A stretch of 61,910 nt of DNA, the filler included, from Pseudomonadota bacterium (lineage in GTDB: Bacteria; Desulfobacterota; Desulfobacteria; Desulfobacterales; JBDRRP01), in the NCBI GenBank assembly GCA_043825735.1. It is 4 parts of 4 records of this genome, joined end to end, with 100 filler letters (N's around TTAATTAATTAA, not from the genome) between each part and the next. Parts side by side here need not be neighbours in the genome. Positions count along the whole stretch, not along the records: positions 26,269 to 46,285 come from JBDRRP010000033.1; 3 more parts are not named here. One strand, written 5' to 3'. The first letter of the stretch is position 1. Each line of letters starts with the position of its first letter. Below, piece by piece: positions 1 to 61,910 of the stretch. The notes under the pieces were generated by a model. It ran no database searches, was not told the origin of the DNA, and saw only the letters and a list, made by a program, of their open reading frames with translations. The position numbers were made by a program, and so were the translations under genes.

Positions 1-140
1 TTGACGACAGAACCCCGGATGAGGTCTACTACGGTCTGCCTCACCCTTACTCTGAGGCGGCCTGATGCCTCTATATTTTATTCTTCTGGCTCTTAGCTTA
101 ACGAACCCATCCGGCTGTCCAAGCTTTGGGGTCCACCCCA
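1..140 (+). mobile_element. Right end of an IS3-family insertion sequence (partial)
   Basis: Frame 3 reads DDRTPDEVYYGLPHPYSEAA* (stop 63-65), the typical C-terminus of an IS3 OrfB transposase. It is followed by a terminal-IR-like CTGTCCAAGCTTTGGGGTCCACCCCA ending in CA at 140. Confidence 0.7.
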
Positions 141-141
141 C

Positions 142-423
142 ATAGAATACGGCACCGCTTATCTTTATCTGCTTGACAGCCAGTATCTTGCACGCATCAG
201 CGATCCGGTTGCCAGAGAATACTGCACCATCGCTGCATACAATGCCGGCGCCGGAACGGTTTTCAAGACCTTCAGCCCCGACCGCAATCGCGCAGTGGAC
301 GTGATCAACCGGATGCCTCCCCTGGAAGTCTACCAGAAGCTACGGTCCACCATGCCCAGCGATGAAGGCCGACGGTACCTGACGAAGGTCATGAACGCCA
401 AAAAACAATTCATTAATTTTTGA
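142..423 (+). pseudogene. mltC: 3' part of membrane-bound lytic murein transglycosylase C, interrupted by the IS
   Basis: IEYGTAYLYLL...CTIAAYNAGAG...EGRRYLTKV matches the MltC/SLT C-terminus. There is no start codon, and the frame begins immediately after the IS end. Confidence 0.75.
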
Positions 424-555
424 CAGTCCCGTAAAAAGTCTGAAATCACCACAGAGGACGCAGAGAACGCAGAGATAACTAACTAATTATTCGGTGTATT
501 CTCTGCGGCCCGCTGCGGTCTCTGTGGTTCAAAATCACTTTTTACGGATTCATCA
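421..555. repeat. MITE/REP-like element with TGA..CGTAAAAAGT / ACTTTTTACG..TCA termini
   Basis: Imperfect terminal inverted repeats and an internal GCAGAG/CTCTGC palindrome. Homologs lie at 34513, 38895 and 43799-44212. Confidence 0.75.
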
Positions 556-1785
556 GAATTTGAAAACGTCTTTTTCCTTGGGCGTAATACACCGGACGCT
601 GCTGTTTTTTTCTTTGAGCAGTGCCACCGCCTCGTCGTTCTTGTTGGCGATATCTTCGTCGGTCTGGCTTGGGTCGTGGTGGAACAGAAAAAGGGCGTCG
701 ACCGCGGCGGCATGAGCCAGTGCCACGACTTGCGGCACGGCGGAATGCCCCCAGCCGGTTTTACCGGCGTATTCAGCCGCGCGAAAGGTGCAATCGATAA
801 TCAGGGCGTCCGCGCCGCGGACAAACTCGGTTAATTGCAGGAGGTAGAAGGCATTGTGCTGCGGACTGTCAGGGGGGTAGAGTTCATTGTCGGTAGCATA
901 GCAAATGGATTTGCCGCCATAGGTCACCCGATATCCCAGGCAGTGACCAGGGTGATTGAGCAGCATGGTGCGCACCTGGATGCCATCGATATCGATGGTC
1001 TCTTCGTTGAGGTCCCGGAAAACCACGTGAGCACTGAACTCCTTGATCCGGATCGGAAAATAGACCCCGTCCATCTGCCCGGAGATCATGTCCCGGACGG
1101 AGATATCTCCGTGGGAAGGCCCCAGGATTTCGATGTGATTGCCCTGTACGTACAACGGCGCAAAAAACGGCAGTGCGTTGATGTGGTCCCAATGGGGATG
1201 GGAAATGAATATCTTGGCATTGATCAGCGGCCTCTTGATGGCCATGAGATGATCGGACAGACTCTTGATGCCCGTGCCGGCATCGAAAATAAATAGATTG
1301 CCTCGAGGAAACCGGATACTTACGCAGGGCGTGTTGCCGCCATAGAGAACCGTCTTGCTTCCCGGCACCGGCAATGTGCCCCGCACACCCCAGAAGGTCA
1401 GTTCCATGTAATCCTCCAGAATACGCCGGACCTGTTTTGGGAAGTTCTCGGCATCGACCGGCTTGATGATATAACCGTCGGCGCCGAATCCGATCGCCCG
1501 TTGCCGGTCAAATTCATATGACTTGCCCGTCACCATCACGATCTTCAATTTCTCCAGACCCGGCGTGGCACGCAGGCGCTTGAGCAGCTCAAGACCGTCA
1601 AGTCCGGGCATCATCATGTCCAGAAGCACACAATCGGGGCGTTTGCGCGGGATGTCTTCAAGTGCGGAAAGACTGGACGTCGAGCTGTGAGTCGTGTGGC
1701 TCAATGGTTCTAGAAATCGGCTCAGAAGACGCACGAAAATCTCGTCGTCATCTACAATGTAGAAGCTGAAACGCCGATCATCCAT
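553..1785 (-). CDS. Response regulator receiver fused to an MBL-fold metallo-hydrolase
   Basis: N-terminal REC domain (IVDDD, LLDMMMP, KP) followed by FWGVRG...YGGNT...SHPHWDH...WGHS...LFHHDP. The ATG at 1785 is preferred over the longer ORF start. Confidence 0.9.
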   Translation of the reverse strand: MDDRRFSFYIVDDDEIFVRLLSRFLEPLSHTTHSSTSSLSALEDIPRKRPDCVLLDMMMPGLDGLELLKRLRATPGLEKLKIVMVTGKSYEFDRQRAIGFGADGYIIKPVDAENFPKQVRRILEDYMELTFWGVRGTLPVPGSKTVLYGGNTPCVSIRFPRGNLFIFDAGTGIKSLSDHLMAIKRPLINAKIFISHPHWDHINALPFFAPLYVQGNHIEILGPSHGDISVRDMISGQMDGVYFPIRIKEFSAHVVFRDLNEETIDIDGIQVRTMLLNHPGHCLGYRVTYGGKSICYATDNELYPPDSPQHNAFYLLQLTEFVRGADALIIDCTFRAAEYAGKTGWGHSAVPQVVALAHAAAVDALFLFHHDPSQTDEDIANKNDEAVALLKEKNSSVRCITPKEKDVFKF

Positions 1786-1921
1786 CAAAGACTCCGTGAG
1801 GCGAAAAGAAGTGCCGTCGACGGCTGTATTTTCCCGCGGCAGGACCCGAACGACCGAGAGATGCTGGGATAGCACCTCAAACCTAATCGATTGTTATAAA
1901 ACTGTCAATATTCACAGATTG

Positions 1922-2101
1922 TTAAGAACGGGGCCGGCGGCCTCGGTGCGGATGGGGTCCGCTGAGCAGGCAGGCCATCATGAATGGCAGCATGAAAAGA
2001 TACTCCAGCACAAACCCGATCATCATGACCGTCAGCATGATGGGCAGCTTGTAACCATACCACGTCAACCGTCGCCAGAGTCTTCTCACCTGTTCGTTCA
2101 C
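1922..2101 (-). CDS. Small hypothetical membrane protein (59 aa; not in the ORF track)
   Basis: GTG-start ORF MNEQVRRLWRRLTWYGYKLPIMLTVMMIGFVLEYLFMLPFMMACLLSGPHPHRGRRPRS*, with a central hydrophobic stretch and basic flanks. Confidence 0.45.
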   Translation of the reverse strand: MNEQVRRLWRRLTWYGYKLPIMLTVMMIGFVLEYLFMLPFMMACLLSGPHPHRGRRPRS

Positions 2102-2229
2102 CTCGGCATGCCATTTTCAGGCGATATAAAAACAGCGCCGACGACGCTCTGAGACTGAGCGCACCAGCGACCGCGACCGTGTATCACAGGCGGGCGGTGA
2201 AAGACAACGGGCATCCTGCGTCATGCGCC

Positions 2230-2424
2230 TCAGGCATCCGTGCTGTTGGTGTCAGGCGCACGACCTGAAAGCGTCACCACCACATCTTCGTCGAAATCGG
2301 GTTTCCGGTCCCGCTTTTTTTTCCGCTGCTTGCGATCTTGCGGTGGCTTCACCGGGGCGATTGCGCTGCGATGGAAGGGGTGCCCGAGGGGTGCGATGGT
2401 TTTGTATAGTGTCGAAATATCCAT
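2230..2424 (-). CDS. Small hypothetical protein (64 aa)
   Basis: AGGAG RBS upstream of the ATG; basic patch followed by DVVVTLS. Confidence 0.5.
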   Translation of the reverse strand: MDISTLYKTIAPLGHPFHRSAIAPVKPPQDRKQRKKKRDRKPDFDEDVVVTLSGRAPDTNSTDA

Positions 2425-2470
2425 AGCCTGGGTCTCCTGTCCCTAGTATCGGCAGATGTTCGGCAACCTT

Positions 2471-2635
2471 TATATTACTTGTCAGAATAATGTTCCGATT
2501 CACCCCCACGATCCTATCGGGGTCGGGGTCGAAATCGGGATCGGAATCAATGTTTTCAAGGTCGATAGCGATAGCGATTTCGATGTTCACACGGCATTGT
2601 TGTGCAGACGGAACGTTTTTATGACAATTGCGGTA
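2471..2635. repeat. Hexamer-rich (ATCGGG/CGATAG) MITE-like palindromic element
   Basis: TIR TTGTCAGAATAATGTTCC (2479) / GGAACGTTTTTATGACAA (2610) with an internal (ATCGRR)n...(CGATWK)n palindrome. Homolog at 7052-7185, related copy at 38710-38850. Confidence 0.7.
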
Positions 2636-2808
2636 GTGTCCACGGCAGGCGCTCATGGTATCGGGCAAAGATGCCGATATTCTGCATGTGAGCGGCAGGA
2701 CCGAAAGCGGCTTGACCCAATGGGTGATTCGGGATAGGGACTGGTTCACCGCTGGTGAGCATCTATCGGCCGGGACTCGCCAACGCCGGCCCACGACATG
2801 GCGACTGA

Positions 2809-3978
2809 ATGTACATATCCGCATTCCTGCATCGAGACGCGCTGTTTGAAATCACCGGCCGCTGGCTGTCCAGCCGACTGGCACCGGAAGATCCGCTCCA
2901 GATTACGCGCATTATCAACTACGACAGTTTTGCCGCCTGGGAAACGCTGCTGGGGTTTATCCCCCCGCTGTTGACCCACCTTGGCAAGCCGCACTACGGT
3001 GAGCGCTCTATTAACCGAAAAAAAGATCTGAAGGACTGGATCTGCAATGGTCTCAACGGCGGATCACCGCGCATTCATGAGCTCTGCGCCGCCTATCGCA
3101 GCATGCCCGAGTTCTACTTCATCGGCTCCCCCGTAGCCGGTACACTCTTTCATGACGATGCCGATCGCATCATCTGCTTCAGCCGCCTCAAACGGGTCAG
3201 GCGGATCGCAGAAAAGGCCAACCGGTACGTTTCCGCTCACATTCTCAAGGATGTGCGCGAGCAAGCACTGACACTGCTGCGTCAGCGCGGCATTCGTCAA
3301 TCCGCGTCTGCAGAACTTCCCCTGAATGTCCTGTCCGAAGCGGAACTCAAAGTAATGCGGGAAATCAAGGAAAACGGCATCCAGCTGCCGGTTCAGTCCA
3401 TGACGCTGAAGGACGTGCTGGGCATGAAGATCATCGATACCGGGTTCGGCGAGAAGGGCATCGAAGGCGCCATCGATACCATGGCATCGGCCACCATCGT
3501 GGAAAAGGAACGTCATTGCGGCGATTACAATGCCGTACACTACGTCATCGAGATCACCGTTGATTTTGACGCACTGAGCGACGCCTTCAGAAAAGGGGCG
3601 AACCCCTCTGTCCTGGCCCGCAGGGGGCTGCCTACGGAGGATGTCACCGCCGACTTTGATGCCTTTATCACCACAGGCGTGGACTCGGTGCAGGTGGACC
3701 TCATACTCACCACTTTCGACGAACTGGTGGAATCTGAAATCGGCCGCGCCATGCACGAGATCCGCATCTTTCGTCAGCGACAGCAAAAGGCCTTTTACGG
3801 CAACATCCCCGTCAACATCGAATATATCCTGGAATACATGCTGGCCGTGGGCCTCAGTCCCACGGTGGCCCTCGACGACATCCCCATCAAAATCTGGGGC
3901 CGCTACCTGCCCGACACGCTGAGTCACCTCATCCGGCAGCTTTACCACTTGCCGGAGTATGCCCTCCTCACCCACTAG
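2809..3978 (+). CDS. Hypothetical protein with divergent RelA/SpoT-like nucleotidyltransferase motifs
   Basis: 389-aa ORF. RLKRVRRIAEK, KDVLGMKII, DYNAVHY and VDLILTT...ESEIGRAMHE occur in the order of the RelA/SpoT synthetase motifs. Confidence 0.7.
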   Translation: MYISAFLHRDALFEITGRWLSSRLAPEDPLQITRIINYDSFAAWETLLGFIPPLLTHLGKPHYGERSINRKKDLKDWICNGLNGGSPRIHELCAAYRSMPEFYFIGSPVAGTLFHDDADRIICFSRLKRVRRIAEKANRYVSAHILKDVREQALTLLRQRGIRQSASAELPLNVLSEAELKVMREIKENGIQLPVQSMTLKDVLGMKIIDTGFGEKGIEGAIDTMASATIVEKERHCGDYNAVHYVIEITVDFDALSDAFRKGANPSVLARRGLPTEDVTADFDAFITTGVDSVQVDLILTTFDELVESEIGRAMHEIRIFRQRQQKAFYGNIPVNIEYILEYMLAVGLSPTVALDDIPIKIWGRYLPDTLSHLIRQLYHLPEYALLTH

Positions 3979-4122
3979 CGCCCATCCACAGACGGCATCT
4001 TTTGGCCCAGAGCGGCGTTTTCGCTCTTTTCGAAATCCTCGAAATAGCTCCGCTATTCCTCCGGTTTCGAAAATGCTCAGGCCTTGCTCTGAACCAAAAT
4101 CTGCCGCCTGTGAATGGGCGCT
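3977..4122. repeat. Palindromic element with an ATCCTCGAAATA...TATTCCTCCGG core
   Basis: Arms AGCGCCCATCCACAGACGGCA / TGCCGCCTGTGAATGGGCGCT. The same core recurs at about 4255-4325 and 33480-33535. Confidence 0.7.
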
Positions 4123-4205
4123 GGCTCCTTTGCCGCATCTTTTGGTCAAGCGCTGCGTTTTTAAGCCCCCAAACATCGCGGGGGCTTACCAGTAAGGCAT
4201 TGGGC

Positions 4206-4368
4206 CATTTTCGATTCGCTCACGGTCGCTCGCTGGGCTGGCCCGCACTTTTTGAAATCCTCGACGTAGCTCCGCTACGCCTCCGGTTGCAAAAGTGCTC
4301 GGGCCTTGCCAGGAACCAAAATCTACCACCTGGGAAGACCCGCCGTCGACTGGGTTTCGAAAATGATC
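4206..4368. repeat. Second copy of the ATCCTCGA-core element
   Basis: GAAATCCTCGACGTAGCTCCGCTACGCCTCCGG...GCCTTG...AACCAAAATCT is nearly identical to 4032-4102. Confidence 0.6.
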
Positions 4369-4522
4369 GCAAAAATATGGACCCACAGACCTTGCGCGCG
4401 CTGTTTCCCATCTTATCGTTAATAAAGCCTACTCGATTGGTAGGGTTTCTCGGAAACAAACGACAGAGTGTCAACACCCGAACCGATCCCGGGCTTATAT
4501 GAAACGACTTCAAGGGGGCATC

Positions 4523-4741
4523 ATGAAAGATATTCGAAAATTTGCAGTACTGGCAATCGTAGCGGCCGTTTTCGCTTTTGGGTCCGTATTTGCCACACCG
4601 GCACTGGCCGGCAATACCTTCTTCGATGACAGCACCTCCGCATGGCTGAGCGGAAGTTCACCAAACGCGTCAGTAGCCGTCGCATCCCAGCCCTGCGATC
4701 CGGCCTCGATCAAAAAAGGCGGCCTGAGCTTTCTGCCGTAA
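4523..4741 (+). CDS. Small secreted hypothetical protein (72 aa)
   Basis: GGGGG RBS, a classic signal peptide ending in ALA, and a downstream terminator. Confidence 0.7.
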   Translation: MKDIRKFAVLAIVAAVFAFGSVFATPALAGNTFFDDSTSAWLSGSSPNASVAVASQPCDPASIKKGGLSFLP

Positions 4742-4758
4742 CAATAGATTTTATATAT

Positions 4759-4806
4759 AAAACGAAAATGGGGGGTCGGCATTAACCGACCCCCCATTTT
4801 CGTTTT
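4759..4806. terminator. Bidirectional intrinsic terminator
   Basis: Perfect stem AAAACGAAAATGGGGGGTCGG...CCGACCCCCCATTTTCGTTTT between convergent genes. Confidence 0.85.
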
Positions 4807-4814
4807 ATTTTTTG

Positions 4815-6788
4815 TTAAAAATCGGTGAACTCGTCATCCAGGGGGATGATCTGCGCTGGCGTCACTTTCCCAGAGGGACGCACCGCAACAGCCTTTGATT
4901 TTGTTGAAGGCCGCGCTCTGGTGGCAATCGCCGGGTGAGCACCCCTTGCTGTGCCAGCATTTCGTTCCAGCCTTTTTTGGCTTCGGCCTCCCACCAGGGC
5001 CGCCAGTTCATTGGTCATGCGCTTCATCTGTTCGGCCTGAGCGGTCATTTCCTCGGCGGCACTGGCCGATTCTTCGGCAGTGGCGGCGTTCTGCTGGGTC
5101 ACTTTATCCATTTCCACGATAGCCGTATTCACCTGGCCGATCCCCTGGGCCTGTTCGCCAGAAGCCGCTGCGATTTCAGCGACCAGATCCCCCACCTTGC
5201 CGGCGCTTTCAGCGACCTTGCCAAAGGCGTCATTGGTGCGGGTCACCAGTTCCGAGCCGTCGCCCACCTTTTTGATCGTCCCCTCGATGAGCCCAGCGGT
5301 ATTTTTTGCGGCATCGGCAGCCCGCATGGCCAGATTCCTCACCTCGTCGGCCACCACGGCGAACCCTGCCCCGGCTTCGCCCGCGCGTGCGGCTTCCACC
5401 GCGGCGTTCAAGGCTAAAAGGTTGGTCTGAAAAGCGATCTCATCGATTGTCTTGATGATCTTGCCGGTCTCCTCGCTAGCGCTCGTGATCTCTGCCATGG
5501 ATCGCGTCAGTTGGGTCATGGATTCGTTGGCATGGCCCACGACACTGTTGGCATTCTGCATGAGTTTGTTGGCCTGTTTGGAATTGTCGGCGTTCTGGTT
5601 AGTCATCGACGACATTTCTTCAAGAGATGCGGAGGTCTCCTCGATGGAGGCCGCCTGTTCCGAAGACCCCTCGGCCAGTTGCTGGGCCGCGGCCGATACC
5701 TGCCCGGCGGCGGCAGCCACCTGGGAAGCCCCTTCATTCATCTCAACGGTGATGCGCTGGAGCACATGGGAGATGCTTCGGGTGATAAAAAACGCCAGGA
5801 AAAGACCGACCACCACGGCAATGGCGCTGACAATGGACACATTGCGCTTGGTTCCCTGGGCAGCGGCCAGCATCACTTCATCGGTCATGATGCTGCTGCG
5901 GGCCTGTTTTCTCACATCCTGCAGCAATCCCTGAACGCTGCCCAGAGCCGGCACCGTCTGAGTGGCAAAAATCTGGTTGGCCTGGTGCATCCCTTCGAGG
6001 TTGTCGTCGGCTTCCTTTTTGAGGATGCGCAGCATGCCCACGGTCTCGTTCAGCAGGGGCAAGGTCAACGAGGTGAAAACGCCGGTTGCCGCCTCACGGG
6101 ACACCGCCAGATTTTCCTGGATCTTATGGGCCGAAGCGTGCAGCGCGGCGTGTTTCTCAACCATGGCATTCCAGGTTTGCTTGAATTTGTCGGTGCCATT
6201 CTCATAGGCGCGTCGGGCCTCCGGTCCGGAGAGCCATTTTCCCAATCCGCAAAGCGTGGCGTCGGTCTGGACATGCAGTTCGCTGTCGCCCTTGATGATG
6301 GCATCCCTGATCTGAGCGGCCCAGTTGAGGTGGTCGATCTCCCGCTCCAGCAGCAAGGGGGCCAGATCCACATCGGCCTGACGGAAGACCTTGTTAATGG
6401 CGATGGCGCTTTCGTGAAGTTGCCTGTGCGGGGCTTCGAGTTCCTTGAGCAGCGGCGCCAGGCTGGGCACCATGTGTTCCGCCGCTTTCCGCTCGTCGCT
6501 GTAAAGCCACTTGCCGAAACCGCACTTGTGGTCGTCGGTCTCCACTTTCAGTTCTGTGACCTTTTCATCGGTGAGCAGTGCATTGACTTGGTTGACCCAG
6601 TTGAGATGGTCCACTTCCTTTTGGGCCAAAAGGCCGTCGAGCTTGTTGCCGTCGATCACCTGACCGGCATTGTTGACAATGCCGCCCACGCCGATGAAAC
6701 TCAGTGCACCGACCCCGATGAGCAGTGTCAGCACAACACCAAAGCCAAACAGAATCCGTTTTCCGATGGTCATCTTCTGCCAGTTCAT
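4815..6788 (-). CDS. Methyl-accepting chemotaxis protein with two CZB (zinc-binding) domains
   Basis: TM1, two H..W...C.(F/L)GKW...H..LH repeats, TM2, the MCP signalling hairpin [23 protein letters not shown], and C-terminal pentapeptide EFTDF. Confidence 0.92.
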
Positions 6789-6864
6789 GGTCTTGCCTCC
6801 CTGTGCGACTGCTTTTGCATTGTCCGGCTGCCTGCCGGTTTTTTATATTACGCTACAACGCTAT

Positions 6865-6880
6865 TTCAAGATTTGTGCCA
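6865..6880 (-). promoter_or_regulatory. Putative sigma54 (-24/-12) promoter
   Basis: TGGCAC-AAATC-TTGAA on the minus strand upstream of the MCP. Confidence 0.5.
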
Positions 6881-7051
6881 TTGCCCATGAATTCTTGAAC
6901 AATTGCTTAAAATCTAAAAAAAACGAATACATACTATAACATATTGAATTTATAGTTTTTCATACGCTATCGATCGGATATTCAAAATATTGACGCATTT
7001 CCGGTAGAAGCTGTCTGAAAATTCACACTGTCTGGATTAATGGACGGTTTA

Positions 7052-7185
7052 TCCCTGATATCCTCTCGGGGTCGGGATCGATATCGGGATCGAAATCGTT
7101 GAGTTCCAAGGCCGATAGCGATTTCGATTTCGATGCTCATCAGGAGGTGTTGTGGAAATGGAACGTATCTATGTCAATAGCTCTA
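7052..7185. repeat. Hexamer-rich MITE-like element (copy 2)
   Basis: Collinear similarity to 2505-2635. Confidence 0.65.
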
Positions 7186-7243
7186 AGCAGCACCGAAATG
7201 GCCCCGGTACGGATGGCCGACGCCTTGGTCGCGTCAATAATTG

Positions 7244-7273
7244 AAAGGGGCGGGGCTTTCGCCGCCGCCCCTT
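7244..7273 (-). terminator. Hairpin terminator after the second MCP
   Basis: AAGGGGCGG...CCGCCCCTT stem just downstream of the stop codon. Confidence 0.6.
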
Positions 7274-7301
7274 CTTTTAGAGGGAGGGAATAGTAGCGAA
7301 G

Positions 7302-9290
7302 TTAGAAATCGGAGAATTCATCATCGAGCGGGATGAGCTTTTCAGGGCTCAATTCCTGAGTCGCCCTTTGGGGCAGGGCTTTCGTTCCTGAGTTTTTACC
7401 TTTCAGGGCGGCACTGGGGAGATGCCCGTGATGGCGCACATGCCTGGGCGCATTTTTTCGTGCCAGGCCGCCACCCTCATTGCCGCCGACCATTTGCACC
7501 AGCTCTTCGACGAAGGCCTTCATCTGCTCGGCCTGGGCGTTCATCTCTTCCGAAGCTGAAGCCGATTCCTCGGCGTTGGCCGCGTTTTGCTGGGTGATCT
7601 TGTCCATCTCGGTGACGGCCTTGTTGATCTCCTGGATCCCCTGGGCCTGCTCGCTGGAGGCCGCGGCGATCTCGCCCACGATCTCGCCCACCTTGGCCGC
7701 GCTGCGGGCCACCTCGGCAAACCCCTCGCTGGTGGAGCTCACCAGGGCCGAACCGTCGCTGACCTTCTTCACCGTGCCCTCGATCAGGGCCGCCGTGTTC
7801 TTGGCCGCGTCGGCCGCTCGCATGGCCAGGTTTCTCACCTCGTCGGCCACCACCGCAAAGCCGGCACCGGCCTCGCCCGCACGGGCCGCCTCCACCGCCG
7901 CGTTCAGGGCCAGCAGATTGGTCTGGAAGGCGATCTCGTCGATGGTCTTGATGATCTTGCTGGTCTCCTCGCTGGCCGTTGAAATCTCCGCCATCGAGGT
8001 GATCATCTGTTCCATGGAGGTATTGGCCTTGGCCACCACCTGGTTGGCCTCTTTCATGAGACTGTCGGCCTGACCCGCATTGGCCGCGTTTTGCTTGGTC
8101 ATGGTGCTCATCTCTTCAAGGGAGGCCGAAGACTCCTCCAGCGAGGCGGCCTGCTCGGAGGCCCCCGATGCGAGCGACTGGCTGGCCGATGACACCTGCC
8201 CGGCCGCCGATGCCACCTGCTCGGCCCCTTCGGAAAGCCCGCCGATGATCTTGGTCAGGGCGCGGCTGATGGAAACGCTCAGGAAGATACCAAAACCCAG
8301 GGCCACGACGAACCCGGCGATCATGCCGACCATGGACTCGATCTTCGCCAGGGCCGCCTCGCCGGCGGAGGCTTTCTGGGCGGCGGCGGCGACATCGTCG
8401 TTGATCCGGACGATTTTCTCCAGCAGCGCCAAGGCCGCCGCCTGTTTCTCGCGGGCGGTGACCATCGCCTGATGCTCCATGTCGGCGAACAGCTTCTGCG
8501 ATTTGGCGATTTCATCGCGAATCACATAGAGTTGACCGAAGGTCTCCGCTGCCGCAGGCTTCATGACCGTCGCATACAGGTTCCGGGCGGTATCGTGGTC
8601 TCCCGCCGCTACGGCGGACTTGATCTTTTTGACCACGTCGTGAAACCGGCGATGCGGATCATCGACGGCGGCCAGGGCCTTGACGATCACCGCGTTTTCC
8701 GATTGATAGCCTGCCAGCCACTTGCCAAACGCGCAGGCCGTGTGGTCGTCACCGCCGCTGAACTGCGCGCCGCCGTCGATCAACTCGCCGGTTTCGGCCA
8801 TCAGTTTATAATGGTCGCCGCGGAACTGCTCCATCCTCGCCCGCAGCGTGTCCGGATTGAGGATGTCGGTCTTGTCGAGCGTTCTGGACAGATCCATGAA
8901 CGCGTTGTTCTCCTTGGCCCAAGCCTCCCACGCAGGTACGAATTGTTTCCACAAGGTGGCCTCCTCGGGCGTCTGCGGCAGCGGGGCGTACACTTCCCAG
9001 GCCTCGCGGTACGCCGCGCGGGCCTTTGCGATATTGTCGTACTGTTGCTGCCGGGCCTCCTTGCCGAGGTGGGGGTTGAGCAGGGTGCGCTGGGCCACGC
9101 GGATCGCCTCGGCCTTTTCCTCGATGACCAGAAGGCTCTGAATGCTGGGAAGCTGCACCTGACCGATCTCCACCAGATGATCGCTGAGCGACTGGACCCC
9201 GTTCCACCCGACAAATCCGACCACCAGGGTAATGGCGGCCACGATCACGAAGCTGCCGATCAATTTAACGCTGAGTTTCATGTTTTTCAT
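7302..9290 (-). CDS. Methyl-accepting chemotaxis protein (four-helix-bundle sensor with an inserted CZB domain)
   Basis: TM1, 4HB-type LPSIQSLL segment, CZB motif DH...CAFGKW...HRRFH, TM2, MCP hairpin, and C-terminal EFSDF. Confidence 0.92.
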
Positions 9291-9369
9291 CTGTCCGTCT
9301 CCTTGTTTCCTGGAACCATCGACGTTAGTGCCGGCAACGGCTGCTCACCGGCCGTTTTGCATATCGCTG

Positions 9370-9882
9370 TCAGGCGGCCTGTTTCAAGGAATGCACCTCT
9401 TCACTGCTCAACACCCGGTCGATATCGAGCAGCATCTTCACCCCGCCGTTGATCTTGGCCATGCCGCTGATGAACGCCGTGCTCACGCTGGCCCCGAAGG
9501 ACGGAGGCGGCTCGATGTCGCCTCCTTTAATATTGAGCACTTCGCTGACCGCATCCACCACGATGCCGACTTCGACCTTGATCTTCTCGGTGGCCATCTC
9601 GACCACCACGATGCAGGTCCGGTCGGTGTAGTCCCTGGCATCCATCCCGAAGCGCAGCCTCAGGTCGATCACCGGAATCACCTTTCCCCGTAGGTTGATC
9701 ACGCCGGTGACGTAATCGGGGGTCTGCGGCACCGAGGTGATCGGCATCATCCCCATAATCTCCTTGATCTTGAGGATGCCGATGCCGTACTCCTCTTCGG
9801 CCAGCACAAAGGTCAGATACTTCCCGTCACCGCTGTTCGACGCGACGCCGGTGCCGCTGCCATGGTTTGCGCCATTTTTCAT
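9370..9882 (-). CDS. cheW: Chemotaxis adaptor CheW
   Basis: KYLTF...EEYGI...VPQTPDYVTGVINLRGKVIPVIDLR...GIVVDAVSEV. Confidence 0.95.
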   Translation of the reverse strand: MKNGANHGSGTGVASNSGDGKYLTFVLAEEEYGIGILKIKEIMGMMPITSVPQTPDYVTGVINLRGKVIPVIDLRLRFGMDARDYTDRTCIVVVEMATEKIKVEVGIVVDAVSEVLNIKGGDIEPPPSFGASVSTAFISGMAKINGGVKMLLDIDRVLSSEEVHSLKQAA

Positions 9883-9951
9883 GATCGGGTTCCCTCCTTT
9901 GCTGCGCTGCGATGTCGAATGCTATTTTTCAAGATGGTTGACGAAAGGTTA

Positions 9952-9967
9952 TTCAAATATTATGCCA
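9952..9967 (-). promoter_or_regulatory. Putative sigma54 promoter of cheW-mcp
   Basis: TGGCAT-AATAT-TTGAA on the minus strand, the same variant as at 6865. Confidence 0.5.
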
Positions 9968-10338
9968 TCGACATCAAATCTTATTTTCTAATGTTCTTTT
10001 AAATAGTTACAAATGCCTCTCAGAAATCTTCCGCTCCTGAGGACCAGTGCGACAACCACCGCTTAAAAGCGACCGGGTTTCCCGTAAACACCCGTGTTTA
10101 GATGGTTTGGGATTGACCGCGGCGATTCTGAAAAAACAGACAGTCCAGAAAATCGGACAGATGTGGATACAGCGGATCTACACGGCGCTGGCATCGGAAT
10201 CCGTGCTTTGCCTCGGGCTGCAATGACGCAGATGCGGTCTCATTGTTGCGGCCCCCAGACGCTGCCATTTTTTTATAATGGCGGCAATTTCCGTCCACTC
10301 GGAATCCAAATAGGAAATAAAGCATTGTGGAATGTCTG

Positions 10339-10383
10339 AAAAAGCACACGGCATGGTGCGATCGCGCCATGCCGTGTGCTTTT
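10339..10383. terminator. Intrinsic terminator
   Basis: AAAAAGCACACGGCATGG...CCATGCCGTGTGCTTTT stem at the end of the signalling operon. Confidence 0.8.
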
Positions 10384-10409
10384 CTTTCATGAATTTGGCG
10401 AAGCCAAAT

Positions 10410-11249
10410 TCATTTGCCGTAGATGTCGTACTCCGGGTAATGCTTCTTTGCGCAGTCCGGGCAGATGCCGTGGCTGAACTCAGCCTCGGAATGCTCCCGG
10501 ACATAGGCGTCGATCTGCTTCCAGTAGCCTTGGTCGTCTCGGACATTCTTGCAATGCGCGCAGATGGGCAGCAGCCCGCTGAGGCGTTTGACCCGGGCCA
10601 GCGCTGCTTTCAATTCATCGATGAGCTGCTCGCGGTCCTGTTCGGCTTTCTGTCGGGTATCCGTGTTTCGGCTGTTTTGAAGGGCAATGGCGGCCAGTTC
10701 GCCGAATACGGCGGCAATGCGGGCGTCCTCGTCGGTAAAATCCCCGGGCTTGTTGGCCAGCCCGATGATACCCACGGTGTGCGCTTCCAGAACCAGCGGG
10801 GAAAACATCACGTTTCTCAAAATCACATGCCCCTTGGGCATGTACCGCACCCAGGCACTGTTCATAAAATCGTTGTTATACACCGCCGAATTGGTGCGGT
10901 AGGCCTCGGCCCGCAACCCCCGGATGGGCATGGGCAGTGCGGGGTCCACATCACAGGGGAGCCCGCCGGCCTCCAGGAAAAGGACTTCGTTTTCCGCGCC
11001 GTCTTCGCTCAGCAGGGCCACATACCCGGAAGTGGCGCCGATGGTTTCTTTGCACTGGTCGAAAATGGCCCGCGCCGCCTCTCTGAAACCCTTTTCCTGA
11101 AGCACCGCTTTCGATCCGCGGATGACGGCTGCCAATTGCGCCTGGCAGCGGGTCAACGCATCCGTTGCCCTCAGCGTCGCCGCAGCCGGGACGCCACCGG
11201 CATCCGGTTTCCCGCCGATGTCGGGCAATTCTTTGGCATATTGACTCAT
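10410..11249 (-). CDS. GAF domain protein with a C-terminal CxxC...CxxC domain
   Basis: GAF (GIIGLANKPGDF), a coiled coil, and LPICAHCK...GYW...FSHGICPDC. An AGGAG RBS precedes the ATG at 11249. Confidence 0.85.
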   Translation of the reverse strand: MSQYAKELPDIGGKPDAGGVPAAATLRATDALTRCQAQLAAVIRGSKAVLQEKGFREAARAIFDQCKETIGATSGYVALLSEDGAENEVLFLEAGGLPCDVDPALPMPIRGLRAEAYRTNSAVYNNDFMNSAWVRYMPKGHVILRNVMFSPLVLEAHTVGIIGLANKPGDFTDEDARIAAVFGELAAIALQNSRNTDTRQKAEQDREQLIDELKAALARVKRLSGLLPICAHCKNVRDDQGYWKQIDAYVREHSEAEFSHGICPDCAKKHYPEYDIYGK

Positions 11250-13564
11250 ATGGTCTCCTTGACTGATTCCTTTGCCGCATCGAGCACGCGCCTCACCATG
11301 CAACCGATTTCGGACTTGACGATAGGTTTCATGAGAAACCCCTTGATACCGATGGCCCGCGCCTTTTCTTCGGACAGTTTTTCGCTGAAGCCCGAGCAGA
11401 TGATGACCGGAATGTCGCGGCGCAGGTCGATGGCCCGGCGGGCCAGTTCGTCCCCGGTCATCCCGGGCATGGTCAGATCCGTGATGATGAGATCATAGTC
11501 GTGCGGCGCGTCCTTGAAAGCAGCCAGGGCTTCCAGGCTGCTCACCCGGCCCGTGACACGATAGCCGAGCTTTCCAAGCGATTGTGTCCCGAGCGCCACG
11601 ATCGTCGGATCGTCATCCACCAGCAGGATACGCTCATCGCCACTAGCCGCGGCGCCGCAGTCCTCGGGATCCGCCTCATCGGCGTTGAAAGTGATGACCG
11701 GAAAATAGATTTCGAAGGTCGTACCCCGGCCCGGCGTGCTGTCGACCGAGATGTGGCCGTTGTGGCTTTTTACGATGCCGTGAACGACCGCGAGCCCCAA
11801 ACCGGTGCCCTTCCCCTCCGCCTTGGTGGTGAAGTAGGGCTCGAAGATGCGGCCCAGAAGCTGTGGATCGATGCCCGTACCGGTATCTGCAATCGTGATG
11901 CGCGCGTACCTGCCCGGCTCCAGCGGCGGTTCCCGGCTATCGCCCAAGCCACGGTCCACAGCATCCAGACGGACGCTCAGGGGGCCGCCGGCGGCCTCCA
12001 TGGCATGACCCGCATTGGTGCACAGGTTCATGACGATCTGATGAATCTGAGTCGGGTCCGCCAGGACGACGCCGGCCTCGCCCTCGATGTCCGCCGTGAT
12101 GGCAATGGTGGCCGGCAAAGACGCCCGTATGAGCTTGAGGGCCTCCTCCAGGACGGACTGCAGCTTTATCGGTTTGGGCTCGGACTCGGCCTGGCGGCTG
12201 AACACCAGAATCTGCTTCACCAGATCCCGCGCGCGCAGGGTGCCGTCAAGCACCTGCTTCAGGGGCGCCCTCAGGTCGCTGTCCGGGGGCAGGTCGTCCA
12301 GAACCAACTCGGTGAAACCGAGGATGGGAGACAGAATATTGTTGAAATCGTGGGCAATGCCGCCGGCAAGGGCGCCCAGAGATTCCATCTTCTGCACCTG
12401 CTGGAGCTGGCGGACCATAGTGGCCTTTTCTTCATCGGCTCTCTTCCGATCCGAGATATCGCGCGCGATCGACAGCGCGTATTTCTCACCGTTCTTTTCG
12501 AAAAGCCGGATATTGCTCTCAACCGGGATCCGTCGGCCGTCTTTTGCGACATGGATCGTCTCGAAACTGAGCGCCCCGGCTGCGATGAGCTTTCGGGCGC
12601 GCACCACGGCCCGGTCGGAATCCGGTTCGGCGTCGATGTCCCTGGGTGACAGTTTCAGCAACTCGTCTTTGCCGTACCCGAGCCGCCGGCAGGCGGTCTC
12701 GTTGACTTCCAGAAACCGATCGGGAGTCCCGTTGTCGCCGATCCGGTGGAGAAAAACCGCATCGTGAATACTGTCGAACAGTAGTTTGTACTGCTCTTCG
12801 CTGATACGCAGATCCTCGGCGCGTGACTGAAGCCGTGTTTTCAGGCGATTGTTCAGAAACGTCAGTGTCATCAGCGCCGTAAAACCGCACATGACGGCAA
12901 CGAGCACTATGTTGGCCAGGGTGAACTCGTTTTGAACAGGGGCCCTAATGGATTCGATGGCGCGGATATAACCGACCTTCTCATTGAACCCGCCGCCACA
13001 GGAGTACCGCGCCCGCAGTTGCGTGGGGGCGTCCTGGGGATCGCCGTGACACTTCAGGCACGCCGGGTTGTTCTCCAAAAAAGGCTGGGCATGGTACAGG
13101 TATTTTTTGCCGTTGATCACCTGCACTTCCCGGTAACTTTTCTGCTGGCGGTCGGCATTGAACCGGGCAATCAGGTCCTGCTCGAAGGCATCGGCCTGAT
13201 TCACCGGGTTTCGCGGGTTTGTGGCCGCCAGCTTGTAATAGATCTTCGGATGGCCGGCGCCGGTGAGCTCTTCATTGAAATACTGGTGAATATTTCTCAC
13301 CATGAAAGACGACGACAGAAACTCCGGCTCATAAAAAGAGTCGTCAAGTTCGCCGATGTCTTTCAGTTCATACAGGGCCGGGTGGACGACGCGCTGGACG
13401 TAATGATGAACCCCCTTGTGGGAGAGCAGCAGGTATTCGATGTCCCTTTCAGCATGCGCGATCACATACGCGTTGGCGGCAAAATAGAGGGTGCCCCCGG
13501 CAAGCGCGGTGATGATGGCGCCGAAAGCCAGTGCCTTCAACGATTTCCATAAACCGGCCCTCAT
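11246..13564 (-). CDS. Hybrid sensor histidine kinase with a periplasmic heme-c (Tll0287/DUF3365-like) domain, PAS and REC
   Basis: TM, NPRNPVN...CLKCHG, TM, PAS, H-box AHDFNN, G-boxes, and a C-terminal REC domain. Confidence 0.9.
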   Translation of the reverse strand: MRAGLWKSLKALAFGAIITALAGGTLYFAANAYVIAHAERDIEYLLLSHKGVHHYVQRVVHPALYELKDIGELDDSFYEPEFLSSSFMVRNIHQYFNEELTGAGHPKIYYKLAATNPRNPVNQADAFEQDLIARFNADRQQKSYREVQVINGKKYLYHAQPFLENNPACLKCHGDPQDAPTQLRARYSCGGGFNEKVGYIRAIESIRAPVQNEFTLANIVLVAVMCGFTALMTLTFLNNRLKTRLQSRAEDLRISEEQYKLLFDSIHDAVFLHRIGDNGTPDRFLEVNETACRRLGYGKDELLKLSPRDIDAEPDSDRAVVRARKLIAAGALSFETIHVAKDGRRIPVESNIRLFEKNGEKYALSIARDISDRKRADEEKATMVRQLQQVQKMESLGALAGGIAHDFNNILSPILGFTELVLDDLPPDSDLRAPLKQVLDGTLRARDLVKQILVFSRQAESEPKPIKLQSVLEEALKLIRASLPATIAITADIEGEAGVVLADPTQIHQIVMNLCTNAGHAMEAAGGPLSVRLDAVDRGLGDSREPPLEPGRYARITIADTGTGIDPQLLGRIFEPYFTTKAEGKGTGLGLAVVHGIVKSHNGHISVDSTPGRGTTFEIYFPVITFNADEADPEDCGAAASGDERILLVDDDPTIVALGTQSLGKLGYRVTGRVSSLEALAAFKDAPHDYDLIITDLTMPGMTGDELARRAIDLRRDIPVIICSGFSEKLSEEKARAIGIKGFLMKPIVKSEIGCMVRRVLDAAKESVKETI

Positions 13565-13652
13565 AAAGGCATCTCCTTACTAGGTTGCTTTCGGATCTTC
13601 AGAAAAATTGATGGCCCTGTAGAAAAGCGCGCCCACCCACGCCGGCGTGCGT

Positions 13653-16007
13653 TCATACACCATCAAGCACTTGGCGGATGGTTTTCGCCATCTCGGATTT
13701 AACCACCGGTTTCAACAGAAACCCTTTGATGCCCAGGGCCAGAGCGAGCGTCTGGCTGATGCGTTCACTGAATCCGGTGCAGATGATGATGGGGATATCG
13801 GGTTTCAGCGACAAAAGCTCCCGTGCCAACCGATCACCCGTCATATGGGGCATGGTCATGTCCGTTATGACCAGGTCAAACGCCCGCGGATCGCTACGGA
13901 AAAGATCAAGCGCGTCACTGCTGCTGGTTCTTGCCGTCACCCGGTAGCCCAGCCTTTCCAGCATCTGGGTCACCAGATTGATGATGGGCGCTTCGTCATC
14001 CACCAGCAGGATACGCTCGCTGCCCGATGGAACGACCTGCCCGGTGCCGGTTTCCGCCGCGACGGCACCGGATTCCAAAACGGGCAGACAGACCTGAAAC
14101 GTGGCGCCCTGCCCGGGGCTGCTGCTCACCCGCACATCGCCGCCGAACTCTTTGACGATGCCGTAGACCACCGACAACCCCAGCCCGGTGCCCTTGCCCT
14201 GCGCCTTGGTGGTAAAATACGGCTCAAAAATCTTTCCGATGATTTCCGGAGCAACGCCCGGTCCGGTGTCGGATACGGCAAGGCAGGCGTAGGTGCCTGG
14301 CGCCAGCGCAGGCCAGTCCGGGTCGCCGGCGCGCACCAGGGCCTCTTCAAGTCTGATGTGGATCGTACCGCCGCCCTCCTCGACGGCATGGTAGGCATTG
14401 GTCACCAGATTCATAATGATCTGGTGCACCTGGGAGGGGTCCGCCGATACCAGAGCCACGTCCGAGCGGATATGGCTGGTGATGGCGATATCGGAGGGTA
14501 TCGTGGACTTGACGAGTTTGAGCACCTCTTTGACGATGGGCTGGATCCTTATGGGAAGCTTCTGAGATTTGGACTGCCGGCTGAAGGCCAGGATCTGCTT
14601 GACCAGCCCCCCTGCCCTTTTGGCGGCACTGTGGATCTCATTAATGCTGTCGTAAATACCGCTTTCCGGCGTGATGTCTTCAAGAAGCATCTCCGAAAGA
14701 CCCATAATGGGAAACAGAATATTGTTGAAATCATGGGCGATACCGCTGGCAAGCGCGCCGATGGCCTCCATTTTTTGAGATTGCACGACGCGTTTCTCCA
14801 AATCGAGCTCCCGGGAGATATCCCGTGAAATCCACACGAAATGAATCACCCGGCCGGCATCATCCTTGACCGGCGATATGGAGCACTCGGCCGTATAGCG
14901 GGTGCCGTCCTTGCGCTTGTTGACGAGATGCCCCCCCCAGCGTTCACCGGAACGAATCGTCTCCCAGAGTACCTGATAAAACGCGCGGTCGTGGTGACCG
15001 CTTTTGAGAATGCGTGGTGTCTGGCCGATCACCTCGTCAAGGCGGTAACCGGTGATGCGCTCGAAGGCCGGGTTGGCGTAAGTGATTACCCCTTCGGTCG
15101 TGGTGATGACAACGGCCTCTTCAGCCTGGCGGACCGCTTCAGCCAGTTTGACCAGTTCCAGTTGCGCCGCCTTGCGCTCGGAGATATCGAGGATGGTGCC
15201 GATGGCGGCAGGCCGCCCTTCATAGACGGCCACCGATCCGAATACCTCGAGGTCAAACACCTCGCCGCCCTGTTTCACCCCGCGAAACGGGTACTGGGTT
15301 GTTTTCAGATCGCCGCTCAGCCGTCGGTCGATCTGCGCTTTGACCAGTGCCCGATCATCGTCAAAGACGAGCCTTGAAAACGGCATGCCGTCCAGACACT
15401 CCGCAACGGAATACCCGAACATCGCGGCGAACCGGGGATTGACGTATTTGAAAAACCCGTCTTGGATGAGATAGATGCCCACCATCGAGTGCTCGGCAAA
15501 ACTGCGAAACTTCTCCTCGGAATCTCGCAGGGCGCTTTCAGCGTTTTTGCGCTCGGTGATGTTTTCAAAGGTCACGGCAAAGGTGCCGATCTGCGGGCTG
15601 TAGGCGGACACCAGGTACCAGTGCCGGTGGGGTTCGAAATACTGCTCGAAAGTCACGGGCGCGCCGGTCAGGGCGACCTTTCCGTAGATCCCGATCCAGT
15701 CGAAGGCCATGTCTTGGATGCCGGGATGAACCGCGGTCACCGCCCTGCCGATGATGTCCTCCCGACGCAGGCCGGTCATCCGCTCGAAGGCGGGATTGGC
15801 ATCCAAAAAAATATAGTCGACGGGAGTGCCGGCCTCATCGGTTACGATCCGGTGATAGGCGAACCCGTTGAGCATGTTGTCGAACAGGCTCCGATCGGAT
15901 ACCGCCCCATCATGCAGCCTGCGGATAGTCGCTTTGAGAGCGCCGACTTCTTCGGTGAGTTCTTCCACGCGCCGCGCCAAGATGCGATCGGCCTGTTTTT
16001 CGATCAT
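13653..16007 (-). CDS. Cytoplasmic multi-PAS hybrid histidine kinase
   Basis: Three PAS domains, AHDFNN, FTTK...GTGLGL, and REC. Confidence 0.92.
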
Positions 16008-16036
16008 GGTGCCGGCTCCTCGGATAAGACTGGCAT

Positions 16037-17452
16037 CTACTGCGATTCCGAACCCAGTCGCGGAAGATCGATGTTGTATTTTTTCAAGAGTTGGTAAAGA
16101 TACGATCGCGAAAGCCCGGAGATGTGACAGGCGCCCGGGATATCGGCCCCGCGCTCTCTCAACAGATCGCGAAGATACTCCTCTTTCATCTGCTCGATGA
16201 ACGCCTTCAGGGAGGTGCGCGCCGCGCCGCCGCGCGCACCCCCCGCGGGCTCCGCTGACGGCGCCTCGGCATGCGTCATGCGTTTGCGGGCCACACTGGC
16301 CCGGATCCGCGGCGGCAGATGCTTGGGAAACAGGATAGGCTCATCGAAGGCCTCGGCCAGCACCCGTTCGATGGTGTTCATGAGTTCGCGCACATTACCG
16401 GGCCAGTCGTAACCCGACAGGGTTTCGATGAATTCCGGGGACATCCCCTGGGATGCTTCCGCCGCGATGCTGCACGATCGACGGATCTGGGCGAGCGCCA
16501 GTGCCGGGATATCTTCCTTGCGCTCCCGCAGCGGCGGCAGGTGAATGTGGGTGGCCTGGATCCGGTAAAGGAGATCCTGCCGGAACTGCTTCTCCGTGAC
16601 CATGGCCGGCAGATCACGGTTGGTGGCACAGATCAGTCGGAAATCACTGGTTATCTCTTGTTTACCGCCCACCGGGCGATAGCTGCGCTCCTGAAGCACC
16701 CTAAGAAACTTCTTCTGCAAATCCAGCGGCAGCTCGCCGATCTCGTCGAGAAACAGTGTGCCGCCGTCGGCCTGTTCGATCAGCCCGCTGCGGTTGGCAT
16801 CGGCGCCGGTGAATGCCCCTTTGACGTGACCGAACAGGGTGCTCTCCACCAACGATTCGGGCAGCGTCGCACAATCCAGCACCACGAAGCTCTTGCCGCA
16901 CCGGGCGCTGTTTTCGTGAATGGCTCTGGAAAACAGCTCCTTTCCAGTACCGGTTTCGCCGGTGATGAGCACACTGACATCCGAGTTGGCCGCCTGCGCG
17001 ACCTTTTCCAGGCAGGCCTGGATGACGCGACTCGTGCCCACGATGTCATTGCTTTTCAGCGCCACCAGGGCGCGCTTGGCCAGTTTCTGCAGGCGGTATT
17101 GTATGGCGCGCTTCAACGATAGCCGGATATCCTGGATGGAAGAGCTTTTCTCGATGTAATCCCAGGCACCGCAGTTCATGGCCAGTTCGGCACCGTGTGC
17201 GTCGCCGTAGCCGGTGATAATGATCACCTCCGGTGCACTGCCGGTCTCCTGGATCCGGGGGAGCAGATCCAGACCGCTGCCATCAGGGAGGTTGACGTCC
17301 AGGAAAACGATGTCATAGGCCTGTTTTCGGGCAGCGTCGAGCCCACTGGCGATGGAATTAAAAGCAGTGCCGGTGCATTCCATTTTCGACACCAGTTGGC
17401 ACAGCGTGGTGCACATGCCCGGGTTGTCATCGATGATCAGAACGTTGGCCAT
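16037..17452 (-). CDS. Sigma54-dependent (NtrC-family) response regulator
   Basis: REC, Walker [15 protein letters not shown] loop, [15 protein letters not shown], and a C-terminal HTH. Confidence 0.95.
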
Positions 17453-17476
17453 AAACAGGTTACCTTTCAAAACGCC

Positions 17477-20155
17477 TTAACTCCGCTGTGCGGCAGGCCG
17501 CGATGAGTGTTTGTCCAGTTCTTCCCGCACGGCCGTTACCAATTCACGCATGACCAGCGGTTTTTCCAGCACCCGGCCGGCAGCGATGGCCCGGGTATAG
17601 CTCTCGGAGAGCTGTTCGCTGAACCCGGTGCAGATGATCACGGGCATGTCTCCACGGATGCGTTTTACCGATACGGCAAGATGATCGCCGGTCATTTCGG
17701 GCATGCTCATGTCGGTCAACACCAGATCGAAGCCGTGCGGGTCCTGCCGGAAAGCCTCCAGGGCATCACGGCTGGAGGTAAACCCTTTTACCTGGTACCC
17801 TTTGCGCTTGAGCATCTGGGTGACAAGCATGACGATGGATGGTTCGTCGTCTATGACCATGACACGCTCCGAGCCGGCAGACACGGTATCGACGGCGACG
17901 GTATCCTCGACCGGCGCCACCACAGTATTGAGGGCGGGCAGATAGACGCTGAAGAGCGTTCCTTTCCCCGGTTCACTTTTCACCCTAATGTCACCCCGAT
18001 AGCTGCGCACGATGCCGTGGACCACAGCCAGCCCCAACCCGGACCCCTTGTCCTTGCCCTTGGTGGAAAAATAAGGATCGAAGATCCGATCCACAGTGGC
18101 GGCATCCATGCCAACCCCGGTATCGGATACGGTGAGACAGACATAATTGCCCGGCAGCAGGGTGTCGTCGCGGTCCGTCCCCGCATCGACGGTGACCGGT
18201 GTCAAACTGACGTCGAGCACCCCGCCGCTGGCTTGCATGGCATGAAAGGCATTGGTAACCAGATTCATGACGACTTGATGGATGTGGGTCGTATCGGCCA
18301 TCACCACGCCGCAGCGCTCATCGATCCACTCGTGAACCGTGATATTTGCCGGCAGGGTCGCCTGCGCGAGACTCACGGCTTCCCGGACGGTGTCCGAAAT
18401 GTTGACCGCTCGAAGCTCCTGCTTTTCTTGGGCGCTGAAATCGAGGATTTGCCTGACCAGACGACGGGCGCGCTGAGCGGCCGCCAGCACTTGCGCCAGA
18501 TTGCTGCGCAGGGGACTGTCCGGATCCAGGTCTTCCATCACCATTTCGGTCAGCCCCACGACGGGAAACAGAATATTGTTGAAATCGTGGGCGATGCCGC
18601 CGGCCAGGGTGCCGATGGCTTCCATTTTCTGAAGCTGGCGCAACTGGGATTCCAGCGTTTCCTTTTCGATTTCCAGCGTGCGCCGGGTCAACCAAGAATG
18701 CAGCACCGGGGCGAGCTGATCGACAATCCGCGATAACCTGTCCGCATCGGCCTGAGCGTAGCCACCGGGCCTGTTAGCCACAGTGCACTGACCGATGAGG
18801 GCGCCCCGGTAAAGAATCGGGCACGCCAGTACCGCGCTCAGCGGCATATGTCCATCGGGTGGCCCAAGGTTGTCGTTGGCCCACTGGATTTTCTGCTCTT
18901 TAAGGCTTTTTCCCCACAGTCCATCCCAGGATGCTTTCGGAAATACCCTATGCTTGTCGGCGATGCGGCAGTGATCCCAGCCATTTCGCGTCATCGACGG
19001 CGCCAGCAGATCACCATTGGCATCGATATAACCCAAATACCCATAAGGACTGTCCAGTGCCGACAAAACAATATCCAGGACCTCGTTGAAGAGGTTTTCA
19101 TCCGAAGCGGTGAGAAATACCGTGGCGATACGGTTGTAGACATCCAGTTCTACGGCGGTTTTGAGAAGCACTTGCTCGGTTGATTTTCGCAGCCCCAGTT
19201 CTTCGGTCATCCGGGCATAAAGCCGTGCATTGTCAAGAGCGATGCCGGCCAGCTCAGCGAACCGGGTCATCACGGCCACATCCCGGTCGGTGAACGGCGT
19301 GCTCTCCCCGTAAAACCGTCCCAGACCGATCACCCCCACGATGGCTTCACCAGAACGGATCGGCACTCCGAACAGGCTGTGAAGATCGTCGTAGACGCTC
19401 TCCCGGCAGCGGCCTTCCCACGTGCTGTAGTCCGCCACTCGCAGGGGCGCACCGCTCTCCCAGATACGGCCACTGAGTCCCTGGCCCTTCTTGAGGCGGA
19501 AACCCAGCAGCTTCTCCCGGTAAGTACCGGTCGCCACCTGCAGGCGCAGGTCCCCGGCAGTGTCGTCCACCAGGTACACGAACCCGTCCCGGGTCCCGGC
19601 CAGCTGGGCAGCGCGTTCGACGATTTCCTGGAGAAGATCCCGCGGGTCCAGACGCCCCATCAGACTCAGGGAAATGCGGTGGATGGCGTCGAGGTATTCG
19701 GCCTGCTCGCGCAGGCGCTGCCGGCGCCGGTAGTGTTCCGTAGTGTCGATGGATATGATCTGAACGGCCGCAACCGCGTTGCCGTCGTCCTTCAACGGCT
19801 TGTATGTCGAGGTGTAGCGCCGCTGAAAGTCGCCGAGCGCCACATCGTCGGCATACTGGGCCTCAACGCCGGTGTCCGCGGCCTTGTGGATTCTCGATAA
19901 GTAGGTGTCCGCGTTTGCAGGAAACAGCGTTCGGATGTCTTGTCCCACCAGGGCCGTCGGGGTTTGGCCCACGAGATCGGCCGCGTCCTGGTTGGCGAAG
20001 ATCACCACCCCGTCCGGGGTATACACCATGGACGGGTGCCCCATCTGCAGCATGAACTGAAGAAGGCGGGTGTTGTCTGGGGGGAGCCGGGAGATGGAAC
20101 GGCTGGATGCCGTCACGTCAACCGGAGCCTGCGATATTGGGTTGCCCGATGTCAT
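17477..20155 (-). CDS. PAS-GAF-GAF hybrid histidine kinase
   Basis: PAS, two GAF domains, AHDFNN, HATPase, and REC. Confidence 0.92.
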   Translation of the reverse strand: MTSGNPISQAPVDVTASSRSISRLPPDNTRLLQFMLQMGHPSMVYTPDGVVIFANQDAADLVGQTPTALVGQDIRTLFPANADTYLSRIHKAADTGVEAQYADDVALGDFQRRYTSTYKPLKDDGNAVAAVQIISIDTTEHYRRRQRLREQAEYLDAIHRISLSLMGRLDPRDLLQEIVERAAQLAGTRDGFVYLVDDTAGDLRLQVATGTYREKLLGFRLKKGQGLSGRIWESGAPLRVADYSTWEGRCRESVYDDLHSLFGVPIRSGEAIVGVIGLGRFYGESTPFTDRDVAVMTRFAELAGIALDNARLYARMTEELGLRKSTEQVLLKTAVELDVYNRIATVFLTASDENLFNEVLDIVLSALDSPYGYLGYIDANGDLLAPSMTRNGWDHCRIADKHRVFPKASWDGLWGKSLKEQKIQWANDNLGPPDGHMPLSAVLACPILYRGALIGQCTVANRPGGYAQADADRLSRIVDQLAPVLHSWLTRRTLEIEKETLESQLRQLQKMEAIGTLAGGIAHDFNNILFPVVGLTEMVMEDLDPDSPLRSNLAQVLAAAQRARRLVRQILDFSAQEKQELRAVNISDTVREAVSLAQATLPANITVHEWIDERCGVVMADTTHIHQVVMNLVTNAFHAMQASGGVLDVSLTPVTVDAGTDRDDTLLPGNYVCLTVSDTGVGMDAATVDRIFDPYFSTKGKDKGSGLGLAVVHGIVRSYRGDIRVKSEPGKGTLFSVYLPALNTVVAPVEDTVAVDTVSAGSERVMVIDDEPSIVMLVTQMLKRKGYQVKGFTSSRDALEAFRQDPHGFDLVLTDMSMPEMTGDHLAVSVKRIRGDMPVIICTGFSEQLSESYTRAIAAGRVLEKPLVMRELVTAVREELDKHSSRPAAQRS

Positions 20156-20303
20156 ACTTTGCCCGATCTATCGGCGTTGGGCGCCGCGGCACTTAAGTAG
20201 CTGGCTGCCGAAAATGACGCAGCTGTCTTTTTTATTAGACAACCCAGTGTCCAGCGTGTCAATGGCTATAAAACAGGGCAACAATAGGACACTCAACGTC
20301 CCA

Positions 20304-22517
20304 TTATTCAAACGACAGGAGATATGACCGCAGATTGGTTTTTTTGTTCTTGATATCAAGGCGTTCGCGCAAACGCTTGCGGTAGGTTTCCACGCTTTTG
20401 ATCGAAACACCCAACGTTTGTGCAATTTCTTTGCTCGTGGCACCGCTTTTTACCAGACTGGCCACCTGCATGAGGACTGGTGTGAGAGCACCGTTGAAGG
20501 CATTGAGTTTTCTGCCAAAAGGGCTGGAAATGTCGGCGACATGTTTTTCGATGAGGCTCACCAGGTTTTCCTGCCTCACGTTCAGACCGGTTGCCTTGAG
20601 TTTCGCGAGGTAGGGGGCGATCAGATCCCGGACATTGGCCTGCACCTGATTGCCCTGAGAAAGGATATCCGCTTCGCGTTTTTTGAGCAGCACCTCGAGC
20701 GCTGTGTTCACGTCTTTGAGTTCCTCGGCCTTGTTTTTAAGCGCCGCTTCGGCGATGCGCTGGGAAATCGCCACGGCCAGATGACCTGCAAACCGCTCGG
20801 CCAGGCGGATGAAATCCGCGTCGAGAACGCCTTCCTTGCGGTCATTGAACTGAATGAGACCGACGGTGACATTTCCCACACGCATGGGGATGAGCGCCAC
20901 AGACTCATACCCCTCGCCGTGGCAGCGGTTGCGTGTTCGGGCCTGGCGATCGGCTTCAGAGGTACTGGCGAGCAGCTTGCTGGTGCTGTTGGTCCAGAAA
21001 CTGCCGCTGTCGGTAAAAAATGGCAGCTTCGGATCGAACCTGCCCTGGAGCACATTGCCGCACATGCATTCCAGCGCGGGGTTTCCCGCGGCATCCAACA
21101 GCGGGGAGCCGTCCGTCGCAACAGCGCAGAGTCGGCTTTCGGCGGCCACAAATGCTTCTGAAAAACCCCGCGTCTGGTAATACGGGAAGTCGTCGCCCTG
21201 GCGGATCCGAATACCGATGGCCGCCACCCCGGTCAAGCCCGTCAGAAAACGGATAACTTCACCGATGAGGTCTTTTAGAGACGTGCCGGAATTGATCATC
21301 CGCAGCAGTTCCAGTTGCTGCGCCTGCTCATGGGACAGCCGCCGGGACTCGGTGATGTCGATGGCCTGCACGGCGACCGCAGTGCACGTGCCGCCGGCAT
21401 CGAACACCGGCGTGATGCTGTTGTCGAATACAATTCCCTGCCGGGTGTCGGTAAAACGGCTCGGCATCCCGGTGCGGATGACGTTATCAATTTGGGCCCT
21501 GTGCGATGCCGACACTTCCGGCGGCAGGATCGCAAAGATATTGGCGCCGATCAGGGCAGACCTGTCCCACCCCAGGCGCTGTGCCACCAGATCGTTGCAC
21601 TCCAGCACGGTGCCCTCGGCATCCAGCAGCGCGGCGCTGAGGTTGGCGGCGTTGATCAATGCCGCCATTTTCCGCCGGCTGTCCTCGAGGGCCTGCTGAG
21701 CTTCGACCCGTTCCGTGATGTCGATGGACACGCCGTTCCAGAGGATGTCACCGTTTTCCTGCTCCCTGGGTGCGGACCGGGCCAAAAACCAGCGGTGCGA
21801 TTCTGTGTGTGTAACGAGACGGTACACGAAGCGGAACTCGCTCAGGCTTTCCGCGGAAACAGCTATTGCTTTCCACATCCGCCCCCGGTCTTCCTGATCA
21901 ACGCCCCCTAAAAACAGCTCCGGATGCACCGCCAGTTCCTCCGACGGAATGCCGGAAAGCGCTTCGAAGAAATCCGAGACATAAGGCACTGAAATGCCGC
22001 CGTCCTGGTGAAGCACGAACTGGAAGACAATCCCGGGGATCTGGTTGGTAATCTGGCGAAACTGCGTTTCCTTTTGAATGAGGACTTCCTCGGCGTGCTT
22101 CATCTCGGTGATGTCCCGGGAATGGATGACGGCGCCCACGATATCACCGGCCTCTTCGGCATAAGGGCTGTAGGTGACATCCATGCAGCGCCGGCCTTCG
22201 TCATCGAAAGCAAACCAGGCCTGGTAGGAGACCTCTTCACCGCGGAAGCAGCGGTCCAGACGGTCCTTGGCCAGCGTGGTGAAGGCTTCCTGGCCCATGA
22301 CATCGGCGACGCTGCGGCCGACGATATCCTCACGGCGCCGGCCGGTGCGCCGCAGGTAGCCGTCGTTGATGATCCGGTAGATATAATCCGTTCCGACCAG
22401 CGCTATGGAATCCGGGGTTGCGGAAAGAATTCGTCGATACTGCGCGAGCGCTTTTTCGGCAGGATTCGGGTTGGATGCATCGATGCCGTTTTCGGGATGT
22501 TTAGGGGCCATGATCAT
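20304..22517 (-). CDS. PAS/GAF sensor with a C-terminal LuxR-type HTH
   Basis: Three PAS domains, a Cys-rich GAF (ECMCG, RNRC), and GATSKEIA...SVETYRKRLRERL. The start is uncertain (22517 or 22511). Confidence 0.88.
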   Translation of the reverse strand: MIMAPKHPENGIDASNPNPAEKALAQYRRILSATPDSIALVGTDYIYRIINDGYLRRTGRRREDIVGRSVADVMGQEAFTTLAKDRLDRCFRGEEVSYQAWFAFDDEGRRCMDVTYSPYAEEAGDIVGAVIHSRDITEMKHAEEVLIQKETQFRQITNQIPGIVFQFVLHQDGGISVPYVSDFFEALSGIPSEELAVHPELFLGGVDQEDRGRMWKAIAVSAESLSEFRFVYRLVTHTESHRWFLARSAPREQENGDILWNGVSIDITERVEAQQALEDSRRKMAALINAANLSAALLDAEGTVLECNDLVAQRLGWDRSALIGANIFAILPPEVSASHRAQIDNVIRTGMPSRFTDTRQGIVFDNSITPVFDAGGTCTAVAVQAIDITESRRLSHEQAQQLELLRMINSGTSLKDLIGEVIRFLTGLTGVAAIGIRIRQGDDFPYYQTRGFSEAFVAAESRLCAVATDGSPLLDAAGNPALECMCGNVLQGRFDPKLPFFTDSGSFWTNSTSKLLASTSEADRQARTRNRCHGEGYESVALIPMRVGNVTVGLIQFNDRKEGVLDADFIRLAERFAGHLAVAISQRIAEAALKNKAEELKDVNTALEVLLKKREADILSQGNQVQANVRDLIAPYLAKLKATGLNVRQENLVSLIEKHVADISSPFGRKLNAFNGALTPVLMQVASLVKSGATSKEIAQTLGVSIKSVETYRKRLRERLDIKNKKTNLRSYLLSFE

Positions 22518-22629
22518 TTCTCCACCGGCGTCTTTGACCCGGCGCCCGATTGCAGACGCCACACCTGTAATCTATCCCGGCTGTTGCGCCTTGTCGACGG
22601 GTGCGCCGCGTTGAAAACATCGGCGAGCG

Positions 22630-24069
22630 CTAAGGCCTCACCTGGGCCTGCCGGATGATGATGGTGGGATAGATGCCTGCCGAATGGCCTTCAGGGTAAG
22701 GCTGGATGGTATTGAACGAAATGTTCTGATTATTCTGGGCATGGCCTTTCTCATTGCTGCCGTTATAAAAGGCGCCGTTGGCAGCCAGTGTGTGCAGGAT
22801 GCGATTTCGGAGCTCGCCCACAAAAACGTTGCCCTTGCCTTCAAAGGACATGCGCCCTCTGGAAACCCCGCCCTCGATTTTCGACAATTCATCCAGGGGC
22901 ATGCTGTGGGTCTCAAGCTCGTCCGGATGGGTGATCAGGCCCCATACCAGATGACCGGGGGGTATGGTCATGGCCGTATCGATGTCGATGATGGTGTGGG
23001 GCAGAATAATATTCTCGCTGCTGATTGTCAGCGGGCTTCCCGGGCGGCCTTGCAGAAAGCTGTTGTACCCGACATAGGAATTGGATCCGAGCTGGACTTC
23101 GATGATCTTGGCACCGTGGGCCGCAACGTTATAGCCTTCCAGGTGCGAATTGATGACGTAGCAATTTTCCTGGACATTGGTGCCCTCTCCCAGCCAGGAA
23201 TTCTGGAGAAAGGCACGCTGGGCGACCAGGACATTTTCACCGATATAGGTCTTTGGTTTGATGACCGCAAATCGATCCAGGGACGCGGTGTCCGGAATGG
23301 GAACCGAAGGGACCACTTCAACTCTGTTGAAAAGGTTTTGGAAGGCTTCTTTGCGGTCTTCAATAAAGTTGATGAAAATTCCCAGAGGACGGTTTCCGGG
23401 GTCAAACTGGATGTAATCGCGCAGTTTTTCTTGAGGATACCGGTATATGAAATTGAATTTTCCCGGATCGCGTATCCAGATGGTGCCGGGCGCAATGTTG
23501 AAATGCCTGATTTCACCCGTCTGGATATATGAAAACGCACCGACCACGCAGTCATTCATGGTCGTTCTGTCCACCGTGGCAAAGGGGCCTAAGAAACTGC
23601 CGTCGATGGGGGCGCCGTGAATGTTGGCATAGTGGCTGGATACCGTATTGGTAATGCTGAATTTTTCCAGGGCTAACGGGTCACGGCTATGGCTGTGAAC
23701 CAGGGTCTTAATGAGAAAGCTGTTTTCAATTACAATGCTTTCATCTTTGCTGATGGGTATTTCGATTCCCTTGAACCAAAACATATCCCCCTTTTTCTTG
23801 AGTTCGTCGCCGCGGATATCGCTTTTGTACAGGATTGAATTGATGACGATGCATTTTCCCAGGAAATAGCTGCCGGCCAGGCTGCTGTGTCTAAACTCGT
23901 AATCGAAACCGTAGTGGGGCGTGATACCGTAAAAACCGTGGAAGTTGACCATCTGCTCTACCGGGATGAGCTTTTCAACAAAGGGCGTGACGTCATAACG
24001 CTGCTCTCTTAAATTGATGTTGACGCGCTGGGTGATCCGTTGGAGCAACTGTCCCAAGCCTGTGATCAT
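22630..24069 (-). CDS. Left-handed beta-helix (hexapeptide-repeat) transferase-like protein
   Basis: Hexapeptide-like runs (TYIGENVLVAQRAFLQNSWLGEGTNVQENCYV; VQLGSNSYVGYNSFL). Confidence 0.75.
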   Translation of the reverse strand: MITGLGQLLQRITQRVNINLREQRYDVTPFVEKLIPVEQMVNFHGFYGITPHYGFDYEFRHSSLAGSYFLGKCIVINSILYKSDIRGDELKKKGDMFWFKGIEIPISKDESIVIENSFLIKTLVHSHSRDPLALEKFSITNTVSSHYANIHGAPIDGSFLGPFATVDRTTMNDCVVGAFSYIQTGEIRHFNIAPGTIWIRDPGKFNFIYRYPQEKLRDYIQFDPGNRPLGIFINFIEDRKEAFQNLFNRVEVVPSVPIPDTASLDRFAVIKPKTYIGENVLVAQRAFLQNSWLGEGTNVQENCYVINSHLEGYNVAAHGAKIIEVQLGSNSYVGYNSFLQGRPGSPLTISSENIILPHTIIDIDTAMTIPPGHLVWGLITHPDELETHSMPLDELSKIEGGVSRGRMSFEGKGNVFVGELRNRILHTLAANGAFYNGSNEKGHAQNNQNISFNTIQPYPEGHSAGIYPTIIIRQAQVRP

Positions 24070-24157
24070 GGGGTCACCTTTGTTGAATCCGAAAAGTCTT
24101 AAATCCGTCATGCCGGACGCGATACGGGATCTTCAGCCTTCAGACCGACGCCGGCAT

Positions 24158-24586
24158 TCACCACCCTTTTTCGCCGATAATCTGCTTCATCTTTTCTTCC
24201 ATATTTTTTTCAACAATGACCATTTTGCGCGCGTGAGCTTTTTTGATAATGCCAGTCAATTTGTCCAGGTCAGCCGGTTTTTCGACGAAATCCATAGCGC
24301 CCAGTTTCATCGCTTCGATTCCTTTTTCAACCGTGGCATGCCCGGTGAGCAGAATCACCTGAAGATCGGGGTTTTTCTCTTTGATGGCCTTAAGGGTTTG
24401 CAGGCCGTCCATGCCCGGCATCATCAGGTCCAGGATAATGGCGTCGAAACCGCCCGTAGCCACCTGCTCAAGGGCTTTTTGGGCCGAGTCGGCCGTGGAG
24501 ACTTCCATTCCACGGGCTTCGATACGCTCGCTCATGACATCGAGAAAATCTTTTTCATCGTCTACCAGTAAGATTTTTTCCGACAC
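24158..24586 (-). CDS. Single-domain response regulator
   Basis: ILLVDDE, ILDLMMPG, LTGH and KP motifs; AGGAG RBS before a GTG start. Confidence 0.92.
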   Translation of the reverse strand: MSEKILLVDDEKDFLDVMSERIEARGMEVSTADSAQKALEQVATGGFDAIILDLMMPGMDGLQTLKAIKEKNPDLQVILLTGHATVEKGIEAMKLGAMDFVEKPADLDKLTGIIKKAHARKMVIVEKNMEEKMKQIIGEKGW

Positions 24587-25141
24587 GGTTTTTCTCCTTC
24601 CGCCAATCTCAGTATGTTTAAAGGTGCAAAAAGGTTATGCGCTTATGCAAACAGCGCCTGTAGGTCTTTTCCCAAACAGTGATATTGAGCGTTCAGCCGG
24701 ACGGCACTTTACGCTGTGCGCCCGCTTTCGCAAGACCAAATTCATATTTTTTGTGTATCATGTCAAGCCAGTATTATTTTTTCCGAAAAGCGGTGGCACG
24801 GGCCGGTGCACTGTTTATAGGCCGGCGCCTGCGAACGATCGGCATCGCTTTGGATGTGGGTTATGAAACGCGCAGCGCCGCAACGGTTTCTCCCGCCGGC
24901 ACCTGATCGATTAAGAATTTTTTGCGGTTTCATCCTTATCCAAATCTTAAGCAGCATTTCTGGACCCCAAAAAGCTCAAGTTATGCGATAGAAAGCTCTC
25001 CATCTTTTATCTAACATACTGATAACTATGCGTTATTCCACACCCCCCCCCTTAGGCCCTTCTTCCCGCTGTACTCTCAGCCTTACTGGCGGCTCGCAAA
25101 AAATCAAGGGCGTGACCATTTTGAAAAACTCGGCTATAAGG

Positions 25142-25267
25142 GTGAAATCCCAGCGACAACGTGACTTGACGAAAATCCACATCGCCGAAAAAGGGCTCGG
25201 CATGGATGAGCCCATCGACAGGGCCATGCTCTTGTCTATGGCCGGTGTGGAGGGCGTTACCGGCTGA
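25142..25267 (+). pseudogene. Fragment of a Mu-like GemA (gp16/DUF1018) regulatory gene
   Basis: RQRDLTKIHIAEKGLGMDEPIDRAML resembles the GemA N-terminus (KIHIAKKQLGMDD..YRAML), then the frame stops prematurely. Confidence 0.55.
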
Positions 25268-25411
25268 GGCAAAAAGCCTCTGGTCCGCCGCTCACGCAAT
25301 AGCCAAACCGTTGTTTACATTCGATCGGGTAGAAGGGCTGCCGCCGGACAATCTGCACCCCGGTGGTGGCACCGTGGGCTATTAGGTCAGGCGGGCTGGG
25401 AGACGAGTCGC

Positions 25412-25726
25412 ATGAAATTTTGGATGATCGTAAACATTGCCGAGTTGCTGGACGTTCCTGAAGGACACGATGCGTTTCACAGGATCTCGGCAGACCTTTT
25501 GCCCGAAAAACGGGCGCCGCGGATCCTCTACCGGGTTAAAGAAGAAGCGATCGATGAAATGCTTCGCCTGCAGCAGGAATACACCGATCAGTTATTCGTC
25601 CTGGTCGAATCGGTCGCCCGCTGCGAGCCTTACCTGATACCGCGAAAGATCTTTCAGGTGGTGGGGGTTTTAGCAGACACGCCTCAAAGACAAAAATCCA
25701 TTAAGACCGCGCGCTTGCCAAAGTAG
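25412..25726 (+). CDS. Hypothetical protein (104 aa)
   Basis: GGGAG upstream of the ATG and a protein-like composition. Confidence 0.6.
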   Translation: MKFWMIVNIAELLDVPEGHDAFHRISADLLPEKRAPRILYRVKEEAIDEMLRLQQEYTDQLFVLVESVARCEPYLIPRKIFQVVGVLADTPQRQKSIKTARLPK

Positions 25727-25781
25727 CCCCCTTCACGGATTTGCCTCGTTGTCCTGAAGGATAGTAGAGTCGGGGGCACCC

Positions 25782-26125
25782 ATTAAATATTAAGGGTCTT
25801 CTCCAATCTAGTTGGAGAAAAGGGTTCAAGGGTTCAAGGGTTGCGCCGATACGGCTTAACAGCGGCAAGGGGCCAAGTAACGGCATCGGGCGATATTCAG
25901 TACTTTTTCGGCCGGCAGCAGATCCGAGCGGCATATTCGCGGTGAGATCAAAACGCAGATACACTGCAGGAGCCCCTAAGGCTTTCGGTCCGCAGACGTA
26001 ATTGTCGGTTTTCTTAGTTGCTTTTCACTCGACCCCTCGACCCCTTGCCGCTGTTAAGCCGTATCGGCGCAACCCTCGGACCCTATTCATCGAACAACTC
26101 TTTGGGAGATTATCCAATATTTAAT
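25782..26125. repeat. Long inverted-repeat element
   Basis: Perfect 36-bp IR at 25837-25872 / 26041-26076, plus outer ATTAAATATT/AATATTTAAT arms. Confidence 0.8.
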
Positions 26126-26168
26126 ATGTGACCCCATTTTCCCATTTCAGTTTGCCGGTGTGTGTCCT

Positions 26169-26268
26169 NNNNNNNNNNNNNNNNNNNNNNNNNNNNNNNN
26201 NNNNNNNNNNNNTTAATTAATTAANNNNNNNNNNNNNNNNNNNNNNNNNNNNNNNNNNNNNNNNNNNN
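26169..26268. other. Artificial contig linker
   Basis: N-run containing TTAATTAATTAA (stop codons in all six frames). Confidence 0.98.
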
Positions 26269-26414
26269 ACCCCATCGTATATCGATCGGTGTTTTACAAT
26301 TGGGCCGCATCTTATTTTGTGATACAAAAGTACCTGTTATCGCACTACAACTCATTACGCAGCCGTTCTTGATACCGGCGCCGGCGCCTATCCAAAATTG
26401 AATATCATAGCCCC

Positions 26415-29159
26415 GTGACAAAAAAACACAACATCGAACCCATCATCCGCACCAAGTTGCATCGGCCGCCGGTTGCCAGCGACCATGTGCATCGCGGTGA
26501 GCTCCTGAACCGCCTTGCCCGGCAACAGCATCGGCCGCTGACCTTGGTTTCGGCACCCGCCGGCTATGGTAAGAGCACGTTGGTGAGCTGCTGGCTTACG
26601 GCCTGCGATGACCCCAGCACATGGGTGTCCCTTGACGAGCATGACAGCGATCTCAGGGGTTTTCTCTCCTATCTGATCGCCGCGATCCAAAGCGTCTTGC
26701 CCGGCGCCTGCGGTGAAATCATGCCCAAGCTCGGGTTCGAGCGATTGCCGGATGTCTCAGCCATGGCGATCAATCTGATCAACGAACTGGACCGGTTCGA
26801 AAAGCCGTTTATCCTGGTGCTGGACGACTATCACCGGATCCGGGACAAAAAGGTTCACGAACTGATTGCCGATCTCCTGCGCCACCCATCCGCCGTCATG
26901 CACCTGGTATTGATCGGCCGGCGCGATCCGCCGCTGCCGCTGGCTTCTCTGCGCGCCAAGGGGCAAATGCTCGAGATCCGGACCCGGGACCTGCGCTTTT
27001 CACTGGAGGAAACACTGATTTTCCTGCAGCAGACGACAGGTGCGCCGGTGGGCAGCGATGTCGCCGCCATTCTCGAGGAAAGAACCGAAGGATGGGTGAC
27101 CGGCCTGCGACTGGCCGCCTTGGCGATGATGGACAAAAAGGATGTCAAGCGCACGTTGGCCGACCTGCCGCTGGAAAACCGCCATGTCATGGAGTACGTC
27201 GTCTCCGAAATACTTTCCCTCCAGCCGCCGCCCGTGCAAACGTGTTTGCTGAAAAGCGCGGTGCTGAATCGCTTCAGCGCGCCCCTTTGCGATGCGGTTT
27301 TTCACCCGGATGAAGATTCGGGCGGCAATGACCTGAATGGTCACGGGTTCCTGGAACTGGCGGAAAAGGCCAACCTGTTTGTCATCCCCCTGGACGATGA
27401 GCGATTATGGTTTCGCTACCACCACCTGTTTCAATCGCTGCTGAAGCGCCAGCTTGAAAAACGGTTCGAAGCGGCGGAAATCGCCGATCTTCACAAACGG
27501 GCCGCGGCCTGGCTCGACGAAAACGGATACATCGAAGAGGCGCTCTCGCATGCCCATGAAAGCGGCGATGAAGCGGCCGCCGCGCGTCTGGTAAAACGCC
27601 ATCGCCACGAGATCATGAACCGTGAGCAGTGGTACCGGTTGAACCGCTGGCTGAAACGATTTTCCCCCGATTTGATCGAGAAAAATCTCGATCTGCTGAT
27701 GACCAAGGCATGGGTGGTCCAGCGGCAGGCCCGTTATTCCGAGCTCTTTGTCATTCTGGACGCGCTCGAACAGTTCATCTCCGCAAGCGATCAGGGATCC
27801 GCCGAGGACAGCATATACCGGGGGGAACTGCAGGTCCTGAAAAGCTTTCAACAGTACGCAGCCGCCCGGGGCGCGGCGGCCGCAAGCGCCGCCCGGGAGG
27901 CGTTGCGCATCCTTCCTGGCCGTTATCACAGTCTGCGCGGTTCCGCTCTTTTATTTCTGTCGGCGGCGCTTCAAATGCAGGGCGACCCGGAGCAGGCCCG
28001 GCAGGTGGTGCTGGACAGCCTGCGGCAGGAAGAGGGATCGATCCCTATTTACAAAACCATGCTGCTGGCCGCCCTTTGTTACGTGGACTGGATTTCCGCC
28101 GATCTGAACAGTCTGAAACAGACGGCGGCACAAATGCTCAAACACGGGCAGCAGCAGGATCTGCCGGAAACGATCGTCCTCGGTAATTTCTTTTCCGGCA
28201 TCCGCCATTATCAGCGCAACGAGTTGGACCTGGCCGAGCGGTTTCTGGCGTCGGTTGTCGGAACCCCGGGCGGCGGCGTAAACGTCATCCCGAGTGTCGT
28301 CACCCACTGCCAGAGCGCCTTTGCCCTGTCTTTGACTTTCCAGGCGATGGGGCGGGCCAAAGAAGCCGGCGACCTTCTGGAGTCGCTCACGGGCACCATG
28401 CTGGAAACCGGCAATGCCGACCTGCTGGAACTGTGCAAGGTGTTTCGGGCCGATCTGGCGCTGCGCCAGGGGAGGGTCGCCGAGGCGGATCTTTGGGCGC
28501 AGACGCACTCCCACCCGCCGCTCGCACCCGCATTCCGTTTTTATACCCCCCAGTTAATCCTGCCCAGGGTGCTCCTGGCCGGGCGAACGACAAAAGGCCT
28601 GCGTGAAGCGGACGCGCTGCTTTCCCGAATGATCGATTATTATACGGCGATCCACAGCACCCGCGTACTCATTCATGTTTTCATTTTGAAGGCGATGGTC
28701 CACGCCGCTCAGGGCGACGAATCGCAGGCATTCGAAAAATTGGCGGCCGCGCTGACCCTGGCCGAACCGGGCGGCTTCATTCGCCCGTTCCTGGATCAGG
28801 GATCGGAAATGGCCGAACTCCTGGGTCGTTTCATAAAGAAAAACCCCGCGCTGCAATATGCCGGGCAGATCTTCGAGGCCTTCGGCGGCGCCAAGACCGG
28901 ACTGTTCGGCCGTCGCGCGGATGATCGAAACAAGCCCGGCGCAACGATCCCTGAGCCGGGCCATATGGAACCGCTGAGCAACCGTGAAATCGAAGTGCTG
29001 AAAATGCTCGCCACGGGATTGAGCAACAATGAAATTGCCGAAGGCCTGTTCATTGCGCCCGACACCGTTAAAAAGCATCTTTCCACCATCTACCGCAAGC
29101 TGGACGTGAACAGCCGTCAAAAAGCGGTTGTCAAAGCCGGATCCATCGGGATTCTGTAG
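26415..29159 (+). CDS. MalT-like (LAL/STAND) ATP-dependent LuxR-family transcriptional regulator
   Basis: IRTKLHRP, Walker A APAGYGKS, LVLDDYH, TEGW, WFRYHHLF, a TPR-like region, and a C-terminal LuxR HTH (LSNREIEVL...TVKKHLSTIYRKL). Confidence 0.93.
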   Translation: MTKKHNIEPIIRTKLHRPPVASDHVHRGELLNRLARQQHRPLTLVSAPAGYGKSTLVSCWLTACDDPSTWVSLDEHDSDLRGFLSYLIAAIQSVLPGACGEIMPKLGFERLPDVSAMAINLINELDRFEKPFILVLDDYHRIRDKKVHELIADLLRHPSAVMHLVLIGRRDPPLPLASLRAKGQMLEIRTRDLRFSLEETLIFLQQTTGAPVGSDVAAILEERTEGWVTGLRLAALAMMDKKDVKRTLADLPLENRHVMEYVVSEILSLQPPPVQTCLLKSAVLNRFSAPLCDAVFHPDEDSGGNDLNGHGFLELAEKANLFVIPLDDERLWFRYHHLFQSLLKRQLEKRFEAAEIADLHKRAAAWLDENGYIEEALSHAHESGDEAAAARLVKRHRHEIMNREQWYRLNRWLKRFSPDLIEKNLDLLMTKAWVVQRQARYSELFVILDALEQFISASDQGSAEDSIYRGELQVLKSFQQYAAARGAAAASAAREALRILPGRYHSLRGSALLFLSAALQMQGDPEQARQVVLDSLRQEEGSIPIYKTMLLAALCYVDWISADLNSLKQTAAQMLKHGQQQDLPETIVLGNFFSGIRHYQRNELDLAERFLASVVGTPGGGVNVIPSVVTHCQSAFALSLTFQAMGRAKEAGDLLESLTGTMLETGNADLLELCKVFRADLALRQGRVAEADLWAQTHSHPPLAPAFRFYTPQLILPRVLLAGRTTKGLREADALLSRMIDYYTAIHSTRVLIHVFILKAMVHAAQGDESQAFEKLAAALTLAEPGGFIRPFLDQGSEMAELLGRFIKKNPALQYAGQIFEAFGGAKTGLFGRRADDRNKPGATIPEPGHMEPLSNREIEVLKMLATGLSNNEIAEGLFIAPDTVKKHLSTIYRKLDVNSRQKAVVKAGSIGIL

Positions 29160-29223
29160 CCTCCCGCCGTTCATCACCCCCTTTCTCTGAACCTGCCGAT
29201 CAGCAAGCCCGTCCTTAAGGGGA

Positions 29224-29256
29224 AATACCACTTTTTTACCACTTTCGGGTGATGAC
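29224..29256 (+). promoter_or_regulatory. Putative LuxR/NarL-type operator
   Basis: Direct repeat TACCACTT at 29226 and 29237 (11-bp period), followed by CGGGTGATGAC, upstream of the operon. Confidence 0.4.
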
Positions 29257-29337
29257 GCCGTCTGCCTGAAAGACTAATGGTCATTGAGAATCATTTCAGT
29301 GTGAGCATTTCATCCAAAACAGGAAGGAGCGGGAAAA

Positions 29338-29589
29338 ATGAGAAACAGACTATTTGCAGTCGTGGTGGCGCTTTTTGTTTTTACCCTCGTCTCTGCCTGC
29401 GGCGGCGGGTACTACCGTGTCAAAGACCCGGTCAGCGACAAAACGTACTACACCACCGATGTTGACGAGGAAAAGGGCGGCGCCATCAAATTGAAGGACG
29501 CCAATACCGGCAGCACGGTGACGCTCCAAAATTCGGAAGTGACCAAAATAAAAAAAGAAGAGTTCAAGGCCAACACCAAAAAAGAATAA
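29338..29589 (+). CDS. Small lipoprotein
   Basis: Signal peptide with a lipobox (LVSA-C) and an AGGAG RBS. Confidence 0.8.
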   Translation: MRNRLFAVVVALFVFTLVSACGGGYYRVKDPVSDKTYYTTDVDEEKGGAIKLKDANTGSTVTLQNSEVTKIKKEEFKANTKKE

Positions 29590-29606
29590 AATGAAAGGAC
29601 CACCCA

Positions 29607-30092
29607 ATGGGCACGAATGATCTGTTCGTCTACGCGGCGGTATATGAAGATGAGGCAAGCGCACTTTCCGATCTGGAGCTGTTTTTTGAGCTGGCGGTGG
29701 TCGGTGTCGTCGGCAAATTCGACACCGCCATATTGACCAAGGATGCGGACGGCAAAGTCCACGTTGAAAAGCATGGGACCGCCGCGGCGAGCGGCGCATG
29801 GAAAGGCCTTCTCGCCGGCGGGCTGGTTGGGCTTCTCTTTCCGCCGTCAATTCTGGTCGGCAGCCTTGTCGGCGGCGCTTCCGGGGCACTGGTCGGCAAG
29901 CTCTGGGGCGGAATGTCCCGTACCAACCTTAAGGAGATCGGTGAGACGCTCGACCAATACGAGACCGGGCTGGTGATTGTGGGCGAATCCACCATCGACG
30001 CATTGATCGAGAAGACACTGAAAAAGGCCAAAAAACGTGTTCGCAAGGAATTGGAGGCCACGTTGAAAGACATCGAGAAAGAGATGAAATAG
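29607..30092 (+). CDS. DUF1269-like membrane-associated protein
   Basis: D.AILTKDADGKVHV followed by a Gly-rich hydrophobic hairpin GAWKGLLAGGLVGLLFPP. Confidence 0.75.
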   Translation: MGTNDLFVYAAVYEDEASALSDLELFFELAVVGVVGKFDTAILTKDADGKVHVEKHGTAAASGAWKGLLAGGLVGLLFPPSILVGSLVGGASGALVGKLWGGMSRTNLKEIGETLDQYETGLVIVGESTIDALIEKTLKKAKKRVRKELEATLKDIEKEMK

Positions 30093-30140
30093 CGCCATCA
30101 ACAACAATGCAGTTCAATGCACAAGACATGGAGGAAGCAA

Positions 30141-30551
30141 ATGAAAAAGAATTCCTTGGTATTTATGATATCGCTGGTGTTTCTTCTGGCCGCCATCCCC
30201 GCCCTGGCGGATGACACCCTGATCCAGAGCATCACCGACGGATGCAACAAGGAACTCCATACCTATTGCAAGGATGTCACCCCGGGGCAGGGGCGCGGCC
30301 TGGCCTGTTTATACGCTCACGGCGACAAGCTGAGCAGCCGGTGTGAATATGCCCTGTACGATGCCGCCGCCCAACTGGAGCGGGCCGTGGCCGCGTTGGT
30401 ATACGTGGCCAATGAGTGTGGCGACGATCTGGACAAGTTCTGCCAGGATGTGCCCATCGGTGAAGGGCGGCTTTTGGACTGCCTTGACAAAAATGCAAAA
30501 AAGGTCAGCAAGCGCTGTAATGAAGCGATAAAGGAAGTCGGATTGAAATAG
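30141..30551 (+). CDS. Secreted cysteine-rich repeat protein
   Basis: Signal peptide and two C...C..V.(P/I)G.GR...CL......S.RC repeats; GGAGG RBS. Confidence 0.8.
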   Translation: MKKNSLVFMISLVFLLAAIPALADDTLIQSITDGCNKELHTYCKDVTPGQGRGLACLYAHGDKLSSRCEYALYDAAAQLERAVAALVYVANECGDDLDKFCQDVPIGEGRLLDCLDKNAKKVSKRCNEAIKEVGLK

Positions 30552-30636
30552 TCGTTATGGTTATTTGCGAAGGCCTCCAGGTCGGTGCCGATTTGGGGGC
30601 TGCGGTTAAAGAAACCATCCCCGCCAGTACGGCGCC

Positions 30637-30933
30637 ATGAGCCGGAACTTCGTGCTGATCTTCATCTTCTTTCTGCCGTTCGGCATGGTCTTCGAGTTTG
30701 CCAAATTCGGCGCGGTGACCACCTGGCTCGCCGTTCCTTTCACGATTCTTGTGGGGTGGTTTTATTTGGTCATGGAAGCGATCGGAGATCATTCAGAGAG
30801 TCCGTTCGAGGGATACATACACGATGTCCCGATGCTGGCCCTGTGCAGGACCATTGAGATCGATTTGCGGGAAATGCTGGAAGAAACGAAAATTCCCCAG
30901 CCCATCGCGGCAAGAAAGGGCAACCTACTGTAA
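30637..30933 (+). pseudogene. C-terminal fragment of a bestrophin-family channel
   Basis: PRQY..SRNFVLIFIFFLPFG...IGDHSESPFEG...DVPMLALCRTIEIDLREML. Only about 100 aa of a normally about 300-aa family are present. Confidence 0.7.
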
Positions 30934-30947
30934 CCGCCCAATAGGAA

Positions 30948-31619
30948 ATGAATATGAATGAATTCAATGCAAAAAAGTTCAGGAGCGGTGTCACACTGAA
31001 AAGGGCTCTGGTTGCCCAGGCCCTCGCTGCCGCCATCGGTTTTACGGCCGCTGCGGGCATTGTTTCAGCCGGGACGGCGACGCCAACTTCCGTGGCTGTA
31101 GACCACCAACTGCCCAAAGGCAAACAAACCACCCTGGGTCTCTATGTGACCGCCGCGCAGGCCTATGAAATGTGGAAAGCCGCGCCGGACAAGGTGACGG
31201 TGATCGACGTGCGAACACCCGAGGAGTACGCTTTTATCGGCCACCCGGCGATGGCGTGGAACATCCCCTTTGCCTTTGTCACCTATCAAAGAAAGAACGG
31301 CAAAACCGAATACGGCCCGAAGATAAACCCGGATTTTGTCGCCGAGGTTGCAAAGATGGCCGGGTCGACCGACACCCTGCTGCTCCTGTGCCGGTCCGGT
31401 GACCGCAGCGCCAGGGCCGTAGATGAGCTCGCTGCAGCCCGTTTTAAAAACGCTTACACCGTCACCGATGGATTTGAAGGCGATAAGGTGACGGATCCCG
31501 AAAGTGTCTTCTACGGGAAAAGGATGAGAAACGGGTGGAAGAACTCGGTCCCCTGGGTCTATGACATCGATCCCGAGAAGATCATCCTTGAAGAATTCGC
31601 ATTTAAGCAAACTCAATAA
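30948..31619 (+). CDS. Exported rhodanese-like sulfurtransferase
   Basis: Hydrophobic N-terminal leader, IDVRTPEEY, active-site loop CRSGDRS, and DGFEGD...NGWKN..PW. Confidence 0.88.
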   Translation: MNMNEFNAKKFRSGVTLKRALVAQALAAAIGFTAAAGIVSAGTATPTSVAVDHQLPKGKQTTLGLYVTAAQAYEMWKAAPDKVTVIDVRTPEEYAFIGHPAMAWNIPFAFVTYQRKNGKTEYGPKINPDFVAEVAKMAGSTDTLLLLCRSGDRSARAVDELAAARFKNAYTVTDGFEGDKVTDPESVFYGKRMRNGWKNSVPWVYDIDPEKIILEEFAFKQTQ

Positions 31620-31687
31620 TGGCGTGTAACAAGAGCGGCGAACAAGCCGATAGTTTTCCCTTAGACCTCATAAAAAAGGAAATCACC

Positions 31688-32854
31688 ATGACCGAACAGA
31701 AAAGAGTCAGCACGACAGTGCCATTGAACTGGAAAGAGGTGTGGTTCACCAACTGCCCCATGGTATCCGCCAATAACGTCGACCAGGAACTGGGCTGGTG
31801 CCGCGAGGAGTTCAAGAAGATCGGCGTCGAGTACGCCTACTTCCGCCACGCGCCCGAGAACAACTGGTACCCGCACTATATCCACAACCTCGACAACCTC
31901 ATCCGCTTCGGCGGCCTGTATCCCCCGATCCACGTTCATGCCGATATCCGCCGCACCGTGCTGCTGGGGGCGACCTGGGTCCATGAGGGTGGCGGTTTGG
32001 TGGTGCGCGCCCGAGACCCGTTCTCCCGCGTGAAGGATCTAAAAGGCAAGAAGATCGGTATTTCGAAGAGCCTGAACACCATCAAAAACGACTGGTGGCG
32101 CATCCAGGAGCACATGGCCATCGAAAATATTCTGATGCTCAACGACATGACCATGGACGATATCAAGCTCGTCGAGTTTCCCTACCCGGACGACTGGTAT
32201 GATAAACCCGAGATGCTCGTTCCGCCGATGAACAATCCGTCTGAGCTGTGGATGCGTCGCAACCACAAGCGCGACCTTGCATTCCGTCCGCTGGAAACGG
32301 CGCTTCTGGATGGCACTGTCGATGCCATCTACACGCAGAGCAAGGCTCTTCAACACCTGCAGGAGGCGACGGGCAAAATAAAAATGATCGTGGACTTGGC
32401 CAGGTTGCCGGACTGGACGTTGCAGGTCGCCAACACCCCCGCGGTCATCACCTGCACCGAAGTGATGGCCAAGGAACACCCAGAGCTGGTCGTCGCCTAC
32501 TTGAAGGCCATGGTCAAGGTCGGGCGCTGGGCCAACGAGCACAAGCGCGCCGCGGCAGTGCTCCTCAACAGACAGACGTTTTATCTCGACGCAGAAGATA
32601 CGTACCAGGGTATCAAGCACGTCGATATGGTGCCGAGCCTGTGCGCACAGAACCTTGAATGCATCAAGATCGGAAAAGACTTCATGGTCAGCCACGGCTA
32701 CATCAAGAACGACTTCGATGTGGACGCGTGGGCGGCCCCGGAATTACTGGAGCAGGCAGTGATGGCAGTGTTCAAGGAGGAGTGGGAAACAAAAAGCTGG
32801 AGCAAGCTTCCTCAGGGCGGCGGGATCGAGACAGAAGGCGTGCGAATCGGGTAG
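31688..32854 (+). CDS. DszB-like (desulfinase / SsuA-THI5 fold) protein
   Basis: FTNCPMVSA, HYIHNLDNLIRFGGLYPP, RTVLLGAT, DLKGKKIGIS and DAWAAPELL parallel Rhodococcus DszB motifs. No signal peptide. Confidence 0.8.
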   Translation: MTEQKRVSTTVPLNWKEVWFTNCPMVSANNVDQELGWCREEFKKIGVEYAYFRHAPENNWYPHYIHNLDNLIRFGGLYPPIHVHADIRRTVLLGATWVHEGGGLVVRARDPFSRVKDLKGKKIGISKSLNTIKNDWWRIQEHMAIENILMLNDMTMDDIKLVEFPYPDDWYDKPEMLVPPMNNPSELWMRRNHKRDLAFRPLETALLDGTVDAIYTQSKALQHLQEATGKIKMIVDLARLPDWTLQVANTPAVITCTEVMAKEHPELVVAYLKAMVKVGRWANEHKRAAAVLLNRQTFYLDAEDTYQGIKHVDMVPSLCAQNLECIKIGKDFMVSHGYIKNDFDVDAWAAPELLEQAVMAVFKEEWETKSWSKLPQGGGIETEGVRIG

Positions 32855-33024
32855 CCTGGCGAAGCCTCAACCGAAGTCGTGCCGCCTGCGTTCAAGGAGG
32901 CATCGCAACTTTCTTACGCTCAGCCACAACGCCGGCCTCCCAATCGAGAGGCCGGCGGGGTACTGGGTTGAGATCTCGTTAAAACAGTCATCATCCGGCT
33001 GTCAAATGTGCCGGTCACGCGCAA

Positions 33025-33381
33025 ATGGCAATGAACATCCCGCTTGTCTTTCAGACCTATCAATGGGACGCCGGCAAGCGGCATTTCTCCATGATACCCA
33101 ATTCGGATTTTGTCTCACAGGTGACCGCGTGGGCCAATCCCACCGACACGATCCTGGTCACGTGCCGGTCCGGGGGCCGCAGCGCCGCTGCGGTCAACCA
33201 ACTCGCAGCGACTGGTTTCACCAACGTCTATGATATTCTTGACGGTATGGAGGGTGACACGGTGAACGATCGCGAAAGCGTCTTTCACGGAAAACGGATG
33301 AAAAATGGCTGGAAAAACTCAGGATTGCCCTGGACCTACGACCTTGATCCGGAACGGATGCAGCTGCCTGAGCGCCAATAG
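33025..33381 (+). pseudogene. N-terminally truncated paralog of the rhodanese
   Basis: GHAQMAMNIP...CRSGGRS...DGMEGD...NGWKNSGLPW matches the second half of 30948-31619. The IDVR half and an RBS are missing. Confidence 0.65.
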
Positions 33382-33421
33382 GGCTGACCGGGGCCCGGGA
33401 CGATCGATTTGTCGGATTGGT

Positions 33422-33568
33422 TAGAAGCCATTTGAAAACCTCCCCTGAGGCCCAATCTCGGCGTTGGACGAATGATTCAATACTCGAAATACCATTTGTA
33501 TTCCTGCGTTTGAATCAATTCGTCCGCCTTGACCTTGGACCTGATTGAAGGTTTTGAAACAGCTTCTA
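33422..33568. repeat. Palindromic element with an ATACTCGAAATA...TATTCCTGCG core
   Basis: Arms TAGAAGCCATTTGAAAACCT / AGGTTTTGAAACAGCTTCTA; the core is shared with 3977-4122. Confidence 0.7.
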
Positions 33569-33612
33569 TCGACGAGATTCATCGAGAATGATCCATTTCG
33601 GGAGAAAAAACC

Positions 33613-34515
33613 ATGAAATGCCCCAAGTTTTTAAAAAAGGCAGCGGAAAGCAGAATTAAGTACAAAGCCTCACTCGGGCGGCGGATCCTGATGGTGCCGG
33701 TGGTGTTTGCCGCCATTGTGGCTGCAGGCCCTGCCCGTGTGTCATTGGCCCAATCATCGGCCGACCAGTGGCGTTTTGGGGTCACTCCGTACTTCTGGTT
33801 TATCAACCTCGCAGGGGACCTGAGATACAGTCCGATCGCCGGCGGCAGCCCGCACGTGGAAATCAGCAACAAAGACCTCTTGCAAAAACTCGATTTGGGT
33901 TTCATGCTCTCGGGAGAGGCGCGCAAGGGCCGGTGGTCGGTCTTCACCGACGTGATCTACTTCGACCTTTCCTCCCAGGAAAGCCGTGTGAAGGCCGTCG
34001 ATTTCAACCTCGGCGGTCCCGTCAACCCGACCAGCACCGCTTTGGACGCCGGGACCTCGTCGTCCCTGAAGGCCTGGGTATGGACGCTCGCAGGAAGTGT
34101 CGGGGTGGTCGATGGACCGGCAGTGACCCTCGAGGCGCTCGGTGGATTTCGCTACCTTGCGGCAGACGCGAGCACCGACTGGCGTTTGACCGCCACGGTC
34201 ACGGGCCCGGGCGCGGGCCAGGTATTCCAGCGGACGGGAAGTATCTCTCAGAGCGAGGATGTCTGGGACGCCATCGCCGGCGTGCGGGGCAAGGTGCGGC
34301 TTCGGGGCAGCCGATGGGCCATCCCCTATTATGCGGACATCGGTGCCGGAAATTCTGAGTTGACCTGGCAGGGGATGGCGGGACTGTCTTACGGGTTCGA
34401 TTGGGGCGAGGCCATCATCAACTATCGTTACCTGTATTATGATATGAAACAAGGTGGGCTCTTTGAAGATTTGCGCTTTGAAGGTCCGGGGATCGGAATA
34501 ACCTTTCGATTCTGA
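33613..34515 (+). CDS. Outer-membrane beta-barrel protein
   Basis: Signal peptide, WRFGVTPYFW, alternating amphipathic strands, and a terminal GPGIGITFRF (BamA signal Phe). Confidence 0.8.
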   Translation: MKCPKFLKKAAESRIKYKASLGRRILMVPVVFAAIVAAGPARVSLAQSSADQWRFGVTPYFWFINLAGDLRYSPIAGGSPHVEISNKDLLQKLDLGFMLSGEARKGRWSVFTDVIYFDLSSQESRVKAVDFNLGGPVNPTSTALDAGTSSSLKAWVWTLAGSVGVVDGPAVTLEALGGFRYLAADASTDWRLTATVTGPGAGQVFQRTGSISQSEDVWDAIAGVRGKVRLRGSRWAIPYYADIGAGNSELTWQGMAGLSYGFDWGEAIINYRYLYYDMKQGGLFEDLRFEGPGIGITFRF

Positions 34516-34643
34516 CAGTCCCGTAAAAAGTCCGAATCTCTCGCAAAGCCGCAGAGATCGCAAAGCTAACAAATTAATATTAAAAATGTTTTTCTTGGCG
34601 CACTTGGCGTCTTTGCGAGAAATTGTTTTTTACGGATTCATCA
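34513..34643. repeat. CGTAAAAAGT-family MITE-like element
   Basis: TGACAGTCCCGTAAAAAGTC...TTTTTACGGATTCATCA with a CGCAAAG/CTTTGCG core; near-identical to 43799-43931. Confidence 0.8.
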
Positions 34644-34691
34644 ATTTTGACACGAGCAAAAACTAATGTCATCCCAGGAAAGTGAATTGCC

Positions 34692-35228
34692 ATGAAAAAA
34701 GTGGGTATGATTATCGGCGCCGTAATGCTTTTGTTCATCGTGCTCTTCGGATGGTGGTTTTTCAGCCGTCCGGAACGCGGAACGACGGGATCGATCAGCA
34801 CGAAATTCCGATGGCTGGGCCCCAACGACAAGATCGTGGTCGACGGCTTCGACGACCCCAAAGTCAAGGGTGTCGCCTGCCACATTTCCCGGGCCCAGAC
34901 CGGCGGTGTGAAAGGCGCCGTGGGCGTGGCGGAGGACACAAGCGACGCCAGCATCGCCTGCCGTCAGATCGGGCCGATCGAGATCCTTGGCGAGATCAAG
35001 GACGGCGAGCGCGTCTTCGACGAGCGCCGCAGCCTCGCGTTCAAGACGCTTCAGGTCGTGCGCTTCTTCGACCCCGAGCGCAATGTGCTGGTCTACGTGT
35101 CCTACAGCGACCGGGTCATCGAGGGCAGCCCGAAGAACAGCATCAGCACGGTACCCATCATGCCCTGGCCGGCGCCATCACCACCGATCGAAAAGGCCGG
35201 ATCAGAAAACTCATCGCCTCAAAAGTGA
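34692..35228 (+). CDS. creA: CreA family protein
   Basis: [29 protein letters not shown]...[11 protein letters not shown]...[11 protein letters not shown]...GSPKNSIS. Confidence 0.9.
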
Positions 35229-35561
35229 ATACGCTTATGCAGAATGCGCCAGTAAGTCTCTTCGCACAGGGATGTTGAATCACGGCGTCATGTAGGGCAC
35301 GGAGATTTTATAATTCATATCTCGCGCAGAGACGCAGGGAAAAACACCCTCGCAATTCCATTTTTCGCAGTTCTCTGCGTCTCCGCGCCTCTGCGTGAGA
35401 AATATTCTCTTTGAGTTAAAAACCTCCGTGTGCTCCGTGAACTTTGCAGTGTCATGATTTTGTCCGATTGCAATGGTTTCCGGCTGTAGCTTGAGCATCC
35501 TGGATATGCGGTAAAGCAAAACACCCGCTATCAGTGATAGTGACTGACAGAGAAAGACGTA

Positions 35562-35834
35562 GTGAAAGGATTACACATGCGACCCGGAGCGGTGCATCCG
35601 ATACGCAGAAATCTTCTGCGTAACACCTTTAACGCGTTCTGTTTTGGTACCGCTGTTGCGGTCGGCGTGTTTGCGGTTGTCCCGATGGTTTGCGCAGAAA
35701 AAGGCGTTACGGAAGAAATCCTGGGCATCTTGAAAGAAAATGATCAAATCAGCCGGAGACTATTGGAAACAAACTCCGGCGCTACCGTCTATGAGATGGT
35801 CTTGATGACGGCGGGCTCATCGTGTAATAAATAA
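35562..35834 (+). pseudogene. Possible N-terminal remnant of a secreted/porin gene
   Basis: Signal-peptide-like segment then EKGVTEEILGILKENDQIS, resembling porin N-terminal helices, followed by an early stop. Confidence 0.3.
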
Positions 35835-35933
35835 CGGGATGAAATCCGGAGGCAGGGTGAGGGCGCCGGATACCGTCCAGCAGTGCACAAATACCCATCA
35901 GGCCCGGAAACAAGGAATAAAAAGGAGACCTGT

Positions 35934-38054
35934 ATGCTGTCAAATTCAGGATTACGCGCGGCCGCCCTCGTGGCAATGCTGGTGTTCTGCAGTGCCGCGG
36001 CGGTGAGCGCGCAGGAGCGCTCCGGTTGCGTGGCCTGTCATCTCGATGAAGCCATGCTCGTCAAGAATCTCAGCCTCACCAAGGCCAAGACATCGGCCTT
36101 GCAGTCCGGTGCCGGGTGAGGCGGCCAGGTGGTTCCGTTGGAACCGCAGCAGAAGGTCCTCGTTTCAGAAGCATTTCTTTCCACCGAACACGGTGAAGCC
36201 GGTTGTGAAACCTGCCACGGCGGCGACCCGGCCAGCAATGAGAAGGCGCTCGCCCATGCAAAAATGGATCCCAGCCCCTCGATCAACAAGCCCCGGGAAG
36301 CCTGCGGCGGGTGCCACGAAGAGATCGTGGCCACGGCCACCGATTCTTTGCACGCCACCCTGGCCACCTTTCCCGGAATGCTCGAGCGCCGGGCCAACAT
36401 GGATAAATGGGCGCAGGTCGACGAGGCGCGGCAGAACCACTGCAGCAGCTGCCACACGAGTTGCGGCGGTTGTCACGTGAGCCGGCCGCCATTTGCCCAG
36501 AAGGGGTTCGTCAAGGGGCACGTGTTCCAGAAGCATTCGGACCCGCTCAACCAGTGCACCGCCTGCCACGGAAGCCGTGTGGGCAATGAGTTCTACGGGA
36601 TGCGCGGCCAGGGGGATGTCCACGCCGCCAAATCAGGCATGGATTGCGTGAGCTGTCACAAGGCCAAGGAAATGCACGCCGCAGCGCCCGAGAATGCCAG
36701 GAGCCGGTACGACCTGAAGGAAATGCCGGAATGCATCGATTGCCACAAGGCGTTGCGGTCCGGGTCCGTGCGGGAACACACTATTCACAACGGCAAAGTG
36801 CAGTGCCAGGTGTGTCATTCCCAGACCTATGTCAACTGTTACAGCTGCCACGTGGGCAAGGACACCGAGGGGATCGCGTTCTTCCAGAACCAGCGGGAAG
36901 TGGAATCCATGAAGATCGGCCGCAATCCCGACCCGAAGGCCCCTGGTGCCGGGTACCGCTTCATGCTGGTCCGCCATGTGCCGTCGGATCCGGAGATGTT
37001 CGATGCTTACGGCAAGGAGGGCTTCACCAACTTCGCAAACGCACCCACCTGGAAACGGACCTCGCCGCACAACATCCAGCGGCGTACGTGGCAGGCTGCC
37101 AGTTGCAACCACTGTCATGGCAACCAGAAGCTGTTTCTTTCCGAGTCCGATCTGCTGGACTACGAAAAGGCTGCCAACCGGGCGGTGGTCGTCGCCTATG
37201 ATCGCGTACCAAAAGCGCGGCTCAAGACCCGGCACGTTACCGTGGATACGAGCAAGGTGCGCACCGACATGGTGGTGAGTGCTTTGCAATTGCACAACCA
37301 GCTCGAGGAGAAGGGCCTTGTGGTGATCGACGCCCGCAGCGCCGCGGCCTATGCCAAGGGGCACATCGAGGGCGCCATCCATTTTGATCCCGTGACGGGC
37401 GGCCTGCGCACCGGCGCCGACACGGATAAACCCTTTACGCTCGCGCCGCATTCGAAAGTTGCGGAAATTTTCGGGGATCTTGGGATCGCCGCTGGCGACC
37501 GGATCGTCGTCTATGATCAGAACGGCTCGCTGGCCGCCGCGCTGATCGCTGTCCTGGAATGGGCAGGGGCCACGCAGGTCTCCTACCTGGACGGCGGCAT
37601 CGAAGGGTGGCATCACGCCGGTTTTCACACCAGTACCATGGCGTCTACCCGCAAGGCCTGCGCTTTTGGCGGCAAGGAGCAACCATCATTGATCGAGGAC
37701 AGCGCCGGCTTGGCCAGGCTTAGTGAGATGCGCACCGCGGTGGTGCTGGACTCCCGTATGATCGACCGATTCCGGGGTATGACCAAACACGAAAAGGCCG
37801 GCCGGGCCGGGGCCATACCGGGGGCCGTCAATGTACCTTTCGGCGCGCTTTACATGGATAACGGTTTCCTGAAGCCGCCGCGGGAGTTGCTGTGGATGCT
37901 CCAAACCCACGGCATCACCCCGGACAAGACCGTCATCACCACCTGCGATACCGGCGTTGCCGCAGCGGACGCTTTTTTTATCCTGCGCTACCTCGGTTTT
38001 CCCGATGTGCGGGTCCACGACGAAGCCTGGGTGAACTGGAGCCGGACCCGGTAA
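35934..38054 (+). CDS. Probable selenoprotein: multiheme c-type cytochrome (11 CxxCH) fused to tandem rhodanese domains, Sec at codon 62
   Basis: AAGGAG RBS and signal peptide at 35934. The TGA at 36117-36119 is in frame with the 641-aa ORF (GAG-U-GG) and is followed by a SECIS-like hairpin. The downstream ORF has no signal peptide of its own. Confidence 0.8.
36117..36147 (+). promoter_or_regulatory. UGA plus bacterial SECIS-like hairpin
   Basis: Stem GTGGTTCC (36129-36136) / GGAACCGC (36140-36147); the loop GTT starts with G, 17 nt after the UGA. Confidence 0.65.
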
Positions 38055-38104
38055 CCTGGAAGCGTCTCCGCCCTGCCGTCATCCGGGCGCGCCGCCATTG
38101 AAAA

Positions 38105-38127
38105 GGCCGCAGCTTTTGGCTGCGGCC
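38105..38127 (+). terminator. Hairpin after the cytochrome gene
   Basis: GGCCGCAGC-TTTTG-GCTGCGGCC. Confidence 0.55.
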
Positions 38128-38387
38128 GCACTTAATAGTGGGTTGAAATGCCGTCGGTTCGTGCAGCGCATCTGCGCTCGGGTAATCTATATTGTTGAAA
38201 AAACCTTGCTGCCTTTCAGGGCTTTGTCGATGACATGGAACTGAGCGGTGCGAAGAATGCTGTCCAGCACCGGCAAAATCTCTGCCTTATTGAAGCCGTC
38301 AGCGGCAACCCTACCAGCGCTTTCATCCCTTTGCGCCGGTTCTGAAGTTCGTACTTGATCGGAAGCACCCCGTGTCCATCCAAAAAG

Positions 38388-38495
38388 CCCCCTCCCCTGG
38401 CCGGTGGGGACAAGGGCGGGGGCGTTCGGGAAAAGACGATCACTTGTTATCGGTGGGTTGTCACCCTCACCCCAGCCCTCTCATCAAGGGAGAGG
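38388..38495. repeat. REP-like doublet (CCCCTCCCC...GGG / CACCCTCACCCCAGCCCTCTC...GGGAGAGG)
   Basis: Two inverted GC-rich hairpin units. Confidence 0.55.
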
Positions 38496-38709
38496 CAGTA
38501 AGCGGCTTCCCATGGCTGGGCACAATCTAACTGCCGGTTTTTAGGAGCTCAACGCGGACCTTTTTTGACAGTAAATTAAGGATTATTGACCCTGCGGCCT
38601 TATCCGGTGTACTAAAATAACTTTACAAGCTTTATCTGCCGCCGATGACCGTGGAGCATCTGTCGTGGGGAGACAATCTTTGCTCGCCAAGGGCGCCCCG
38701 TGGTTGACG

Positions 38710-38850
38710 GGTGTTATCGAAATCGCTATCGGGATCGAAATCGCAATCGGCGGTTGCTGTTGCCACGGTGGCGGCAAATGGCGAACCAGGGACAAAATAA
38801 TTGCCAACACCAACACCCGATAGCGATACCGGTCCCGATAGCGATTTCGA
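38710..38850. repeat. Hexamer-rich palindromic element (copy 3)
   Basis: ATCGAAATCGCTATCGGGATCG...CGATAGCGATACCGGTCCCGATAGCGATTTCGA. Confidence 0.6.
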
Positions 38851-38894
38851 GGAACGGCGCGTTTTGCGGCAACATAGGGTTACTGGAGCTTCAT

Positions 38895-39027
38895 AGAGAA
38901 GCGTGAAAGTGATTTTGAACCGCAGAGACCGCAGAGGGCCGCAGAGAATATACTGAAGAATTTGTAAGTTATCTCTGAGCGCTCTGCGTCCTCTGTGGTG
39001 ATTTCAGACTTTTTTTACGGAGTTATA
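38895..39027. repeat. CGTAAAAAGT-family element, inverted relative to 421-555
   Basis: AAAGTGATTTTGAACCGCAGAGACCGCAG...CTCTGTGGTGATTTCAGACTTTTTTACGG is close to the reverse complement of 421-555. Confidence 0.75.
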
Positions 39028-39057
39028 AAACCTAATGATGACAACTGATAGGGAGAA

Positions 39058-40158
39058 ATGAGGTTCACTATGTCAAAGCAGACTTTACAACGGCTGGCCT
39101 GGCTTCTCTGCCTGTCGGTTGCCCTGGCGGCATGCAAAGATAAAGTTGAAATCATCGATGAGGTCCGGGCGATCAAGACACTGACCGTCAGTGAGCAAGC
39201 AAGCGGGCAGACCCTCAAATTTTCCGGGCAGGCCGCGGCGGTCGATTCCTCCGACCTCAGCTTTCAGGTGGGCGGGCAGGTGGCATCCGTGGCGGTTGAC
39301 ATCGGCGATCGGGTGAAAAAGGGGCAGGTGCTCGCCGTTCTCGATCCGGAGCCCTATCAGCTCGATGTGGATGCGATCACCGCAGAACTCACCAAGGCCC
39401 GGGACCAGGTAAAGGAAACAAAATCACAGTACGATCGCCAGCAGCGGATTTACGAGCAGGGGGCCGGGGTAAAAAGCCATTTGGATATCGCCGAATATAA
39501 ATTCAAGGCCGCCCAGAGCGCGGTTGATTTTCAGATGGCACGGCTGGATCAGGCCAACCGGAATCTGCGCAAAACGAAACTGCTTTCGCCTTACGACGGC
39601 ACCATCGCCTGGCGGTCGATGCAACCCAACGAAGAGGTCAAAGTCGGGCAGAAAGTGTTCTCGATCGATGCAACGGGGGAAATGGAAATTCAACTGGCCG
39701 TTCCGGAGACCGTCATCGGCCGCATCCATATCGATGACGCGGTGACGATCACCTTTCCCACGTTGCAGGGTGAGTCCACAAAGGGCCGGATTTCCTTCAT
39801 TGGGTCCGCCGCTGTTCAGGCCAACGCCTTTCCGGTCAAAGTGGCGCTGGTGGCCCCCAATGAAAAAGTCAAACCGGGCATGAGCGCCGAAGCCAATTTT
39901 ACCCTGACGGTCGACAATCGGACGGCCGGTTACATCCTGCCGCTTCAGGCCATCCTGCCAGCCCCGGAAGCCAACCAGGGATATGCCTTTGTGTATAACC
40001 CCCAGACATCCATGGTCAAAAAAACACCGGTCCGTTTCCAAGGCGTGGAACGGAAAAATGTCATCGTGACCGATGGCCTTTCGGCCGGGGACATCATTGC
40101 CGTGGCCGGTGTGAGTTTCTTGGCCGATGGCATGAAAGTCAAACTGATGCAGCAGTAG
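39058..40158 (+). CDS. RND efflux periplasmic adaptor (MFP) lipoprotein
   Basis: Lipobox LAAC, LSFQVGGQV..V.VDIGDRVKKGQVLA, SPYDGTI, KPGMSA and GLSAGD. Confidence 0.92.
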   Translation: MRFTMSKQTLQRLAWLLCLSVALAACKDKVEIIDEVRAIKTLTVSEQASGQTLKFSGQAAAVDSSDLSFQVGGQVASVAVDIGDRVKKGQVLAVLDPEPYQLDVDAITAELTKARDQVKETKSQYDRQQRIYEQGAGVKSHLDIAEYKFKAAQSAVDFQMARLDQANRNLRKTKLLSPYDGTIAWRSMQPNEEVKVGQKVFSIDATGEMEIQLAVPETVIGRIHIDDAVTITFPTLQGESTKGRISFIGSAAVQANAFPVKVALVAPNEKVKPGMSAEANFTLTVDNRTAGYILPLQAILPAPEANQGYAFVYNPQTSMVKKTPVRFQGVERKNVIVTDGLSAGDIIAVAGVSFLADGMKVKLMQQ

Positions 40159-40378
40159 ACTGGGCTCGAAGCACTGAGTGTGAACCACGAAGGACACGAA
40201 GTGCACGAAGAAAAACCAAAAAGCGAGTGGGTTAGAACACCTTCGTGAACTTCGTGGTGATCAAAAACATCGGGGCCTGCGAGGCACTGGCACTATCGTT
40301 TGAGTTTTGTGCATTACTATAACTTACTTTTCAGGGTATTGTCAGTCTTCTCCAGTCCCGGGACAAAAGGAACCGATA

Positions 40379-43300
40379 ATGAAAGGGATCACCGCATTTG
40401 CACTGAATAATTCTCGAACCGTCATCATGACGATATTGTTGGTGATTGTCGGGGGTGTTTCTGCATTCATAAGCCTTCCGAAACTGGAAGACCCCTTTAT
40501 TACGATTCGCGAAGCGGTGGTGACGGCAAAATATCCCGGCATGCCGGTAGCGGAAGTCGAGCGCCTGCTCACCCGGCCCATTGAAGAGAAAATCCGGAGC
40601 ATGGGCGAAGTCGACAAAATCAAGAACTCCACTTCCAAGTACGGCGAATGCCTGATCCATGTCACCATCAGCGATGCAGTGCCTGCCGAACAGCTTCCGG
40701 CAACGTGGAAACTGCTGCGAAACCGGATGGCCGATGTCAAACCCGAACTGCCGGAAGGCACCATCGGACCGATGGTCAACGACTCCTTCGGAGATACATC
40801 GGTGGCCACCATCGCCCTGTGGAGCGATGGGTTCGACATGGCGGAAATGCACGAAACCGCCCGCCAAATCCGGGAGCGCCTCAATCTGGTGAAGGGCACC
40901 CAGAAAATCGATCTTACCGGTGTGCAGGACGAGCGTATCTATATAGAGGTGTCGAACGCCAAGATGACGCAACTGGGCATCGATCCCGTCGATATCGGGA
41001 AAAAACTCAAGGAGCAGAACGTCTTATTACCCGGCGGCAGGATAGACATCAACGATGTGGAAATCATCGTGGAGACCGAGGGTCGGTTCGTGTCCATCGC
41101 GGACATCGGGGCGGTCCTCATCCCGATTCCCGGTTCCGAGGCCTCGATTCCGCTGCGCGACATCGCCACCATCCGGAAAGCCTACGTGGAGCCGATCCAG
41201 AACCCGGCCTACTACAATGGCCATCAGACCATTGTATTGAGCGTCTTTATCATCAAAGGGGTCGATGCCGTCGAGTACGGCGCGCGGCTCAAAAAAGCGG
41301 TCGCAGAGATGGAACAATCGCTGCCGTGGGGTTACGTGCTCGAATTCGCCACCTACCAGCCGGATCTCATCAAAAAATCCGTCAGCGGAATGGTGATCAA
41401 CGTGATCGAAAGCATCGCCATCGTCCTGGTGGTGGTCATGCTGCTGCTGGGGCTGAGAACCGGCTTGATCGTGGGCTCGTTTATCCCGCTGGTCATGTTG
41501 TTCGGCCTGTTGATGATGTCCGCGCTGGGGATCGATCTGGAACGGATGTCGCTGGCCACCATGATCATCGCGCTGGGCATGTTCGTGGACAACGCCATCG
41601 TGGTCTCCGACGACATCAAGGTGAATATGGAAACGGGGATGGACCGAAGGGATGCCGTGTTAAAATCCGGCAGCACCCTTTCGGTCCCACTGCTCACCAG
41701 CACACTGACCACCGTTTTCGCTTTCGGACCGATTCTGCTGCAAATCGGTATGGCCGGTGATTATACTGCCTCGCTGGGTTCGGTGATGATCATTCTGCTC
41801 ATGGGTTCGTGGTTTTTCTCCATGTTTTCATCCACCAGCATGTGCTACTGGTTTTTACCGACGACGCCGACCGGCGGCAGTAATCAACAGCCGGGGAGCG
41901 ATCCGTACCAGGGGAAATTCTACCGGATTTATCGCCGTATCCTGGAATTTTCCCTGCGCCAGCGGACGCTCGTGCTGGCCGTGACGGGCGGCGCATTCGT
42001 CGCCGCGATCTATGCGGCAACATTTATCCCGCAGGCCTTTTTCCCAAGCGGGGACCGAAACCAGTATTTGATCTATCTCGATCTTCCCGCCGGTACGCGC
42101 ATCGAGGAGACCGACCGGACCGTCAGACAGCTCAGCGCCTGGCTGCAGGATAAAACGGAGAACCCGGAAATCACCGGGACCATCGCCTACGTGGGCAACG
42201 GCGGACCGCGGTTTTTTCTGTCGCTGGCGCCGCTGGACCCGGACCCGTTCGTCGGGTTTTTGATCGTCAACACAGAGACCAACAAACAGGTCGCCGAACT
42301 CGTCCAGCGCACCGACCACTACCTTCAGAATCATTTTCCCAATGTCCGGGGCCGGGTCAAATCCATGTGGCTTGGGGGCAGTGAATCCGGCCTGTTGGAA
42401 ATCCGGCTCAGTGGCCCGGCCATCGACGTGCTGTGGGCGCAGGCCGAGCAGTTGATGGCCGCCTTGAGAGAGATACCCGGCACCCAGCAGATCAAACAGG
42501 ATTGGACCAACCGGGTGTTTACGGTCAAGGCGAATGTCGACCAGGCCCGGGCCCTGCGCGCCGGGGTGACATCCAAGGATGTGGCCACGGCCCTGGGTTT
42601 CTTTGTCGACGGCACGACCGCCACCAATTACCACCAGGGCAATGTCGAAATCCCCATCGTCGGGCGCGGGGTCAAGGAGGAACGGGATTCCCCCGACAGC
42701 CTGCGCTCGCTCGGCGTCCGTTCATCATCGGGCGGCAGCGTGCCGGTCAGCCAGGTGGCCGATGTATACGCCGTCGGTGAACTGAACCGTATCGTGCGCT
42801 ATAATCAGGAGCGCACCATTACCGTCAGCGCCAAAAACCAGGTGCTGAAAGCCTCGGAAATGTTCGCTGCCCTGAAGCCCACGCTGGCGGCGATGACGTT
42901 TCCGAAAAATCACTACTGGCATGTCGGCGCCGAACTCGAGGACTCCGCCACGGCTCAGAAGAACCTCTCAAAATGGCTGCTGCCGTGTTTTGGCGGCATT
43001 GTCTTTTTGCTGGTATGGCAGTTCAACTCCATCCGGCGGGCCGCCATCATTATCCTGACCATACCGCTGGTCATCGTCGGCTCCGTGGTAGGTCTGATAT
43101 TGATGCGGGCCGATTTCGGATTCATGGTCATCCTGGGGCTGCTGGCTCTGGCCGGGTCCATCGTGAACAACGGCATCGTGATGATCGATAAAATCGAGGA
43201 GAACCAGCGCGACGGGCAGACGCCCTATGATGCGGTCGTCAATTCGGCCGTCAGCCGGTTCCGGCCGATCCTGCTGTCGGTGTCGACCACCATGCTGGGT

Positions 43301-43465
43301 TTTTTGCCGCTGATCATCAATCACGATCCGCTGTTTTTCGGCATGGCATCGGTCATGTTCTTCGGGCTGGGCATCGGCAGTCTGTTTACGCTGAACTATG
43401 TGCCGGTACTTTACAGCATCTTTTTCAGAGTCAAATCACCGGCCGCCGGTGTGCAGCCCGGTTGA
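40379..43465 (+). CDS. RND efflux permease (AcrB/AcrD/AcrF family)
   Basis: About 1028 aa; LPKLEDP, ALGMFVDNAIVV, GSIVNNGIVMID and RFRPILLS. Confidence 0.95.
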   Translation: MKGITAFALNNSRTVIMTILLVIVGGVSAFISLPKLEDPFITIREAVVTAKYPGMPVAEVERLLTRPIEEKIRSMGEVDKIKNSTSKYGECLIHVTISDAVPAEQLPATWKLLRNRMADVKPELPEGTIGPMVNDSFGDTSVATIALWSDGFDMAEMHETARQIRERLNLVKGTQKIDLTGVQDERIYIEVSNAKMTQLGIDPVDIGKKLKEQNVLLPGGRIDINDVEIIVETEGRFVSIADIGAVLIPIPGSEASIPLRDIATIRKAYVEPIQNPAYYNGHQTIVLSVFIIKGVDAVEYGARLKKAVAEMEQSLPWGYVLEFATYQPDLIKKSVSGMVINVIESIAIVLVVVMLLLGLRTGLIVGSFIPLVMLFGLLMMSALGIDLERMSLATMIIALGMFVDNAIVVSDDIKVNMETGMDRRDAVLKSGSTLSVPLLTSTLTTVFAFGPILLQIGMAGDYTASLGSVMIILLMGSWFFSMFSSTSMCYWFLPTTPTGGSNQQPGSDPYQGKFYRIYRRILEFSLRQRTLVLAVTGGAFVAAIYAATFIPQAFFPSGDRNQYLIYLDLPAGTRIEETDRTVRQLSAWLQDKTENPEITGTIAYVGNGGPRFFLSLAPLDPDPFVGFLIVNTETNKQVAELVQRTDHYLQNHFPNVRGRVKSMWLGGSESGLLEIRLSGPAIDVLWAQAEQLMAALREIPGTQQIKQDWTNRVFTVKANVDQARALRAGVTSKDVATALGFFVDGTTATNYHQGNVEIPIVGRGVKEERDSPDSLRSLGVRSSSGGSVPVSQVADVYAVGELNRIVRYNQERTITVSAKNQVLKASEMFAALKPTLAAMTFPKNHYWHVGAELEDSATAQKNLSKWLLPCFGGIVFLLVWQFNSIRRAAIIILTIPLVIVGSVVGLILMRADFGFMVILGLLALAGSIVNNGIVMIDKIEENQRDGQTPYDAVVNSAVSRFRPILLSVSTTMLGFLPLIINHDPLFFGMASVMFFGLGIGSLFTLNYVPVLYSIFFRVKSPAAGVQPG

Positions 43466-43577
43466 TTCGGTGGGTATCTTCGTAAAAAAAATATTGAACC
43501 ACGGAGTTCAGGGAGGACACGGAGGGTTAATAGTGCCTGGCTGTGCACCATTCTCAAGCTGGTGTTCCGGCTGTTTC

Positions 43578-43731
43578 GTAGGGGAGGGGTTTATCACCTC
43601 CCGAAATCGGCGAAGATTTACCCAATCGTCCGGGTTCACCCATCACGGGCGGGGATCCGCCGTCGCCAAGGCTTCCGCCGCCGCTGCGCTAAGGCGGATA
43701 AAATGGCGGACAAGTCAACCCCGCACCCTAC
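43578..43731. repeat. GTAG-type REP doublet with nested palindromic inserts
   Basis: GTAGGGGAGGGGTTT...AACCCCGCACCCTAC, with the right unit split by TCCGCCGTCGCCAAGGCT...ATGGCGGACAAG. Confidence 0.6.
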
Positions 43732-43798
43732 ATGATCTATCGTTTCACGGCACCCATTTGGGATGCCACGATGAACGCTTTGTTGCAGCGATGAATAT

Positions 43799-44212
43799 TG
43801 ATGCTCCCATAAAAAGTCCGAATCTCTCGCAAAGCCGCAAAGATCGCAAAGTTAACACGTTGAAATTAAATAATTTTTTCTTTGCGTGCTTGGCGTCTTT
43901 GCGAGAAAATTGCTTTTTTACGGATTCATCAATATTGATGGCACCGTAAAAAGTCGAATTTTTCCTTTTTTCGTCATCCCGGACGAGTGAAACGAGATCC
44001 GGGATCCAGTGATTTCAAGCACTTCTGGACCCCGGCGGTCGCCGGGGTGACGGCTTTTCGGGCTTTTTACGGCTTTATCAAATTTGATAGAACCGCAAAA
44101 AGTGTTTTTGAAACACAGAGATCACAGCGGAACACGGAGAATTTAGCTAATAATTAATGGGTTATCTCTGTGTTCTCTGCGTCCTCTGTGGTGATTTCAG
44201 ACTTTTTATGAG
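43799..44212. repeat. Tandem array of three CGTAAAAAGT-family elements with different cores
   Basis: Units 43799-43931, 43936-44080 and 44085-~44212, separated by ATAT/AATT. Confidence 0.8.
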
Positions 44213-44222
44213 GGAGAGCGTT

Positions 44223-45845
44223 ATGGATACGGGCAACGTCTCTGCGGCAACTGAAAAGAAACAAACACGGTGCTTCCCCTGGCTGCTGGGGTTAGTGATC
44301 ATCGTGTCGACGATGAGCGGCTGCACAATGGTCGGGCCGGATTTTGTTAAGCCGGAGGCGTCGGTGCTCAATGACTGGACCGAGGCGCAGGCGTCGGGTG
44401 TCAGTGGCGGAGAAACCGACTACCGCAACTGGTGGCGAGTGTTCAACGACCCGGTTCTCGACAATTTGATCCAAAAATCCTATCAGCAGAACCTTTCCCT
44501 GCAGATTGCCGGTATCCGCATTTATGAGGCGCGCGCGCAACTGGGTATCGCTGTCGGTTATCTTTACCCCCAGCAGCAATCGGCTTCCGGAGAGCTGACA
44601 AACAACAAACTGAGCACAAGCACCACAACCCCCATTATCGACGACCGGTTCAATGCCATGAGCCTCGGCTTCGATGCCGCCTGGGAGGCCGATATCTGGG
44701 GCAAGTATCGTCGCTCGGTGCAATCGGGGGTCGCCAACCTGGAAGCGAGCGTCGCCAGTTATGACAACATTCTCGTATCGCTGACGGCCGAAGTCGCGCG
44801 CACCTACATCGTGATGCGCACGGTGGAGAAACGGTTGGAGATCGCCAAGGAGAATGTCCGGCTGCAGGAGCGATCTTTGCAGATTGCCGAAGTCCGGTTC
44901 AATGAGGGCGCCGTTTCGGAGTTGGATGTGGCCCAGGCCCAGATGTTGCTGAAGGACACCCAATCCCTGATTCCCCGGTTTGAAAGCAGTCTGCGCCAAT
45001 CCCAGAACGCACTGGCCACCCTGCTGGGCGTGCTGCCCGGCGAGCTGAAAGAAATGCTCAATGGTCCGGCTCGGATTCCGGCAGCCGCCGAGACCGTCAT
45101 TGTCGACGTCCCCAACAATCTTCTCCGGCGTCGACCGGACATCCGGTTGACCGAGCTTAGAGTCGCCTCCCAGAGCCCGCAGATCGGGATCGCCAAAGCA
45201 GACCTGTACCCTCATTTTTACCTGTTTGGTACCATTGGATGGCGTTCATCGGATGCCACTTCGGTATCGGGCCAGAATGATTTGGGCGATATCTTCAGCG
45301 AAAAAAGCCTGTTCTGGAGCGCCGGCCCTGGTTTCAGTTGGGATTTTCTCAACTACGGGCGGATCAGAAACCGAGTGCGGGTGGAAGATGCGCGCCTTCA
45401 ACAGCTTGTGATCAATTACAAAAATACGGTTTTAAACGCCCAGCGCGAAGTCGAAGATGCGATGGTGGCGTTTGCGCGTTCCAAGGAAGAGGAGCGGTTC
45501 TTGAAGGAGAGCGTCAGCGCTGCCCAGCGATCGGTGGCCATATCTTCGCTACAGTACAAAGAAGGGGCCACCGACTATCAAAGGGTGCTGGATTCCCTGC
45601 GTTTCCTGGCGACGCAGGCCGATCGTTTGACTGAGGTCAGCGGCCAGGTGGGCCAGCACCTCGTAGCCACCTACAAGGCCCTGGGCGGCGGCTGGCAGCT
45701 CAGGGAAGGCGAGGAAATCCTTTCGGAAAAGAACAGAGGCGAAATGACGGCGCGCACCAGCTGGGGGGGAATGCTGGATCCGGAAGGACTCCGACTGCCG
45801 GTTGACGACAGCACCCGCGCGGATTGGCAATGGCCGGACTGGTGA
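44223..45845 (+). CDS. RND efflux outer-membrane factor (NodT/TolC family) lipoprotein
   Basis: SGC-TMVGPDF lipobox, WWRVFNDPVL, WEADIWG, LLRRRPDIR and YKALGGGW. Confidence 0.93.
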   Translation: MDTGNVSAATEKKQTRCFPWLLGLVIIVSTMSGCTMVGPDFVKPEASVLNDWTEAQASGVSGGETDYRNWWRVFNDPVLDNLIQKSYQQNLSLQIAGIRIYEARAQLGIAVGYLYPQQQSASGELTNNKLSTSTTTPIIDDRFNAMSLGFDAAWEADIWGKYRRSVQSGVANLEASVASYDNILVSLTAEVARTYIVMRTVEKRLEIAKENVRLQERSLQIAEVRFNEGAVSELDVAQAQMLLKDTQSLIPRFESSLRQSQNALATLLGVLPGELKEMLNGPARIPAAAETVIVDVPNNLLRRRPDIRLTELRVASQSPQIGIAKADLYPHFYLFGTIGWRSSDATSVSGQNDLGDIFSEKSLFWSAGPGFSWDFLNYGRIRNRVRVEDARLQQLVINYKNTVLNAQREVEDAMVAFARSKEEERFLKESVSAAQRSVAISSLQYKEGATDYQRVLDSLRFLATQADRLTEVSGQVGQHLVATYKALGGGWQLREGEEILSEKNRGEMTARTSWGGMLDPEGLRLPVDDSTRADWQWPDW

Positions 45846-46072
45846 AGCATGCGGCTTGCTTTTAAAGATCATTTTTTCCGATGCGGTTGTTGATCACCAC
45901 GGAGTTCACGGAGGGCGCGGAGAAAAGAAAAGCTGATTACTCTCGCCAAGGCGCAAAGAACGCTAAGACAAAACATTATAAACCACGGAACACACGGAAC
46001 ACACGAAAAGACAACAAGAAAATCTGTTTATGCATCTGCCTCAAGTTGGCCAATTTGCCAGCATCGGAAGGC

Positions 46073-46146
46073 AACCACCGATTTGCAAAAAACCCAAAAC
46101 CCGTCACCCCGGCGAAGGCCGGGGTCCAGAAGTGCTTGAAATCACT
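46073..46146 (-). repeat. Half of a REP-like element forming the intron's 3' exon
   Basis: Its reverse complement matches 44008-44080. Confidence 0.75.
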
Positions 46147-46285
46147 ATAGGGGTGGGAAAACCCGGTTACCCGGGCTCTCCCCCCTCCGAACCGGACATG
46201 CGGATCTCCCGCATCCGGCTCTCCGGTCGGCGGTTTTACCTCATGAGGACTGAAGCAAGGCGCGATGGGCATCATAAAGGCTAAA
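46147..46285 (-). mobile_element. Group II intron 3' end (domains V-VI and the last codons of the RT/maturase), truncated by the contig end
   Basis: Minus strand reads GAGAGCCGGATGCGGGAGATCCGCATGTCCGGTTCGGAGGGGG (DV, AGC triad), then a DVI hairpin and terminal CCCTAT. The upstream frame is FSLYDAHRALLQSS*. Confidence 0.9.
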
Positions 46286-46385
46286 NNNNNNNNNNNNNNN
46301 NNNNNNNNNNNNNNNNNNNNNNNNNNNNNTTAATTAATTAANNNNNNNNNNNNNNNNNNNNNNNNNNNNNNNNNNNNNNNNNNNN
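46286..46385. other. Artificial contig linker
   Basis: N-run with TTAATTAATTAA. Confidence 0.98.
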
Positions 46386-48000
46386 GTTTTTGACCGATGC
46401 CGAAACCACGGCGTATGGGCTGACCCCGCAAATCTACATAGAAGTAAAATCCGTGGACACTTTTGGCGGTGAATCGGCAGTCGGAGCCTACAACGCCGAG
46501 GCGGGGAGTCTTTCCATCAAAGCGGCAGACATGGGTAGCTTTGCCGTCACGGCCAGCAAGATTTTCACCAAGATCCCGGTCCTTGAGGGCGATACCTGGA
46601 CAGATGATGCGGCCAATGGGTTTATTGGCTGGAACGCCCACAAGATCTATTACAATGGCGTTGAATACAACATCGCCGCAGGCGTCAATGTCAGTAAAAA
46701 ATACGTTTATTGGGTCAATGGGGTCAGCGCGTATGCCACGGCAGATACAATCCCCACTCTCAGCGACGGTGATTTTCTTATCGCCACCAACGTCGGCGGG
46801 CTGCATGACCTTGCCTGGAACGCGATCGCAAACCAGGTAATTGGCTCAGCGTTCATAGCCGATTTGGCTGTAAAGAATCAGCATGTGGAAGACATCGCCG
46901 CCGATAAGCTCACGGCCGGGATCATCCAGGTCCTCCTGGAACTCAAATCGGAAGGGAAAATTACGGTCTCCGAAGGCGCCGATATTGTCGTCGGCGACAC
47001 CAATATCACCCTCGATTCAACAAATAATCAAATTGTCGTTTCAGTTGATGGCGGCCCTGACGAAGAAACCCCGTCCGTGGGCCTGCATCACGCTATCTTA
47101 AAGCACGGCGAGCTGACGTTTCACTATTGGAACGGCACCGAAATGGTCACGATAAAGGCCATCCGGCAAGTGGATACGGGCCTTGCCACCGTCGGATCAA
47201 ATGGCACTGTCACGATCACCACTGAAAAGCCCTTTATCGAATCACCGAAAATCGCTGTCGTTCCGGCCAACATGCCAATTTATAACAAAGATTACGCAGC
47301 CTATAATCAGCGGCTTGTTCTTGGAAACGGGCCACCAACTCAAAATGAGGATCTTACCTGGAATTTCGACGTAACGGCGTCCCTTTACAGATCGGACGCC
47401 CTCATCGATGTTACCAATGGTCAGGCGCATACCAACGGTGATGGCCTAGTTGCCCAGGTGAGGATGTTTGAACTCAACACCCCGATGACGCCTCTATTTA
47501 ATACGGACCAATCTTTCGGGATATCTTCAGCAAAATTTGATGGTCACTCCTATGCCCTTACCACATTAAACTGTACCAGCGAGTGGGTTGATAAGGCATG
47601 GTGGGGGATCACTGATCCGCACGTTAAAGTCATTGCCGATATTGATCTCACCGCCACACGCGGCAACTGGAATAACGGTTACTGGCTCTACAGCAACCTG
47701 GTGGCCACCATAGAAGATGAAGATTTTGTCCAAGCAAGCAAATATTATCCAAATCATTTCAACAAAGGAACATGGGATGGCGGTGTTCCCATTGCCGACC
47801 AGCTCGAACTATCCACCACGAGAAAAGTAAGATTCCAGCTGATTTCAACCTATGCTGGAGATTATTATTTTGATGGTTGGGGGGTAGGGCAAGGAATGAA
47901 TCTGGCCGGGATGCTTGTAAAAAATCTCAGGTTTTTGACCGGTGTCGCATCAACACCAATCAGTGTCGGTTCAATCCAGTGGACCGCAATCGGGCGATAA
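46386..48000 (+). CDS. Phage tail-tip / host-specificity protein, C-terminal part (5' truncated)
   Basis: Open from the contig edge. VKSVDTFG and IGSAFIADLAV...IAADKLTAG are typical of gpJ-like tail proteins. Confidence 0.65.
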
Positions 48001-48073
48001 ATTCATTGCTCTTAAATCTCACCGTTAGTAAGATAAGGCTTTCCGGGGAGAAAGATAATGTGAGGATGCGCCA

Positions 48074-51000
48074 ATGAGCTTTTACAGTGCTGGAACCGTC
48101 AGTATCGCCAACGGAAGCGCTGTGGTTATCGGCAATGGAACTGCGTTTTTGTCCAATGTCGCCATCGGGCAGCTTTTTAAAGTAAAAGGGATCCCCGCCA
48201 CCTTTGAAGTCCAGCTTATTGCCGATGATACCCATCTTACGCTGGACGCTCCTTGGTCAGGATCCAACCAGGTCGATGTCGAATACATCGTTGCCAAGGA
48301 TTTTACGCCGACATTCGGATTGCCGCTGCTCGCTGTTGGCATGAAAGATTGGGTCTACTGGTACAATTTGATGCTGGCGATGGTCGACACGGCCCTTGCA
48401 ACCGGCTCTGTGGCCGAAGGCGTCACCAACGGCAACGCTCACGATCACTCAGGCGGTGATGGCGGGCAGATCTCCCATGCCGCGCTCTCTGCCATAGGAT
48501 CAAACTCCCATGCCCAAATAGATGCGTTCATTGGGTCCAGGGCGGCGGCAAATGGCCTTGCCACCTTGGACGCCAACGGAAACCTTCAGCAGCTCCCGGG
48601 GATCGTCACGGCCACGCCGACCGCCAATGCCATCGCGCTTGCCACGGCATCTGCAAAACTCGACGCCTGGGTCTCTGTGGCCAGCGAAACGGTACCGGGC
48701 ATTGTTGAGCGGGCTTCGCTTGTGGAAGCTCTGGCCAAAACCGATCAGACGCGGCACATGACCCCGTACACATCGGCAGCACTCATCACCCAGGAAATCA
48801 GCTCGCAGGTGATCGCGGGCGCCCCCGCTGCGCTCAACACCCTGGATAAATTGGCAGCGTCGATTGGCGATAACGCCGCGTTTGCAGCTACCATGACCAC
48901 GGCGCTTTCCGGCAAATCGGCCACGGGTCATACGCATGTCCCCGGCGACATCACCAACCTTACCAGTACATGCCTGGCGCTCGCCGGCGGCACGATGACC
49001 GGTCATCAGTATTTCGACGATGGCGTGATGATCAAGCTTGGCACCACTCAGCAGGCCGATTTTTACGAGAGCTCAGACTGGACATGGTTGAGAATGAACG
49101 CCACCGGACTTGGGTTCGCGATCACCGACACCACCACCAATTATCTGATGATCACCAAGGGCACCGGGCTTCAAATCCGTCATTCCGGCACCAATATGAG
49201 ATTGCGGACCTCTGCCGCTGGAATGGATCTCTTTGGCATAATGGCGGTCCAAACTTTCGGGGACGTGACCGCAGGGTTGACCGTTGACGGAACGGCCGTA
49301 TCGCTTTCAGGCCACACGCACGATGACCGCTATTTTACCGAGACCGAAGTAAATCAGCTTATTGCTGACCTGGTGGCATCGGCGCCTGGCACTCTTGACA
49401 CCCTAAACGAGCTGGCGGCCGCCCTCGGCGATGACCCCAATTTTGCCACGACGGTCACCAACTTAATTGCGGGAAAATCTGACACAAGTCACACCCATGC
49501 GACTTTGTACGCGCCGCTGGCGCATGTCGGCGCAACCGGGACAGCCCACGGCAACGCGACCGGATCTGTCGCAGGCTTTATGACCGCCGATGATTTTACC
49601 AAATTGGCAGGCATCGAGGCCAGCGCGAACAATTATAGCCACCCGGCGGCGCATGCGATCAGCTTTATTACTGGTCTGCAAACGGCACTGGACGGAAAAG
49701 CTCCAACCCATACGCACCCGTATCGGGCAGATTCCTGGGTGCCCGCATGGACCGATGTAACGAGCAAGCCTAGTACATTTCCGCCATCTGAGCACAGTCA
49801 CACGCTGCTTGCCCAAGATACGACATCCGACCCCGACAACGCCTATGGTGAAGGCTTGCGGATGATCAAAGTAATTACCAACCCGGGCTCAAGTGCGACG
49901 ATGTCGGCTTCGCTCACGTCACTCGCCTACGATTTGCAGTTCGGAACCGGGGGCGGTTATGCCGGGTTTCAGTTCTATACGACCAACAGTGCGTTCGCAA
50001 ATAGCGGCGATCTCTATGTGCGCCTGGCTAACAGGGTATTGTCATGGCGCACTGGTTACAAAGTTTACCATGCAGGGAATCTGCTGGCAGCTACCGGGAT
50101 AGCTGCTGGGCTGATGAGCGCAGCGAATTTCACGAAACTCTCGGGTATCGCCACCGGGGCCAATCTGTATGTCCATCCCGCAGCCCATGTGATCAGCGAA
50201 GTGACTGGCCTTCAGGATGAACTGGATGGTAAAGCTGCCACCCACACGCACCCATATCGCGCCGATTCCTGGGTTCCGACATGGAGTGATGTAACTGACA
50301 AACCGAGTGTATTCACGCCCGACACACATGTCCATTCAGCAGCGGATCTAACCAGTGGTGTGATTGCGGCCGGCGCACGAATTGGATCTGGCACCAGTGG
50401 GTTTTTGAAATACGCCGCAGGAACGCCAACATGGGCAGCAGTGACGAAATCCGATGTAGGTCTGGGGAGTGTGGAAAATACTGCGCTCTCAACCTGGGCG
50501 GGATCAGGAAACATCACCACCATCGGCACGCTGTCGGCGGGAACTGTTCCGTGGACGCGGCTTTCCGGGGTGCCGTCAAGTTTCGCGCCGGCTTCACACG
50601 CTCACGGCAATATCGCCAATGGCGGAACCGTTGGATCTACCGCCAATCTGCCTCTGATCACTGGCACATCAGGTATCATTCAGGCGGGATCATTTGGTAC
50701 TGCGGCCGCAACTTTTTGCCAGGGAAATGATTCCCGATTGTCAGACGCTCGGACGCCTTTGTCGCATACACTGCTTGGCCATACCGTTTCCGGACTGACC
50801 ATCGGGCATTTTTTGAAGGCCACTGGCGCGGGCACTTTCGCTTTTGCCGCTCACGGACTTACCAAGTCGGACGTGGGCCTTGGCTCGGTCGAGAACACCG
50901 CATTGTCGACCTGGGCAGGAAGTAGTTATATCACGGCCATTGGAACGCTTTCCTCTGGCTCGGTGCCGTGGGCAAGGCTTTCCGGCATCCCGAGCACATT

Positions 51001-54000
51001 TACACCGTCTGCGCACGCTCACGCTATTTCTGATGTGACTGGTCTTCAAACTGCTTTGGATGGCAAGGCCGCAACGCACTCGCACCCGTATCTACCACTG
51101 GCCGGCGGTACGTTGACCGCCGACCTGACGATGGCGTCTACCAAGAAAATCATTCTGACGAACACGCTCAGTCCGTCGATCATGGGAGATCCATCAGGAG
51201 CATTGAACATAACAACGCCAAGTGGGTACGTTTTAATCGGCCCGCAAAGCACATCATACTGTCATTTCGGCACTGACAGGGCGGGCTATTACTTTGACAA
51301 AGCAATAACGGTCACAGGAAACATCATTACCACCGGCACGGTTGATGGTATCGACATCTCCGCTCACGCCGGCGGCACCGGTGCTGTTCATGGCAATGCC
51401 ACCGGGTCAGTGGCCGGATTCATGACGACTGCTGATTTTAGCAAGCTCGCGGGCATCGCTGCTGGCGCGAACAATTACACCCATCCGGCAACTCATGGCA
51501 ATATCACAAGCGCCGGGCTCGTCGGCACCACCGCCAATCTGCCCTTGATAACTGGAACGGGCGGCATTGTTCAGGCGGGAGCATTTGGTACTGCGATCAA
51601 CACTTTTTGCCAGGGCAATGATGCCAGGCTCTCCGACGCCAGAACACCAGTCTCGCATGCACTTACCGGCCACACTGTTTCCGGCTTGACGGCTGGTCAT
51701 GTTTTAAAAGCAACCGGGGCTACAACATTTGGTTTTGCCTCGATTTCCAAATCTGACATTGGTCTTGGATCGGTTGAAAATACCGCGCTCTCTACCTGGG
51801 CGGGGAGTTCAAATATCACCGCTATCGGGACTCTGGCATCAGGGACTGTCCCCTGGGCAAGGCTTTCCAGCGTGCCATCGTACCTGCTGCTTTCTGGCGG
51901 GACGATGACCGGAAACCCCGTATTGAATGACGGAGTCATGCTCGGGCTTGGAACTGATGTCGACGCGCAGCTCTACGCTTCTGCTGATTGGGCCTGGCTG
52001 CGACTAAACGCGGGCGCCAGCGGATTCGCTATCACGGATGGCACCAAATCCTATCTGGCCGTTTCCAAGGGGTACGGCGTGGAGCTGTTTTACGACGGCG
52101 TAAACAGGCTCTACACCAGAGATTTTGGGGCAAAGGTAAGCGGGCGCCTTGAAGCGGATAATATCGCCGTATCGACCGGCGGCGCCATCACCATTAATGG
52201 CGTTTCTGTTTCGATGGACGGCCACGCGCATACCGGATACGCGGCAACTGATCACACGCACACCGGATACGCGGCAACTGACCACTCCCATACACTGCTT
52301 GCCCAGGATACAACATCCGATCCCGACAACGCCTATGGTGAAGGCTTGCGGATGATCAAAGAGATCACCAACCCGGGCTCATCCGCGCTAATGTCGGCAT
52401 CGCTTACGGCGCTCGCCTACGATTCGCAATTTGGAACAGGGGGCGGCTATGCCGGATTTCAGTTTTATACGACCAACAATGCATTTGCCAATAGCGGCGA
52501 TCTCTATGTGCGTCTGGCTAACAGGGTTTTGTCATGGCGTACTGGTTATAAAGTTTTTCACGAAGGAAATCTCCTGGCAGCTACCTCGATAACTGCCGGA
52601 TTAATGAGCGCGGCGAATTTTACGAAACTCTCGGGTATCGCAACCGGTGCCAATCTGTATGTCCATCCAGCGGCCCATGCGATCAGTGAGGTGACCGGCC
52701 TGCAAACCGCTCTGGACGGAAAAGCCCCAACGCACTCGCACCTTTATAGGGCCGATTCCTGGCTACCAACATGGGATGATGTTACCGGCAAGCCGAGTAC
52801 GTTTACGCCGGCTGCTCATGTGCATTCGGCTTCAGATCTTACCAGCGGTGCTATCTCCGCGGGCGCACGGCTTGGTACAGGGAGCAGCGGATTTCTCAAA
52901 TATGCAGCGGGAACACCGACATGGGCGGCGGTTACGAAATCCGATGTCGGGCTGGGGAGTGTGGAAAATACTGCGCTCTCTACCTGGGCGGGAAGTGCGA
53001 ATATCACGACCGTCGGCACGCTATCAGCAGGCACTATTCCCTGGGCAAGACTTTCTAATGTGCCCAGCACGTTTGCTCCGTCTGCGCATGCCCATGCGAT
53101 AAGTGAGGTGACCGGTCTCCAAACCGCCCTGGACGGGAAGGCCGCAACGCATACGCACCCGTATTTGACGGAGGCGTACCTTTCCACCAAATCCCTGGGC
53201 GATGCCAATGCAGCGGATGCCGTCGGTATAACCACATATTATCTCACAAGCGCTGCAACGAACAGACCGACCGGAACCGATCATGCGCTGCTCACGTTGT
53301 CGTACAGCGCCGTCTGGTCCACACAAATGGCGGCCGACTGGCGCACGAACGAGTGGTACGTCCGCAATCAGAACAATGGCACCTGGGGGGCGTGGGCAAA
53401 TCTGTGGCACTCCGGCAATTTCACACCAAGCAGCAAAGCCGATGTGCATGCGCATCCGTACCGAGCTGATTCCTGGGTGCCCACCTGGGATAACGTAACG
53501 GGAAAGCCGACCACTTTTACGCCGGCTTCACACACCCTGACCGGCCACACTGCTTCTGGACTCACCGCCGGTCATGTGCTGCGGGCAACGGGCGCTGCCG
53601 CATTCTCATTTGGGGCGCTGCAAGCGAGCGATCTTCCGTCGCACGCCCATGCGATCGCGGATGTGATCGGTCTGCAAACTGCCCTTGATGGCAAGCTGGC
53701 CACTACGAGTAAAGCGGCTGACTCATCATTGTTAAATGGCGCAGCGGCCGCCACGGCCGCTACCGTAAGCACCATCGTCAAAAGGGATTCAAACGGTGAC
53801 GTGTGGTGCCGTTATTTGCAAAGCTCCTATCTGAATATGACCCATGCTGCAGCAGTTCGGGCCTCTGACACAGTTTTTTATTCATCCACCGATGCCTACA
53901 TTCGGAAAAACACGGCCGCTGGATTTCGCTCATCTCTCGATGTCTATTCAACTGGAGAGGCAGCCGCCAATTTTCTTCCCATGGCCGGCGTGGCCGCTGA

Positions 54001-55309
54001 TTCCGACAAACTGGATGGCCTACATGCCGCCAGCTTCATACGCTCAGATTCAGCAGCGACATTTAATGCCAATGTGACAATCGCCAACGCTTATACACTG
54101 AGCATCGGATCCAGTGGGGGCATGACCCTTGAGCCCGGGTATGCCCGGCTGGCCAGCAATCTCTATATTAGAGGCCCAAGCGATACCAATGTAGCTGATT
54201 TTCTGTCCGGAGGGTACGTGTACCTTTACGGGGCAGGGACAAAGCGCTTTGAGACTTCAATGGCGGGCGTTGTTGTCTCGGGCACTCTGGATGTCTCAGG
54301 CAGCATCACCCTCACTGGCACTGTCGATGGCGTCGATATCTCCGCTCACGCAGGCGGCACCGGTGCCGTTCATGGCAATGCCACCGCCTCGGTGGCCGGA
54401 TTTATGACTGCCGCAGATTTCACCAAACTTGGCGGAATTGCAACGGGCGCCAACCTTTATTCACATCCGGCTGCCCATGGAAATATCACAAGCGCCGGGC
54501 TCGTTGGCACGACTGCCAATCTACCGCTTATCACCGGCACCGGCGGCATCGTTCAGGCAAGCTCGTTTGGTACTGCGGCCAACACTTTTTGCCAGGGCAA
54601 CGACTCCAGGCTTTCCGACGCAAGAACGCCAACTACGCACGCTCATTCGGCGGCCGATTTCACAAGTGGGGTTATCGCAGCCGGCGCGCGTCTGGGTTCC
54701 GGATCAAGCGGTTTTTTAAAATACGCAGCAGGATCCCCGACATGGTCAACGATTGCAGCGGTCGATCTGCCAACCGCGATTGATGCCGCCAAGATCGCAA
54801 ACGGTGCTGTTTCAAACACGGAATTTCAGTATTTGGACGGCGTGACGTCCGCGATTCAGACGCAATTAAACGGCAAATCGTCGTCAACGCATACACACGC
54901 CCTGATTCAGATCCAGCAGCCATCATCGAACCTGACCGCCCAGGGAACTTACAGCTACGCCACGACAGGCGAGGCTTACTCTGCTGGCGATTTATTGTGC
55001 AGAGGAACAGATGGCAGACATTATAAAGCGCAGGCCAGTGTCGCTTCGAGAATGCCCTGTGTCGCCATCGCAATGGAAGCATCGACCGCTGCCGCTCAGG
55101 CGAAACAGATTTTGAACTGGGGGTACTTTCGCAATGACGGATGGACCGGCGCAACAATCGGAAATATTGCTTACGTGAGCACGACTGCCGGGGCAATGAC
55201 CCATACAAAACCGACGACAACTGGCCATTTGGTGCAAGTCCTTGGGCAATACGAAACGACGAACATCTGTCTTTTTAACCCGTGCCTGATGCTGATCGAG
55301 CTGACATAA
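48074..55309 (+). CDS. Giant phage tail fibre protein (2411 aa)
   Basis: N-terminal YSAGTVSIANGSAVVIGNGTAF, P2-gpH-like APGTLDTLNELAAALGDDPNFATT, HxH and GLQTALDGK repeats, KSDVGLGSVEN repeats, and a pyocin-knob-like domain. Confidence 0.9.
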   Translation: MSFYSAGTVSIANGSAVVIGNGTAFLSNVAIGQLFKVKGIPATFEVQLIADDTHLTLDAPWSGSNQVDVEYIVAKDFTPTFGLPLLAVGMKDWVYWYNLMLAMVDTALATGSVAEGVTNGNAHDHSGGDGGQISHAALSAIGSNSHAQIDAFIGSRAAANGLATLDANGNLQQLPGIVTATPTANAIALATASAKLDAWVSVASETVPGIVERASLVEALAKTDQTRHMTPYTSAALITQEISSQVIAGAPAALNTLDKLAASIGDNAAFAATMTTALSGKSATGHTHVPGDITNLTSTCLALAGGTMTGHQYFDDGVMIKLGTTQQADFYESSDWTWLRMNATGLGFAITDTTTNYLMITKGTGLQIRHSGTNMRLRTSAAGMDLFGIMAVQTFGDVTAGLTVDGTAVSLSGHTHDDRYFTETEVNQLIADLVASAPGTLDTLNELAAALGDDPNFATTVTNLIAGKSDTSHTHATLYAPLAHVGATGTAHGNATGSVAGFMTADDFTKLAGIEASANNYSHPAAHAISFITGLQTALDGKAPTHTHPYRADSWVPAWTDVTSKPSTFPPSEHSHTLLAQDTTSDPDNAYGEGLRMIKVITNPGSSATMSASLTSLAYDLQFGTGGGYAGFQFYTTNSAFANSGDLYVRLANRVLSWRTGYKVYHAGNLLAATGIAAGLMSAANFTKLSGIATGANLYVHPAAHVISEVTGLQDELDGKAATHTHPYRADSWVPTWSDVTDKPSVFTPDTHVHSAADLTSGVIAAGARIGSGTSGFLKYAAGTPTWAAVTKSDVGLGSVENTALSTWAGSGNITTIGTLSAGTVPWTRLSGVPSSFAPASHAHGNIANGGTVGSTANLPLITGTSGIIQAGSFGTAAATFCQGNDSRLSDARTPLSHTLLGHTVSGLTIGHFLKATGAGTFAFAAHGLTKSDVGLGSVENTALSTWAGSSYITAIGTLSSGSVPWARLSGIPSTFTPSAHAHAISDVTGLQTALDGKAATHSHPYLPLAGGTLTADLTMASTKKIILTNTLSPSIMGDPSGALNITTPSGYVLIGPQSTSYCHFGTDRAGYYFDKAITVTGNIITTGTVDGIDISAHAGGTGAVHGNATGSVAGFMTTADFSKLAGIAAGANNYTHPATHGNITSAGLVGTTANLPLITGTGGIVQAGAFGTAINTFCQGNDARLSDARTPVSHALTGHTVSGLTAGHVLKATGATTFGFASISKSDIGLGSVENTALSTWAGSSNITAIGTLASGTVPWARLSSVPSYLLLSGGTMTGNPVLNDGVMLGLGTDVDAQLYASADWAWLRLNAGASGFAITDGTKSYLAVSKGYGVELFYDGVNRLYTRDFGAKVSGRLEADNIAVSTGGAITINGVSVSMDGHAHTGYAATDHTHTGYAATDHSHTLLAQDTTSDPDNAYGEGLRMIKEITNPGSSALMSASLTALAYDSQFGTGGGYAGFQFYTTNNAFANSGDLYVRLANRVLSWRTGYKVFHEGNLLAATSITAGLMSAANFTKLSGIATGANLYVHPAAHAISEVTGLQTALDGKAPTHSHLYRADSWLPTWDDVTGKPSTFTPAAHVHSASDLTSGAISAGARLGTGSSGFLKYAAGTPTWAAVTKSDVGLGSVENTALSTWAGSANITTVGTLSAGTIPWARLSNVPSTFAPSAHAHAISEVTGLQTALDGKAATHTHPYLTEAYLSTKSLGDANAADAVGITTYYLTSAATNRPTGTDHALLTLSYSAVWSTQMAADWRTNEWYVRNQNNGTWGAWANLWHSGNFTPSSKADVHAHPYRADSWVPTWDNVTGKPTTFTPASHTLTGHTASGLTAGHVLRATGAAAFSFGALQASDLPSHAHAIADVIGLQTALDGKLATTSKAADSSLLNGAAAATAATVSTIVKRDSNGDVWCRYLQSSYLNMTHAAAVRASDTVFYSSTDAYIRKNTAAGFRSSLDVYSTGEAAANFLPMAGVAADSDKLDGLHAASFIRSDSAATFNANVTIANAYTLSIGSSGGMTLEPGYARLASNLYIRGPSDTNVADFLSGGYVYLYGAGTKRFETSMAGVVVSGTLDVSGSITLTGTVDGVDISAHAGGTGAVHGNATASVAGFMTAADFTKLGGIATGANLYSHPAAHGNITSAGLVGTTANLPLITGTGGIVQASSFGTAANTFCQGNDSRLSDARTPTTHAHSAADFTSGVIAAGARLGSGSSGFLKYAAGSPTWSTIAAVDLPTAIDAAKIANGAVSNTEFQYLDGVTSAIQTQLNGKSSSTHTHALIQIQQPSSNLTAQGTYSYATTGEAYSAGDLLCRGTDGRHYKAQASVASRMPCVAIAMEASTAAAQAKQILNWGYFRNDGWTGATIGNIAYVSTTAGAMTHTKPTTTGHLVQVLGQYETTNICLFNPCLMLIELT

Positions 55310-56763
55310 TGATAGAGCTGCCTCATAAAAGAGATCATTTTGCCAAGCATTTTTTGCTGCCGGATGGCCAGATCCGTGCGCAAATTCACACCACCCCTAT
55401 TCACTATAAAAATATAGCCGGCATTTTCGATGACATAAACTTGACGGCAGAGGATACCAGTAAGGCAAATTCCAAAGGCAACATTATTGACAGCGTTCTT
55501 TTTGAAAAAGCAATGCTGACTGTCGGCGCCCGTAAGGATGGAAGCCTTAATAAAATGATTGGTGTCAGGATTCATGACTCGCAATTGGAGTTCACACCTG
55601 TCAGTATCAAGCTCGATGGCGCAGAACAGTTAAAAGAAAATACATCAAAAGTAAAAAACAAAAACAATGAAATAGAAATATCAATAGGCCAGGTAAAATT
55701 TATTCAGCATATCAACCGCTCTGGAATGAACCTGTATTATGAGCTTTTAAAGCAGGTAAATAGTTTCAAATTAGTTTTTATGATTAACGCCACCAATATC
55801 ATCCCGTTAAATAGTTTCAACACTTATACTAAAGAATATGCCCAAAATTCCGACGGATCATTTCTGTTTATGGACTCCGCCGGCAAAGACGTGTCTATTC
55901 CATTTCCGATCATGAAAGATGCGCAGGGCAGCGTGTCCAGGGCTATTAAGCATAGATTGTATGAAGAAGACGGAGTTTTATATTACGAAAAAAGTAGCAC
56001 GCCTGCCAGTATTTTGAGTTTGCGCACGGCCGCCTATCCAGTCCTTCTTGATGTCAGTATTTATACAGCTGCCAATCGCTATATAAACAATGTCCCCTGG
56101 GATGCAACAACTGGGACGTGGGCCACGCTTGAATCCGTTTCTGCAATGTGTTCAGCTTTGGATTACAAAGGCAATCTAATAATTGGTTATAACAAAGGGG
56201 CCTGGTACACTGATACTTCAAGTATAGGATCAGCCGCAACTATAACCGCCGCATCACTTGAAATGGTCAATGGCTGTACGGTCATGATCACCTATGGCGG
56301 ATATGTCAAGATCATGCACAACGGAACAAGTCCTTCTTGTTCGTGGCCGTACTATACCCCAGCGTCTGACCCTACGGGAGTTTCTTATAATCGTTCTTAT
56401 TACATTTCTTACCCAGCCTCCGACAGCATATCAGTACCGGCGCATGCCCCACAATCCTATACAAACTTATCCCTTCCACTCAATTCTACCGGTCTTAATT
56501 ATATCAATAAAACAGGACTGTCCCGATTTATGATAATGGAGCGAGATTGGGATATAGCCGGGGTCACGCCTACCACCCCCACGGTCGCTGGATTTGCTTA
56601 TATACAAAATTCCTCCCCCGCTATGTATTGCTACATGAGCATCACTTATACTGCTGGGGGAATAGCAGGAATCTCTAAAATGACCGGCGTGACTTTTGCC
56701 AACATCAATAAACTAACCGGTGCGGCAAATACCGCGATGGCAAAAATAACAGGAATCGCATAA
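55309..56763 (+). CDS. Hypothetical phage protein (484 aa)
   Basis: TAATG coupling to the fibre gene. The N-terminus KRDHFAKHFLLPDG...PIHYKN..G.FDDI resembles N-termini of large wall-associated proteins. Confidence 0.7.
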   Translation: MIELPHKRDHFAKHFLLPDGQIRAQIHTTPIHYKNIAGIFDDINLTAEDTSKANSKGNIIDSVLFEKAMLTVGARKDGSLNKMIGVRIHDSQLEFTPVSIKLDGAEQLKENTSKVKNKNNEIEISIGQVKFIQHINRSGMNLYYELLKQVNSFKLVFMINATNIIPLNSFNTYTKEYAQNSDGSFLFMDSAGKDVSIPFPIMKDAQGSVSRAIKHRLYEEDGVLYYEKSSTPASILSLRTAAYPVLLDVSIYTAANRYINNVPWDATTGTWATLESVSAMCSALDYKGNLIIGYNKGAWYTDTSSIGSAATITAASLEMVNGCTVMITYGGYVKIMHNGTSPSCSWPYYTPASDPTGVSYNRSYYISYPASDSISVPAHAPQSYTNLSLPLNSTGLNYINKTGLSRFMIMERDWDIAGVTPTTPTVAGFAYIQNSSPAMYCYMSITYTAGGIAGISKMTGVTFANINKLTGAANTAMAKITGIA

Positions 56764-57506
56764 TGAAACTGATTGTCGACAAAATAGGGCTTCCAATAAA
56801 TCATCTTGCGATTATAAAATCGCCACCGGTTCCGACCGTGATCGTGCAAACAGGTTTCAAAAAAACCGTCATGGTTTACAACCAAAACCCGATATTGCCT
56901 GAAACAATGGATTGGCTCAAAATCAAAATACCAGAGCGCATCATAATGAATTATGTCACGGGCGCAGCCATCCCTTTTGCAACAGCAGCGCTGTATAACA
57001 CGCAAGACGTGTTCATGTCTGTTACATTTCCGGATGGCTATGATGTCGGTGAAAATCTTGGGGTATTTGCAATCAAATATTTTCAGTATGCGATGTACGC
57101 CAGCACAGGGATAAGGGTGTGGCTTGTCGAGAATCAGGCGCTAATCAATCATGGCGGAGAAAGATATTGCGTCGGTGGTTTTTTTGTATCCAAAACCTCA
57201 AGCACGTATTCGGTAAGATTGGTCGTAAATGGAGAGCTTTCTGAATTCATCGGATTCTACTCTGACCTTGGACAGTGCAAAAGCCTCGGATCCCCTTGCT
57301 CATTTTTTACGCCAAATGCGCTGTTTGTGACCTCACTGGCAGATTACCCATTCATTGGTATCGGACCAATTTCAAATTTCGACTTTGACAGGCTCACCGA
57401 TGCGCTGAGCGCAGAGCTTGGCTCGCTCCTGGCCGAGCCTGTTGATCCCGGCGAATTTACCGAGGACGAAATGGCCGAGATTCAAAGCACAAAGGAGCTA
57501 TCATGA
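56763..57506 (+). CDS. Hypothetical protein (247 aa)
   Basis: Translationally coupled on both sides (TAATG, ATGA). Confidence 0.7.
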   Translation: MKLIVDKIGLPINHLAIIKSPPVPTVIVQTGFKKTVMVYNQNPILPETMDWLKIKIPERIIMNYVTGAAIPFATAALYNTQDVFMSVTFPDGYDVGENLGVFAIKYFQYAMYASTGIRVWLVENQALINHGGERYCVGGFFVSKTSSTYSVRLVVNGELSEFIGFYSDLGQCKSLGSPCSFFTPNALFVTSLADYPFIGIGPISNFDFDRLTDALSAELGSLLAEPVDPGEFTEDEMAEIQSTKELS

Positions 57507-58537
57507 TTGTTCACTCATTGAATCAGGCAGGCAGGATAGTAAAAAAAGATTTGTCGCTGAGAAAAGATGGAGTGTTTCTTGGGGGCATTCTGATCGAGCC
57601 GGACGTAGATGTGTGGCGCTCAATCTACAGGCCGGAGCTTGCGCCGATTGGCGCAAAATGGGGGGCGATGTGCGTGACGACCAAATGCAATATGGTCTGC
57701 CCGGATTGTTACATGGCTCATAGAAGACTCCCCGATTGGCCGCAGTACACACTCGATGATGCCAAAGCGATAGCATCGCAGATAGTGCCCGCGCCGGAAG
57801 CGCTTCGCGAATTATCGTGGGACAAATACCGACTTTCGCCAGCCAATCAAACCCTCAGAATTGACGGCGGTGAGCCAACCGTCTGGCCGTACCTTGCGGC
57901 GTTTCTCTCCTGGTTCATCGCCACTTACCCCAACCGGGCCGTTGTCTTGACCAATGGCCTGCGACTCGCTGAGAATGGATTTTTGAAAAGCTTTCCACGG
58001 ACGAATCAAATCTTTTTTGCCGTCAGTCCAAAGCTGAGCGCGCTTCGCATGGCCGGCGCCGGGTTCAGGGCCCTTGACGCTGCCGGGCGGCAATATGCCT
58101 GCATCGCCACGACAAGAACGCTTGATGAAATGGAGCAGATACTTAACGTGGCCGACCGGTTCAGTCCAAAGGAGATCCGCGTAAGGAGCATAGTCAACCA
58201 CCAGACAGGCAAGCGCTATCTATTCCAATCAGAGCTGATCGGGTTTTTATGTCGACGCTACGGCATCCATCGGGATGATTACCTTGCCGAGATGGACGCC
58301 ACGCTCCCGTGCGCAACCAGGCTTTACGGCCGGCTGCCGTTTGTCTTGCACACCGGCCTTAATCCAACCTGGAACACGGCAATTCTTGAAGAAGTCGCCA
58401 AATGCACCACTTTCCACATAGGGTTGCGATCAATGCAAACCCAGGCAGAAGCGTTTTTGGGAAACGCCAGGTTTGCCGTCTGGAGGCGAAGATATCTGCA
58501 CGAAGGAGTGACAAAAGGGATCTCATTAGCAGCGTAA
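57503..58537 (+). CDS. Radical SAM protein
   Basis: CNMVCPDC (CxxxCxxC), GGEPT and LTNG; AAGGAG RBS. Confidence 0.88.
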   Translation: MIVHSLNQAGRIVKKDLSLRKDGVFLGGILIEPDVDVWRSIYRPELAPIGAKWGAMCVTTKCNMVCPDCYMAHRRLPDWPQYTLDDAKAIASQIVPAPEALRELSWDKYRLSPANQTLRIDGGEPTVWPYLAAFLSWFIATYPNRAVVLTNGLRLAENGFLKSFPRTNQIFFAVSPKLSALRMAGAGFRALDAAGRQYACIATTRTLDEMEQILNVADRFSPKEIRVRSIVNHQTGKRYLFQSELIGFLCRRYGIHRDDYLAEMDATLPCATRLYGRLPFVLHTGLNPTWNTAILEEVAKCTTFHIGLRSMQTQAEAFLGNARFAVWRRRYLHEGVTKGISLAA

Positions 58538-58549
58538 GGAGGGAGTATG

Positions 58550-58649
58550 NNNNNNNNNNNNNNNNNNNNNNNNNNNNNNNNNNNNNNNNNNNNTTAATTA
58601 ATTAANNNNNNNNNNNNNNNNNNNNNNNNNNNNNNNNNNNNNNNNNNNN
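58550..58649. other. Artificial contig linker
   Basis: N-run with TTAATTAATTAA. Confidence 0.98.
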
Positions 58650-58685
58650 CGGCGGTTTTCTTTTACACATAGGCTGCGCAGCAGC

Positions 58686-61169
58686 CTATCCGCACTTGGT
58701 AAATCCGCAGAAATGACAGGTCATGCACCCTTCCTCGAAACTGATGGTCTGGTTGCATTCGGGGCAGGATTCGCCCATGAGGCTGTTACCGTGTTTCTGC
58801 CGATCGATGGCTTCCTTGCTGAGGTAGCGATTTTCAAGCACGCGGCTGATGGCGTCAGGGATGGAAAGCACCAACCCGCCTTCCTGAAAAACCGGGTGTT
58901 CGCCGCCGATGCCCTTGAGTTGATCGACAATACGGCCGACCTCGACGCCAGAGCGCAGGCTCAAGGATACCAGACGCCCGATGGCCTCGGTCTTGGCCGT
59001 CGTCGATCGGCCCGACTTGCCGATGGTGGCAAACACCTCGAAGGGCCGTCCCTCGTATTCGGTTACCGTAACATACAGGTAGCCGTAACCGGTTTTGATG
59101 CGGGTGGTGAACCCCTCCAGGGTATCCGGCCGGCGCTTCACGGCCCCGAGCGGCGTTTCATTGGTCTGCTGTTTTTTGATGGACAGGACCTGGTTTTTCT
59201 TGCTGCCGTCCCTGTAGATGGTGACGCCTTTGCAATCCAGTTCGTAAGCCAGGTCATAGACCTTTTGAACGTCTTCCTGGGTGGCGTCATGGGGCAGGTT
59301 GACCGTCTTTGAAACCGCGTTGTCGGTATACTTTTGGAAGGCCGCCTGCATGCGAACATGCCACTCCGGCGTCACGTCATGAGCCGTTACGAACACCTTG
59401 CGGATCTCTTCGGGTATCTCCGGCATTTCCTGGATACTGCCGCTGGCAGCAATGCGGTCCATCAGTTCCTTTGAGTAGAATCCGTTTTTGCGGCTGACCA
59501 TCTCAAAGCTCGGATTCACCTCCAGAAGCTTGTCGTTGTCCATGACCGTGCGCACGAAGCTTAAGGCAAAGAGCGGTTCGATTCCGCTGGAGCAGCCGGC
59601 AATGATGCTCAGGGTGCCGGTCGGGGCGATGGTGGTGCATGTGGCGTTGCGATAACGGGCCATCTTTCGATTTTTGAAGATGCTTTTATTGAAATTTTTA
59701 AAAACGCCGCGCTCCTCGGCCAGCGCCTTGGAGGCTTCGTGGGATTCCTGCTGAATGAAGGCCATGGTGTCCTCGGCCAGCTTCAGGGCCCCTTCTGAAT
59801 TGTAGGGGACCCCCAGGTGGTACAGCAGGTCGGCAAAGCCCATGATGCCCAGGCCGATCTTCCGGTTGCCCTTGACCATCTCGTCGATCGCTTCGATGGG
59901 GTATTGGGACATATCGATGGTATTGTCGAGAAACCGTACCGAATCCCAGACCACCGACTTGAGGGCGTCATAATCGATGACGGGTCCCTCGCCCAGATCG
60001 TGAACGAACTTGGCCAGGTTGATCGAGCCCAGGTTGCAGGCCTCCATTGGCAAAAGCGGCTGCTCGCCGCAGGGGTTGGTGCTTTCGATCTCCCCGATCT
60101 CGGGTGTCGGGTTGTCCCTGTTCAGCCGGTCGAGAAACACAATGCCGGGGTCACCGGTCTTCCAGGCCTGCCGAACGACATCGCTGTATACGTGGCGGGC
60201 GTTCAGGGTGCCGACGACGGTTTTGTGCCGGGGCTCGACCAGCTCGTAGTCGGTATCCTTGATCACGGCGTCCATGAAGGCGTCGGTAATGCCAACGGAG
60301 ATATTGAAGTTGTTCAGCTCGCCTTCGTTGTCCTTGCAGTGGATAAATTCCAGGATATCCGGGTGATCGATTCGCAAAATGGCCATGTTGGCGCCGCGCC
60401 GGGTGCCGCCCTGTTTGACCTGTTCGGTGGCGGTGTTGAAGATGCGCATGAACGATACCGGACCGGAGGCCACCCCCTGGGTGGATCCAACCAGACTGTT
60501 CTTGGGGCGCAGCCGGGAGAAGGAGAACCCGGTTCCCCCACCGCTTTTGTGAATCATCGCGGCATTTTTCAGCGAGTCGAAAATGCCGTCCATGCAGTCT
60601 TCCACGGGCAGCACGAAACACGCCGCCAGCTGCCCGAGTCGGCGCCCGGCGTTCATCAGCGTCGGTGAATTGGGCAAAAACGTGAACTCGGTCATCAGTC
60701 GGTAGAATCGGTCTTCATAGGCCTGCAGGTCGGCCTTTTTGTCGTAGTTCTTCTCGGCCTTGGCAATATGGCGGGCCACACGGCGAAACATCTCTTCGGG
60801 GGTCTCAATGACCTGACCGTCGGCATCCTTTTTCAGATAACGGCGCTCGAGCACCTGTCGGGCATTGTCGCTGAGGTCCACACCGTTTTTCACGAAAATG
60901 GATTTGTCCAGGTGCACCGGCTGCATTTTGTCCAATCCGAATTCCAGCAGCTTGGACTCGATGAGTTTTTCAATGATGGGCAGTGTGATGGTGTTCAGAT
61001 CCATCTTGGCGATCTCCTGCCGGATGAATCGACTGATATTCAAGGCTTCTTCCGGGGCCATGGGGTTTCCCCGGATGAGCATATCGGAAAACCGATGGTC
61101 ATCCCAACGGTAAGCGTCCAGATCGAATTTTGCATCTTCCGTGATGAGTACTTTCGCGCCGTTTGCCAT
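58686..61169 (-). CDS. nrdJ: Adenosylcobalamin-dependent (class II) ribonucleotide reductase
   Basis: PNSPTLMNAG, ACFV, RRGANM, TNPCGEQPL...CNLGS, TIAPTGT, a C-terminal TSCPD-like domain and CPEC..CHFC. AGGAG RBS before the ATG at 61169. Confidence 0.95.
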   Translation of the reverse strand: MANGAKVLITEDAKFDLDAYRWDDHRFSDMLIRGNPMAPEEALNISRFIRQEIAKMDLNTITLPIIEKLIESKLLEFGLDKMQPVHLDKSIFVKNGVDLSDNARQVLERRYLKKDADGQVIETPEEMFRRVARHIAKAEKNYDKKADLQAYEDRFYRLMTEFTFLPNSPTLMNAGRRLGQLAACFVLPVEDCMDGIFDSLKNAAMIHKSGGGTGFSFSRLRPKNSLVGSTQGVASGPVSFMRIFNTATEQVKQGGTRRGANMAILRIDHPDILEFIHCKDNEGELNNFNISVGITDAFMDAVIKDTDYELVEPRHKTVVGTLNARHVYSDVVRQAWKTGDPGIVFLDRLNRDNPTPEIGEIESTNPCGEQPLLPMEACNLGSINLAKFVHDLGEGPVIDYDALKSVVWDSVRFLDNTIDMSQYPIEAIDEMVKGNRKIGLGIMGFADLLYHLGVPYNSEGALKLAEDTMAFIQQESHEASKALAEERGVFKNFNKSIFKNRKMARYRNATCTTIAPTGTLSIIAGCSSGIEPLFALSFVRTVMDNDKLLEVNPSFEMVSRKNGFYSKELMDRIAASGSIQEMPEIPEEIRKVFVTAHDVTPEWHVRMQAAFQKYTDNAVSKTVNLPHDATQEDVQKVYDLAYELDCKGVTIYRDGSKKNQVLSIKKQQTNETPLGAVKRRPDTLEGFTTRIKTGYGYLYVTVTEYEGRPFEVFATIGKSGRSTTAKTEAIGRLVSLSLRSGVEVGRIVDQLKGIGGEHPVFQEGGLVLSIPDAISRVLENRYLSKEAIDRQKHGNSLMGESCPECNQTISFEEGCMTCHFCGFTKCG

Positions 61170-61497
61170 GGTCCTTCTCCTGAGATTGCCTATTGTTGGC
61201 CTTAAAGATTGGGCTGATTCCAACGACGTCACTGCCATCGTGATGGTAACACCGGCTTCACCGTGTCATTCCTTTTCGGCCCGCGCCGGATGAGCTCTGG
61301 CGTTTCAGTCGATCTGAACCCGCAAGCCTACTAAAAAAGGAAACGACTGCCGTTTCCGATAGTAAGCACCGGACATATAAGATGCGGCCGAATCAGCCGG
61401 ATGACAACGCTAAAGGGAGTTAGTGTTGATAACGGTTCGTATCGCTGATCCTTCCGCCTTCCGAGATCCGGCCGGCGGAGATGATTGAAAGCCTGAC

Positions 61498-61545
61498 ATA
61501 CTACATATTGTATGTCAAGCGGAAAAACCCCCCTACATTTGACGA
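61498..61545. promoter_or_regulatory. Putative NrdR boxes upstream of nrdJ
   Basis: ATACTACATATTGTAT (61498-61513) fits the acaCwAtATaTwGtg consensus. A weaker second box lies 32 bp away, and the first abuts a minus-strand TTGACA. Confidence 0.6.
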
Positions 61546-61756
61546 TTATGGCCGGAATGCCGACACCCTTTTTTCTATCCTAAAACAGAAAAACGCGCCC
61601 GAAATGACAACTAATTGCAATTTCTAAATTATTTTAGTATTCATCAACTGTATTCCATTCATTGTTTCCTTGACACTCAAATGGCGATTTTCCATAATCG
61701 CCTGGTTTTGACTTGGCACCGCAGAATCAACCGTCACCACAATGGGGAGGAACATC

Positions 61757-61910
61757 ATGTCCAACGCGTACACCGAAGCATACGAGCAGTCCTTGAGAGA
61801 TCCGGAATCCTTTTGGGGCAAGATTGCCGAAGACTGCCATTGGACCAAGAAGTGGGACAAAGTACTCGACGACAGTAAAAAGCCGTTTTACCGGTGGTTT
61901 GTCGGGGGCG
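61757..61910 (+). CDS. prpE: Propionyl-/acetyl-CoA synthetase, N-terminus (runs off the window)
   Basis: GGAGG RBS; MSNAYTEAYEQSLRDPESFWG...W.KKWDKVLDDSKKPFYRWFVGG. Confidence 0.7.
   Translation, partial: MSNAYTEAYEQSLRDPESFWGKIAEDCHWTKKWDKVLDDSKKPFYRWFVGG

Follow-up and report, generated by a model that had tools for sequence, protein, structure and literature searches.

Multiheme cytochromes that are at the same time selenoenzymes were established experimentally only with MccSep, in 2026 (PMC13510729). MccSep is the product of extKL (GSU2937-2936) in Geobacter sulfurreducens, a periplasmic multiheme cytochrome c selenoprotein and proven polysulfide reductase with five CxxCH motifs, a His/Cys-ligated heme and a selenocysteine (Sec), U325, in the D-G-U-P loop of a C-terminal Ig-like domain (PMC13510729). 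The Geobacter ext cluster, labelled 'selenite/tellurite reduction operon' in NCBIfam, also includes the rhodanese ExtH. Another point of reference, the octaheme tetrathionate reductase (OTR) from Shewanella oneidensis (1sp3), is a periplasmic enzyme with eight heme motifs that reduces a sulfur compound. Its open heme is Lys-ligated. The sulfurtransferases RhdA of A. vinelandii (1e0c), SseA of E. coli (1urh) and human MST (4jgt) pair an inactive first domain, with Asp in the catalytic place, with a second domain that holds the catalytic Cys. Finally, the Sud-Psr system of Wolinella succinogenes supplies a molybdoenzyme with polysulfide by means of a rhodanese-like carrier in the periplasm.

The gene analyzed here lies on the plus strand of the window (the whole stretch of DNA that was analyzed, 61,910 nucleotides). 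Taken as a whole, its features are best explained by one gene for an exported Sec-containing cytochrome that we propose to be a Sec-dependent sulfane-sulfur/polysulfide reductase, a reading to which we assign a probability of about 0.55. The original prediction held that two annotated ORFs (35883-36119 and 36129-38054) share a frame and are separated by one TGA in the context SGAG-U-GG, and the sequence agrees: a single frame runs from ATG 35934 to TAA 38054, the TGA at 36117-36119 (codon 62) is its sole interruption, and reading through this codon gives the predicted polypeptide of 706 residues. The features along the gene are as follows.

35924..35927, plus strand: ribosome-binding site GGAG, 6 nt 5' of ATG 35934 (read from the sequence)
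35934..36011, plus strand: signal peptide, residues 1-26 (MLSNSGLRAAALVAMLVFCSAAAVSA, followed by QE; translation, read by eye)
36027..36041, plus strand: heme motif 1, CVACH, residues 32-36, 5' of the UGA (translation)
36117..36119, plus strand: in-frame UGA, putative U62, motif G-x-G-U-G-G (translation, homolog comparison)
36129..36147, plus strand: putative bacterial SECIS hairpin, 8-bp stem, apical loop GUU (fold and covariation)
36204..37118, plus strand: heme motifs 2-11, residues 91-395, multiheme cytochrome core (CxxCH count, Pfam)
37281..37616, plus strand: rhodanese domain 1, non-catalytic, Asp528 in VVYD (PF00581, alignment to RhdA/MST)
37686..38042, plus strand: rhodanese domain 2, catalytic Cys671 (codon 37944-37946), loop C-D-T-G-V-A (alignment, Foldseek)
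38052..38054, plus strand: true stop TAA (sequence)
38104..38126, plus strand: GC-rich inverted repeat 3' of the stop, terminator-like, with no T run after it (read from the sequence)

The ribosome-binding site, the signal peptide and the first CxxCH were thus all found in the upstream part, in sequence and translation, where they had been placed. By eye the signal peptide has a positive n-region, a hydrophobic core and an AxA-like cleavage site between AVSA and QE, and the AF2 model has a low-confidence helix over residues 5-24 in this region. The downstream ORF, in translation, encodes the ten CxxCH expected of it and no signal peptide. Attachment of c-type heme is periplasmic, and ten hemes that need periplasmic maturation in an ORF devoid of an export signal favour one chain. 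Elsewhere in the window, a second candidate for a TGA-split rhodanese (32659-33381) was rejected, as its parts are separated by a stop other than TGA and the upstream one overlaps with the gene at 31619-32854.

Four independent lines of evidence support the claim that a selenoprotein is hidden here: conservation of the TGA, a covarying hairpin, Sec machinery in the genome, and homologs with Cys at the site. Among 60 related genomes examined, 8 contained a total of nine cytochrome-matching places, and each of the nine has TGA at the same site. We further inspected the best 80 of 421 stretches from one-per-species genomes that encode relatives; two were cut by contig ends, and of the other 78, which extend across the site, 77 keep the TGA, while one (L097) is devoid of the N-terminal module. 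Cys was found at the site in none of these close relatives, neither in the nine places nor in the best 80 loci. Among 29 distant full-length non-Sec homologs, by contrast, Cys occupies the Sec column in 10 (for example GEG-C-GG and xCCGG), and W, Y, G, L, H or another residue does so in the other 19, which indicates that the scaffold can manage without a chalcogen residue. The homolog comparison at codon 62 therefore came out in favour of the original prediction, with TGA in the orthologs and Cys further away. The same was true of the check for Sec machinery, as the organism's own genome encodes SelA (536.9 bits), the wing domain of SelB (detected twice), two SelD above cut-off, each with one TGA, and two tRNA-Sec (tca; ARAGORN). 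We conclude that the apparent stop at 36117-36119 very probably encodes Sec and that both ORFs would form one Sec-containing polypeptide, as judged from these comparisons. Some individual homologs deviate. L068 has a TAA 10 codons 3' of the TGA. A second in-frame TGA in L101 and L102 was considered as a further recoding site and rejected, since in L101 a TAA comes at once after the TGA, and the rhodanese further on is encoded by a gene of its own that includes a signal peptide; likewise L069 and L072 turned out to be frameshifted instead of recoded.

The predicted hairpin, with an 8-bp stem and a loop that starts with G 17 nt after the UGA, was recovered by folding. Its stem (36129-36136 paired with 36140-36147) begins 9 nt after the UGA, and fold comparison shows it to be common to the homologs. 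Across 78 distinct homologous sequences 94.4% of cells are paired, vs. 37-50% when the partner is slid, and five of the eight stem pairs show changes on both sides, a level reached in none of 500 shuffles. Third codon positions are 0.91-0.99 conserved within the stem as against 0.33-0.77 outside, and a swap of the protein motif VAPLEP to VEPLAP leaves the stem paired. Bacterial SECIS elements are described in a 2026 review as stem-loops at a distance of 16-37 nt from the UGA whose small apical loop has G among its first nucleotides (PMC13188914); the hairpin at 36129-36147, with its 8 bp, its loop GUU and its distance of 17 nt, corresponds to this description. The fold energy of the 64 nt after the UGA did not differ from that of shuffles (z = -0.74), so that the case for a SECIS stands on comparative data. 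Within 35000-39000 no Rfam SECIS family was matched at E <= 10. The only Rfam signals in this interval were a sub-threshold MIR7526-like palindrome (38720-38847) and a COG3860 match with E 6.6.

The translation contains the 11 CxxCH motifs that had been counted, at residues 32, 91, 124, 170, 177, 208, 238, 267, 291, 302 and 391, the first 5' and the other ten 3' of the TGA. In alignment A1 all motifs are invariant (motif 1 in the 10 Sec-containing sequences of the alignment). With these motifs, the signal peptide seen by eye and two Pfam models above cut-off, Cytochrome_C7 (41.3 bits, cut-off 24.8) and Cytochrom_c3_2 (28.6 bits, cut-off 25), the protein belongs to the multiheme cytochromes c. 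The alignment also contains eleven conserved His outside the motifs (H86, 108, 140, 169, 196, 230, 248, 282, 285, 348 and 379), that is, one per heme, which leaves no heme obviously open for substrate. Beyond the heme motifs, the cytochrome part has no second conserved Cys in A1. There is strong support for placing U62 in a loop rich in glycine, G-A-G-U-G-G, which separates heme motif 1 from heme motif 2 and is modelled with less confidence.

A domain-only model of the cytochrome (pLDDT 92.9) has 1sp3, the OTR structure, as its closest fold (VIA-align Z 9.5, rmsd 4.1 A over 257 residues, 18% identity; runner-up Z 4.8), and Foldseek agreed (E 1.3e-3, prob 0.99). The full-length model in Foldseek retrieved sulfurtransferases alone, with no cytochrome match, and a PDB sequence search with the whole protein likewise gave rhodanese matches alone and no cytochrome. 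The likeness to OTR is a resemblance of the heme-core fold only. Like the protein described here, as proposed, OTR is a periplasmic multiheme enzyme that reduces a sulfur compound. On the OTR family model TIGR04315 the protein has a weak match of 20.1 bits (E 6.2e-4, cut-off 375) limited to profile positions 176-251, whereas two true members with 509 bits are present elsewhere in the genome. These paralogs, one with NNF-U and one with NNF-C, carry the motif NNF-[C/U] before heme motif 2, which is absent from the protein described here, and GenBank-annotated Sec forms of TIGR04315 appear in a published table (PMC13188914). Further differences are the number of heme motifs (8 vs. 11), the position of the Sec, which falls in an N-terminal module (model residue 35) while OTR aligns to model residues 56-404, and the rhodanese fusion, which OTR does not have.

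The C-terminal half of the protein is, with strong support from sequence comparison, assigned as a tandem rhodanese with one catalytic cysteine, Cys671, in line with the predicted pair of an inactive (VVYD) and an active (TTCDTG) domain. PF00581 matches two stretches (110.7 bits, cut-off 22.2), and the C-terminal 262 residues align across both domains of RhdA, SseA and MST (E 4e-25 to 5e-24). In these alignments Cys671 falls on the catalytic Cys of 1e0c and 4jgt, and Asp528 holds the equivalent catalytic place in domain 1. With the full-length model, Foldseek returned MST and rhodanese at E 5e-20 and a TM of about 0.8 on the target. The arrangement of an inactive Asp domain before a catalytic Cys domain is that of RhdA, SseA and MST; set against these stand-alone cytoplasmic or mitochondrial enzymes, the tandem domain here is the tail of an exported cytochrome, and its active-site loop reads C-D-T-G-V-A. 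The score on the SseA equivalog NF008557 (116.2 bits) is under the cut-off of 250, so the name SseA used in databases is not justified. In the single-chain AF2 model the cytochrome and the rhodanese form one body (pLDDT 90.7, pTM 0.88).

The partnership of the two parts extends to relatives in which they are not fused, as a rhodanese gene lies directly downstream on the same strand in 11 of 11 such loci. In a quick IQ-TREE phylogeny with SH-aLRT support, midpoint-rooted for drawing only, all 51 fused rows fall on one side of a branch (SH-aLRT 96), and the rows closest to them are two loci in which the tandem rhodanese is encoded separately. Rows that were near-duplicate, partial or broken were left out of the tree (L032, L037, L050, L052, L057, L058, L060, L063, L065, L066, L068, L069, L072, L074, L076, L077, L079, L082, L086, L088, L090, L091, L100 and P0198). 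In the window it is a solitary gene flanked by creA and an RND efflux operon, and no electron-donor gene was identified beside it there. Fourteen loci of the fused gene showed no conserved operon partner apart from a NapC/NirT-type cytochrome gene, which adjoins it in three of them.

The original prediction drew an analogy with the Sec-containing cytochrome of the Geobacter ext cluster. As background this was correct, since extKL is MccSep, but the protein described here is not a member of the MccSep family. Both are periplasmic multiheme c-type cytochromes with, in our case putatively, one Sec, an in-frame UGA that splits the annotated gene and a SECIS shortly after it; the two are found chiefly in Desulfobacterota and Nitrospirota; and each has a rhodanese partner, which is ExtH from the ext cluster for MccSep and, for our protein and its relatives, either part of the chain or encoded next to it. 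Nevertheless, the two have no detectable sequence relationship: the MccSep model NF040886 (cut-off 250 bits) is not among the 13 families that the protein matched at E <= 0.1, and it matched nothing in the whole genome. The matches to ExtM (NF040943, 31.7 bits, cut-off 800) and ExtH (NF040901, 21 bits, cut-off 200) stay below their cut-offs. MccSep has 5 hemes where this protein has 11, its U325 belongs to a C-terminal Ig-like domain as opposed to the N-terminal G-x-G-U-G-G loop of U62, its heme-ligating Cys finds no conserved counterpart in our cytochrome part, and only here is the rhodanese covalently attached.

The family is widespread and routinely mis-annotated, and its members probably act on inorganic sulfur compounds. 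A search for relatives gave 1893 clusters (90% identity) at E <= 0.001 among 8000 candidates scored, and no NCBIfam model matched the protein above cut-off. That pipelines would split the gene in two had been foreseen, and all of the best 120 database matches begin 3' of the TGA and bear the name SseA or rhodanese-like. Every database copy that we saw hence appears as a cytoplasmic-type sulfurtransferase, devoid of signal peptide, first heme and Sec. No description of an eleven-heme Sec cytochrome/rhodanese family was found in the literature searched, and the family is absent from the accessible part of the table in the 2026 selenoproteome review (PMC13188914).

What, then, could such a protein do? 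Its domains and their likeness to characterized enzymes suggest that it is probably a redox enzyme of sulfur (chalcogen) compounds. More specifically, and a little short of an even chance in our view, the analogues point to reductive sulfane-sulfur/polysulfide chemistry by a heme-wired, Sec-dependent reductase. Redox chemistry of polysulfide, thiosulfate or selenium oxyanions was also what the original prediction proposed from the sequence, and we infer that this proposal is strengthened by the obligate rhodanese partnership (fused, or the next gene in 11 of 11).

It is strongly supported that a Sec-type signal peptide directs the chain to the periplasm for attachment of the 11 c-type hemes, and that SelB, guided by the hairpin 9-30 nt downstream, reads UGA codon 62 as Sec. 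As a mechanism we suggest that Cys671 of the rhodanese would become a persulfide by accepting sulfane sulfur, whether polysulfide, thiosulfate or the persulfide of a carrier is the donor, and that the U62 selenolate could attack the sulfur of this persulfide, or free polysulfide, to give a Se-S intermediate. Electrons from the menaquinol pool, delivered via a NapC/NirT-type or other periplasmic cytochrome, would run along the 11-heme chain and reduce the Se-S intermediate, whereby sulfide would be released. Such an enzyme would be free of molybdenum and would resemble MccSep combined with a carrier of the Sud/ExtH type, built on an OTR-like cytochrome scaffold. It would share with Sud-Psr the transfer of sulfane sulfur from a periplasmic rhodanese-type carrier to a respiratory reductase and differ in that the reductase there is a molybdopterin enzyme, in place of the Sec-heme protein with fused carrier proposed here. 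The presence of one candidate distal His for each heme and the absence of a second conserved Cys in the cytochrome part count against a reductase mechanism. The direction of the reaction is not readable from the sequence.

The alternative that survives best, an unlikely one in our estimate, is the same selenoprotein working oxidatively, with sulfur from sulfide, polysulfide or thiosulfate taken up on the rhodanese and Sec and electrons passed via the 11 hemes to periplasmic cytochromes; its role would then be in sulfur oxidation or disproportionation and not in sulfur respiration. Many of the holders are labelled Desulfocapsa, Desulfofustis, Desulforhopalus, Desulfurivibrionaceae or Desulfobulbaceae by record titles, groups that include sulfur disproportionators and sulfide oxidisers, and a heme wire is reversible in principle. 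Moreover, the authors of the MccSep study remark that its mechanism may mirror, in reverse, the way in which TsdA and SoxAX oxidise thiosulfate (PMC13510729, Discussion). However, the family extends to Syntrophaceae, Geobacteraceae, Nitrospirota and Rokubacteria MAGs, the sequence has no feature that sets such a direction, and the nearest characterized analogues, MccSep and OTR, are reductases.

It is quite unlikely, though consistent with the fold match to 1sp3 (Z 9.5; Foldseek E 1.3e-3, prob 0.99) and the weak hit to TIGR04315, that the substrate is instead tetrathionate or thiosulfate, a sulfur oxyanion that contains an S-S bond, reduced as in OTR, with the rhodanese binding thiosulfate. 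Thiosulfate is the classical rhodanese substrate, and the closest matches of the tandem domain are sulfurtransferases for thiosulfate and mercaptopyruvate. Against this, the NNF-[C/U] motif present in both OTR paralogs of the genome is missing, the TIGR04315 score of 20 bits is far from the 375 of the cut-off, and the candidate distal His at each of the 11 CxxCH hemes leaves no OTR-like open, Lys-ligated heme.

Rhodaneses can also carry selenium, and the same selenoprotein might accordingly serve in reduction or detoxification of selenite or tellurite, or in selenium delivery, and not in sulfur respiration, which we regard as very unlikely. The weak matches to ExtM and ExtH, families of the 'selenite/tellurite reduction operon', would fit this role, yet both scores are far under 800 and 200 bits, and no selenium-specific neighbours were seen in the 14 loci. 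MccSep does reduce selenite too, but as a poorer substrate (PMC13510729).

Lastly, it is extremely unlikely that the TGA is a real stop, leaving a 61-residue monoheme peptide and a 641-residue protein from GTG 36129, or a pseudogene, since, although every pipeline reads it so and one homolog (L068) has a further in-frame TAA, a real stop would not persist in frame at one codon over 86 homologs down to 42% identity, would leave the covarying hairpin, the constrained synonymous sites and the Cys of distant homologs unexpected next to a complete set of Sec machinery, and would give ten heme motifs no export signal.

Returning to the preferred reading of a Sec-dependent, heme-wired reductase, a more far-reaching version, which we consider rather unlikely, is that the family is a second, independently evolved class of heme-plus-selenium enzyme, in which the lone Sec would act as a mobile arm on its glycine-rich loop, moving between the 11-heme wire and the rhodanese persulfide. 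At rest, the Sec might then even occupy the distal axial position on heme 1 (His/Sec ligation), and the family would reduce sulfane sulfur or polysulfide without molybdenum, or else act as a reversible sulfur oxidoreductase.

The eleven-heme family would be a second solution for a multiheme Sec protein, structurally unrelated to MccSep and distinctive in its OTR-like 11-heme scaffold, the different placement of its Sec and its obligate rhodanese partner. Because the database copies lack the N-terminus, reconstructions of sulfur-cycling Desulfobacterota miss a periplasmic redox enzyme and miscount selenoproteins. The protein is a candidate for reduction or disproportionation of sulfur compounds in organisms with no clear enzyme for either, and it is suited to the study of electron transfer from hemes to a selenenyl-sulfide. 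If the reading of Sec as a mobile arm is true, it could be the main enzyme of this kind in many Desulfobulbia, Desulfobacterales, Syntrophia and Nitrospirota, and would thereby fill a gap in what is known of how sulfur is respired or disproportionated in sediments and groundwater.

The predicted selenoprotein gene is located on the second contig of the window (C33 of the source genome; 20,017 bases, window 26269-46285). The four contigs are merely joined by runs of N (26169-26268, 46286-46385 and 58550-58649; only positions 1-26168 are C32), so context outside 26269-46285 has no physical linkage to the gene, which is laid out as follows.

35883-36119 and 36129-38054: pair of ORFs in a common frame
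35924-35927 (+): ribosome-binding site GGAG, ahead of the ATG at 35934
36117-36119 (+): UGA codon 62, context S-G-A-G-U-G-G, sole break in the frame from the ATG to the TAA
36129-36147 (+): 8-bp hairpin, loop GUU, loop start 17 nt past the UGA
38052-38054 (+): stop codon TAA, end of the frame
Residues 1-26: putative signal peptide, by eye

Translation agreed with the original prediction that the two ORFs are in frame and split by the TGA alone, and the hairpin, whose loop begins with G, was found where it had been placed. CxxCH motifs are present at residues 32, 91, 124, 170, 177, 208, 238, 267, 291, 302 and 391; the first, the ribosome-binding site and the signal peptide belong to the upstream part, as claimed. 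Of the multiheme cytochrome families in Pfam, Cytochrome_C7 (41.3 bits) and Cytochrom_c3_2 (28.6 bits) matched, and the rhodanese model matched in two stretches (110.7 bits). RhdA, SseA and human MST aligned across both rhodanese domains with the C-terminal 262 residues, with Asp528 in the first domain, expected to be inactive, and Cys671 of the second, active one opposite their catalytic cysteine. All factual statements of the original prediction were correct.

If the TGA were a real stop, the downstream ORF would be read by itself; it holds ten heme motifs and, as had been pointed out, no export signal. Conservation of the site points to selenocysteine (Sec). When 60 related genomes were searched in all six frames, the cytochrome part turned up at 9 places in 8 genomes (42-53% identity), each with exactly one in-frame TGA and with G-[AE]-G-U-G-G in translation. 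The search gave no match in the sole same-genus genome or in the sole other same-family genome, and the gene is thus patchily distributed. Scanning a single genome for each prokaryote species gave 421 stretches encoding relatives. Among the best 80 of these 421 loci, 77 carry TGA at the site (71 with the strict pattern and six in which the next motif has a Q or V variant) and none carries Cys; two of the other three are cut by a contig end ahead of the site and one (L097) has no N-terminal module. Read-through frames of the 77 loci are mostly 698-738 residues long with 11 CxxCH.

The source genome, which comprises 160 contigs and whose marker genes indicate 100% completeness, encodes SelA, two SelB, two SelD and two tRNA-Sec, with one complete set grouped together on C107.

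C62:68966-69063 and C107:92540-92631: tRNA-Sec
C88 and C107: SelB
C107:101127-102053 and C73:10878-11801: SelD, each with an in-frame TGA

This doubling suggests a selenoprotein-rich organism, or two sets differing in origin. Both the Sec machinery and the homologs with TGA or Cys at codon 62 that the original prediction had proposed to look for were thereby found, the latter including distant Cys forms. From the sequence evidence as a whole, we consider it very probable (about 0.93) that UGA codon 62 encodes Sec, and equally so that the gene yields one Sec-containing polypeptide.

The hairpin is conserved as a structure. On 85 sequences (78 distinct) stem pairing was 94.4% of cells vs. 37-50% when the 3' partner was slid by 1-3 columns, and five of the eight stem pairs showed changes on both sides. 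None of 500 shuffles attained any of five measures, a count that is not a probability because the hairpin sequences are akin to each other; the slid controls and the compensatory swaps are unaffected by this kinship. One clade encodes V-A-P-L-E-P (GGCUCC...GGAGCC) and another V-E-P-L-A-P (GGAGCC...GGCUCC), an Ala/Glu swap with the stem retained, and upkeep of the stem is at the expense of the coding sequence. Third codon positions are 0.91-0.99 conserved within the stem vs. 0.33-0.77 before and after it. Against the Sec reading, no Rfam SECIS family matched the hairpin, whose energy taken by itself is ordinary.

Among 1.84 billion representatives, searched exhaustively and without a profile, there were 541 matches at E <= 0.001, many of which begin at query residues 66-72, i.e. 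past the TGA. We aligned 29 site-spanning homologs, leaving out at least five more (P0232, P0234, P0244, P0250 and P0262). The Sec column of these distant homologs holds Cys in 10 (e.g. GEG-C-GG, xCCGG), W in four, Y in three, G in three and another residue or a gap in nine, and many thus have no chalcogen residue at the site. Two Cys forms (P0157, P0177) have a vicinal Cys-Cys (E-C-C-G-G) there, and a distant rhodanese-fused homolog (P0124, 715 aa) has Tyr (GEG-Y). Some loci are irregular: L068, the second of two copies in its MAG, carries a TAA ten codons past the TGA (L068:6184-6231), a point against the Sec reading; L097, likewise a second copy, from a Rokubacteria MAG, is without the heme-1/Sec module; and L069 and L072 have a frameshift between cytochrome and rhodanese. 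These variants are pseudogenes or assembly errors.

That pipelines would cut the gene in two was borne out in a 5.8-billion-protein collection, where none of the best 120 matches covers more than 85% of the 439-residue cytochrome query, so that all start after the TGA. Their lengths are mostly 632-652 residues, and those with a name go by '3-mercaptopyruvate sulfurtransferase SseA', 'thiosulfate/3-mercaptopyruvate sulfurtransferase', 'rhodanese-like domain-containing protein' or 'hypothetical protein'. The SseA equivalog model scored 116 bits on the window protein against a cut-off of 250, so the name SseA is unjustified, and no NCBIfam model reached its cut-off (13 families at E <= 0.1). The family is mis-annotated in all database copies examined.

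Most close relatives are fused as in the window gene. Eleven loci are cytochrome-only (L012-L017, L023, L101, L102, L105 and L106), and in all of them a rhodanese gene follows directly downstream on the same strand; those of L101 and L102 are tandem, the other nine single-domain. Both separate rhodanese sequences inspected have hydrophobic N-terminal leaders. These results strongly support that cytochrome and rhodanese are obligate partners. A quick maximum-likelihood tree built from 90 cytochrome domains and read as unrooted places all 51 fused rows to one side of a branch (SH-aLRT 96) and L101 and L102 beside them, which fits a single fusion of neighbouring genes. Inside the fused group the window protein groups with the one from a Desulfosarcina MAG, at 82-83% identity. 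In its wider clade, MAGs bearing the labels Geobacteraceae, Syntrophaceae, Nitrospirota and Anaeromyxobacteraceae are intermingled, a hint of lateral transfer or of binning errors. Fused Sec forms also occur in L094 (record titled Promethearchaeota archaeon MAG) and L039 (Pseudomonadota MAG). Both are nested among Desulfobacterales and Desulfobulbaceae rows, and their labels therefore probably reflect mis-binning rather than true hosts.

Besides the rhodanese, no conserved neighbour was seen across 14 loci examined. In three of them a NapC/NirT-type multiheme cytochrome (about 480-500 aa; L031:4440-5939, L049:8126-9568 and L074:8200-9642) adjoins the selenoprotein gene and is a candidate quinol-oxidising electron donor; it is absent from C33. 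Sulfur-transport genes occurred once each (YeeE-type in L087, TauE in L047, SulP in L045). The window gene is on its own, with creA to one side and an RND efflux operon (39058-45845) to the other. These genes lie upstream on C33:

26415-29159: MalT-type LuxR regulator
30117-30551: Cys-rich-repeat protein
30948-31619: rhodanese (small)
31619-32854: SsuA-like binding protein
33025-33381: small rhodanese
33613-34515: unknown 300-aa ORF
34692-35228: CreA

The closest ortholog (L045) likewise has a MalT-type regulator and a Cys-rich-repeat protein at its flanks. In the gap before the RND operon, both strands of 38720-38847 matched an Rfam plant microRNA precursor model below threshold (35.9 and 31.5 bits; gathering 110); effectively, this stretch is a long palindrome or hairpin.

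The Geobacter Sec-containing multiheme cytochrome cited as precedent is MccSep (ExtKL), an experimentally proven selenoenzyme that reduces polysulfide and also selenite; of its five hemes the active one is His/Cys-ligated, and its U325 lies in a D-G-U-P loop of a C-terminal Ig-like domain (PMC13510729). Its profile (NF040886) matched neither the window protein nor anything else in the source genome, and MccSep has five hemes and Sec in its C-terminal domain whereas the window protein has 11 CxxCH and Sec at residue 62; the window protein is therefore not MccSep. In the table passages covered, a May 2026 review of prokaryotic selenoproteins names ExtKL, the GSU2204 family and an octaheme cytochrome of the tetrathionate reductase family as its three cytochrome-type families, and the window family is not among them (PMC13188914). 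Our literature search, with the supplementary lists of the MccSep paper outside it, found no description of the window family.

A full-length AlphaFold2 model (96 sequences) reached pLDDT 90.7 and pTM 0.88, with the Sec loop as its least confident internal part (71-81); the cytochrome domain alone reached pLDDT 92.9. Judged from the latter model, the Shewanella octaheme tetrathionate reductase (OTR, 1sp3) is the only clear structural relative (VIA-align Z 9.5, rmsd 4.1 A over 257 residues, 18% identity, next row Z 4.8; Foldseek E 1.3e-3, prob 0.99), and the aligned part begins past the Sec loop. The OTR profile (TIGR04315) gave 20 bits on the window gene against a cut-off of 375. Two true members in the source genome scored 509 bits each, one with N-N-F-U (in-frame TGA; 13 CxxCH in its open frame) and one with N-N-F-C, by sequence a Sec/Cys paralog pair:

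C129:112928-114193 (-): OTR paralog (L108)
C107:248175-249503 (+): OTR paralog (L107)

The N-N-F-[U/C] motif is absent from the window protein, whose cytochrome has three more hemes than OTR and an extra N-terminal module (heme 1 and Sec loop). The modelled domain is a distant structural cousin of OTR.

Taken together, our results strongly support one exported chain with 11 heme sites, one Sec in a flexible Gly-rich loop and one rhodanese Cys. Ten Sec-containing sequences share eleven invariant His outside the heme motifs, one per heme, and no further invariant Cys in the cytochrome part, so there is no evident open heme site or heme-ligating Cys. This is a difficulty for the mechanism proposed next, as are the many distant homologs that lack a chalcogen residue. 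By analogy with MccSep, with thioredoxin reductase and its mobile Sec arm, and with the Sud-Psr pair as a precedent, the rhodanese would hold sulfane sulfur as a persulfide, the selenolate would attack that persulfide, or polysulfide directly, and the heme chain would reduce the resulting Se-S species to sulfide. We give this full mechanism slightly better than even odds; polysulfide, thiosulfate/tetrathionate or selenite may be the substrate, and either reaction direction is compatible with the sequence. The family is common in Desulfobacterota, Nitrospirota and Rokubacteria MAGs, and it is new among multiheme cytochrome selenoproteins in its different scaffold, its different Sec position and its obligate rhodanese.
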